Positions 1-64,000 of a stretch of 64,000 bases of DNA are shown here, in pieces (position 1 is the first letter of the stretch; each line of letters starts with the position of its first letter). The notes beneath the pieces are model-generated. The model saw only the letters and a list, made by a program, of their open reading frames with translations, had not been told where the DNA came from and ran no database searches. This DNA is from Phoronis australis (Eukaryota > Animalia > Phoronida): positions 426,948 through 490,947 of the forward strand of contig NMRA01000294.1 in assembly GCA_002633005.1 (NCBI GenBank), read 5' to 3'. The translations under genes were made by a program, and so were the position numbers.

Positions 1-926
1 CAATAAATGCATCACAGCTACATAGGAAAGCAAAACTAAGACTTTGTTTCCATTTTTGCAAAAGGCAAATTATAATTTTAAACTACTTAAACTAAATATG
101 TCCAATAGTTGAGAGAACGTCGTCATACATATATCTTGACAAAGTCATCGGATTCAATAGTGATACTAATTGTAGTCAATACAATAAACACGAAAAATGG
201 CAAAAGATATATCAAGCCGTATTTTTTTCAAAATTTAGAAAAGGCAAAACAATATTTGGATAAATTTAAATAGTCCATATAGCTAATACCTAACAATTAT
301 TTTTAAAATAAGCTGGACAGCATTAAAGTTCGAGTTCTACTGCACAAAACCATAACTAATGCATTCATTTTGTTTTTGGCTAGATCACATTTCAACAAAT
401 TCTCAACATCTTGATAGCTGTAGATCCACTAACATGTGAGTCCATTAACAAATAAACAGCTAGCAGGTAGATGCAATGATGTCACATTAATCTCAGTCTA
501 AAGATCACCAACAATGCCATTTTATTGTGACAAATGTTTGCCTAATAAATAAATGCGAATAATTCTGGCAAGAAGTGTGAAGAGTCTGACAGCATTCCGT
601 TAAAGTCTAGCTTCTAGTTTATTTTGAAAACTCATGCACGTCAAGAATAACAAAAACCCTGCATTAAGCAGGCCATGTTTCAAATCAGATTATTGATAAG
701 TGTGTGTTTAATGTGGACACTACGAACATCAGGTAATTGTACATTTCCAATTTGTTGATTATTAAACACAACATACCCTTAACAAGTTCACTCTATTGAC
801 TAGTACAGTTCATGACATGAATATCTAAGATTAAAGCTAAACTGTGAAGGATGTTGTATGTTGGCATAACAACTTGAGATTCTGAACAAGTCAGTGGCTT
901 GGGAAACAAAGGTTCAAATCCTAGTT

Positions 927-1110
927 ACACAAGTATGCAGTCAAACACATGAGTATGAAGTCAAACACATGAGTATGAAGTCAAACACACGAGTATGCAT
1001 TCAAACACACAAGTATGCAGTCAAACACACGAGTATGCAGTCAAACACACAAGTATGCAGTCAAACACACGAGTATGCAGTCAAACACACAAGTATGCAG
1101 TCAAACACAC
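927..1110. repeat. 20-bp minisatellite (ACACAAGTATGCAGTCAAAC), running into an assembly gap
   Basis: About 9 near-identical tandem units directly visible; followed by the N-run 1111-1919. Confidence 0.95.
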
Positions 1111-2927
1111 NNNNNNNNNNNNNNNNNNNNNNNNNNNNNNNNNNNNNNNNNNNNNNNNNNNNNNNNNNNNNNNNNNNNNNNNNNNNNNNNNNNNNNNNNN
1201 NNNNNNNNNNNNNNNNNNNNNNNNNNNNNNNNNNNNNNNNNNNNNNNNNNNNNNNNNNNNNNNNNNNNNNNNNNNNNNNNNNNNNNNNNNNNNNNNNNNN
1301 NNNNNNNNNNNNNNNNNNNNNNNNNNNNNNNNNNNNNNNNNNNNNNNNNNNNNNNNNNNNNNNNNNNNNNNNNNNNNNNNNNNNNNNNNNNNNNNNNNNN
1401 NNNNNNNNNNNNNNNNNNNNNNNNNNNNNNNNNNNNNNNNNNNNNNNNNNNNNNNNNNNNNNNNNNNNNNNNNNNNNNNNNNNNNNNNNNNNNNNNNNNN
1501 NNNNNNNNNNNNNNNNNNNNNNNNNNNNNNNNNNNNNNNNNNNNNNNNNNNNNNNNNNNNNNNNNNNNNNNNNNNNNNNNNNNNNNNNNNNNNNNNNNNN
1601 NNNNNNNNNNNNNNNNNNNNNNNNNNNNNNNNNNNNNNNNNNNNNNNNNNNNNNNNNNNNNNNNNNNNNNNNNNNNNNNNNNNNNNNNNNNNNNNNNNNN
1701 NNNNNNNNNNNNNNNNNNNNNNNNNNNNNNNNNNNNNNNNNNNNNNNNNNNNNNNNNNNNNNNNNNNNNNNNNNNNNNNNNNNNNNNNNNNNNNNNNNNN
1801 NNNNNNNNNNNNNNNNNNNNNNNNNNNNNNNNNNNNNNNNNNNNNNNNNNNNNNNNNNNNNNNNNNNNNNNNNNNNNNNNNNNNNNNNNNNNNNNNNNNN
1901 NNNNNNNNNNNNNNNNNNNCGCACATTTCTTATTGGGAAAGCCAGATTTTCAAAAATTAATCGCTCAGACCATTTGAGTCTCATTTACCTGCAATTATAC
2001 TGCTATCAAATGACCGAGCCAGCATTGTTGATACTACGACCGCTCATCGAAATAATGTACACCCACGAAATTCGGACACTAGCGGAAACCCAAATTTGGA
2101 GGTCCGCCAAATTCGGACACCACAAAATGATATTTCGCGAGATTCGTCCAAGAATGAATTTTTTCTATTGGAATTAATTTTCAGTGTCCGAAAATCACGC
2201 GACTTTACCGTACTACAGTAGGCGTAGCATTGAACTGCTGGAACACTACACTGACATCTCACCATTTTAGGGCACAATATGTCAAACAAAAGTTAATTTT
2301 CTCATTTTTTTCATAAAAGATGCATAGTGTCATTTTGACACTATTTGCCATATTCAAGATCTATAGCACAGCTACTAAAAAATAAATGAAAAGTCATGAT
2401 CACTCACAATAATGTTTGAAGCCCTTGAAAAATGAAGGAAGTGCTATTTTGGTGACTATTTTTGTCCGAAATTGGTTAGATTTTACCGCACTGTCTTGTT
2501 TTTCATACTTTTGGACTCGGGACCAGTTCCGTCACACTGCAGAGAGGAGTTCTAAACTTTTATGGGACATTCATGGCGTTTTGGTAAGAACATGGGTCAC
2601 AGTTTAATTTATTGTTACTCGGTGGTCAGCTATAACCACCCCGTGCCATTTCCTGGCCCACCAGTATAACAATGTATGTTTATATGATTTAAAAAATAAA
2701 AGACTCTCTCTTTCTCTCTACCTCTCTCTGCCTCTCTCGTAGCAGGGCAGGATTATAATGATGCCAGTAAGAATTTCACTCTGGCAGGCCGACAGATTCA
2801 TCATGACCTAATCTTTTGTCTAAGGCAAATTTAGAGTTTCAAATAATTGTTAAGCCAAATACGTTACTTTCCAAAAATAGGATCTAAAAATCATATTGGA
2901 GTAAAAACATAACAACATCAACCATAC

Positions 2928-3025
2928 CTTTGTGACGCTTCAGACAACTGGAAAAAGGACCATTTCATCTCACTACCTTCATCATCAGTCCACCAGAGGG
3001 CAGGCATAGAGCCAGAAGAGTCATT
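2928..3025 (-). CDS. Medium-chain acyl-CoA synthetase (ACSM-like), coding exon 2
   Basis: Minus strand ...ttatAG|AATGAC...CAAAG|GTATGG; 98 nt, phase 0 to phase 2. Translates NDSSGSMPALWWTDDEGSEMKWSFFQLSEASQ(R/S), matching the ACSM PALWW...E.KWSF.EL motif. Later exons not found (in the gap or left of the window). Confidence 0.88.
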
Positions 3026-4030
3026 CTATAAGCATTTTATGTAACTTGAAATACACTCAAGTCTATCACAATATACATGTACAAAGGAATATGTTAGAAA
3101 AATACACATGGTCATTTTTAGTTCTAGATAACACTGAGCTAAAATATCGGAGCATAAGGCTCATCTTTGAATATACTACTTGGCGCTTAGGTCTAAATAT
3201 GTGCATACCAGTAAACTAACAGCAAAAATAAATCTAAGGAAAAATCTAATTCATTGAATTTCGTAGAAACTGAGTCAGCGGTTTACATCTTTTGATACTC
3301 CACCGATACCACCTTTTTCTGCAAGATTAAATATATTCAATTCATTAGCATTCAGACGTTCTGATGTCCATCAGAAACAGCAAGCTTCAACCCACCATAT
3401 GTCAAGAAATTGACAAAAATGGTAAATAAATAAGCCGGCCGAAGAGTAGTACTTAATTTCTTTGGAATATCCAGTCTTTCACATAATCAAGCCAATCCCC
3501 AAAAACTTTGTGCTTTTTGTGTGTGTGTGCTAAATGCTGCACCACAAACTTGCAGAAGTGTCATTTTAAAGCTTGGGAACTGCCAATAAATTTAGCTTTA
3601 ACATATCATCCGCCATAGATGCCAATCCCCATTGTGCAAGTCTTACGCTAACAGAATTTGCATGCAAATGGATGAGAAAGCATGCACTGTCTACCACCGA
3701 GTATCCAGCGAACTCCTTGGTACAACAAAGGCTTGATGGCGCTGTCACAGAGCTAGTCACTATTCACAGGCTTGGATGAACGTGCTGGATGAGATATAAA
3801 TTTTGCGGTCAAAAACTAACATGCCTGTTTAGCGCACAAGTTTCAAAGTCAAAAACGACCATTACAGTAAGGCAAACAACCAACATGACTGTTTTTTTTT
3901 AAATTGCAAAGCAAATAGTAGCCGTCTCTGATTTTTTAAAAGCAAGGTATTATAAGAAAAATTAGCGAATAGGTTTTAGCAGTATTGTGGCTAAGACACG
4001 AGTATCAATTTGTAAATGGATTAGGACACG

Positions 4031-4300
4031 TTAGACAGTCTGGCGTAAGCTCTCCCTTAGATGTTGGGGTAACAAAACCCCAAATGTTAGCATAGGAGTT
4101 GTCTCATGCATATCAAATTCCAAAATACAATACATACTTAGTGTGACAGGTGGCACCATCCTAGCAAGAGACATATACAATCTGTTGTTAAAAGTATGGC
4201 AGAGTCGACTCGCACTTATGAATAACATTATGTGTAGTCTGCCATAAAGTGCCAGCCATGCCAACAGTGAATTCCAAACTATCACTCATATGTTGCATGA
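4031..4300 (-). mobile_element. Possible highly decayed LINE reverse-transcriptase fragment
   Basis: LYG/ADY..IMLFISASRL..FN resembles LYADDxVLxSxSxxGLQxLLN, with a downstream FGV resembling YLGV; frameshifted and weak. Confidence 0.25.
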
Positions 4301-5105
4301 CCAATGGTGCCATTCAAGCAAGTGATTTACAAACTGCAGTCAGCAATGCTGTGCCTGAACTTGGAATCTTGCTTAATCTTAAGATCGCATATGCATGAAC
4401 TTTGAATACACGAGGAAACTTGACAAGTTCACTCAACTAATCATCTTCATGTTGATAAAAATTTGCACTGTAGTAAATCAAATTACAAAAACTTAATAAA
4501 ATATCATAAATTTTAGCCAAAAGGAATCTTTTTTCAGCTTTGACAATAATTATTCACCGAACAATAATTGATTAAACCATTCACATATTTCTCCAATTCT
4601 TTGACTCAAGTTACACTAAAGGAGAAAATGGGTGATCATGAGGGCAATAATTACAAAATTCTTTACACTAAACAAAAAATTTTGCCTCACTGCCCAAATG
4701 AATATTCAATTCCAAGATCAAGCATACTGTGGTGAGCACTGAAACTGACAGGTATGTGACCTCTGACCTTTTAGGTCAGGTTTGTTATGATTGCCTCATT
4801 GGTTGTTACGTGAACCCCTCGTGGCTGATTGGTCAATTGTTTTGGCCAATCAGGGCCTTTAGGTGATATTCGGGTTGTCCGCTGAACCCTCGTGTTCAGT
4901 CTCTTTCATTCTAGGCAATTACATAGCCCTGAATGCCGCAGGCATACAGGGGCGATAGTACATCCCCATAAAAAGTTACTCATTTCAAAATACACCAAAT
5001 AAAATTGAATGAAACATGCATATAGGCATGTGAAGTTATAATTAACACAAACCATGACTCTGGATACAATTTAGTCAACATAACTTGAACATATACATGA
5101 AAATC

Positions 5106-6248
5106 TGTCACGGTTTGCTCCAGTTTCGCTTACAGGGTGCCATTTTGAGGATGTTACGTGATATCAGCGATGCTGAAGAATAAAAAGTCTAAGGGACAAA
5201 AATCTTACAAAATTTAACCTGATATCTTCCCAATGCTATTTTGCAAGTGTCACACGCCAGCGTCACAGGCTTCGCTCAAGTCTCGCGCTAGCCTTTGCCT
5301 AACTCACATGGCCCAATTGAAATACTTTGTGGTTAATCTCGCGCACGGTGGAAAAGTTAGCGAAGAGCAAAAAGTGGAGTTGAAATTCTTCACCAAAGTC
5401 ACCTCAATTCGCGTAGCTATGCTTGATCGAAGATTTGTGTAGAAGTAGAAAGGACCACTGAAGTAAGCATTTTTAAGCAATAGTTTTATGTGTAAAATGT
5501 ATTTTTGACGAGGTGAAAACTCTCAATCGGTGAGCGGCTTTCTCCTACTGCCCGTTTAAAATACACGGGACGAAATTAATACAGAAAGTGATGGGAAGTG
5601 TTGTAGCTCGGCCCTAACCAGCCAACTTAGGGGCTACGTGTTACCTAGTTCATTCATGTTGCATTGGAAGAAAGACATGTTTTGTTCTAGTGAACTAGCA
5701 TTCATCTAGAGTTTTGAGCAGAATATTGAGCACTTTTGAGTGATTAGGAACTTTTGAGTAGGCCTATTACAATCCAGTGTACATTTGGTGTGGATAGATT
5801 AGAGAATTTGTGAGTTAATTCAGCTTGGACAGTGACTGTTAGTGTTGCCTGTGTTGGAGTTACGGAGTCGTGACTGAAGACAAGCTAGTTTGGTTTGACA
5901 GTCATTCATACTATGGAGAACCCCTTGGCTGAACACGGTACTCGTGCCCTGTAATACCAGCTCGGGGAAGTTCACCACAATACGTGATCTTGAGATTGTT
6001 GTATATGTGCTTCCGGTGAATCATATGAGCCTCTGTTAGCTACTCGCTAACGGGCAATTGCCTATTAGCTGAATGGTTAGCACGCTTGCTGGTTTTATGG
6101 GGGTCGCTGGTTCGATTCCTGGGTCGGGTAATCTCGGCTATTACTACCAGATTAAGCAGGATTCCAAGTTCACGCACAGCAAAGCAATAAGGTACATACA
6201 GTATAGTGTAGTGACGGAGTCGTGTCGTCCCATGACATGACTGTTACA
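5106..6248. mobile_element. Putative solo LTR (1143 bp) in ACSM intron 1
   Basis: Starts TGTCAC, ends GTTACA (TG...CA with short inverted ends), flanked by a perfect 4-bp direct repeat AATC (5102-5105 and 6249-6252). Confidence 0.55.
6061..6130 (+). repeat. tRNA-derived (SINE-head-like) sequence with Pol III A and B boxes
   Basis: A box TAGCTGAATGG and B box GGTTCGATTCC at tRNA-like spacing; no clean acceptor or anticodon stem. Confidence 0.6.
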
Positions 6249-6321
6249 AATCGGTCCTATGTCTGACACAGAGTCATGTAAAATTTGTCAATAGTAGTGG
6301 ACGGAACACTACAAGACTTAC

Positions 6322-6558
6322 ATTTCCAACTCCAGCCCATTTGTCGAATACGTCAGAGGCAAAATTAAAGTACTCCGGCACATCAATTTTGAAGTTGTTG
6401 TATCCTTCTTCATAGTCGTTAAATCCGACAGCAGAGATCGATCGGGAAGATAGGGAACGTGTGCAAATTAGTCTACTTCGCTTGTTAGTGGCACGTGTAG
6501 CAAGTTTAGACAGTTGCGCAGTAACTTTAAAAGTGGAAGGTCTGAATTTACAAAGCAT
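6322..6558 (-). CDS. Medium-chain acyl-CoA synthetase (ACSM-like, mitochondrial), coding exon 1
   Basis: ATG at 6558. Arg/Ser/Lys-rich, acid-free N-terminus (mitochondrial transit-like), then GFNDYE...FKIDVPEYFNFASDVFDKWA, the ACSM VPEYFNFA.DV.D.W signature. GTAAGT donor at 6321-6316; phase 0 fits exon 2. Confidence 0.9.
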
Positions 6559-6946
6559 TTTTACCAGTCACGCCAATANCTTCCGTTGGCGAACCCAATG
6601 ATCTAATACTAGCCGTTACCCGTGCTTTCACACGGATAGCAGCTAGTGGGAAGCGCCGAGGGGAAATAGCTATACACCTCCCAAGAGTGAATCGATCGAG
6701 TGTTCATCGCAAGAGACAGGAATACTTCTTGAAGAGACCGTGTTCAAAGCTTCAAGCAGAATTTCTGACACCTAGTAGGCAATTACGGTGTGCGATTGTG
6801 GGATTCCCCTACACAGTACACTTTCTTTCTAGAACATTTGACCCTGCCGTAGCACTAAGTACGGAAACTGAATCAGATGTTCTTCAGTTTAAAAAGAAAA
6901 CTAAGAATGCATTTAAAATATTATATAGTACAAAGTATATAGATGT

Positions 6947-7153
6947 CAGTGGCGGATTTAGAGGGGGGCCCGCAGGGGGCCATGGCCCCCCACTAGTAAA
7001 ATTCTCCCAGCTTCCATTTGGCAGTTTGGGGGTGCGAATGTCTCAGTGAAGGGCAAAATTCTGGCTAATACCGATGGTTATCTCTTCCTGCTAATACTCT
7101 ATTTGCCATGCCCCCGCCGCACTCAACTGAATCCTGGATATCCACCGCCCTTG
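6947..7153. mobile_element. Short MITE (CAGTGGCGGAT-type termini) with 5-bp TSD
   Basis: CAGTGGCGGATTTAG...CCGCCCTTG flanked by GATGT/GATGT; homologous to 12381-12549. Confidence 0.8.
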
Positions 7154-7588
7154 GATGTATTTACTGACAAAAGTTGCATCATAAATCAATACGTACTGAG
7201 GTAGAAAGCCAGCTAGCTGTATCAAGACTTTCGTCAACAAGGTAGCCGTGTGTTGAGCTCCGTTAGACACCATTATTTCACACAACCCGGGTGCTCGATC
7301 AGATCGTCACCTCGTCGTGAACTTAGAGCTAACACCCTGCCTTATTAGTGCAGGGATGCATGCACGAATCTGGAAATGAATAGACATTCACAGTGCCCGT
7401 TATAGCCGTTTATAGAACTAAACAAAATCTAATAAACGTTATTTTTCGCAATTATCCGCCTTTTGTAACAAAGGAAAATCCTATCTGCTGTCGTTTTGAA
7501 AACCGTGAGTGCAATCTCGGTACGCGCATGATATTGAAATAGTCAAAACTTGTAACGAAATAAAACCATTTCCGATTGTTATGCCATG

Positions 7589-8453
7589 CAGTGGCGGATC
7601 TAGGATATAAGGGGGGGGGCAACATTTGTCTGTAATTGCGCAAAGCACGATTGTATAGATGAGCATAGCATCCAATAGGGGGAGGCCCAGGAAATTTTTC
7701 TGTTTTTTCCTCTAAAAAATCAACTTTAAGCATTTCCTTTGATTCCCGAAGTATTATCCAAGAAAAAAGGCAAAAAACACGGAGAAAGTGTCAAACAGGA
7801 AAAAGTGCAGGTACCACAGACTCGAACTCGAGACCTGACGGATAGAGCACGCTTGCTTTACCTGTCACCACGATTTCTACTAATTAGTTACTAAGAGACC
7901 TACTTGTTTATGGTCCACAGCGTTTGCGCGCGAAACCTTCTTTTGTAATGTTTATTACAATTTTTATAGTTTGTGCAATCAGTTCGTAACAAATTTGTTG
8001 TATTTAAAATAGTCTTCAATTGCCCAAAAGTCCAAACGACCAAATCCATTATTTTGTGTTGGCATTAATGACGCGATTGCTTTGCAAATCGTCTTAATGT
8101 TTGACAAAGAGAGAATTATCAGTTTCTGAGTGATTCACTAAGGTTTCGATTAAAATTCACATCTTATCAGCAGACGACGGAAACGAGTCGTAGTGCGCAG
8201 CGCCACTGCCGGTCGCCTGGGATATCGCGGGAGAGCCTATACTTAGCCATCCATAGTTCCGTTACGATTGAGCCGTGTTCCGAACACACTAAAACTGCAC
8301 ACATTTCAATCTTGTTTCCGCCGTATAATGTTAATTACCGGGGTTAATTAGTAAACTCAACATTTCCCTACGCTCTTGCTGTTTTACTTTTTGCGGCAGC
8401 CAAGGGGGGGNNNNNNNNNNNNNNNCCCCCCCCCCCCTATAAATCCGCCTATG
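7589..8453. mobile_element. Long non-autonomous DNA transposon, copy 1
   Basis: Termini CAGTGGCGGATC...ATCCGCCTATG; TSD CCATG/ACATG; collinear reverse complement of 12967-13985. Confidence 0.85.
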
Positions 8454-10082
8454 ACATGTACGCAACCTCCACAGTTGATTGAAGAACGTCGCGGTGGAAA
8501 TTGGCCCGATAGGTGACGCATATGGTGCCCAGAGAGCGCATCGCAATTTTAGCAGTAGAGTAACTGAAGAATGCCAATTTTCCTACATCCGGGTAAATAA
8601 TTTAGTTTACTCAAGGAAGATTAAAAAATTTTAAAGAGGCATCATTAATTTTGGCGGCGATAGGCCCGATGAATTATATACGCGACAGAAGCCGGCCGGG
8701 AGTGAAACTAAGCCGACGGAGTGACGTCACCTAGGCCTTTTGAGCCGACCGACTGACGTCACCAAGGCCAGTACGGAACTGGCCACCCTCCCTCCGCATC
8801 CGCGAAAAAACGGTCCACGAGAAAAAATAGAACACCTCGAATCCAAATAAGGGGCCGGTGCAAGTGCTAAGGTGGTGCCGAAACGCGCGCAACGAAGGTC
8901 TGTAGTGGAGCGGGGGAGACGGAGTTTGTACAAACGATGCATTTTATATAATAGATGCATTTTATATAATAGATAATGATAGATAGCCAGTAATAATATC
9001 TCACTCCGCCCTACCTAGCGGCACGCAGGGAACCAGCGAGTATTATCTCATTGGGCGAACCAGTCTCCAGGCGACTAGGAGCGACGTCTTTCGATAAAAT
9101 ACTACACACTGGTGTTGCAATGACGAATCGCTCGCACCCAATGCCACCTGTGCTCAGTGGCACGGTGAGTAATCATTAGGCACCCTGGAGAGTACTTTAA
9201 TTCTTTACATGTTGTGTATACAGGACGTTCTGGTACTCAGACTTTGTTATCGCTCGAATGAGTGGGCTCCTCACCACCAACATTATGGATATGACACTTT
9301 ATAGCCTTAGGCGCGAGTCAGTAGGAGCAAGGCCAGACAAGAAGAAGAGGGGAACAAACTGCGGTTTGTTTCGTCAAACTCTTGACCCCAGTGAAGCGGG
9401 TCTAGAGTTCCGGCCCCCACTTCCCTGGTGATCGCCAGTTTCGCGGCAGCTGACTTTCAATTCTGGGAACACCAATTAAAATTTCCCCGATTATAAAGTA
9501 TAACGCAAGGTTACGCAGTTTTCGGGTGTTTCAGTGTACCTATAACAAAGATTATGACTATTTTGTGCAAACAAGCAAAAAATCGTTTAGATTTTTTCAT
9601 CAAAGTCCAGCAATTTTAATGGGTTACAATTTAGATTAGCCAAGAACCCCTTTGGCGAAAATGGACCCCGTGCACACGTACCCAGGACATTAAATTCTAA
9701 ATTTTGTTTCTATGAAGGAAACTTGGTGGGAAACATGATAATTGATGTTAACAAGCCGGGAAAATGCCCCATGTATATTCTATATGCAAATTAGTGCGAT
9801 CATTACCGAATTTTGGTTATTTTGCAATGTCTCACCCATTATTTTATGTTGGAAGAAATAGGTGTCTATACCATGGTTTGAGGGTGGAGACAATGTGACA
9901 AATTTTGAAAAGTAACCTCCTCAGTTTTTCTGAAGGATATTAAACAGCAAGTCAGCATGTAATTCTTCTTAAACAGAGCACATGAAGTGTTCAGAAGCCA
10001 ATTAAAACAATAAACGCTTTCAAATCCTGCCTGAAACTTTTGTCAGACAACTTGGGTCCCCTCTCATTCACACCTAAGGAGA

Positions 10083-11519
10083 ACAGGGTGTGGGGAGGAT
10101 CGTACAAAGTGCACAGGGTATAGGGAGGGTCGTACGAAGTACACAGGGTATGGGGAGGGTCGTACGAAATGTACAGGGTATGGGGAGGGTCGTACGAAGT
10201 GTACAGGGTATGGGGAGGGTCGTAAGAAGTGTAAAGTGTATGGGGAGGGTCGTACGAAGTACACAGAGTATGGGGAGGGTCGTACGAAGTTCACAGGGTA
10301 TGGAGAGGGTNNNNNNNNNNNNNNNNNNNNNNNNNNNNNNNNNNNNNNNNNNNNNNNNNNNNNNNNNNNNNNNNNNNNNNNNNNNNNNNNNNNNNNNNNN
10401 NNNNNNNNNNNNNNNNNNNNNNNNNNNNNNNNNNNNNNNNNNNNNNNNNNNNNNNNNNNNNNNNNNNNNNNNNNNNNNNNNNNNNNNNNNNNNNNNNNNN
10501 NNNNNNNNNNNNNNNNNNNNNNNNNNNNNNNNNNNNNNNNNNNNNNNNNNNNNNNNNNNNNNNNNNNNNNNNNNNNNNNNNNNNNNNNNNNNNNNNNNNN
10601 NNNNNNNNNNNNNNNNNNNNNNNNNNNNNNNNNNNNNNNNNNNNNNNNNNNNNNNNNNNNNNNNNNNNNNNNNNNNNNNNNNNNNNNNNNNNNNNNNNNN
10701 NNNNNNNNNNNNNNNNNNNNNNNNNNNNNNNNNNNNNNNNNNNNNNNNNNNNNNNNNNNNNNNNNNNNNNNNNNNNNNNNNNNNNNNNNNNNNNNNNNNN
10801 NNNNNNNNNNNNNNNNNNNNNNNNNNNNNNNNNNNNNNNNNNNNNNNNNNNNNNNNNNNNNNNNNNNNNNNNNNNNNNNNNNNNNNNNNNNNNNNNNNNN
10901 NNNNNNNNNNNNNNNNNNNNNNNNNNNNNNNNNNNNNNNNNNNNNNNNNNNNNNNNNNNNNNNNNNNNNNNNNNNNNNNNNNNNNNNNNNNNNNNNNNNN
11001 NNNNNNNNNNNNNNNNNNNNNNNNNNNNNNNNNNNNNNNNNNNNNNNNNNNNNNNNNNNNNNNNNNNNNNNNNNNNNNNNNNNNNNNNNNNNNNNNNNNN
11101 NNNNNNNNNNNNNNNNNNNNNNNNNNNNNNNNNNNNNNNNNNNNNNNNNNNNNNNNNNNNNNNNNNNNNNNNNNNNNNNNNNNNNNNNNNNNNNNNNNNN
11201 NNNNNNNNNNNNNNNNNNNNNNNNNNNNNNNNNNNNNNNNNNNNNNNNNNNNNNNNNNNNNNNNNNNNNNNNNNNNNNNNNNNNNNNNNNNNNNNNNNNN
11301 NNNNNNCAGGAAGTACACAGGGTATGGGGAGGGTCGTACAAAGTGTACAGGGTATGGGTAGGGTCGTACAAAGTGCACAGGGTATGGGGAGGGTGGTACG
11401 AAGTTCACAGGGTATGGGGAGCGTCGTAGGAAGTACCCAAGGTATGGGGAGGGTCGTACAAAGTGTACAGGGTATGGAGAGGGTCGTACAAAGTGCACAG
11501 GCTATAGGGAGGGTCGTAA
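10083..11519. repeat. 30-bp G-rich minisatellite (GTACAGGGTATGGGGAGGGTCGTACGAAGT) spanning an assembly gap
   Basis: Tandem units visible on both sides of the N-run that starts at 10311. Confidence 0.95.
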
Positions 11520-12380
11520 AAAATCAATTTTAGACTAGTGAGTGAGATCTTTGCGCAATGTCTTGGCACGATAATGATGGTGTATGACTCTGATCACGCA
11601 TCAAGCAATTGGACTCCTCCAATTCTTTCGGATACTTGAGGAGTCGCATGAGAATCGACACCAAGTAGTCTGAATGTACTGTGAAACTTACAAAGATGAC
11701 AGTTCTCTGACAATGTTTTGTTACCCATGTGTAACAGCCGGCATTGGCAAATTCATCTTGGTTGTTGCAGATTTTTGGGAGTTTCTGTTTACGAATCCAG
11801 GAGAATAAGGGGTGAGATCAGAGACATAACGAATGAGTTAATACTAGTGAACAGAGAAATTTTTGGTCTGGACAAGATGTATCGGCGCATACATCGCTAT
11901 AAATGTGGGCTTTTCCCTCGTGAGGAAATCCATCACAGACTTCTGCTGCCTGGAAACTGCCTCCCTACTACTTTAGGCTTGCACTAATTATCGCAACGTT
12001 GGGATTTTGGTGCTGGTTTATTTTTTGTAAGACTTCGTGAAAAATGTCCCAAAATTCTACACAGCCTTCTCGTTGTTGGTCCACTCAAAATAACGTACGC
12101 GTCTACACTTTGCAAACAAACCTAGATTCTGATACATTTTACTAGTAGATAGATACTGTCATCTGAGAACTAGAAGTTCGTCTTCGACACCATTGCAGCG
12201 AGAGCTTGTAATCATGGGCGCGAAAGCCTAAAAATGAGGTCTCGAATTTTTGAGAATGTGGACCTTTTACTACAATTCAGACGGGTACGTTCACAGCTAT
12301 GAACTGTGCATTCTCCAAATTTTGGTAGTTCCTGCCAAGATGCTGTTCACGCCAAGATGTTGTGTGATATAGTATGGGAG

Positions 12381-12549
12381 CAGTGGCGGATTTAGAGGGG
12401 GGCCAAGGGGGCCATGGCACCCCTAAATTCTCCTATATCACATTTGGCAGTTCGGGGGTCGGTGCGAATGTCAGACGGGAAAAATCCTGGCTAATACTTT
12501 GCTCTGGCCCCCCTAACTCCAAATCCTGGACACCCCCCCCCCTCCCATG
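12381..12549. mobile_element. Short MITE, second copy
   Basis: CAGTGGCGGATTTAGAGGGGGGCC... with the same internal sequence as 6947-7153; flanks GGGAG/AGGAG. Confidence 0.75.
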
Positions 12550-12966
12550 AGGAGGGATCTCTTCCTAACAATTAAAGTTAACAATTTGCCTTCCTCGGCT
12601 CTCTCAATGCTTGTCTGCACATAGACCGTACAGTATACGCAACGACTTACGGCTGCCGTAAGATCAAACTTAGTCGATACATCAGTACCCCCCAATTTCA
12701 TATCCTGTGACACAATCATTATACATGAAGTAAAACGTCGTGTAAACTAACACGACAAATCACCATGATAATTGTGGATCACTTCTGAAAGATTTGTTTT
12801 CGTCAAGGCGGAAGTCCAAACGCGGAAGGACATCAACAATAAAGTCAACAAACTGTCGGTCGCTTCCCGAGAGAGCCGGGCACTGTACGTGATTGACAGT
12901 ATTTCACAACTCGCTCACTTCGTCATACTTCCGGTTTAAGGAATTGTAAATTCTACTATTTCTATT

Positions 12967-13985
12967 CATAGGCGGATTTAGGGGGGGCGCCCCTAACCCC
13001 CCCCCCCACCTTGGCTGCCNNNNNNNNNNNNNNNNNNNNNNNAAAAAGTAAAACAGCAAGAGCGTAGGGAAATGAGTTTATTAATTAACCTCGGTATTTA
13101 ATATTATACGCCTGAAACAAGATTTAAATATGTGCAGTTTTAGTTTTGGGGGGGGGCTCAGATCCAATTTCAAGTGTCAAATTCGGAACACGGCGCAATC
13201 GTAACGGAACTATGGCTAAATGTAGGCTCTCCGGCGATATCCCAGGTGAGCAGCAGTGGCACTGCGCCTACGACTCCGTTTCCGTCGTCTGCTCCAGTGT
13301 GCAATGAAGAAAATTACTTCATTTTTTAAAGAAAACGGAATCTGAGTGACGATCAAAAAACAGAAGCTGCTGGTAAGACGTGAATTTTAATCGAAGCCTT
13401 AGTGAATCACTCAGAAACTCATAATTCTCTCTTTGTCAAACCTTAACTTAAGACTATTTGCAAAGCAATCGTGTCATTGAAGCCAACACAAAACGGATTT
13501 GGTCTTTTGGGCAATTGAAGACTATATATACAACAAATTTGTTACGAACTGATTGCACAAAATATTAAACATTTAATAAGCAGTACAAAAAGAAGTATGT
13601 TTCGTGCGCAAACACTGTTGACCATAAACAAGTAAGTCTCTTAATATCGAATCCCTAATGAAATTGTGGTTGTGTAGTGGTAGGCCTAAAGCACGTGGGA
13701 TCCACCAGCCAGGTCGTGAGTTCGAGTCCCTGGTAATTGCAGTTTTTCCAGTTTGACACTTTCTCCGTGTTTTTATTCTTGGATAATACAGTGTACTTCA
13801 GGAATCAAGGAAAATGCTTGATTTTTAGAGGAAAAAACAGAAAAATTTCCTGGGCGGGAAGGGGGCAAACCCCACCTCCCGACCTTCCCCCCATTTGGTT
13901 CTATGCACATCTACAACCGTGCTTTGCACAATTTTTTACAGACAAAATGTTGGCTCCCCCTTCTGATATCCTAGATCCGACACTG
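12967..13985. mobile_element. Long non-autonomous DNA transposon, copy 2 (inverted relative to copy 1)
   Basis: CATAGGCGGATTTAG...GATCCGACACTG with perfect 5-bp TSD CTATT (12962-12966 and 13986-13990). Confidence 0.85.
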
Positions 13986-14298
13986 CTATTTGTATTGATT
14001 TTAAAAATTGAATTTTTCAAATTATCTTTATTGTAAGTGAAATATGCTCAATTGGCCCCTGTTAAACCCGTGGTAACGCCACCCGCCCCCGTTAATGTAA
14101 CGGTCTACGTATTTAATATAATTCATTATTTTTCTTTGAAACCTGGCACGCTGTAAGCGATGAGGAGGACTTATCTTGGGCCAGTAGGTACATTCCCAGA
14201 GTGCCTCTTTGTCTTCTCTGTAAGATAGCGGCAGTTCCGAGTGCATAAACGCACTGGGAAAATAACTTTACGGTCAGCTGCCTCGACCAAGTATTCCC

Positions 14299-14308
14299 CT
14301 TTAAATAC
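14299..14308 (+). promoter_or_regulatory. Possible TATA-like element of the coiled-coil/Ly6 gene
   Basis: TTTAAATA about 40 bp upstream of ATG 14345; position only. Confidence 0.3.
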
Positions 14309-14344
14309 CGGCGACCCTTCAACCGTACAGGCTAACCACACAAG

Positions 14345-14645
14345 ATGACCGCCCATATCATACCAAATCTGCTCGTTTTAATGAGCCTTATATACAATTG
14401 CCATTGTCTCAACTGTACAGCAAACTCACAATACGTACACGAGTTGAAATCTGAGCTGAACGCCAAGAAAGCGGAGCTGGCTACAGCACGTGCTTTGAAA
14501 GACTCTATGTTTAGATATCTGACAAAGACGGTGAATGATGTGAACGAGGATCTGAAGGCAATGAAGACTGCGCTAGATAAGTGCCGCCATCAGGTGACAA
14601 AGTGTCAAACTACAGCACCTGTGACTACTAAAACACCTCCAATTT
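14345..14645 (+). CDS. Secreted coiled-coil + Ly6/uPAR-domain protein, exon 1 (signal peptide, coiled coil, Thr/Pro linker)
   Basis: MTAHIIPNLLVLMSLIYNCHC signal-like; heptad-like VHELKSELNAKKAELATAR...LTKTVNDVNEDLKAMKTALDKC; linker TTAPVTTKTPP; GTAAGT donor at 14646, phase 1, matching the acceptor at 21665. Confidence 0.75.
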
Positions 14646-14792
14646 GTAAGTATTTTTGTCTTGGATATGCAAACATGCATATAAATGAATTAATTAATTA
14701 ATGTATTTATTATATAACTTCATTTACATCAGATAAATTGTTAGCTTAACTATAAAGTGTTCATTGAAAATTATTGTGCAGAGTGTATATAA

Positions 14793-14795
<3 letters not shown>

Positions 14796-14849
<54 letters not shown>

Positions 14850-14860
14850 GTGTGTGTGCG
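14796..14860. repeat. (TG)n microsatellite
   Basis: Directly visible. Confidence 0.97.
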
Positions 14861-15599
14861 TGTACGTACGTACGTATCTATTTACGTATATGTATACATA
14901 CTCATATCGTCCGGCTTCAGTTTTCACGTTTTGCTTAAATAATTTACAAATACTCAATCTCCTGTAAATTACCCATGTTTTGACTTCGGTACATCTAACC
15001 ATGTACAATTAACCGTCGTTCAAGTAATTTCGCCATTTTTTGTGAAAAACAATATCAACAAGCAAGTGAACCCTCTTTACAGGAAAGGGATCTAAGACCG
15101 AGAAAAAACATAATTTGTTTCCGGTCTTATTTTTTGGAAATCGAGTAGTTGAAGCGGTATTTTTCTGTTGCTCACTATTTCGAAAAAATTCACCAGAGAC
15201 GAGGAAAAATGATGCGGGGTTTGTTCTTTCTAATCGCTTAGCAAATTATGATGCTCCAAACCTTGCTCATTCATGTATTTACGTGCATTTGTCTTTGTGC
15301 AGCTTTTCGAACAATCTGGGACTTCGGCAGAAAATTATGCTGGCGGGCTTATTTGCGAGTCGATGTACACGAGTACAAATGATAACGAACATTGCATTTT
15401 CCTTTAATGCTAAAGATGCTCTGGAAATTGAGAACACGTGGAGTTCCATGAATGGCTGTTAATTTCTACGTGTATTAGCAGAACGAGATTGGTATTAGTC
15501 ATAACACCAAACTATAGTCTAGACGGCACAACATAGGCTCACTGTATGAACCAAGACATTTTGGTTCCACTGAACTTTTTCTGTAGATTTGTGACCTAG

Positions 15600-16900
15600 T
15601 GTGATCCTAACGCAAATTCAGCTTGGTTGCCAGAGAGTTAAGGCAACTCTTGTAATTTGCATAAATCCGACATGACCGCCCGAGGTGCAACTTTTGAATC
15701 ACTCATCTTGGAGTCGTTTTGATACCACTTTCTGTAGCTTTTGGTTATACCGAATACATTTCCTATCATTTCCATTTTGAAATCAAGCTCATGCCAACTC
15801 AAAGATGGCTGCCAGACGCTATCATGAAAATGTAGTTTTGACACATTTATATTAATAATATGATGTGTAGAGGTTTTTGAGTGTGCCAGTGTGGAATCTA
15901 TTTCTCCCCGTTAATTATAGATGTCTTTCTCTCGGGCTCAAACTTGATCAAATTTTTAAAAAAAATTATGCAAACAACACGTCAAGAGAATTGTTTGCTG
16001 GGGAATTGATTCGCCATGCTTGGAAGTCCAGGTGAAGTAAAGGTGCGTTATTATTGAACGTTTGGAAAATATGTTCGTACCTGTAATCTCTGACTGTGAA
16101 ATTTTGATTTATTCGCTCACAGTGGCATTCAAGCTTGTCAAACTTTCATTCTTCCAATTCCGGTGAATGCTATTGTTGTATATTTTAATACACTCTTACA
16201 CTTGATATTTTTGGGCTGCATGTCTTGATGCTGTGGTATTTTTATGAAAATGTCGTTTGATTTTGTTGGGCAATTAGAAATTATAGCCATTCTTTACGTG
16301 AATAGTTGACACACTAAAGCTATGTTTTAATCTAATTAACCCCTTCTCCATATTTCGCTGTTGATTCGGCGCAGTCAGTTTTGGAAGCCTAGAAAGCTCT
16401 TGTTATCTGAGTCAGGAACACGTTTTCTAGCTTCACCAAATGTCAAGCTAGTTTGTTTGTTTTGATGGATCGCGTGTTTGCAGCCACTTTAAGTTGTTAG
16501 TTACTGTTTGTCTGTTAATTGAGTAAAGATTGTCGTACGCTTTATCGTCAAAAGCATACTAATGTCATGGGAACAGTTTACTGTTCCACATTTTGGTAAT
16601 CTTGTTCATACCGATGAGACTGCCTTTAAACAATTAATTGCCAATGAAAGATAATCCCCATCCATTCCTGTAGTCTTGAATAGATCGATAATGGGCTTGA
16701 CATGATCTTCAACCTCAGGAACGTCAACCTTTTCATACAGGAATTTTCCTCATGCCGCTTGTCTGGTAACATATATTAACTCGATTCATAAGAGCGGGGT
16801 TATTTAGCTTCGCACCTTGTTTGAGTTTGGATAACTTAATGTCATTACATTTGATGTGAAAATACATCTTCTAAAAATTTAAGTCAGTGTTTTCCAGTTG
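15600..16900 (-). mobile_element. Very decayed CR1/L2-like LINE relic
   Basis: Scattered motifs on minus strand in the expected order: KTTGMDG (cf. KATGxDG), HDSVW (cf. YCxxVW), QKLQK (cf. LQKLQN); many stops and frameshifts; boundaries approximate. Confidence 0.35.
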
Positions 16901-18489
16901 TTGCGGAATCAAAAGTTTAGTTATATGTACAATTTCATAATCAATTGATTTAATAAGATAAAGTGACCTCCACAAAATCGGTACAGTTTGCATTGCAGGT
17001 GAGTTTACAGACAAGGTTGGCTTTGAGGACTTCATTTATCTGAGTAACTTTGCAAACACTAAAGTAATTATTGTTCTGACCAATGAACTGTTTGAAAGAT
17101 CCTTACATGAGTAAAAGAAAATGTAGAGCGAATAAAGTGAACAAGTTAAAGGGACTTAAAGGGGCGATCAGCCTTCCATGTCAAAAGCGGTTTGTTTTGA
17201 ACGACTTGGCATTATGAAATTGGCTTCAACTTTTTCGTTAGTGAAGTCAGATGTGAGTTCGTGGCTAATTGCAAACAACTGACTGTTCATTGTTACTGCC
17301 TGAGGTCAAGCTTGACACGTTGACCTGTAAAGGCGTGTCATTTTTTATTTATATTAATCCTTTTATACACTCATTTGTTTTTCATTAGCTTAATGCTGGT
17401 CTGTGCGGCCGGTTCCTTCCTTCGTTTTAACGAAAAACGTAACTTGCAATAATTAAAATTTGGGCAAGTTACGTTTTTCCGGACCAAATTGTTTACCTCA
17501 TATCTCATGATTAGATTGATACAATAAATTTCCACAATGACCCGCACGACATAAATCAAATGTGTTGATCTTCGCAGTCACATTTAATATTGCCTTTACG
17601 CAAATGCAATTTTCGACCCGACAGCTCACTAATTGTAATACACAGTCTTCGGATTGCACATTGAATCAACACCTACATGTAACCTAAAATCACGGACCCG
17701 TACCAGCAGAGTCTCAGAAAACACACTGACAACTCAACAAGTGGTGTTATTTTAAATCCCAGTTGTTACTATACATCATTTACCAAAGCTGGATAATTTA
17801 AGGGTTGGGGCCATAACCTTTTGGGGCTCCCTGAATCTGCAGTGGCATAGGAACATTATTTTACGGTGTTAATAACGTAACTGGACGCTGGAGAAAAACA
17901 ATATTCACATGGCAAAGAGACTGCGTTATTTGAAGCACTTATCTGTAACGCACTGAAAGCACTAGATTGAACGTTACACCCATAGTGGTTAGATGGAAGA
18001 AGGTCGATAAAGTCAACATTCAAGGGTATCCCCCCCCCCCCAGAGAGGGCAGCACCTCAGTTATCGTCGCAGCCCAACAGCTGACAGTTTGCTCCTTGAA
18101 ACTTAAGGCATCCCAAAAGTGTAACTGAAGAGATACCAGAGAGCAGATTATTCCCATCCACACCCCCAGTCGGTGCGTGGGAAGACTGACGTATGTGACT
18201 TATGCGTTAGCGGGCTAATTTTGTCGAGAAATCAGTGAGCTTTAGCGCAACCTCAACTCACTTGATACTTCATTATGAAGAAATTTGGCAAAATGACAAA
18301 AGAATGAAATTTGGCCTATTGTCCTTGCTATAACCACCCTCGTCGTTTTACTTTTATTATTTTATCCTCTTATCCGTCGGTAACTGCACGGCATTCCAGC
18401 ATCTATTATATTAACTTTAACATCCTTCGCCGCAGAGATAACAATTCTTGGGCTGTCTCCGGTGAGTCCATTCTTTGTTGAAAGATGTT

Positions 18490-19800
18490 TAGGTAAATTT
18501 ATTTATATAAAATGTTTACAAATTGGGTTCGTCTTCTGATGAAGGGCGCAAGACTCAGTATTATTCTGCACTGCTTCACTTCATGGTATTTTGAAATTGG
18601 TCGCGGCTGCCGCCAAGGAGACCCTGTAATAATAATAATAATATAGGCTCATTGCACTTGAAAATTTTACAATACGGCGATGACATATTCCTCTCTCATT
18701 GGATGGTTCCAGCGAATCACTAAAAACATTCTATGAGTTTATTGGATCAGTTCCTAAAGTTCTCGGGTTTGAAACCCATCCTGGGAAAAACTCATTGTAG
18801 GGCCTATATGGATTGGTTCAATGAAATTATATTACGCTTGTGTTCAGAATTTGATCTCTCCTAGCGTAGAGATTCGTTTACCGCCCTTCTTATCAACTTT
18901 CATACAAATTTAAGAGAAACTTTAGCAAATAATTATGATGTTAAAATTCAAGAAGTCGGATTGACTTCAACAAACTAATCCAAAAGGCCTCTAATACTTC
19001 CTGGCAAAGTAACTGTTATTGAATCACTTGCTTTGCTAAAATTGCCTGTCTTCTGACAACATTGTCTTAACCGTTATACTATACAACTGAATTGCTAGAC
19101 AAGTCATTTTATAGTTTCATCTGGCCAACAAAAAAAAACTTTCGTGGGTTAGAAGATTAATAGGAAGTGATGACAGAGCCTTGAATAAAATGTGTTTCAT
19201 TATGGTAAGGACTATTATTGTTCTCTTGCTCCCTCGGTTTAGAATCAGTTTTTGGAAGAAGTTTTTCGAAATGTTGAAAATTGGTTGGCATTTTCATTAG
19301 TTAAAACAAGTCACAATGACTCGTGAAAATTCCAAATTAAATGGGGAGACTGTCTACATAGAGTACTGTCAAGAGAATGGCGAAGAAGTGTCCACACAAT
19401 AAATTCTTCGTTTACTACTGACACCAATCTCAAATGGTTTCAAATAAGACTTACCTGCAGAGTTCTTACTTCTGGCTTGTTTCCTATATGAAATAGATGT
19501 AGTGAATTCATCGACCAGTACATTTTGAGGAAAAGGTCCAAGAACCTTTGTCATGTTTTGGAAGTGTGTGGAGTTGTTTAGAATTCTTGGAGGTCAGTGA
19601 ACAATTGGGTATCAGCAAAAACAAGGTGTGCTCTCACTTTATGGCGAGTGTTATCTTCGGGAAAGGGAGCGCCATGCATGCATTTGATGTCCTCGTGTGT
19701 ATAAACGCTATATGTACAGGGACAGATTATAAATTCTAGACACCTTGTTTCCAATGGCTGAAACGGGAAATTCTTGAATGTTATAACATAAAAATGTAAT
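18490..19800 (+). mobile_element. L1/Tx1-like LINE ORF2 relic
   Basis: FEIGRGCRQGDP (ending 18625), LKILQYGDDI (YADD equivalent, ~18673), FSGLK, RPLILPGKVTVIESLA and FIW in correct order; frameshifted; boundaries approximate. Confidence 0.8.
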
Positions 19801-21665
19801 ATACCATGAGAACTTGAATTGCGATTAATTTAGAAAATGTGGATCCCTATAGACTGACTTTTGGTCTGATAATGTGATAATTACTCATTTGACTGTATCC
19901 CATTCCAGTGTGAATGGGATGTGAGTGTTCTGTCGTGAAATAGACTTGCGTATCTACAACCTCCATTAGTCAATGCATATTTTATAAAAAACACAAAAAT
20001 TCGCTTAGTTTCAATTCTTGTGGAAATCTGGTTCTTCAGTGGTCGCTGAGGTCCACCGGTTTACTTAAACCATATGGGCATCTTCCCTCTCTATGGCAGT
20101 ACCATAGCCAGCATGAGTTTCTCTCTGCCGCTGCTTAATGCGCCTTCCCTAGCACAGTAAGCCTCTCTATCAACCACCAAACGGACCGTGCAGGGAACCT
20201 TCTGCATTCCATTTCAGAAGGAAACAGACAAGAGTGAGGGAGAGGAGGGAATGCATGGGGGCAGGGGGAACTGCGGAAGGGGCGAAGCGAGGGAGGGAAG
20301 GATGCATAATTATATAGTCTTTTTATCTAGACAATGCTCCCGGAAAACTGGATTTATCATCAAACTTTTGCAAAAATATAAAGTGTACTGCTGTTTTTAT
20401 CTGCAATCGAGAGAAAATCTTATTCAAATCACGCACTTGAGAAATTGAATGCGGGTCATCTGTATTTGTTGCAAAACAAGAGTATAATTTGTCCAAACAG
20501 GATATCCCAGCATTTTGAATATAATGAATGTGCACTGCGATTTGCTGGACTATGTAATAAACGTCAACTTTAGCTGATAAAATAGATGCTGTTGAAGATG
20601 AAATGTAGTTATTATGAATTTTTTACTATTAATAACTAGAGTAAACACTTTCTCTTTGAAAATTTGATTGAATGTTGTGAGTTGTTTATATGACATTCGG
20701 ATGTCTATCACACTGACTAATCACAACATTTTCCAATGTCCTTGCTCCGACTAGATACTGCAGCTTTTCGGCGGAACACCCTGTTGAAGTACATGTACTC
20801 TTAAACCAACTGTAGATGTGTGTGTGTATTTCCAGCGAGTATCATTGTAGTTTTTGGAGGGGTCTGTTAAACATGGTCATAAATATTTCAGGATTACTAA
20901 ATTCCTCTAATCACACGAATCTGGGTCGCCAAGTGTGTTACTTCAAGCAGCTGTAAGTCTCTTCGGTATTACGTTATTCATAGGGTACACATCGCATACG
21001 AACTAGTCACGCCACCAAGTTTGTAAGTTGTTCATAGGATACTATGCAGGTCGCATGCATAGTTGTCACGTTTGGTCACGTATACACGAAGACTCACGGA
21101 AAATCCGTTCCCGCTGGACAAACATTCTCTGAAATCGGAAATGATGGAGCACGATTCGACGATTCCGTGAACATTTCAACACGCATGTCTAGCTTTTCGT
21201 AACAATGCGCTTATTACACTACATTTTGTGAAATTTATTTCTATTTGGCGAAAGCAAAATGAATTTCGGATTTCACATATTTAAAAATAAGAGGGAGAGA
21301 GTCAGTAATCCAAGTTTCAATGTCGTCTGCCGTCACGATAAAACGAAGACGGGTTCATCCGCGTTGTAAATAATGTATATCGGGTTATGCTAAAGTAAAT
21401 TATATGAAAACTAATGCATGCAAATTCATAAACTCGTTTAAAATTCTGAAAATGGTCTCATAAGTAAATTTAGTTGTGCTCAGATAGCCCTCTGCATACA
21501 GAAACGACCAAAAATGAAAACGTTGTCGGGATGTCATTTTAAGTACTACACGGACATTTTTCGTTCAAAAATTGTGTTGTTTCTCTCTTACGACATTCTT
21601 GGTCTGCTCAAAATATATTTATAATTGGCATCTAAACAATTGTAATTCATTTCTTGTTGTTGTAG

Positions 21666-21821
21666 CAAAGCCTTTCCGATGTTACGACTGTCACTACGAA
21701 GTCAGCAATCCCGGGTCCTTTCGCGCTTGCTCCTTACGTGACAAAAAGACTATCTCTTACGTGAACAAGGCCAGATGTCCCACTAATGAGTTCTGTTTCA
21801 CACATAGAGACGTACGGGAAG
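21666..21821 (+). CDS. Coiled-coil + Ly6/uPAR-domain protein, exon 2
   Basis: ttgttgtAG acceptor; (S)KPFRCYDCHYEVSNPGSFRACSLRDKKTISYVNKARCPTNEFCFTHRDVRE(G); GTACAT donor; phase 1 to phase 1; CYxC start typical of LU/quiver domains. Confidence 0.88.
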
Positions 21822-22481
21822 GTACATATTTTGGCGTAACAAAGACATAATTTTTACCACGAGTGCGCTTCGTTTTAGTTGAATATCTCAAAAACAAATT
21901 TTTAATTTGGGATTGGAATTGGGAAAAATGACATCATCAAGAAATTGTATCAATTGATACATTTATGAGCAATGCAAACTCATTTTCTCAAAAATACTTT
22001 CATATGATACAATTTTGACACGATGTCGTTTTTCCAATTACATGGAATTCAGTTTCAAATTTTTCGTTTAATTTAGCTTTGAGTTCCTGGTGATGCACCT
22101 GAAATGATAATCACCGTTGAATGCCGTTGAATTTTCACTTTCATGAATTTACAAAAGTGTCCGTAAAAACGCTAATCCATAAAGGGCTGTGTTATACAAA
22201 ATGTTTCTATTTTAGCTATTATTTCAACTGATGAGAATTCATATTACAAGCTGAAAACAACAGAAGGGTACCTTCAGTTGGCATATCATCTTAGTACCAT
22301 CTCGATCTACGATAACGCTATTTTTACATTTGTCTGGAGGGTACCTATAAATAATTGATTCCATTTCGTTATCAAAGAATGAAACCATCGATCAACGTAA
22401 GTCGCATAATAATCATGCAATTTCATTAATATATTAGTAAACGTCTTAAATATTTAACCGTTATGTGCGTCTTTATTACAG

Positions 22482-22681
22482 GGCGTGTGTTTATCACACG
22501 TGGCTGCACAAACAGATACACCAATAACTATAGGCCCATCAGTCGTACCAGATGTCAGTCTTACACGTTGAATAGAGGACATAGGGACGGGATGATGTTG
22601 ACTTGTCGAGGAGACTTGTGTAACTCAGGTATCAGCCATGGAACAGAGGATCCAGTCTTAAAGGCATGTCTTAATCGTTAA
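22482..22681 (+). CDS. Coiled-coil + Ly6/uPAR-domain protein, terminal exon 3
   Basis: tttattacAG acceptor; (G)RVFITRGCTNRY...RCQSY...TCRGDLCNSGISHGTEDPVLKACLNR*; RGC and CxxDLCN are LU-domain hallmarks. Joined CDS 301+156+200=657 nt, 218 aa. Confidence 0.88.
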
Positions 22682-22759
22682 ACCCACCTGTTATTTTCGT
22701 GCCACGACACATTAGGATTTTGGACAACTGCGTGGTGAATAAGTCCCGGTACTGACTGA

Positions 22760-23704
22760 GGGTGTTCTATCGACTGGAAACAGGAAACTCCGTGTAAAAC
22801 AGATATCCCGGAGCCGAAAAAGACTCCCGCACCTTCAAAACAGCTAACCAACCCGAGAAAGACGAACATCGATCTTTAAAACAAAACCCCGGGCATCGGA
22901 TCGGAAACCCCTACAATTTTTCAAATTTCCCGAGACCGTAGCCTCAGTTTTTGAGTTAAAGCATATTCAAGTACTTTCCAGTTGTTTTCTACATTTTTTC
23001 GTTAAAAATTGTCAATAATAAAACGCAACTTATATTATATCATATTGACTTTGTGATTTGATTTTTATCGGTAAAACTCGTGCAACTTGTCTGTGAGCCA
23101 ATTTCATTATAATCTATACTCTCAACACGTTGTTACATGTATCTCGGTAAATAAATTTCAGATTATTCCATAGTTTCTCCAAAAATATTTTCAAACATGA
23201 AAAACAAAAATATGTTTTCGACTTTCGAGTGCCATTGTTCATTAATTTGTTTGACATGTACGCAACCTCGTGGAAGAAGAAGAGTTGATTGAAGAATTGT
23301 GGAATAAAGAAATTGGCGAATAGGTGAAGCAATGTTTCATCAGTTACGCCGAAAGCCGACTCAAAAGATTCGACCTCAACTTTAGCAGCAGAATAACGTA
23401 GAACGCTAATCCGCCATACGTTGCCTAAATTCTCATGTAGTAAAACAACATATCACAACAATTATTTAAAGTACGAAGATTTATTTTTCATCAAACAATG
23501 TTTGACATAAAGTGCAGGAGTGGTGTTTCCGGTCCCCGGGTGACCTGTCCGATCCCCGGGTGTCCTGTACGATCCACGAGATTCCTGTTTTACAGGTCAG
23601 GGTTTATGTTTCTCGAGCTGGTTAGCTGTTTTGAAGGTGCGGGAATCTCTTTTCGACTGCGGGATATCTGTTTTCACCGAAGTTCCAGTTTCGATGGAAC
23701 ACCC
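22760..23704. mobile_element. MITE with long TIRs (PIF/Harbinger-like), just downstream of the Ly6 stop codon
   Basis: GGGTGTTCTATCGA...TCGATGGAACACCC; about 100+ bp imperfect inverted arms (22760-22860 vs 23609-23704); flanks TGA/AGA. Superfamily is inferred. Confidence 0.7.
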
Positions 23705-23997
23705 AGAGATTACTATCTTACAAATATTACTGACGTATGCACGTATATTACTGACGTATACACGTATCCACTGAAAGTGACAACCAAAGGTGGAATTTTT
23801 TTGAAAACACTCTCCGAAGGATTCTTTTAAGACCATGTTCACTGTACTCGGGTGGATGGGCGAATATATAGCTTTTTGAAAACGCTGACGCATCGTCCCT
23901 ATGAAAGTATACTAAATAGTATGGATAATAAACTTTTTGAAGACGCAAAAAATATGTTTTTTCAGTCGCATTAACGTATTCATGTGACAGGAAAATA

Positions 23998-25276
23998 CGA
24001 GAGTTGTTCAATAAATTCTCGGCCTCACCAAGAAAACAGGGACGCAGGTTAATTTTTCCCATCATAGTGAAATTTCATGTTTTAAAACAGTACTGCATTT
24101 ATGCTGAATTAGTACGGTCAACTGTCGCTAGGTGGCGCTGCTTCAAACCAGCAGACGGCAACACATTCAGCAGAATGGAGATAACGGAGACGAGAGCCGT
24201 CATAAAGAATTTGGGTAAATTGGTATGAAACTAAGATATTCATGAAGAGATGCAAAAACAAACACTCGGAACAGACTCCCTGAGCTACTCCACAGTAAAA
24301 ACGTGGTCAGTTTGTTTCAAGAGGGGTAGAAAGCGTTGAAGATGATCCTCATCAAGGACGTCCCAAATCGTCGACCTCCAGGGAAAATGTGCAGAAAATT
24401 CATGCAGTGGTTATGAAAGACAGGCGAATGACTGTTCAGAATTTGGCAATGAACACTGTTCGCATCAGCAACGGGTCCGTCTCTAAGACTTTGAGTGAAG
24501 ATTTGGGCATGAGTTAGCTGAGTACACGATGGGTGCCAAGAATGTTAACTCAGGATTAGAAAATGAGAAGAATGCAAATTTCAAAGGAACTTCTAGGAAG
24601 ATTCCAGGCAGATTCAGCCAAATTTTAAAGAAGACTTGTAACCCAGGATGAGACTTGGGTCCACTACTTTGACCCGGAATCAGAACAACAAAGTAGACAA
24701 TGGGGGCACGTGCGTTCCCCAAGCCCGAGAAAGTTCAAGTTGGGTGCCTCTGCAAGCAAAGTTATGGCCTCTGTGTTCTGGGACAGCAAAAGTATTCTGG
24801 TGATCGACTGCTTGAAACGAGGACACACTGTTACTGGGAATTGCATCACTTTTGGAAAAACTTAAAAAGCAATCGATGAAAAGAGACTCGGATGGAGTGC
24901 TGTTGCTTCAAGACAACGCACCCGTCCATACTGCCCATGAAGTTGCTGTGGTTGAAGCATCTAGACGAGTCTGAAATCGTTCCGCACCCCGCCTATTCTC
25001 CAGACCTTGCCCCGTCTGATTTATATTTGTTTTCACATTTGAAGGCCTACCTGCGTGGACGCCAGTATGTGAGCGATGATTATGTCATGGATGCAATGAA
25101 AAAGGTATTTTGAGGGGCTCGAGAAAAGTTTCTTTTACGAAGTCATTGCAAAACTGGAGCACAGATGTAAGAAATGCGTTGATGTAACGGGAGATTATAT
25201 TGAAAAATAAAAGTCAAACTTAGTTGCAATCGCGTTGTTTTCTGGGTGAGGCCGAGAACTTATTGAACGACCCTCG
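23998..25276 (+). mobile_element. Full-length decayed mariner (Tc1/mariner) transposon, 1279 bp
   Basis: TA TSDs; TIRs CGAGAGTTGTTCAATAAATTCTCGGCCTCACC / GGTGAGGCCGAGAACTTATTGAACGACCCTCG; transposase motifs MEITETRAVIK, RWVPRML, TQDETWV, QDNAPVH, HPAYSPDLAPSD across several frameshifts and stops. Confidence 0.95.
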
Positions 25277-25679
25277 TAATTACACAAAGAAGCACTAAAA
25301 TATTTTGAAAATTACGCGAAGAAAAAGTTGTGCTTTTCAAATGAAAACGCTTTCGTGCGGAGAGGGCCTATATTTTGCGAGTTTGGCAGCCTAATTCTTA
25401 ATAATACGTGACTGCAGATAACACGGATTCATAAAATAAAGTCTGTTTGAAAAGTATACCCAAGCAATGTCATTTTAATTTGATAATACAAATTTCCTGT
25501 GCCTGTTTACAAATGAGAACATAATGACAATCCGCGGTCTGCACACAAATTTGTGTAATTCGCCTAAAGGAGCGGAAATATCCATCAACTATTTCAACAA
25601 TTTTTATAAGCTTGCTTGCAGTGACAGTAAAAAACCTTCCCTATCGTTTGAAACATGTTCAACATTGGATGTCGGAACG

Positions 25680-26526
25680 CTAAATCGGATCATCTTCGAC
25701 GTCTCTTAGCGACTTCCTTAAATACTGTTTTCGCTGGTGTGTAACCATGAGTGTGAGTTCTGTGGAACTTGGACTGTAAGGTGAAGGCCTTCCTGTAGAA
25801 TCTTTGTAGGTTCTGGGAAAACCTTCGCCACGTCTCCTCCAGGTCTTAGGCAAAAACTTTTGTTGGTCAGAAGTACTCAACTCGGTACATAGTTTCGCAT
25901 GATTGCTTGTTCTTGCCATCGCCAGAGGTCGAGCGTTCACTTTGCACGCGATCACAAAGAACCTCCGAAATGCTTGTCGATACCGTTTACTGTACATGCA
26001 ATAAACCAACGGATTTGCACAACAACTTGACAAGCCTAACCACTGTACGTAAGGCACCACGACAAAGACCCAGGGTTCATCGTTGTAATAGTAAATAGTT
26101 GTGATGATGTACAGTGGTAACCACATAAAGATGAACAGCATTTCGACTGTAAGCGACATCTTTAGGACGTTCAATTTGGAACTCTCAATGACGTTGTTCC
26201 TGACCGATACGCCTGGCGCCGCTCTGTGGCAAATACGGATACCAATCATGGTATAGCAAGTGGTAATGATAAACGCTGGAATTGCGTAGCACACTAAAAC
26301 GGTGACGCCAAGAAAGTACTCACGTTTCTGATGGGGCAACGGCCATTTCTCGTAACAATGATAAATGACCTGGCCGTTGGGTTTCACTAATTGGTGTAAG
26401 TTGAAGTAAAGTATCCAGGGAACCATCACAGCCAAGGATGTCAACCAGATAACAGTTATAATCACCCTGGACGCCTTTCGGGATATGCGACGAAGACTTG
26501 GCAAGTGCTGACAGATCGCCAGGTAC
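25680..26526 (-). CDS. SIFamide/NPFF-receptor-like GPCR, distal terminal exon 3b (DRY, TM4-TM7, C-tail)
   Basis: attgtttAG|G TAC CTG GCG ATC TGT completes (D)R-Y-LAIC in phase 2. Open to the stop: VPWILYF, ECL2 Cys, CYAIP, WLPLY, QWLGLSSCCANPLVY. With exons 1-2 gives 412 aa. Confidence 0.88.
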
Positions 26527-26984
26527 CTAAACAATGACATGAAGCAGATTTGCACATGACAATGGCATAGAACGTGTACTACTATAAACCATAAAAATAA
26601 CTTGAAAACCTCTCATAACTGAAAATTTTCAAATTTAACACTTCTTGAGCAGCGACTTTCAACGGTCGTACACCTGGTAAACTGCACACGGCCATGTATC
26701 AAAAGCATAGTTGGTGACGTCAAAAAAGAATGTAAGATGACATCGTGAATCCATGAAATGGACCTGCGCTCTTCATGTCAGTGTGGCTTCCCAACATTTG
26801 TATTGTGTCTATACCGAGCGCGTGACTCGACGTTTCAGACTGCTCTGAACTCCGGCTTCCGGGTAGAGCCTCGCCACGAGAAAAATCTAGCTAACATTAT
26901 GTGCTCTCATTGAAAATGTGCACGACCATATCTTGCGAAATCTTGCGAGATCCTGCTTTCTAATGAGGAGCTATAGTTATTGAA

Positions 26985-27330
26985 TTACACCCGGTACCTA
27001 TACTCTGGCATTACTTGCAGTTTCAGCCTGTACTTTCGGCAATTAATAAAGTAACAAGTGTAGTGAGTATACCGTCCTATATCACCCAACACTGCTATAT
27101 TGGTACTATTACTTCCCACTCTTAAAATGAGCTTACAATATTTAACTTGAACACTTTCTGTCGCGCTGTATGGTTGAAAACCCCAATCCTCTGAAGCATA
27201 ATATAAGATAGGGTCTATGACTATATCAAGTAAATGTAAAGCCGTTACAGCGCACATGCTCTGAACATTTCTATCAAAACCAATTATACTGAACCTGGCC
27301 CTCTTAACCTTTAGTGACACTTCGTCGACA
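26985..27330 (-). mobile_element. RTE-X-like LINE ORF2 C-terminal fragment
   Basis: PILYYASEDWGF...ESVQVKYCKLILRV..NSTNIAVLGDIGRY...KYRLKL resembles the LxYGxEIWG...FCKxxLxV...TxNxAVxGELGR post-RT region. Confidence 0.7.
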
Positions 27331-27674
27331 TTACCAGGATAAGAGTAATGCGAAACTACTTTAATTTTAAAAATGGTTACAATGGGGAAGCACTCAATAA
27401 TTTTGAGGCCACGGCTGAATTTCAAGGGAGGGAATAAACAAATGGTCAGACTTCAAAACCACTAGTCCGGACTTCAAAACCAGTCGACTGGACTGCATAA
27501 CCAAATGGCCGGTGATCAAACGTGTTGTCTGGACTTCAACGCCATGGCCTCACCCAAAAAAACTAGTTGGCTGGACCCAAAACACGAAGGCCGGTGCTAT
27601 AACCAGGCGGCCGGTGATCAAACACGACGAGACCAGATCGCTTTGAATGTCTCGAAGGACTCAAGTGACTCCTA

Positions 27675-28821
27675 CAGCCGATTTCATAAAGGTGGTTTAA
27701 AGTTAAGCCTGGTTTAAACTGGACTTAGACCAGGTTTAAAGATAATCTGCATTTCATAAAGGTGGTTTAACTTTTAGACCAGTGGTCTAGTAAAAGTAGG
27801 TTTAACTCCAGTTTAGACCTGGTCTAAGTCAGTTTTCCTTTCACCAACGAGGTCTATATTCTTTAGACCTGTATTAAGATCTTAAACCATGTTTAACTTT
27901 AGACTTGTTCAGACCCAGGTTTAACTGTTAAATATGTCAGACTTGCATGGTATAGGTACAACTGAATGATGCCGCGGAGTGCATTTGCGACGCAGTTTTA
28001 GAGCGAAAATGGACTATTTTCAATATTCAGTTTTACTATGACACAAGATCAAGCGTAGCAGGGGCAGATTCAGGATTTTTGAAAGGGGGAGGGGATGGTC
28101 AAGGACTTGAAAGGGGGGCCAAGTCAACAATTTGAAAATTATATATTTAATATCACTAAAATCAAGGGAAAAAGGGGACTCCGGACCCCTTGACCCCGTG
28201 GATCCGCGTATGGGTAGACCACTACTTGCTCGAGTGTGTCCTGCAGATTTCTCAGAATACGACTGGTCGAGCAGGGCGTCATCGTGGTAAGCGCTACGGA
28301 TTTGACTAAAGACAGCATCTTCTGATTCTTCTGACTGAGTTCCACCTCCACTGTTCTCCGATATAATATTGCCAGGAAGGGGTCTTGCCCCCCCCCTTTG
28401 GCCGCGGAAAAGAAACTTTAAAATGACAAGGAAATAAATTTGGGCATTTAACATGTTACATCTAATCGGGAGCATGTTCTTTAATGTGTGTGTGTTGGGC
28501 ACAGAAATTACAGTTTTCCTTATGAGAAAAGCTTTTAGATGTTTTTCGTAAATGTCTGCACTGATTCTACTAGTGTATGCCATTGTATACCCACGTGATC
28601 AAGGTTTCATTGAAGCACTTCAATAGTTTCTTTGTTGGGTGCCTTTGATACTTTGAACCTGGTTTTACTCAACCAGCTCCCTGATCTAGCAAAACCAGGC
28701 TTTCAGACGCTTAAACCATGTTGGTGAAATGCAATTCAGGTCTAAAATTAGACCAGGTTTAGGAAGACCAGGTTTAAGTCTTAAACCTGGTTTTGTTAAA
28801 CCACCTTTATGAAATCGGCTG
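27675..28821. mobile_element. TIR element with 3-bp TSD nested in the foldback element
   Basis: Perfect TIR CAGCCGATTTCATAAAGGTGGTTTAA / TTAAACCACCTTTATGAAATCGGCTG; TSD CTA/CTA; subterminal AGACCAGGTTTAA repeats. PIF/Harbinger-like by inference. Confidence 0.85.
28059..28212. mobile_element. Short MITE with 5-bp TSD nested in 27675-28821
   Basis: CAGGGGCAGATTCAGG...GGATCCGCGTATG; flanks CGTAG/GGTAG. Confidence 0.7.
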
Positions 28822-31633
28822 CTAGTGTTTACTTCGTACCCGTTTGTTTTTGTGGTTCCAATCGGCGATTTGTTCGGCCGTTGTGTGTGAGCACCGGCCA
28901 ACCCGTTTTAGGTCCGGCAAACCAGATTTTTGGGGTGTAGTCATCTGGTTTCGAGGTACCGGTCAACATGTTTTGAGGTTCCACCACCACGTCAGAACAT
29001 CGGCCATTAGATTTTGCAGTTCAGCCAGCTGGTTTTGAAGTCCTGGCAAGTTTTTTTAAAGTCCCCCCCTTGAATTTAGCACCTCCCATTGGCAACTACC
29101 AGTTTGGCAGAGCATTTTGTCGTGTACTGCGTGCGTCCTCTGAACAGAAAATGATAATTCTAAACCCTTCGAACGATTTTTGCCCATTCGCGACTTTTCT
29201 GAAACCTCTAGTACAAGCAAGAGGGAAGTTGAAATTTAGCCATGGCGACACTTCAGATTTGTGAAAAAAATCGTCAGGTCGGCGTATGCTTTTCAACGGT
29301 GGTAGATTTTGGCACACTGAATACACCGTGTCTCCGCATGAGAATGATGGCTTTTGGGGATAATAACGGCTGATTTGATGCATTTTTCTCGCCTCTTAAG
29401 TAGCCGGCTGCACTAACAGTAATCGCCAAAGGTGCAAAAACTCATTTGGAATCAGTTTTATTGTTGTAAACCTATCATCATTATTGCACATTTCATTCGT
29501 GTTTCCATTCAGCGCGTCACTCATAAAAATCAATACTAATACTCAGTGGTTTGTCATGTTATAAAAATACTAGGAATTAATCTAGTGCAAGGCAATTACA
29601 TTTATATGCTCAGGCATTTACAACAATTTATTGGAGATAGTGAGTGTACGAGGCACCGACGGGAGAGCTAGTTACACTGTGTAAGGGACTTTTATATCAC
29701 TATAGGTATATCTTCAATTACACAAATCAATAGGCTCGGTGCTGTTGACTCGCAAAGCATTGCAAGTTTCACAATACATGATGAGCTCATTCGTTGAAAT
29801 ATCTAGTCATGCATCAATAATTGCAATAACGAATTTGGATTGTATGCACTGCATGAATAGATTAATTTGTGTCACTATTTGTACATTTAACTGTGGGGTT
29901 AAACAAAAATAAAATCTTGTTTACAACAATGTGTTTATTGTTTACTTCATAACCTTGTCAGACCAAAGTGTCCTTCCTCGGGATTATAAAGGGCAAATTA
30001 ATGGCAGCCAGTGATAAGATAAGACAAAATCAAAAGGTGTTTGTTAGCTCATCGTTATGAAAGGGAAGCCACCTATACCTGCTTCCCGTTCAGTAACACT
30101 AGGACCTCGCTAAAAAGCAAGACTTCACTAGATTACGTGAGATATTGCCGTGTATTTTAAATACGAACACTTGACTTTGACTAGATTTTAGCTAGGTCCT
30201 AGCGTACATGTAGGTCCTAACGTCTACTGAACGCACGCCTGCTTTGGTGCACTGAAGTAAAACAACGAGGGCGGCCATCTCGTAAGATATTCTAGAAAAT
30301 ATTTTGCGAGTAGGATAAAGGTCAGCACGATTCATGAAGTTCGATGGCTACCAGGGGGAACTCCACAATGTGGTATCGTATCTCCAAGTCTCTACAAACA
30401 GAATCGCGAACTGCCTTTCAGTGCAGTTAGTTTGTCATTACGTTGGCCACCGGCTGGTTGTTCAAGACTACATAGCTAGATGACATCGTCACATAGGTGT
30501 GAGAGTAGTTGGTGGTCACGTGACACATCAACTCATTTCTCTGACTCCGGCAAGTAAGTGTGCAAAAATGTCAATTAATTGGTCCAGTCTCATCAAGTTT
30601 ACGTAACTATGGAAAAGCATGACCTATACAAGTGTCTTTGAGCATATTTCACCAGCTGTCGCACTCACCAAGAACAGTTTAATCATAATGTGACGGCAAA
30701 ACCGTGAGTGGGCTACAGACAACATGTTCGTTGTTTGGGCTAGCCAACTAACTTCTAGCCACGATTTCTTCGAAAAGAGCAGACGGATTTTGTCGGTGCT
30801 TGAATTTTCAGACAGCACGATCATTCAATACGAAAACCGATTTTCGATTATAGGTTCATTGATTTTTTTTCTGTTTGATTTAGGATTGTTGTTGTTCTTG
30901 AAAAGGTGATTGCAAAAAGGGATATTTTCCAGATTAAAAAACAGTTCGTTTTATTCAAAATCCCAGGCGCGGTTTTGGAGCAAAATGCCAAAGTTTTATC
31001 ATCCAAAGTCTTAATAATGAAGGTTAAAGGATCAAAATTTTATTACCTTTCAAAAATAGATTTTTTTCACCTAAACCGCTGATTAACGGGACCCCAACAA
31101 TGGCACAATGTTGTGAATGACATAGGTGAGTTTGTTTTGGCTTCTACTTTCAGAAAATATAATATATTTTATACATTGATGGGTTGACAGCGGCTAGTTA
31201 ATAAGATATTTTGGGATAAATATAGCATAGCAATTAGGAGTACACGTGATTTAATCACAGTTCTTTCTACAACTGGTACAAGTGTAGTTACAGGAAATTA
31301 ACGATCATGAAGTTGATGAACAAAAAGTTTCATTAGAGTTATATTTAATGGATGTTGGGTAATCAATTAGTTACTAAATACAATCAATCTCTCTCCACCC
31401 ACACACAGTCACAAAACAGTGTTACAAGACCACAGTCTTATAGTAATGAGTCTTGCGCTGCACTCACTTCGTCAAACTCGGCTTTCCAAATTAAATTACA
31501 ATATTAAAGCTATTCATTTCATTGTACAAATTCGGCCACAGCCCGAAGGCTATCATTTGGTATCAAAGTCGTTGAAAACTGCGATTTGCTGTTTGTTGTC
31601 AGTATTCTTCTTTGGTGTCTTTTGCCAGTTTTA

Positions 31634-32128
31634 ACAAGGGAGGAATCAACAAATGGTCGGACTTCAAAACCACTTGCCCGGACTTCGAAACCACCTAGCT
31701 GAACTGCAAAACCAAATGGCCGGTGTTCTAACTTGGTGGTTGGACCTTAAAACAGGTTGGCCGGTACTTCAAAACCAGATGACCTCACCAAAAAAATCTG
31801 GTTGGCCGGACCTAAAACGTGGTGGCCGGTTCTCAAACACAGTGACCGCCGATTTTGAACAAAACAAAAAAAACGGGTACGAAAAAACACTAGATGTCCC
31901 TTGAATCCATCGAGCCAATCAAAGAGAGTCTCTAAGTAAGTCCGGCCGTCGGGTTTGGTCGCCGGCCAACTGGTTATAGCATCGGTTATCGTGTTTTGGG
32001 TCCAGCCAACTAATTTTTGAGTGAGACCATCGCGCTTTGAAATCCGGTAGAAACGTTTGAACACCTGCCATTTGATTTTGCCGTCCAGATGACTAGTTTT
32101 GAAGTCCGACCATTTGTGGACTCCTTGA
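31634..32128. mobile_element. Foldback-type element, uninterrupted copy, just 3' of GPCR exon 3a
   Basis: CAAGGGAGGAATCAACAAATGGTCGGACTTCAAAAC...GTTTTGAAGTCCGACCATTTGTGGACTCCTTG inverted ends with internal repeat units. Confidence 0.8.
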
Positions 32129-32183
32129 GTAATCACATTTCTTGTTTCATTATAATCCCAAAAGTCGATTCCAATCGATAACT

Positions 32184-32949
32184 TTAAAGGTGCAAGCTTT
32201 TCTTTGATTGAGAAAAGCCATTGTCGCTGTTAGTGAGTTCGTTTCCGTTTAAACAGTATCTCTCTTTTAGCAGCGATGACTTTTCGGCCTTTGAGTTCAC
32301 AACGACGCTCGTGGGTTGACGTGTTTTTAGGGGCTGCGCACGTGACACGGACACGTTCTCCAGGGAATAGGTCTTGGAGCACGTCATGGTTCTTTTGAAT
32401 CCCTGACGGTATTTCTTGCTGAAACATCCATACACTAGAGGATTAACACAACAACTTGAGAGGCCAAGCCACTGAACGAAGGGCACTAAATTAAGTAGTG
32501 TTGGAGACGGGTTCGAGTCTCCTAATATCACAAAGCCGGATATTACGTACAGTGGCAACCAACAGAGTGCAAAGAGAAGCACGACGGTTATGAGCATCTT
32601 CAGAACGCGAAGTTTTGATCTATGTACAACATCCGCAGAATCTTGAACGCCGGGCACTTCACGGCGACAAATTTTCACGCCAATCATGGCATAGCACATG
32701 GAAATCATCAACAAGGGGATAGCATAACATATAAGAAGAATTACACCAAGAAAGTAAGCTCGTTTTCCCGGCCATTCACTCTCGTTGCACGCATAATAGG
32801 TACCGAGTTCATCTTGGTACGTGCTCAGTTTGAAGAAAACCAGCCAAGGTGAGATGATGGCAGCAGAACCAATCCAAATACATATGATGATTACTTTCGA
32901 TGCTTTCGCCGAGATGTGCAACCGAAGGGTCCAACATATTGCAAGGTAC
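32184..32949 (-). CDS. SIFamide/NPFF-receptor-like GPCR, proximal terminal exon 3a (DRY, TM4-TM7, C-tail)
   Basis: catttcAG|G TAC CTT GCA ATA TGT, phase 2; SPWLVFF, ECL2 Cys, CYAIP, FALCWLPLY, QWLGLSSCCVNPLVY, FSKKYRQGF. With exons 1-2 gives 385 aa. Confidence 0.92.
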
Positions 32950-33354
32950 CTGAAATGGTGGGTGTATTAGATGGGTACATGTATGCTAAAGCGTTAGTGT
33001 TGTTGCATTTCAAACGTTTTGATGACACCAGTCCACAGCATGCCAACATATTGCAGCTACCAAAGCGCAGTAAGCAATTCATAGAATTTACATTTTTGTC
33101 GTTTTAGTTTTATCCAAAGTGTTCTTAAAAGACGTTTAAATTGTTTCTTCACATAAAAAGCAACCGCGTTTCTTTCTAAAAGTTTGTGATATTTCTTTCT
33201 ATTATTTAGACTTGAAAGTGCGATATTCAGATTTGAAGGAAATGACTCATGTACAGAGGTAGATTATTCGAAATCCACTTTTTCCATGAAACACACATTT
33301 AGCCAATCACATCTCTCCAATTGTGAGTTTTGTATGAATATGGGCTCAAAAATT

Positions 33355-33852
33355 TTCAGGAAATTGTCATAAATTCTGTAAAATTTATCTGTCATTCTCT
33401 CTCACTTGTAAATCATCGATCTTCAGTGTAAATGTGGATAACATGTCGGGATCCTTTGACTTGGACATTATACCCAGTAACCAGGGGTAACCTACTTTAG
33501 CCGACGATATTTTCACGGTGGAAGTTTAGCGTGATAAAATGAGTACAGGCAGTAAGCAAGACTGGCTGCTTAAAACTTATTTCATAGATTTATTTTATTT
33601 CTATTCTGTTTAAATTTTGAATTGGTTTTGAGAAAAAAAATATTTTAACGAGAATTCCTTGGCGTTTCTTAAAAGATCACGACCTCAGACCCCGGACCTC
33701 TGACTCAGAAAGTAGTAACTAAGTGCAAGCGAGTCGAGAAAGATAGACCGATTCATTACAATGTTTATCGTTCAGTATGTGTTAACGCCCCTCAGGCGAT
33801 CATTCTCCAAATTCCACCTCGGGATAACGACTTCGCCATGTAATAATCTACA
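33355..33852. repeat. Dispersed repeat copy (inverted relative to 39275-39845) with collapsed terminal palindrome
   Basis: For example, TTGTAAATCATCGATCT and GTCGGGATCCTT are reverse complements of motifs at 39720-39780; ends CATGTAATAATCTA. Confidence 0.75.
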
Positions 33853-34480
33853 TTTATTTCGCGCTATCATGGGAACATTTAAACTTTTTGTTTCGTTTAC
33901 GTGAAATACGACCGCCTTTGATGTTCGGAGGTACACAGTAACTGGCGAACCCTAGTATCGAATGATAGTGTTAGTGATCGTGAGTAGTCAGTCCTAGACG
34001 TCTTTGTATCACAAGGCATGAGCTTCGTCCTCCAGACAGACGTCATAGAGTCACAATTTCACATATCTTGGTTGAATTACGGCCACTACTGCTTGCCGTT
34101 AGCCTTCAATGTAAACTTTATTGTGTTTTTTCTCCAGTTAAAAAAATTGAGCGTAAAGGCTGGAGTATGAAATAACGAGCGAAAAATACGTGCAATTCTT
34201 GAGAGCTCACGTGACCTACTAATCAACTTTTCATTGGATGTAACGATTAAGGTGATATAACGCGAGCAAAGTCTCAGCCCAGTTGACCTATCGCAAGCTC
34301 CGCCCCCTTGCAAAATGTCGACAGACAAACAATAAATTTTACACGGTAACGAATTGTTTGTCGGGTAAAATGGCGACTTGGAAACAAGGGTATGTCAAGA
34401 ATGCTTCGTTGTGATTGGTCAGTTAAGCCGTCACTCAAACTTCTGGCGATAGGTCACGGCGACATTTCCCCACGAATGGC

Positions 34481-34548
34481 CCATGATATAGTTCAGCGGT
34501 AGTGTGTGCAGATGCTATTGCTGAGGGTTCGATTCCGCTCACGGCTGA
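34481..34548 (+). repeat. tRNA-derived SINE-head-like sequence
   Basis: A box TAGTTCAGCGG, B box GGTTCGATTCC. Confidence 0.5.
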
Positions 34549-34624
34549 TTTATGCATTATTGCTCGCCGAGATTGTCCCTTTAATTTGCCATGCGTTATT
34601 ATCATGCCTTGATAGGACGCACAT

Positions 34625-34815
34625 GTGCGCACACACTCAGTGCAAAAGTATTCACTATGCATACAGTGCGCACACACTCAGTGCGGAAGTATTCATTATG
34701 CATACAGCACTTGTTTTAATGCGGCATTAACCAATTACACGTTTACTAATATTACTAATATTACTAATACTACTAATATTACTAATACTACTAATACTAC
34801 TAACATTACTAATAT
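34625..34815. repeat. Two-copy ~41-bp tandem duplication followed by (ACTAATATT/ACT)n simple repeat
   Basis: Directly visible. Confidence 0.85.
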
Positions 34816-37800
34816 CAAACAATCCTTTCTTATGTTCCACGATTTACGTGATAAACGAATCGTGCAATTTTTTCCCAATGGCACTCTTTTTTACGAAAAT
34901 TGGTCATAGTTTCTGGGACAAAATGGCAAATCAGTTAATTGACGTTATGGCTATCTCTGGATCCTAATACAATGTGGGAATAGGCGACTGGATTTCTTTT
35001 GAAGCAAATAAAGTGAATCTATCTATTTTGTAGGGGTACATTATTTGGCATTAGTTTTATGTTTATTAGCAAAGTCAAGCAATCAATAAAAGTCTTGCCA
35101 AAACAAAGTGTGCAATGTCATTATGATTTTCCTGATTTACGAGCAGTGTGTATGTCGATCTCCAATCGTATCTTCTACTCCATTAACATTGCATTTTAAT
35201 GCGTTGTTAACATTTGGAACAATCAACTTAGCCACGTGCAGCACGATCTTAAAAACAAGTAAATGCCTCTGGAGACAGTTAGGACTTGCTCTAATACTGT
35301 TAAGTGGCGTTCCTAATTTGTCGTGTTTACACGGGGAGATTAGAATTCATAAAGAGTACTTCTGTGGTTCGTTTTTTTCTGTGGCAAAATTTGATTTATT
35401 CTAGCTGCCAGCGGACTTTCTTGGGCCTTGGACTTGTCTCAGCATGTGGTTCTGTTTTAACTTACTAGCAGATATTAGCTGCGTCAATTTCAATAAATCG
35501 TCAAGACTGCACAATTCTTTACAAGTCTCGGCAAAGATTTGGACTAAAGTTGTAACCCTTCCACAACCAGGCAAACGCTTTGGAAGGACGTAAATCGAGG
35601 ACGTTTAAAGACCGAAGCAGATCCAAACGACAACGAAGAGGGGGAAGTGCTTTTGCTGAAAAGAGTGTTTTAGCTCTCAGTGCACTGCAAGTACTAAATA
35701 CACGTTAACAGATGAAAGGAGTTAGTTTGGGGCAAAATTGCTAAACAGGGTTTTTAAAATATCATTTTAAATGGCAAATTCACATCAGGAAGTTGGTATG
35801 CTGTACAGTATTCGCTCTGTAGTAATCTGTTCTTCGGAAAGGCTCGTTATGAAACTTACCACAAAGTAAAATAATCTGTAAATTTATGAAAAATTAGTGG
35901 GGAATAATAAACCAACCTTAAACAAGTGGCCTATTATCATTTGAACTGATGTAGTTTAGGCTATGCACTTTGCCACTTGGAAAAATTTTCAAAAACGGTT
36001 AAAACGATCGGGAAGATAATCAACAGAAACAATAATACGTCGAGTCAGTGATGGCTCTGTGGGCTGAAAAGAGCTCATTGTATTGGTATTTCTCTGTTGC
36101 AAATTTGGTGTTTGAGGTTCGGTAAACTTTTTGGTTTTGTATGGTTTACATAATAGAATGGTCACCCTAAATTGCGTCTGTCAATGGAATAACACGAATA
36201 GATTTGACAAATTGTGCTAACATAGCAAGACAGCTGGGAAATTGCACAAACCATAGTGGCCATAGTTTCGACACTTCACTCAAGCTAATAATTCCAGCCA
36301 ATCGGGTCGCGGGAACTTATAAACGCAAGGATATATAGTCCACCGTGTTAGGTCCCCAAGCATTGGTTGTAAAGATGGTTTAACGATGAACTTGGAACAC
36401 TTCCAATGCTGGTCAACGGTATATAGAGAGCAACAAAAGGAAATAACTGCTGTTGAAAAAAGTAGAAAAATACACGAACAGATGAATATATGTCTGACGT
36501 GCGTTCTGTACGAGAAAAGTAACAACTCGCAAGACTTCTCGAGATATCAGTTGCCATGTATTGCAAGCCAAGCACGTGATCACACTAGCTTAAAATTCTT
36601 GGATCTACCATACTCTAAACTGGATAAATCGTAGAATCTATTATCGAGTAAGTCTGGACAAACAAGGCAAAGTGAGCGAAAATTGTCTTCACAACGTTTC
36701 GCAAATATTTGTATTTTATTTCTGTTAAAACGGAACATGTATCTTATGCGAATCAACGCGTGGGTCTATGAATGTGGACGGTTTCGTAACTCACGGAAAC
36801 TTCAACCAAGACACTTAACAGTAGACTCCTGGACTCAAAATCTTTCAAATGTAGTCAAATTGCCTGGAAGTAGTTTTTCTCACTACAATTTGGGCCATCA
36901 AAGATCTTTCCGTAGCAGACACCAAATCTTGTTGTGGAACTTAACCCCTTCATACCAATGTCACACACATGCTTGAATTCGGTTATCATCAATTTTGTAT
37001 GATATCTTAAGTATTTCGTCTTCAATTTGTGTACTTTCAATCAAGAAATAGACGCAAAAAATAACAAATTAAATTTTTTGTGACGTTATCGGTGGTTCCG
37101 GTCTCCGCCATTGTGTTGTTCTGCACCAGCCCCGAGCCGTAGTGGTATCGAAAACAGAGTTCGAATGAGTATAATGAAAAATTGCATATGCGGAGGAATA
37201 ATTTTGGAACAGACAAGGCAGAAACGAGTATCATTTACCATAAATAAAATCCAGTTAGCATCACTATAATTAGATGTCATCGTTCCTGACAAAGGCACTC
37301 GGCATTCGATGAAACGAAATCAGTGTCCGTCATTCGCGAGTGGGCTTTGACAGATCGGTTAGATTTACAGTTCGAGACACATAATAATAATAGACACCCC
37401 ATCTCCTTACATGTCTTCATAATACTCGTCAAGCTCGCTCTCTTAGTCTTCGGAACTTACACAATCACTACTACCCGCCATTGCATGTATACTGTCAACT
37501 GATCAACGTCTTCCACTGATGAAATCACGTTGCGGTAAACAAAAAATCTGTTCATTAATTTTTCTTCAGAGTTCAAAATTCCTCAACTGCTTCGCAAAAT
37601 AAGTGCTTGTTAAGTTAAATTTCATGTTATAAAGTTATTATACAAGGTATAAAACCTCAAAAGTGCAAAAATCCATTTAGGAACGCTTTAAAGAGTGAAA
37701 TGAGAAACAACTACTGCTCCGACCGCGTCTGTTTGAATGGATCAGACACCCGCATGGATGAAGGTTGGCGTGTCAAGGGGATATGAATAGGTTCAAAGAC

Positions 37801-39274
37801 CTGGAATCGCAGATATGCAACTGCGTGCAACAGTTTGTTTGCTTTCTCGGGACCCATTTTGATAAGTCAACTCTGGCAACGGTTTGAGTGAAATGTGATC
37901 AAAACACATCTTAGAAAATCTTGCTGTAGTACGCTCGCAAAGGACTTCCGGCTTTGTGTTTGCGGGACTTCGCAAACCGTAACTATGGTAGGTGTGGCCT
38001 AACTGCGTTTATCTGAATTGTCTATTGGAGCCGGTTTCGAGTACTTTCATATCATGCGTCGCGTTCAGTTATGGAAATTCTGTTTTCTGGTTTCCTTACT
38101 GGTGACATGCAAATTTAGACTAAACTAACTCATTACTTTCTCATTCAATTTCATTAGTATTGAATTGGTCTACATCTCTTGACACTACAGCACGATGACA
38201 ATTGTACGTGCAACCACTCTATAAAAGCCATTTATTTTTTAATTGTGAATTCTACAACGCGCGTCTTGAAATGCCAGAACAGGGCCATAGGAATTGTGGT
38301 GAAACCGCGGCAACCAGCATAGGCGTATGGTCGGAGGCGGTCGAGAAAAAACAGCGAATCATGTAATAGAAAGAAAATTCAACAGATCATTTGTCAACTG
38401 CCGATGCTTGGCCCAAGCGACGACATTTTTCTTAGGGATACATCATTTTGCAGTCGTCTATCACGCAAGCTTCGAAAAAAATACGAGAACACTTGCTATC
38501 CACAGATTTTTCAGACCAAATTGATTCGGATTTTCAAGTTCAAGATGGCAATTTTTAGGGAAAACTGTATTTATTCGGAGACCCTTCTTTGGCAAGGGAT
38601 ATTAGAGTCTTATGTTGAACTCTTCCTATGTTTTTTGTTAAAACTGTATTTCGCTTATAAAATTGTGAGTCTGACGGAGAGGGCTCTGAGGATAACATCA
38701 AATGTTGGACATTTTCTGTTTTAGAAATTATACATCTTTTCATATTTAGGGGCTCCAGCCCTAATAGGGGACCGTTGATTCATAGCCAACCTGTTCCTTT
38801 TTATTCATATCCTTAACACTCACGGCGGAGACTCTAACAATATAATAAGTTGATTCTATTTCCTGCTTTTGTGAAATTGACAACCTTTTATGTTCACCTT
38901 TTGGAGGGTCACCCGATGATGGTTTTAACTGTAATTCTTTTTCAGTTTTTTAATAATATAGCTTTTCAGATGGGTCCTCTCTTCAAGGGGCGGATAGGGC
39001 CAATTGCCCTTTGCCCCCCTGTAAATCCGGCAATATGGGCTATTCACGAAATAGAAGTACATTTTGATAAGATTTCAAAATGGTTGAGAATACCACAGGA
39101 CACGGTGGTGTGGAGAGCAGCAGCAACACGACACGCGGCTCACACAACCAAAAGAGAAAAAAAACCAATAGCATGGACCGCCATCTGAGGATTGAAGTAT
39201 GAATAATTTGAAAACAATTACTTGAAAATTAGGCAAAGACAAAAATAATAATTAGTAGATTAGATTCTAAGAAA

Positions 39275-39845
39275 TATAGATTATTACATGTTCTAAGTCG
39301 TTATCCCCCGTACTCTAGAGCCCGAGTGGATTTTGGAGAATTATCGATAATTCTCCAAAATTCACGAGGGCTCTAGATAAGGGGGTAACGACTGAGAACA
39401 TGTATTAACCTATTTATACCACATACTGAACGAGAAAAATTGCGATGAATCGATCTACCTTTCTCGACTCGCCCAGGCTTTGTAACTACTTTCCGGGGTC
39501 CGAGGTCGTGACCTTTTAGAAAAACCGAGCTACTTTTGTCAAATAATGCTTTTACTCAAACCCAATTGAAAATATAAACAAAATAGAAAGAACGTTAATA
39601 TATAAATTAAGGTTTAGCAACTATTATAGCTTACTAAACATTTTATCACGCTAAGCTTCGACCGAGAAATTGTCGTCTGCTGAAGTAGGTTACCACTGGT
39701 AACTGAGTATACAGTGCTCAAATCGAAGGATCCCGACAACACGATACCCGCATTTAAATTGGAGATCGATGATTTACAAGCGAAAGAAAATGAGAGATAA
39801 ATTTTACTGAATTAAAAGACCGTTTTTATGAAAATTATGTGTCTT
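39275..39845. repeat. Dispersed repeat with a ~120-bp terminal palindrome
   Basis: Palindrome 39285-39404 followed by a body homologous to 33355-33852. Confidence 0.75.
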
Positions 39846-40404
39846 ATCTTTCATAGCGTATAAATATCGGTACAATGCCCTTTGTTAAACATGCAATTGT
39901 TGAGCGTGCTCAACATTACTTTATAGTTGAAAGCCTGGATATAATGGTTCGCTTTCTGGGCTACATATTTGTATTTCAATGTGTTGTCATTTATTTGTGT
40001 AGCAATAAAAAATCTCGAGTTATGAACATATATTGGTGTATACATACTTCGTAGAATCGGGACAGACAATCACTTCGTTAGTCATTCTTCATTGTGAAAA
40101 GCCCTCAGATACTACTGCTAATTCCTGTAGTTTATGGTAAAATAAGGAATGGTGGGGGCGGTGCCCTTGTGATGGTTGTGACAACTATGTCAGTATTGTT
40201 AGTAAAGACTCGAGTCCGCTTCAAGAAAACGATTTTTAAGTCTGACATAAGTTTTTGATTTAACTTTGTCTTAATATTGACTAACTTCTCGGACGTGAAA
40301 GTTTCGAAGTTTGGAAGCTTAGGCAAATCTTAGACTTAGTCAAAAATGAACGTAACGGGCCCCAGAGAAGCGAGGATATGGCATAAGTTTATACAAGAAA
40401 CTCG

Positions 40405-40620
40405 CGTGTTAGTAGACATAACACTAGCAGTGGGCGTGTTAGTGGACATGACACTAGCAGTGGTCGTGTTGGTGAACATGACACTAGCAGTGGGCGTGTT
40501 AGTGAACATGACACTAGCAGTGGTCGTGTTAGTGGACACGACATTAGCAGTGGGCGTGTTAGTGGACATGACACTAGCAGTGGGCGTGTTAGTGGACATG
40601 ACACTAGCAGTGGGCGTGTT
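40405..40620. repeat. 30-bp minisatellite (GTGTTAGTGGACATGACACTAGCAGTGGGC), about 7 units
   Basis: Directly visible. Confidence 0.95.
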
Positions 40621-41849
40621 CCTACGTCTCACTGATGTTCGTAGAGCTAAGCAACTTTCAACTGAATTTGTTTTTCTTCTTTTTTCTCGTTTTGGGATAT
40701 AGAATTCACGGTTGTGATATGCAGGCTGAAAGCTGCTGACAATATAACCACTTGTCAATACAAGGTAAATGGTGATTTTAAGCACTTTACATAAGCTGCG
40801 TTTCTCCCTATAACTGGCTAAAAGCGAAAATCTAATTTTACCGACCTCAAAATTTTCCTTTCCGTGAGTGGACTTGTTTTCTGTTACTAAGAAAAACATG
40901 CAAACTATCAACAGGTGAAGAAACGCGTCGGCAAATTGTTGATTTAATGGGGGTTCGACAACCGTGAAATTAGAAAAAGGCCACCAGGGACTTCCACTCG
41001 AAAATAGGTCAGCCACGGGACCCTGCGACCATTTCCTGTGAGTACATCGCATATCAGCTGTTGGTCTTGGTTCTTCAGTTAGGAGCTCTAAATATGCTTA
41101 AAGTGACAGCTAAACAGGGCGAAATACAGTTTTGACCAATGCTTTGACTGTGTCACGATGACAAAACGAAAACAGCAATAACACTTTATAAAGAAATACT
41201 TGACTGAGGAACTGTTGGCTGCGGACGTTATTGACTCCACGCCAGTACAGGTGACACGAGGAGTCCCTGTGAGGGCAAGAAAAGGAGTCTTATCACTTGG
41301 ACTTTATGTTTGTGGGAATAGGGTATAGTTTCCTGTGCTATTTATTAGTTACCGATATATAGCCGCTGAAGATGCTTGATTGAAGTTCAGGTAAACGTCT
41401 GAGTAGTGTTTAGTTAAATGTGTATATCGAATTGTGTATGTTCTAGTGAAAACTATTGTTTTATTTCTATTATTTTTCGTTACCGGATAATCATTCAGGA
41501 CAACGAGGCCTCCATTAGCTAGTACAAGAACCTGTTTACAAATAAAAATATTTTATACTGGCGTCATATTCGTACAAATAAGGATGGATGAAAACTGGGA
41601 AAATGATGGATTACTCGCGTATGTTAGGGTGACATTATGCGGGTTTGTTTGAAGTTACAGCTGAATGAACAGAGAACCAACTTTATCTTACGCTTTCTTC
41701 TTCTCTTCTGGGGGTTCATTACAATATAGCAACTGTTCAATCATAAGATCATTAATCAAATGACTCCACAATCATTTGCGTCACTACGTCTCCTGCAGTT
41801 ATTTGGAATAACAACATGGCAAATACATTTTATGTAACATGTGTAACTA

Positions 41850-42010
41850 GTCACAAACGTTTTAAGTCTGGTCTGCACTCCCCCTGTTGGCCACATCATG
41901 TGACCTATTGAACATAAGTCTGAAAAGATTTCTGACCCCGACCGGTACTCGAACCAAGGACCTTCTGCTAACCGTGCAGACGTTCTAGCCACTGAGCCAT
42001 CGGCGACCAA
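41850..42010 (-). repeat. tRNA-derived SINE-like element
   Basis: Minus strand GGTCGCCGATGGCTCAGTGG (A box)...GGTTCGAGTACC (B box) plus a non-tRNA tail shared with 42192-42315. Confidence 0.65.
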
Positions 42011-42191
42011 CGGTCACACACAGAAATCCAATCAGACTTACTAGTGGGCATCCCGCCTGGGCGGCCATAAACTCGTGAGTGTACATATGTAAATCCTGAA
42101 CCGGCGTGGGAATACAAATCACTAATTACATTTTAAGTCTAGTCCTAACGCCACCTGTCGGATACATCACGTGTCCTTATGAACATAATAT

Positions 42192-42315
42192 TCTGCACGG
42201 TTACCATAAGGTCCTGGGTTCGAGTCTCGGTCGTAGGCAGAAATCTTCAGACTTATGTTCATTAGGTCACGTGATGTGGCCAACAGGTAGCGTGCATACC
42301 AGAATGTTTGTGATG
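42192..42315 (+). repeat. 5'-truncated second copy of the same tRNA-derived element
   Basis: TCTGCACGGTTA...GGGTTCGAGTCTCGGTCG...CAGACTTATGTTCA...GTGGCCAACAGG. Confidence 0.65.
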
Positions 42316-44848
42316 TGTATTTCCACGCCGGTTCAGCATTTACAACGTGTAACTAGTCTTGATGCGATTTATTTTAGGAAGTCGTGGGCAATTGTAGCGC
42401 TCATTTGAACACGTTCTGTTTATTTACTCGCTATGCGCTTCGTCTCCAACACCTTTAAAAAGGATTACTCATCTCCCAGTGGTGCTCCCATTAAAGTGGA
42501 ATACGAGACGTGCCGTTCAAAACAGTGACTTTTTACACTGCGAAAGGGGACCTTTTCTGACAAAGACTCAACGAATGTATCGCTTTTCCAACAAAATTAG
42601 CCAAAAAGATTCACTTCAGGACTTAACTGACATTCTAACCAATCTTCAGAAGTGTTTTTATGTTATCTGCACCTTTAAACTTTGATTGACAACATACACT
42701 GTTTCAGGCTTAATGGGTTAAAAATTCAGCTGTCCATGAGTCGATACGAAAAGGCTCGGTTTATGACAGTAAGAGGGTGGCGTTTCTGAGACAAACCCCT
42801 ACAAAAGGGTGCCTTTTTATAAAAGCTCCCTATAAATGGGTCCTATTTTTCGATTACACTCTCTAAACAGGCGGATATCCAAATTTCCAGGAGCAAATTC
42901 CAAGTCGAATACTCGCGGAACTAAAAAACGATTTGGTGATTTTAACAAAAAATGATTCTATCATCTGGCATTGTGTCATTAGTGATTGCCCACAGTATAA
43001 AACTGTTATTCAGCGAATACTCTTTTTCCTGCCGCAAAAGAAATCTGTGGTTCTATATGATTGTTTTTCCCGAAGCTGTAGATTAAGCCAAAAATAGTGG
43101 GTTCTGTGTTGAGTTCCGAAGACGCAGAAATTTTGCGAAGGAAGCTAGTGTGATCACGTGCTTTCCTTATAGTACATGGCGATATCTCGAGAAGTCTTGC
43201 ATGATTTTACGTTTTTGCGACTTCGGCGCGTCTACGGAACACATGCCTGGTCTACGCCCAGACTGATTTTGAAACCTGCGCCTCGCGACTTAAAGAAAAT
43301 GGACTCGAATTTCACACAACGTAAGCACACAAGGTTTTAAACGCTATGATTTGTTAACTCAACCACCTCCACATCACCAATAGCCGACAATGACTCAGAG
43401 CCTTGCAACCACGAACTGTGATTTCTTTACTTAAGTCGCCGCCGAACCCTTCGTGACTATTGTGATTTAGCAGACATTGAAGGTTGACGAGGTGTACGTT
43501 GTGATTTACCTTTGACCAAATTCCAACCAGAACGCAGGCGTAATATCGTAACACCAATACAGATAACGTATATCAATGGGTTCTGTTTTACGAAAAGTGC
43601 AAAGCTGTGGATTCGTGACACCTATTCTATCAATAAAAAGGCTTTATGCTCAGTAATTTATCGTGTCTGGAACAATCACAGTTTAGTTACAAACGAAAAC
43701 ATATACCGCTAATCTCCATCACACGTCTGATTTTTTAGAATCATCTATCATTTTATTTCAAAGTGTGGTATTAATTGCCAATAAAAATATCACAAGGTCG
43801 ATGTACTACTTTTAACGTTTACCAGTAACTCTATGGGAAAGCCTGCCTCTGGGATAATTACTTATTGTTATTTAAGATGGCTGTTATAGTGACGCGGTGA
43901 AAAACTTAATTAATAAAGGACTTATTAACGCCCGGGATAATGTACTGAAGATATTCTATTGCAAGCAAATTGGACATACGATCGCCATTTGAAGTATTTC
44001 TGAACTTTTGATTATTACCAAAGTGACACAGTGCATAATAGCTCATGGCCAGTTTGAAAATAGGTCTCGTGCTAACACAGAACGCAAATTAGGCCGATGT
44101 CGAAGGAAGAATGTGTGATCACGTTGTTTGCTTGTAATACGTGGCGATATATCGCAAAATCTTGTGTGAGCTTGTTTTTCTAATGCTCTCGCTTCTACGG
44201 TGCACACACCTGATTTGTCAGCATTAATAGGTACCGCTATGTAATTGGGAAACTTAGCTGTGAGACCACACGATCGCTACAACAACTTGAAACATTTCCG
44301 GATAGCTAAGGCATTACTCAAAATGCCCTCTGTTTATAATAGGATGTACCTGCCTCATTCTGCCGGTTCAGCCACATCAACCGGCTAAAACATCGGAATG
44401 ATTTATAAGCCAAAAGTCGTCATTGAGAACCAAACAGCCGTCTTAACCGGTTGTACCGGCTGAATTCCGGCTGGGTGAATCAATTCCATAGACGTGTGTC
44501 AACTAGTCGGCACCTCAAAAAGTTCGGTATTCGAGCTCCGACTTTCTTCCCTGTGAGTTTCTACGAAAAATATCTCAGTGAGGGATCGAAACATTGTGCA
44601 CCTTTTCCTAGGAGAATCTAAGCGGATGGGGGCTTCGTGGATGCTCACGAATCACACTTTTCCCTCTATAGAAAATGGCGATAAAAAACACACGCCTGTC
44701 GAAAAATAGTTAAGGGCAGTCCTTTACGAAATTGAAAGTTTACCAGTTTACTGTTATACCTTTAAATGCATTTTTGTGCATGGACGTTTTCACATTTAGG
44801 CATGCCAGCAACATTCCAGGTGATGATTGACGTAATGACTTATCTTAC

Positions 44849-44948
44849 CTGTCGAGAGCTATAACGGCGAGGGTGTTTACAGATGCGCTAACGACCACTC
44901 CTTGTAGAAAAGGCGACACTTTACACAGAAATGAACCGAACGGGTAAC
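44849..44948 (-). CDS. SIFamide/NPFF-receptor-like GPCR, exon 2 (ECL1-TM3)
   Basis: Not in the ORF track. tgttttatAG|GT TAC CCG...GAC AG|GTAAGA; 100 nt, phase 1 to phase 2; (S)YPFGSFLCKVSPFLQGVVVSASVNTLAVIALD(R). Confidence 0.93.
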
Positions 44949-47320
44949 CTATAAAACACAAAACATAGGAGATACGCATGAAATCTGTTTCAAATAGAAT
45001 TTTACATTACAAACGTTGAAAAGTATATGTGCGTGCACGAGCGTGTGTTTGCGTGCGCATGCGGGCGTACCCGTGCGTTCGTGCATCTCGTGTGTGTACG
45101 TGTGCTTGCGTGCACCTGCGTTTGCTTTCATGCCTGACTGATTGCATTCATACATACGAGCAATGTCCATTTGTACGTCAGTGCGTTTGCGTGCGTGAAA
45201 ATGACATGTCCATCAAAATAAATTTGAGGTTGAGATTTTTAAGGGGGTGCGACGGGTGTGAACGCACCTTTCCCCCCTCCTCCTGTTGGCAGGTACCACC
45301 CATTAGCAGTTCAGGCCCGTCTAAACCTGAACTTTGTCATTTTACACAGCTCAAAAAAGGAAGTACACCATTTGCTTATTTGCTTTTAATTTCTAAGAAA
45401 TTGAGAAATGAACATAATTCAAGCATGTACTAAGTTCTCAGTAACACAAATACGCTTAAAGACAACACCGCCTTCAAAATCATCTGAGGAAGATAGAATC
45501 GGCAGAAGGCACTATTGTCCAGTATAAGAATGCCATCAACTTTCCCAAACTCATGTGGTCAGTAGGAAACGTCATAGAGAGAAAAGGGCTTTAAAAAACT
45601 AATAAAACGATTAATTTAAACAGTTGAGGTTCACGATTTCGTTGAGGATCATCAAGAAATAAACTTAAAATTTTAAGAGCGCGCATTTACGTGTTTTGAA
45701 CTGGTGTAAAAATCACTCGGTCATGAATCTAAAATGTTTAGTAAATTTGTGAACATTGTCATCAACTGATAGTGCGGGTATTAAACAAACTTTTAGAGGT
45801 GCATTTTGTTTTAATCACTACCCAGCATGTAAATCATGAAGCACTTTGCTCAAAGGCGAACGATGCTTAAATCCTTTCACAACCGCGCTTTGTCGGTCAT
45901 CACTTTTGAGAAGGTTGGCCAACCCATTCAAAACTGAACAATTTCAAGTCAATGGCAGGTAACCTTTCAATTCTTTTTGTTGGTAACAACCATCTGCTAA
46001 CATAGAAAGGGGAACGTTCAGACTAACATGAGACAACTAATTCAGTAATTCCGATGTTTAAGTCATAAATGGAAATAAAATGCACAGTGGGCCTAACGCC
46101 GTGTTTCGCAAACAGTGAGCCTCTAATTAAATCATACATTTTGTGACTCGCGTATTTCGACATTATTTTGACCTATTTTTCTTAAATACACTCCTTCCTT
46201 TTACGTTCACCAAATTCATAACACCGGGTGAGTTTCGTCAGTCGAAAGATGTCACTAAACATTCCGTAACTTTCAGCCCTGTTTGTGTTCGCCACATTTC
46301 ACCATTATTTTGTATAGTAGGCGGCTGTTGAGTGAGTGCCCATAATGCATTAATCAACTGCCACTACCTACGGCGGCCATTTTAGGTGGTGATGCACCAC
46401 ACAGATTAATATTAAGCTAAGAAATTCATATTCAATTCAGTTAACTTTGAAAATGTTTGGAGTTGTGTTCAATATAATTATCATTTAGGCTAAGTATCGA
46501 CTAACTTGCGTTAAAACTCTTTTATGAAGTTTTTAACTACAAAGCTGAAAGAGTATCGCTAAAACTGGGCTCTTTGTAGGGATAAAAACTTGCATAAAAA
46601 GACATGCATGAGTGTACTGCGTTCAGTTTCTTGGAAATTAGGGACTAAATCAAAATGTGCAGTTTAGTTGTAAGCAGTTCAGTAACCCCTGACGGATGTG
46701 TGTGTGAAGGGCCGACGACACGGTGAGTGAAACAGTTGAGATGTAGTAGTCGACCGAGGCAGCGGATGAGAGCAAGACTGAAGGTTCCCAAGTTGCAGTG
46801 GCTAGCTACCTGCTTGTGTGGGCAGAAGAATGACGAGCAAAATGAGGAGCGACTGTTAAATGTGACGTAACCGAATCTCCTTACCGGCACGTAAGCAGAA
46901 CGCCCGATGAATTGTAGCTCTAATTAAGGCATATCACCAAAAGCTTTTTATGACTTGTAATTCAATCTCATTTAGGTTAAACAAGCATGAACAAAATTAA
47001 CTTTGATCAATTACCCGAGGAAGCCTCGGCACACAAAAGTTAGCAGCCTTGGGGAATTGACAAAGGGTTGACAACACTGCCCAGAGTTCCACTGAGATTA
47101 AACGAAAATCTGTGGCTTAGAACAAAGAAAGCCACGTGCCTGACACGTGCCTTGTTTCATTGTGTCACGTGGGTCAAAGGTCCCTCGTCGAGGCATGACG
47201 CCTGGGAGAACAAATTTAAAGGACAACAGAAATATTCATTTCAAAAAATTTTCTTTAGAAACTGCGGATCCCCTTCGACTAAATACAGGCTACCCGGACA
47301 CCCCACCTGCCACACTTTTA

Positions 47321-47757
47321 AGTTGCATTTACGCGAGCGACAGCTGACACGGAACAACTAACACAGAACAGCTGATCGGGTGCAAGTGTGTGTTAACACA
47401 ACTGACACGGAGCACGATGACACCGCAGAGGCCGTTTTTGACATCAGTTTGATAGGTATAAGCGAAATGCACTCAATCAGTAGCTTCAGATTCAACTACA
47501 CGACTTGTAACACCACTGGGCGTATAGGGATCATGCATTTTTTAATACTCTTGCACAATACCTATATACGGGTGATCCACTGGCATTCCACGTGGTTTGG
47601 ACGTTTTCTATTGTTTATGTGAGCATGCCTAGACAGTATTCGTGTAAATGACTCATGCTGATCCAGTTTGTGATCTAATGTAATATAAAATGGAGCAAGT
47701 CGCGCCGTGACAACTGACACGGGGACGACTGACTGTCTATCGTGTAAAAGCTGCTTT
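47321..47757. mobile_element. Possible degenerate MITE with internal CAACTGACACGG repeats
   Basis: GCATTTACGCGA...TCGTGTAAAAGCTGC imperfect inverted ends; recurrent CTGACACGG motif. Confidence 0.35.
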
Positions 47758-48812
47758 GGACATACACTAGCTAGCTTTCAAAGTAAACTAAATAGTAAGT
47801 AAATTCAGGAAAGATTCTGCGCAGGAATCAGCAACTAAATATTCTTTTATTTTCGACTGGACTCCCTTTCAATCATTAGGGGCTCTCTGTAGAGTAATGA
47901 TAAATCCCAACTCAGCTGGTTTGGTTTGTATGATGTCGTGTATAAGATTTTTCTTTCTGGTGATAAAGCAAATTATAAAATGATGAGAAATGTGAATGAT
48001 TTCGATTCCCAGAGACAAGCATCAGCTTCAAAGCCTTATCTGAAGCTCCTCACGCCATGAACAAACTCATTCGTTTGTTTTGTTTTATGCTTTAAAAATA
48101 GAAATCCCTTAGGGTTTGCCCTAATTCAGACCAACTACCCCCCAACCCCAAAGTTCGCTTTTGCATAAAAGACGAAACATTATGGCGTTTTCCTGTTGCT
48201 CCCAACTTGTTCGATTCTATAGCCCAACAACAAGTTGGGAAGATCACCCCTGTAGCTAATATCTTACACGACTCCATTCTGGCATTTTGAGGTTGGAGGG
48301 CCTGCTCTCTTTTGTTCGATAATTGCTCTAATCTCAGATCACATCGTATCTAACCTGACTGGTCTGTACTGCTAAAAATGAAAGTTAATTTACGACATCT
48401 TTAAACATAAACCAATAGCATTTCTAAATTCCTTGTCAAATGCTGATCATTTTTAGTTTTTGAATCACCAAAATCGCCCAACTACAACAGAAGTTATGAC
48501 AATTCATTCTGCCAGGTTTCAGTAACCATTTGAAGCCTGGGAGATGAATTGGCCTACTTCTTATCATACGGGACATAAGACTGTGCTGGGCAGTTAACAA
48601 AAGAGCCAGATGTTATCGTACGTTCAGAACCCCTCACGTCTGGAAAAGTTGCTGAACGACAGAATGCCGTCATGAAGGTAACTTGTACCCTAGACGGAGA
48701 AATATCGGTGAGTAAAACACAATGAGAGTCTTGGGAACAGACAGCGGACTTGGTTTCACTGCTGGGTAGACACTGAGTTTCCTTTCCTGAACGAAACTGA
48801 GCTTTTACTTAC

Positions 48813-49104
48813 TTGACAGTATGTTCATTATCAGAGTGGTCGGAAGACAGAAGATGGATACCAATATGTCTGCCACGGCCAGGTTAACTAGCAGGAAGTT
48901 AGTCACGGTGTGCATGCACGAATTCTTGTACACAACTCCAATCACCAAACAATTGCCAATGACGGCGAGAACGAAGACTACGCTATACAGTATACACAGT
49001 ACCACGGTAACTGGAGGAGAGTGTATGAATATCCCATTGTCATCACCAGTGTCATTTCCGGTCATATCACTACCATTATCCCTGATGCTATAGTTAACTG
49101 ACAT
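48813..49104 (-). CDS. SIFamide/NPFF-receptor-like GPCR, exon 1 (N-terminus, TM1-TM2)
   Basis: ATG 49104; N-glycosylation sequons NYS, NGS, NDT; IGNCLVI, MHTVTNFLLVNLAVADILVSIFCLPTTL; GTAAGT donor at 48812, phase 1. Confidence 0.93.
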
Positions 49105-51697
49105 GTTATGGTTTTGATCCGTAACAGCTTCTGCTATATACGTAGAATCACAAATAGAATATCCTAAATAGGCGGTGTGGTGAGTCCGCTTTTTAAACCC
49201 ATCGACTGTTTGAACTACGGGTCGATTCCATAAATATCGCTGTACTCGCGCCTGACGCCTGACGTCAATGAAACAAATGATCGTAATTTGAAAGTTACTC
49301 AGAACGTAGCGACCATTGTCTTGACAAATTGCCTGTTGCCTTGGTTTTCTTGAATTGCTACGCGCTACCGTCGACTGCTAACGTGCTCGTGTTCGATGCC
49401 TTCGTCTTTGATGCCTTTCACCTTGAAACAATAAAGAATACATTGATTTGCAATGCGTTTTGGCACAGAAGCACTACAATTGTAGTTGTATTGCTTGGAA
49501 GGAAGGTTCTTAATATTCTCCAAATAACAGATCTTGATGAATGAAACATCTCTAACAGGCCTTTTGTTAACACAAACGATATGTGTGGGAGACCAATATT
49601 TCCAAACTGACGGAAAAAGATGAAAACAAAACACAACCGGTGAGATGCAGGATTAAAGGTGGCAACAGTCATTAATTACTAGAACACGTGATGCATGACG
49701 TAACCATTGCTCGTTGTTTGTTCCTAAAGCGATCTCATCTGGTCTGCGTTCCTTAAGAGCAAGTTTCGCGCTAAAACAACGAGATCCCCTCAAGAGCATG
49801 CATAATTGCGCGAGCGGAAGTTGAATGCTTCGCAAGTAAAGTTGGGAGTTTACTCGCATATTTTAGGAAAACAGTCGAAGCGATTGACAATACAGAAATA
49901 TCGGAGAATGTCTTTGTAAGCAAAAGCGAATTACTTCAATTCCTTAAGTCAAGGCTGCAAGTGTCTCGTGAGTTTCCGCGTTCGCAGAACACAGCCCCGG
50001 GGTATAAACACAGCCCTTGCTCCGGGACATAGACTTGCGCTTGCTGCAAAAATTCTTCGCTGTTGGAGTGGAAACATTATTCTTTCCTATCATTTAAGAA
50101 TTCTATTCCGTAATTCAACATTCAAGCTTCACCGACCAATCATTTCAGTAGGTACCATTTTGCTGGTTACGCTCAATAAAGTTTTGGTCATACTCGCGAA
50201 ACACCCACGATATTTTACGTGGTCTTGCACGAAACCTTACGGAGCGCTACCCTGCTTTTCCTTTGAAATATCGGCTGCGCATGCGGACGAGAAATTGGAA
50301 ATAAAACTTTTCCAGATGGAAACACCCAAAAATGCGAATAAATGAGAAGGATGATGATTTGATTGAAAGGACGCCGTAGTGCAATTAGTGCTTTTGTCTT
50401 GTGCATACTTCCCAAATGAAAATCCTTGTCTTCGTTGTCTTCCGATGCTCAGAACGAACCACGGATAACGGTTGAAAATCACCAAGGTACTTCACAAACA
50501 ATATCTAACTATTGCAACCGTGAACAGAAAAGCAATACATGCCAACTAAAGCAAGTAATCGAACACTACCTGGCTCGAAATAGTGGACAATGACCGTAGG
50601 AGTGACGTGTTAGAATCATATAACCCATCTACAAAGTTAAGCAGTTTTCTATGATTAACAAGCACTAGCATTTCAATAAAACTGTATTTTGTACAGTCAG
50701 CCACAATGCTCTAACAATTTTGGGAAATCACAAACTTGCGAACTACACTAGCTCAAAACCATGGCGCGGTCGGACCAAAGTTAGGTTTAAAGACGAATAG
50801 TTCAACTACTTTCGCTAACAACAAGAGTTCAGTTGTGTCCACACATATAGTGTTTATTGACAGACTGTTAGGCTCCACATCCGGTATTCAACTCTTGTCA
50901 GTTGCAGAGATAGAAAATGCATGGCCAAGGTAAGGTAAAATCGCTAACACACACCTCGGTAGAGTCGGACAGTTGAAGAACGAGTCAAATATAACGCCTC
51001 ACTCATCAGCTTTTCAAATTTCTTGTGTCTGTATTCCTACTCACTATGCAGCAGTAAAATTTCACTCGCAACAGAATGGCAACTGGCAAAATAATTCAAA
51101 AGTAAGATAGTGTTAAGCATGATACCAGTGCACAACTGCGTGACACGTACTCTACGGACGCACAGCGTTGTAATAAATACCCCATAATCAGCCTCTGTGG
51201 TATTACCAGACGTGGCTGTACGATAATGTTTCGATTTGTTTATTTGCGATGTGCATAAATCAAAACCCAACGGTTACTTCTGTAAATCAGCCATGAATAA
51301 ATAATATACAGGTTTTCACCGTACTCTCGTTTTATTAGTGTAGCAGAATTGATTTGTATTGTTGGGTCCCAATATTTATCTCTACATGTACATGCGGTAA
51401 CGTGATGCGTGACCATCGAATCCTGCTGTAAGCGCAACCAAAGAGTCACGGGATTCCGAAAAGTGGCTATTTTATATGCTTGTGGCAGATAGAGCAGCCG
51501 GATTGTTGGAATAATTCTCCCATCGATCAAAGTTTGCCTTTGATTAAATAGGCAGTTGTCAAGGAATAAGTGAAAATGAAGGCAACGAATCGCCACCAAA
51601 CTATTAGAATATGAAGGCGATCATACACTGTACGTCGCGCACAACCCTTCCGATTTCTGGTGAAATGGGCAAGTGACATGCTCTGATATTTTGTTCA

Positions 51698-53284
51698 AGG
51701 AGAATGTACACTTTTTATGTCATTTTTGTAAAAAAATACGGTTTGTTGATAATCCCAGAGTATTATTTTTCATTTAATTACGGCTTCCCGTAATTTAATT
51801 AATTAGTCATGCCCTATTCTGGAAGTGACGTTTAGTCGGTTTACAATTTCCCGCCAGTTTGTTTCTGCGTTCAAGTTCACTGTGAGGCTCTGTTCTAACG
51901 TTGTTTTCGTGCTGGTTTCGTCAAACTGTCGTCACCACTTCCCATCGACGTGTATTCCACGACAACTCATTGACGGCTGGTAGTAAATACAAATTCTGGA
52001 TGTTGTTGAACGTTTTCTTGGAGAAAAACTTGACTTTACCGAAGTCCACCGAACAGTGTCTTCCCCGACTGAAAGGTGTTTTCAGTGAAGAGAATGGTAA
52101 AGTGAACCTCGGACATCCCACGGATGGAGAAACATTTGTCCCACTTGCCCGAGTGTCCAGCGACGCAGTCCCACTGGATGGTTACCTGAGCACCTGAACA
52201 GCTCACAACACACCTGTCACCTTCTAAATACTTTAGTCAAAACCACAATAAACTTATCAATGTTTGGCTCACCGGCCTGTTCACTGGAAGACGAACTGTC
52301 CTTTTCACTGGGTAACGAACTGAGCCTATATTCACTCCCACTACTCAACATTGCTGCAGGGGTGATCACAGGCTCTGGGCTGTTGTCAACATCAGCATAT
52401 GGCGAATCACTGCTAGCTTCCGGAATTGCACACTCTGGGGGTACTTTCGGAGGCACGAGTGATAGTAGCTGAAAGGCGTCGAGTCACTGTAGAGGGCATA
52501 GCTTGCGAGGCTTCTGGCTTCAAAAATGCACTTCTCGGAGGTGGCGACGGGGCACTGCCGGGAATCAACAGCGAAGGTGTGGCACCCTTCTTCAGACGTT
52601 GTTTTGCAGGGACCTTCCTCACTTCCGCGTACATATCTCTTTCTTAATTTTGACGACGGCAGAAAATGCTTACCTCATACTCGGTAACTCTCCACTGCTT
52701 CGTACTATGGACCACAACGGCAATAAGTTTTTGACTTTTTGGTGTTATCCAGATATTGTACACAATTATTTTTTAAATGTCTTGCATCTTGCACCTATTA
52801 CTGTATTTATTATTGTAATTATGTATGCATGTGTATTATCAAATAAACTAATAACAATAATAATAATACGTTGCGTGGACGGGTAACACTGCGTTCTTCA
52901 AACGTCAACGAGCCAAGTACGGCGGAGTGTGTCATCCGTCAGAAAGCGATGTAATGGCATACCCAAAGTGCGCGTGAGACGATAATGAGTACATCCCGGT
53001 ATGCAGCAACCGTGCGGCATATAGACTGAGTCGTACACAAACGCAGACGACGACCGAACTTATCACCACCGAGGTAAAACAATGACTGACTCGACGGCTC
53101 ACGTAGTCAGACGATATGAAAACAAAATGGCGGGAACTTCTTAACCTCTTAAACGTCACTTCCGGAGAAAGGCACGACTAATTAACAAACTTACGGGAAC
53201 CCGTTATTAACTGAAAAATATGTCTGGGACAATCAATGAACCGAATTTTTACTAAAAACGACAAGAAAAAGGTTGCTTTCTCCT
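51698..53284 (-). mobile_element. Kolobok-type DNA transposon deletion derivative with THAP and transposase N-terminal remnants
   Basis: Imperfect TIRs of about 160 bp beginning AGGAGAA; flanks TTCA/TTAA. Minus-strand remnants KHF...ERDMYAEV...RLKKGATPS (THAP tail), KFIV, WDCVAGHSGKW, FSKKTFNNIQNLYLLPAV; no catalytic region seen. Confidence 0.78.
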
Positions 53285-53611
53285 TTAACTTTCTCGGGAT
53301 TCATCACTGTACCATTGAATAAAGCTACTTCGCTTTTAATGCATAGCGATATTTCGCACAGACGTGTGTGGTTTCGCTTTTTGCGAAGGAAACTCGGTCG
53401 ACGGAGCTCAACCCCGGTCATATCATACGTTGTTAATCTCGGGTACTGAAGGTCATGATTCTTATATACACTGTATACTGGACCCGGGTCTGAAGCAGTG
53501 ATTTGTTCCAGCTTAGTGTTGTCTCCAGAAGTTTCATTCTTAGAGATTAGGTATATGGCAATTTACACACCAGTTTAAATTTCCATCACAGCTAAAATAT
53601 CCGTAACTCCC

Positions 53612-53700
53612 TTGGTCGAGGTGGTAGTGTGGCCTAGTGGGCTGAGTGTCTGCCTCCTCTTCACAAGATCGTAGGTTCGATTTACAGTGGACCCTACTGC
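53612..53700 (+). repeat. tRNA-derived SINE-head-like sequence
   Basis: A box TGGCCTAGTGG, B box GGTTCGATTT. Confidence 0.5.
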
Positions 53701-53739
53701 TAAACCCTCGAGTCATGTTGATCGATTTCTTCACTGAGG

Positions 53740-56045
53740 TTGGTCGATGACTTCTTTTTCGTCGGCCCCCCATCCTTGCCGACATGCTCCCAGGACCTCG
53801 CCGCATTCATATCACTCTGCAACTCCCTAGGCATCCCTATCAACCACGACAAGACAATTCAGCCGACCACCTCCATCACCATTTATGGCATCCACAGCGA
53901 CTCTACCACCATGACTGCTTCTCTCCCACAGGACAAGGTGGACAAAGCTTCCAACCTCCTCCTCGACTTCCAGAAGCGCCGCAAGGTTGCTCTCCGCGAT
54001 CTTCAATCCCTCATTGGTCTACTAAACTTCGCCTGCTCCGTCATCGTGCTCGGCCGCTCCTTTCTGCGCCGCCTCATCAACCTCACCATTGGTATTTCGA
54101 GACCAGACCACTTCGTCACTCTCAATAAAGAAGTTCGAGCGGACCTTAGGGCTTGGTCCATCTTTGTCCGAGGCTTCAATGAGACGAGTGGACATCTTCA
54201 GACACCATCAAACTGCGGGCTCCAATGTGGGTTTTGCTGCGACATTGGGGGCTTCCGGTTTGCCTGCCCGTGGCCCGAACACCTGCAACACCATCACAAC
54301 ACCTTTAAGGAACTCCTTCCTGTCGTCATAGCGCTAGAGATGTGGGGATCGAAGCTCGCGAATAACAAGATCCTCTTCCTGTGCGACAACCGTGCCGTCG
54401 TTGACATTATCAACAAGACCTCCTCCCGTAACCCCTCCCCCATTATATCCCTTGTTCGTCGTCTGGTCAACTCCGCTCTTACCGTTAACGTTCATTTTTG
54501 GGCAAAACATATCCCTGGCTACACTAACATCATCGCTGATGCACTTTCTCGTTTCAACTTTCAGGTCGGCTTTTCTCAGGGTTCTTGGCTCAGCCCTCAT
54601 CCGACACCGACCCCGCCACACCTCCTGACCAGGCTGCTCCGGGCTTCCCTGGCCTCCTCCACTCTTCAGTCCTACACCCGCATGCTGTATAACCTTGCAC
54701 AGTTTCACCTCTCCTCTAACAACTCTCCTCTCACCTTGCCCATTAATACCTCTTTCCTGGCCCACTACATCTCCCATCTTTTCGAATCTGGCATTAGTAG
54801 CTCGTCTGCCTAGTCCTGTGTCTCTGACATTCGTTTTGTCCACAAGCTTGACCACCTCCCTGACACCACTTCCTCCTTTTTCATCAAAAAAACTCCTCAA
54901 AGTTGCTTCCAATCTGCGCTCCTCTTCCGACGCACGCATGCCCATTACTTCAGCTTTGCTTCACCGCTTGTTTGACGCCTGCCCTTCTGCACTCGGTTCT
55001 GTTGCTGACTCGGTTCTCGCACGTGCCATGTTCCTCCTAGCCTTCCATGCCTTCCTCAGAGTCGGTGAATTCACAGTCACTTACTCGCTCTCCTCCCACG
55101 TCATACAGGTCAGCGACGTCGTCTTCCCACCCTCTGGCGATTCTGTGGTCATCACTATCACTTTCAAGCACAGCTCGGGACCAGTCTCACTTACGATTCC
55201 GTCCAGTCGATCTCCCCATTGCCCGGTAGCTGACCTAACCTTGTACTTTTCTACTTTTCAGTCCTCTCCAGGCCCCCTGTTCCAACACCTCAGTAGATCA
55301 CCGGTTACACGTTCCTGTTTCAACTCCATGTTAACTACAATGGTTTCCTTTGTAGGACTCGACACCAAGTTTTATACGTCACATAGCTTTTGCACTGGGG
55401 CCGCCACATCAGCGGCCAGCCGTGGCGTCCCTGAACCGGTGATCCAACGCATGGGGCGCTTGAAATCTGACGCACTAAAAAACTACATTTCCATGTCTGC
55501 CTTTTCCTCTTCCCCAGGCTTCCTCAACTCCTGGTGAGCCTGTTGTTGCAGCTCCCCATTTCTCTCACTTTGCCTTTCAGCCCCTCCCACTGCACTGGGT
55601 CTGTTGTTTCAGCCCCCTAGGTCAGGTCTGTTGTTGCAGCCGGCCTCCTCCCGTTCGCAGGTCTGTTGTTGCAGCCTGCGGCCAAGGGTCTGTAGTTGCA
55701 GGCTTTGCTATTTCTAGTCATTAGTTCTAGTTACCTTTACTTCCATTGTTGAATTTTGCTTAGAGTTTTTATATTCTATTTTTTTATATTCTAGTTTTTA
55801 TATTCTATTTTTTTCTATTCTAGTTTTTTATATTCTAGTTTTTTATATTCTAGACTTTTGTATTTTAGTTTTCCGTTATACCGTTATTAGTACCTATATT
55901 TTATCATAGTCTACCCTTGTTATTTCCCGGGTTCCGCTTCCTCGGATGTGCGATGTCAGCATTCCCATGCTGCCATTATGGCGTTTTCTCCATGCCCATC
56001 TTGCATAGTCTTATTTAGTTTTATCTATTTACGTCATAATAAATG
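53740..56045 (+). mobile_element. 5'-truncated, inactivated Ngaro/DIRS-type tyrosine-recombinase retrotransposon (RT C-terminus, RNase H, YR)
   Basis: VDDFFFVG, LQSLIGLLNFAC, ELLPVVIALEMWG...CDNRAVV...HIPGYTNIIADALSR (RT/RNase H); LASSTLQSY, RMPIT, AFHAFLRVGEF, HSFCTGAAT...GRLKSDA.KNYI (YR). Stop at 54811-54813, frameshift in the A-run near 54890. 3' region has TCTGTTGTTGCAGC repeats and AATAAA near 56038. Confidence 0.92.
55766..55870. repeat. AT-rich simple tandem repeat (TTTTTATATTCTAG-like)
   Basis: Directly visible in the 3' region of the YR element. Confidence 0.85.
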
Positions 56046-57677
56046 ACATTATTCGCAATCCTCATCTTGTTTTACTCTGCAACATAGCTCGTAGCGTACC
56101 CCGAACAAAATAGATTACGATAAATATTAGTGAGTGAAAATAGTTCCAAGTGTTTGATACAATGTGCTGAACGGCCTGGACACCTCTGATGCAACATGCA
56201 TTAGGCCATATGCACTATTTTAAACTCGTTTTTTCACATAATCATGATAATTGTGATTGGCGTGCAAATTCCCAAGTAAGGCTCCCCAAAAATGCGAGTA
56301 ATTAGTCAATGGAATTTGATGTACTAAAATAGTTATAGGTTTATTCGATTGGACTTAACAATATCTAATGAGACTGACCAAGTTAAGTACTGTCCAGCAA
56401 ATTAAATTCCATCGATCTCTTTCTTTAAGGTAATCTGCACTTTGCTTTAGACTAATCAATTCGCCATCTGCAGTAGAGTTATCTCCCTTTTCGCAAGTGC
56501 TAAACACCATTCGGATACCTGATGTTTTCAGCACCTCAACAGAAACCAGTCGGGTAATCACTAAATGGCATTTTAAGAATGGCAGTCTCATTGAGTGTTG
56601 CGTAGCAAGGTTTATTGAGATTAGTTCTATAGCTGCACTAATGGACTAAATCACAAAAGTTAGTTTCTTCCGAATGCGGGTTTATTGCCGCTTAATATAA
56701 ATTGTTGACTCATCTAAAGTGGTTCGTGAAACTGCTGGACACCACACATATTTCCACTTGCCTTGTTGATCTGTTCTCGCGAACTATTGCTCTCCTTGTT
56801 ATTTTAATGTTAAAACAGGGTGCTGCCAGAGATATTTCGATTCGCGGCCACTGATTTTTGTTTCCACCCGGTTAATGAGTCCTCGTGGACTTGTGGAGAA
56901 ATGTGACCGGAGTAACGTTATTGTCAGCTATTTAGTACTAAGCGTTTCAGTTGGCTCTAGTCGGATCTACCTCGTTAGTGGTATTGAAGCTACTTGAAAA
57001 CGGTTCTTATGCACTGACAATAGTAGACATGGAAAAAATAAGTTGCCAGAGAGCTGCACTGTCTTGTTAGGTCCTACAGTACGATCAGTGAAGGATAATG
57101 GCGGTTTACAGCGTGGTTAGTAGCACTGGATTCGTTGAAGTTGGGTTAGTGCTGCATACGTCGAGGCTACTCGCGGGACAACGCATCGTCAGTAATGTCA
57201 GTAATATGTAGATGTATTTAATCCCTTACAACAGAATCGGCGCACTAAATGCCTTGTTACTTGCTTAAATAATCTCGACGTCACCAGTTGGTCATTTATG
57301 GGTTACTACACAGCTCTTTAATGTACAATTATTGCTTCATATCAATCTTCATCTACCAACTTCCCGCGACATCAATTGGCCAATTTATAAATCGAGCGCA
57401 TCCGCAAAATATTCGGTTTACCGGCTCATTTCACGATTTCATTGAAGTCTAGGAGCGGGAACGACTAGACGCATGCATCAATTTATGAACGTTTGGCAGA
57501 TTTTTCATTAGACCAAATTTAGCTTTGTTATCTATGTCAATGCCCTTTAAGTCACTATTGAAATTAGTGTGTCCGTTTTATTACTGCCGACCTCTGGATA
57601 CCTAGTACCGAAGCACCAGTTGTGTGAAAAAATCTAGAATATCACGCTAGTCGCTCATTCCTTTTAATTTCCTTTTT

Positions 57678-57768
57678 ATAAGTTACGTAAACATGACCTG
57701 TGCAAGACAAATAGTTGATAACAAAATAAGTTACATAAACATGACCCGTGCAAGACAAATAGTTGATA
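57678..57768. repeat. 48-bp tandem duplication
   Basis: ATAAGTTAC(G/A)TAAACATGACC(T/C)GTGCAAGACAAATAGTTGATA occurs twice. Confidence 0.9.
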
Positions 57769-60700
57769 TCAAAATGTCGACATTAATCATGCAGTTACGT
57801 TCATTTCAGCATGCTGGAGTGATATATGAATATTTGTCGTTTACGTGTCACATGGGACTCCGCTCTTGTCATTAAACGGTGCATTGAATACAAGATGAAT
57901 TGCTAAGATCGATTTCACATCCCAAAAGACTTACTAGAAGTTGATCATTTGCACCGCACTGACGCTTAACATCAGTAAAGTCTAATTTGAAGCGTTTATT
58001 CAATCCCATTGGAGCCTGAAAGTTTTCCACACATACGGTGCGCGTGTACATGCATCCACATGCCTTCACCGGAATCACTTTTCGCTTCTAAAAAAAATCG
58101 CATAAATGAACTTCCTCTCTTGATGTCACCAAGTTTAGTGGCACCATCAAGGATTGTTCGATCACGATGATGTGAGGAGTAATCAACAAGCTACCCGAAC
58201 AATGCAGCCCACGCACCTAGAACTACGTCACGGTACTACTAACTCTGTTCCCTGACTCACAAATTCGTGCTCACACTCAGAAAAACACACGTATCCAAAA
58301 ACAGCTCATGAACTCACACACTGCACTAACAAAAACGTGGATGTGCTGCGAAGAGTCTGTTGACTGTGTTCACATGTGCCAGAACTGAACTTTTAGTCCG
58401 TGAATCGTCCTTTTTGCATATTCAAGCCGTCAGTGTTTCGTGAGTGCGGGCACGAGATAATGGCCGGTGAACCGTGTTGTTCGCGATCGAAGCTTGGAGT
58501 AAGAATAGGTTCTGTACACAACGAAAATAAGGCGTCGCGAAAACATGGCACAATAGCGAGTTTTACGACATGCTTTTGATCACAAAACCAATTGCCGCTG
58601 TTTTTTGATTAGCTTTATTATTGCGCACAGAGGGCGCTTTCTTTAGGTCTGTGAGTATGGAAGATTGGTCGATTATGTTTGGAATGTCGAATTATATGAT
58701 ATAATTCACAGCTTTCCTTGCATTATCGATTAATCCTCGATGAAAGCGTTCGCGAGTGTTTTGGGTCTATGGAACGCAGCCCGGTCAGCAGGTTGAGCAC
58801 TGTGTATGGCGGACTGAGCGGTGATTTGATTTACCGTAACAGTTTCTGGCATCATTGCTCAAGTCAAAGGCACATTGTTAGGTAACAAGACTGGAAATGA
58901 AAATCTGTGCGTATCTCGGTCATGATCGGAGCTGAAAAGTCCCGAGTGGTGAAAAGTGAGGGAATACGATTTCACTCGCAGCGGTGGGCGTTTTCAAAAC
59001 GTGCCCAGTACATCCTCATTTCCGGCTGAAGGAACTACAATTTTATTAATTTCATTTTCATAGAAATCGACTGAAAGGCTCAAGATACCTAGTGATTGAA
59101 ATTTTGACCACATAGATTTAAAATAAAACAATATTACAACCGGCATGTCTGTTTGCACTTCTTCGTCCTACCTTTCAGATGAGCACATTAAATGAAGTTG
59201 GGCAAATTACGTATGACATCTTCAAAACCAAAACTCCAAGTTTCTCTCCTGGATGCTTTCAATATTTCGAGTTTTCTGAAGGTTTGACGAGCTAGGGCAT
59301 GGTCTGGGGTACGTTCCGTAGATACAAGTCACTCAGTGGCGGATGTACGTTTTCAGTAAGGGGGAGGTTTGGGATTCCCGCAAAGGTCGAATCCTACGTG
59401 CGTGGCGCCGAGCGGGGGGGGTCGGGAGGGGGGTCCCCCTTCCTGTGTAAGACATTTTTTTTGATTTTGTAGCCAAATAGTGAAACTTCCATGCATCCTG
59501 GTAAGTTTCTGGCACTTAACATGTCTCTGGAGTTTTTCTTAAGATAATTAAAAACCCTTCTCGATTTCGTCACATGAACTTGGCTCATAAGTTTCGTGAA
59601 ACCATATTGTGCACATCTGGGTATAAGTCACCCCACCAGCAAATTTTTTTGTTGGAACATCTGCTTAGACACACCTTTTTAGCACACGAAAAGTCGTATA
59701 CGAAAAAGTGTGGTGTGTATACCGGGGTTTAGACAACTTCCAAATATTCAAGAGCATAAGGAGCACCGACGGGGCGTAAAAACTTGAATACCAGATGATC
59801 GCGTAACAGCAGCCTCAAGTTGTTTAAGAACGAAGACCTGTACTATTAGTCCGGAAATAAACATGTGTTCTGTCTCGTTACGAGAAAAACTGGCGAACGA
59901 TGGTGCTCTCAACTCATAGTCTATTATTAAAAGCGACAATAAATAATTAAGTATCACTTTATTAAGCTGAATCACGTTGACAACAATTGAAAAACGTCAA
60001 ATGTTTCAGGAAACAAATCATCTGAAAACAGTTTCACGAAACCAAAACATCCTGTGCACATTGGTGAATTGATATGCTGGACTAGTTTGCAGAGGGACCA
60101 GATGTACACCGAGAGTACACAAAAAGGCTGACCTGGGCCGTCACTAGACCAAGAGTACACCTGTGCTTATTATCCCTATAAAAATAGCCTATCTGTCGCG
60201 GGACCAAACAATACTGGCGGAGATAAGCACACTTTGGTAAAAAAATCACAAGACTAGTTCGCCGAGGGACCAGAAGTACACTGGAACTCAACATCTATAC
60301 AAGTCCAGCTGGCCTGGTCCGTCGCGAGACCTAAAGTGTACTATGCAAAAAATTTTGAATTGACAACTTCTCTCTAGACATTTTTTAATCCCCAGTGGTT
60401 ACTTATACGTATCCTTCTGTTGTCAACACTGCCGAGGGATCTGTATATTGGATCCAATTGTTGATCCATTCATCTTGGACTACTTCAAAACTTGACGATG
60501 TATCCCAGGACCTATTTGCATCTCTTGCAATTTTCGAAATAAACGTCCCAATGTCTCAGCGCTTGAAACCCGAAGTACTAACATCAAATAAATGCCCATG
60601 GGCATGAGCGTTTCATCGGGTGGGCCTTTCTGCGGAAATTCCCAGTATAGAAGACGGCACTGTGTTTATTGCAGGTAGAAAGATGGTAGGTGTTGAAGTC

Positions 60701-62394
60701 GGAACTAGGGCTCCTTAGGAGGCCTATTGAACATCGCAAGAGTCCCGCAAGACTTTGTTGTGAAAGAACAGCCTCACCGCAATTTCTGGTACTGTACACT
60801 GTTTGCAAATGCGGTCACTTTGTCAATGTGAGTCTCCCCTTAGCCATTTCTTGAATAGACATAACTTGTTAGAGTGTATCTTCAAACGGACTCGCGACCA
60901 GACCACGGCGCCCGTCACAATAGCAATTCTTCGGAAAAAGAATTTTTTTCAAAAAATATTACCTGTACATGTACACTGTATGATATTGCGCAAGACAACT
61001 TTATTATACATCAGTTACAAACGTGTGGAGTGTAATAGAATGACACGGCATGACTGATGAGGTAAAAACGTTGCACGTCAATTTACCTGAATATCAGGGT
61101 TGCGGCACCACAGTATTTCCCCTTATCAAATCAAAGCAGACCTTAGAATAAAGAAGCTAGTTACCTAAAGAAATCAGCTATAGAACTGCTCTTTCAGCGG
61201 TGGGTCGATCTAAAATGCTTGTCTACTTCAGAAGTGTCGACGGAAGCGCGCGCACAATTGATCTCCGCGCGTTTTGCCGATGAGCCACGAAGACTCAGAA
61301 ATTCTCAATGTAAAAAATTATATTTTCATAGTGAACCCCCCTTATTTTTTCCAAGTTGGTTTACTTGGGGTTTACACACGCTAGCGGTGCCGTTTTTGTT
61401 TTTTTTTTTATTTTTGGGTTTCTGGCCCAAGGTGAGGGGTTAACCCCCTCAACCCCCCCCCCCCCCGTAGATCTGTCACTGGATAGACACTTGTGGAAAG
61501 AAATGTTGGCATTTTGAGATAACAAGCAGCATAACGGACATTTGGTATCAGCTCGATTTTGATAAGCTCATTTCTGTTAGCATATAAAATAGACAGGAAC
61601 CACCTGTCCACTCGTGATACAATACCTTTCGGTCAATTCAGGAACATTTATGGGTCGGATCGTTCAAACAATTCGGTCTTGTTTTGGCTTCTAAACTTGT
61701 GACTCGAAAGTCCCTTCTTGACGTCATCAGCAGTCTGGAGCCGATTGATTACCTATAGTGGTGTGTTCTTATCACTCTCGGGAGACAATAATTCGGCGTA
61801 ACTGGTTCAGTGACGTTACTTCAATTTCTCATACATTCAGGAGCTAGGATTGAAACATTTACCTTTGACAGTGCTGTCAGTTACCGGAGACGCATTCCTC
61901 TATTTATTTGCAATAGTATCTTTTGGCTGTGTATGTTCTTGTACTTATATTTATTAAAAGAGGCCTGTGTTATACTTAACTTAGATCACCATGGAAATTC
62001 TTCAGTCTTGAATTTTACCTTCTTGGCGTCTCGTTTTACGGAATTCCGCACCCTTGTCGACGTTTCACTACGCTTCCGCTGCTTTTCTACGACAACTTGC
62101 AACCTGGTTGTTTTTTGCTCTGAACAGGTATAGGCGTTAACTGTTATTCACTTTTTATTAATTTTTACACCATATTGGCAAGCCATTCATCATATGTGAG
62201 ATCGAAATACTAATAGCACTGTAATGGATGTCATTTTGATATCAAAAAATGTTGAAGTTAGCTATCTAATCAATTTCGTACTGCGTTATTGTCATTATTT
62301 AGCACGGATAGAGGTATAATTAACAAATTTCCAAAAATTGCCGACAATCGGTTATGGAAAGGTTACAGCAAATCTGTCCCATAACTTAATATTT

Positions 62395-63940
62395 CAAGCT
62401 CACTTCAGTGGCCGCCATTTTGCTAGGAAGCACCAGTAGGGTCTCTAGCCTACACACGAAGCACTTGCCTTGCATTTGCGTGATTCCGCGTGGACTTCTG
62501 TGATCTAGCTTTTTGGCGAGTTGCTTACCTCTACGGAACGCATCCCAGGGATTTACAGTGCGTACGCTCGAGCTGATTTTCCGACGAAAACAACAATCAT
62601 GTGGTCTCGAAAGCTGCCACAAGAAACGAGAGTGACACTATTGTTAAACAACATTTTCTGATGATCTAGAATAGCGTCGAGCAGACTGATTACAACACTT
62701 TGGTTCTAATCGGACCTCAGCAAGCGCGTATACACTTGTATGAGTTGAAAAATCAATGTTATCTCTCAGCCTGTTTCGGGTAAAACACTGATCACTTCTC
62801 GGCCATCTTCAACACACCTCTTTTCACGAAGGCAGCTGGATGTGACATTATACCGATTATAGGAGCACCTCCCGCTTCAACGGTACCTTTTTGCCCATTT
62901 TTCATTCGCCATCTCGCTTCGTTTTATTGCATTTGGCAGACGAAAAAAGACGGGATCGAATCAAGATTAATTCTTACTTTACCGGTTTCATCGCAATTAC
63001 AAAATCGAAGATGAACATACTGGACATGCCATTGAAATTACCTCTGACTGAACCAAGCCATATGGATAATGATGTGTCAGTTGGCAGTCATTCTCGGTGG
63101 TTATCTGCAACAGTGCGTTCTTCGACATCGGATCAGTCGAACTACTTTGCTTTCAACGCCCTTGATTGGGTCTGGGGTATTCATCTTTATCCTCGTTCTT
63201 TGGATTTTCGGATAACGAAGTTGTTCCATTCACATACCCGGCATTTTGATCCAAAATATTTTCATTCGCACTGTCCGCCGGATTCGTCCTACAAGTTGGT
63301 TTGTGACACACTAATGAGCTATGATCTGGGTCAATCATAGGCAAAAATGGAGATAAATCTCTTTTAGTTTCAGGCATGTCGGCTGCGCTTGATTGCCTTC
63401 GCCAGTTCCGCCGGGTCAGTCGGTTAAGACATCTGATTGGTTTTCGATGACGACTTCCGGCTTATAGACTCAACAGGTATCTTAGTCGGCGAAGTCAATT
63501 CAATACAGCCTATATTATAGTGCTTTACAGTCAACGTTAAAGCTGCTTGCCGTCTCTCAGTTGGATGGAATCGTTGGAATATTTTGAAAAAGGACTTGTC
63601 TCTTCGACTTGTTAGAACACGTAACCAATTCTATCCCTCATGAGCACGGATACTAAGATCTACATCCACTTCCTTGCTTAAAAATACTTGTCCTCCACCA
63701 GGTCCCATTCCTTGGACGCAAGACGCTCGCTATAATGTGGTCATGTGCGACATCTTGCGATGTTTTTCTTGCGTCTATGAAAAGCAATCCTAGACTGACA
63801 TGTGTAGACATGAGAAACTCGTGTAAAACGCAAGAACGCGCAATATCACATGATCGAAAGGCGAGTGTCTGTGCAAGTCATGATATGCCTAAGACCTTAC
63901 AGGCATACCCTTTCAAAATGGCGGCCACTGAAGCAACTTG
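62395..63940. mobile_element. Old TIR element (about 1.5 kb), superfamily undetermined
   Basis: CAAGCTCACTTCAGTGGCCGCCATTTTG... vs ...CAAAATGGCGGCCACTGAAGCAACTTG, with degenerate inverted similarity for about 100 bp; no TSD recognised. Confidence 0.5.
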
Positions 63941-64000
63941 TCAGTGGGGTTGGAATGTTGATTTAAGCAAACATTTCTCGCCGCAAGCGCTTTGCGAGTG

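Follow-up and report, generated by a model that had tools for sequence, protein, structure and literature searches.

Two homologous last exons alternatively joined to common TM1-TM3 exons in a SIFamide/NPFF-type receptor gene of Phoronis australis

Alternative 3' exons in ETH receptors and in another receptor family

Splice variants of GPCRs usually trim tails or break the receptor, and a swap of two-thirds of a receptor between intact, selected copies is so far known mainly from insect ETH receptors (ETHR). In Bombyx, the ethr gene is described as carrying two common coding exons and alternative exons 3a and 3b, which start from the end of TM4 and represent about 60% of the protein (PMC8175484). 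The resulting ETHR-A and ETHR-B are reported to respond to one peptide with sensitivities that are about 20-fold apart, and to be expressed separately (PMC8175484, PMC3510462). The family considered here has been described in other terms. SIFamide receptors are given as the protostome orthologues of NPFF/GnIH receptors, with lophotrochozoan SIFamide-type peptides ending in LxFamide (PMC4062910); SIFamide-type receptors are reported as general in lophotrochozoans (PMC8557429), and those of arthropods are described as duplicating as whole genes (PMC4244043, PMC4237046). Human NPFFR1 and NPFFR2 are likewise two genes, whereas the locus described below has two exons. Searching the literature by title and abstract, we found no prior report of such SIFamide/NPFF receptor isoforms, although supplements might list them.

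We analyzed a window of 64,000 nucleotides (the whole stretch of DNA under study), which contains a SIFamide/NPFF-type GPCR gene on the minus strand, with one exon for TM1-2, one exon for TM3, and two complete last exons, 3a and 3b. An earlier note on this DNA had likened it to ETHR-A/B, and the comparison is apt, as common 5' exons are spliced alternatively to two last exons, each complete and homologous to the other. As far as the ETHR accounts go, both systems involve a single gene, two common coding exons, and two duplicated alternative 3' exons, which encode about 60% of the receptor in Bombyx and 66-68% in the present gene. They differ in the switch point, which lies at the end of TM4 in Bombyx ETHR and inside DRY here; ICL2 and TM4 are therefore swapped too, unlike in ETHR. 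They also differ in history: ETHR-A and ETHR-B are described as conserved across arthropods as separate A and B clades, while 3a and 3b group most closely with one another in our sample. Finally, the ETHR isoforms are described as assayed, while 3a and 3b are known from sequence and RNA. That the gene is itself an ETH receptor can be discarded, as all its named close matches are SIFamide/NPFF-receptor-like and its switch lies in DRY (the trees contain no ETHR). The ETHR-type design thus appears, from sequence comparison, to have arisen separately here, in another family.

Exon structure and splice junctions

The first coding exon (48813-49421, minus strand) comprises a 317-nt 5' UTR, the ATG at 49104, the N-terminus, TM1, and TM2. 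Its coding part (49104-48813, 292 nt) matches positions 1-47 of Pfam 7tm_1 and ends at a GT donor, from which reads lead to exon 2. The 5' edge was placed from an AG acceptor and 20 reads with a loose end at 49423 (data set X4, see below). As these reads depart from the window sequence at that point, the gene starts upstream of the window, with a 5' UTR exon outside it; no match to this upstream exon was detected in the window within 3 mismatches. Exon 2 (44849-44948, minus strand, 100 nt), common to both isoforms, encodes ECL1 and TM3 and ends after two bases of the DRY Arg codon. Both last exons, also on the minus strand, encode the end of TM3, ICL2, TM4-TM7, helix 8, a tail, and a stop. The coding part of 3a (32184-32949, 766 nt) has a 67-aa tail and yields isoform A (385 aa), and that of 3b (25680-26526, 847 nt) has a 92-aa tail and yields isoform B (412 aa). 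Both acceptors are AG and interrupt the DRY Arg codon at an identical phase, and both frames are open, with one terminal stop each. The class A GPCR markers D2.50, DRY, W4.50, P5.50, P6.50, and NPxxY are present, and the larger pieces all score above the Pfam 7tm_1 cut-off, covering profile positions 1-47 and 64/83-260, with exon 2 filling TM3. When re-read from the sequence, the coordinates, phases, and product lengths that the earlier note had given for the four exons all proved correct.

A profile of 17 full-length relatives, searched against the 2801 six-frame segments of the window, identifies exactly four 7TM pieces (E 5e-74 to 3e-15; next best E 1). There is no second TM1-TM3 front half among them, as previously noted. 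Moreover, the window contains no N between 13042 and 64000. We could also rule out that 3a and 3b are allelic haplotypes, since they are 51% identical and both lie in line on one gap-free stretch.

Splicing was evaluated in four RNA data sets bearing the same species label: assembled contigs from a second study (X1) and three raw runs (X2, X3, and X4), about 18-19% of each raw run being read. One pass covered 25200-45150 at a likeness of 90, joints being taken from the best 15 of 54, and another covered 30600-50500 at a likeness of 96, all 6 joints being taken. The junction from exon 2 to 3a (44849>32949) is found in all three raw runs at a likeness of 96, with a total of 15 reads (X2, 5 reads from 5 starts; X3, 2 from 1; X4, 8 from 7), and in no X1 contig. 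The junction from exon 2 to 3b (44849>26526) is found in X4 with 7 reads from 7 starts (CT..AC on the plus strand, skipping 18322, among the joints listed at a likeness of 90) and in one X1 contig (depth 16.6), with no reads in X2 and X3 among the joints listed at this likeness in the 18-19% of each run. A 316-nt X1 contig runs from exon 1 through exon 2 into 3b, of which it includes 53 nt. Exon 1 is joined to exon 2 by 6, 6, and 17 reads in X2, X3, and X4, respectively; the 8 (3a) and 7 (3b) reads of X4 are comparable to the latter number. In all junction reads the first mate is on the plus strand, as expected for minus-strand RNA. Both junctions singled out for checking in the earlier note are thus seen, and its central proposal, one gene with alternative duplicated last exons that are both spliced, is supported.

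The 3' ends could be placed approximately. Stranded depth over 3a is 3.5-7.5 in the bin 31264-31927 and falls to 0.08-0.91 in 30600-31263, so that coverage runs about 0.9 kb beyond the stop and drops near two candidate poly(A) signals (ATTAAA at 31349 and 31255); from this depth and these signals, the 3a 3' UTR would extend over 31255-32183. For 3b, an X1 contig spanning 25462-25834 and an ATTAAA at 25479 place the 3' UTR at 25462-25679. Given this drop on one side and the UTR contig with its signal on the other, 3a and 3b are alternative last exons, each likely ending at a separate poly(A) site. In terms of depth, 3b accounts for 0.17, 0.12, and 0.42 of output in X2, X3, and X4, respectively. 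The junction counts (3a:3b) of 8:7 in X4 and 7:0 in X2 and X3 together give a borderline contrast (Fisher P 0.051, with counts from two passes at different likeness cut-offs), a hint that the choice is sample-dependent and regulated.

Family placement, divergence, and the ligand pocket

The named close matches of the gene are labelled SIFamide receptor-like or NPFF receptor-like (automatic labels). In a tree of 115 rows, 3a and 3b sit inside a lophotrochozoan SIFamide-receptor-like group, next to arthropod SIFamide receptors (98 SH-aLRT). We also built a more careful tree of 42 back halves, hand-picked from these rows to span clades and using the back half only, with no ETHR and no deliberate outgroups of other RFamide types; it separates the lophotrochozoan group from the arthropod rows at 100/99. 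NPFFR is the closest characterized vertebrate receptor for both halves of the gene, NPFFR1/NPFFR2 being the best PDB sequence matches (exon 1, E 1e-18; 3b, E 1e-20). The predicted fold of 3b, obtained for the half receptor from a 35-row alignment and informative on topology only, comprises four helices, an ECL2 hairpin, and helix 8, with NPFFR2 as the best solved match. Trees, match labels, and structures thus agree with the family proposed in the earlier note, and by sequence the gene belongs to the SIFamide/NPFF/GnIH receptor family, class A; its predicted ligand would be a SIFamide/LxFamide-type peptide.

Within the same clade, lophotrochozoan SIFamide receptor-like proteins (Lineus XP_064627956.1, Owenia, Liolophura, Haliotis, and Patella) share 36-49% back-half identity with the gene. 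Several lophotrochozoan gene models start immediately ahead of the DRY Arg and apparently read through an intron, suggesting that they have the same intron. A single exon after DRY is apparently also found in molluscs, where gene models start at that point. Mollusc and annelid relatives in the sample carry paralogues that are whole genes (in Babylonia, two proteins with identical TM3 encoded on different contigs, of unequal length; in Owenia, two proteins) as opposed to the exon pair observed here. Unlike them, 3a and 3b both carry N7.45S and an Ile-Cys change at the end of TM5, and 3b has further changes in TM5 and TM6. Among 189 proteins of relatives, 61 of which are long enough before DRY, no pair combining a common front half with two back halves was detected; this screen is a weak test, as it includes no close relative. 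The 33 pairs that are at least 90% identical just before DRY turned out to be close orthologues, cross-species matches, or the two Babylonia genes on different contigs. Querying the longer proteins with exon 1 was uninformative (1 of 137 candidates matched).

The two last exons are sisters in both trees (99/85 with 42 rows; 89 in the quick 115-row tree), so the duplication looks specific to this animal's lineage. They share 97 of 192 aligned residues (51%), with identity ranging from 22/31 in TM7 and helix 8 through 20/32 in TM5, 18/35 in TM6, and 11/24 in TM4 to 5/16 in ICL3, 7/26 in ECL2, and 2/15 in ECL3; the C-tails do not align (best E 0.95). The earlier note had estimated about half identity by eye, with loops and tails nearly unrelated, and had suspected an old duplication with both copies selected; our measurements agree. 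Over 185 codons, pS is 0.73 and pN 0.36, with a saturated dS of about 2.6, a dN of 0.49, and a dN/dS at or below about 0.19; of 37 fourfold sites, 9 are identical, which is the chance level. Compared with 35 relatives, 3a and 3b keep 36 and 33 of 39 highly conserved columns, respectively, and 22 and 16 of 85 variable ones. The low dN/dS with saturated synonymous sites and the conserved columns kept in each copy indicate that both have been under purifying selection for most of a long history.

In NPFFR2, the peptide amide and Phe are described as being held by 2.61, 3.32, 3.36, 5.42, 6.52, and 7.39, and the Arg by 45.52 and 5.39, with subtype selectivity attributed to 6.58, 7.31, 7.32, 7.35, ECL2, and the N-terminus (PMC12069643). 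We assigned the corresponding positions by counting from conserved anchors. The earlier note had proposed that exon choice swaps most of the ligand pocket, but this mapping does not support it: T2.61, Q3.32, and V3.36 are encoded in the shared exons and are common to A and B, and E45.52, F5.38, L5.39, Y6.52, V7.35, and Q7.39 are identical in 3a and 3b. The two exons differ in ECL2, ECL3, and the tops of the helices; the differences at individual positions (3a/3b) are N/Y at 45.51, I/T at 5.42, V/Y at 6.58, and I/Y at 6.59, and also concern 7.28, 7.31, and 7.32. As the anchor positions are common while these seven differ, A and B are predicted to bind the same peptide class with a retuned preference. 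Compared with human NPFFR1/NPFFR2, T2.61, Q3.32, V3.36, and E45.52 match, whereas W6.52 is replaced by Tyr, T5.39 by Leu, and D2.64 by Met; His 7.39 of NPFFR is Gln here and in 35/35 lophotrochozoan relatives.

The claim that both exons keep all core motifs also needs correction. The CWxP and hydrophobic-lock residues are intact in 3a, and 3b keeps F6.44, W6.48, and P6.50. However, 3b is changed at four positions whose conservation among the 35 relatives is 90% or more, and where it also departs from 3a: L5.51A, L6.37S, V6.41E, and Met at 6.47. Position 5.51 is Leu in 35/35 relatives, and Ser 6.37, Glu 6.41, and Met 6.47 each occur in 0 of the 191 fetched proteins matching the TM6 pattern. Positions 5.51, 6.37, and 6.41 are described as belonging to the common class A activation pathway, in the transmission switch, microswitch, and hydrophobic lock, respectively; in A2AR, loosening changes are reported to have raised basal activity and L6.37A to have lowered it (PMC6954041). 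The enrichment of 3b changes on this pathway (3 of 4, vs 14 of the 39 columns) is post hoc and not significant (P 0.12). As 3b lacks some core motifs, isoform B may signal differently or be decaying.

Alternative readings and a possible mechanism

The RNA reads show one gene whose shared TM1-TM3 exons are spliced to one or the other of two last exons that arose by an old duplication. We consider it fairly probable that both products are working receptors, predicted to recognize the same amidated peptide end with different selectivity and signalling. A rival account, in which 3b is part of another gene, a paralogue with its front half absent from the assembly or located elsewhere, or in which the arrangement is a mis-assembly, has some precedent in the whole-gene paralogues of Babylonia and Owenia. 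Yet in samples with alleles that differ from the assembly, reads and a contig connect 3b to the window's own exon 2, with 1 difference, and exon 1, with none over 162 nt, and the window has neither a gap nor a second front half in this region. This account is largely refuted and very improbable, and none of the three outcomes by which the earlier note thought its proposal could fail (an unspliced 3b, another front half, a mis-assembly) has come about.

The changes in TM5 and TM6 raise two further possibilities. It is unlikely, if still conceivable, that 3b was long a working alternative exon but has lately lost constraint, isoform B being spliced but signalling-dead or decaying. The four radical changes at near-invariant sites, one of them a charged residue mid-TM6, would fit such a decay, as would a branch twice as long as that of 3a (1.14 vs 0.53 in the 42-row tree) and the low share of 3b in X2 and X3. 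In simulations, a neutral exon of 200 codons remained open in 1.3% of 2000 runs at a divergence of 0.2, which speaks for the reading of two working receptors, and in 23% to 6% at 0.05-0.1; recent decay is compatible with an open frame, since a short neutral spell can leave it intact. Nevertheless, the frame, acceptor, and UTR of 3b are intact, 33 of 39 conserved columns are kept, and in X4 the share of 3b in the output of the gene reaches about 40-45%. Moreover, the at least five coding differences listed from the reads comprise two synonymous changes and three replacements, all three in the tail, with no stop or frameshift among them. Rather unlikely, too, is that selection has kept isoform B as a non-canonical partner, either a ligand-independent active receptor or a non-signalling scavenger or modulator of A. 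The conservation of anchor positions alongside changes at 5.51, 6.37, and 6.41 points in this direction, and Thr 5.55 could pair with Glu 6.41; however, the pathway enrichment is that post hoc one, the direction of effect of the changes is unpredictable, and the Glu codon (26144-26142) could represent an allele or an error in the assembly. In a bolder and quite improbable version, exon choice would flip the receptor between a ligand-gated 3a form and a 3b form with a rewired lock (Ala 5.51, Ser 6.37, Glu 6.41), which would signal without ligand or act as a built-in modulator in a tissue-controlled ratio, making it a second independent origin of the ETHR-type switch.

Under the favoured reading of two working receptors, the near acceptor and the poly(A) site of 3a would compete with the far acceptor of 3b. 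As the last exon contains the entire sequence after DRY, stop codon and UTR included, a tandem copy of it would be in phase and usable at once. Isoforms A and B are predicted to differ in pharmacology or signalling. By analogy with NPFFR2, the differences in ECL2, ECL3, 5.42, 6.58, 7.31, and 7.32 would retune which family peptide fits best; a new ICL3 and tail would alter coupling and desensitization, and the 3b changes at 5.51, 6.37, and 6.41 would shift the activation balance. This case, in a spiralian-type animal according to the tree, suggests that the design can re-arise where one exon holds everything after DRY. The A/B pair forms a natural chimera, with the same N-terminus and TM1-TM3 and two TM4-TM7 halves, so that determinants of SIFamide/NPFF selectivity and activation become directly testable. 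In addition, some invertebrate gene models that look like an "orphan back-half" may in fact represent alternative exons.

A further exon piece, non-homologous to the receptor exons, is located at 36252-36379 (minus strand). It is spliced to 3a through a GT..AG joint in one X1 contig (depth 25.2), with 0 reads for this joint in X2-X4. The strongest candidate acceptors for its 5' edge are at 36446 and 36449, and its inclusion after exon 2 would end the receptor frame early, a stop being encountered with all seven candidate acceptors tried.

Transcript variants and untranslated regions of the receptor gene

Exon 3a of the receptor gene, which encodes the 385-aa isoform A, is also found spliced to a non-homologous piece located at window:36252-36379 (minus strand), as seen in one contig from a single RNA sample, X1. 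This piece could be a poison cassette, or it could be an alternative start silencing isoform A. The 3' UTR of exon 3a carries a dispersed repeat (window:31635-32108), of which further copies are present at 27423-27735 and 28767-29064. As this repeat lies within the 3' UTR, a share of the read depth of the latter may derive from other loci. At the other end of the gene, three upstream ATGs, at 49316, 49231, and 49202, lie in the 5' UTR carried by the first coding exon (window:49105-49421, minus strand).

Related receptors in Owenia fusiformis

Two SIFamide-receptor-like protein models of Owenia fusiformis, P0037 and P0039, are sisters and lie on contigs of equal length. One of them is an incomplete model without the TM1-2 exon, and a separate TM3 exon appears to be present for each.

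Other open frames and a retroelement remnant

A short open frame at window:6277-6567 (minus strand) appears similar to the N-terminal portion of a medium-chain acyl-CoA synthetase exon; a Pfam search of this frame returned no match at E 0.1. On the plus strand, opposite to the receptor gene, an open frame at window:14336-14698 starts like a signal peptide and also includes a coiled coil and a Thr/Pro stretch. It is followed downstream by a Cys-rich frame (window:21518-21847), which, judged by eye, looks like a Ly6/three-finger-type exon. Both frames possibly belong to one secreted protein gene; Pfam gave weak coiled-coil matches for them and nothing else. Finally, window:53722-55534 (plus strand) carries a broken retroelement remnant, in which weak reverse transcriptase/RNase H matches precede a tyrosine recombinase-like frame (Pfam matches at E 0.012, 0.07, and 0.0016), and which we infer to be DIRS-like.
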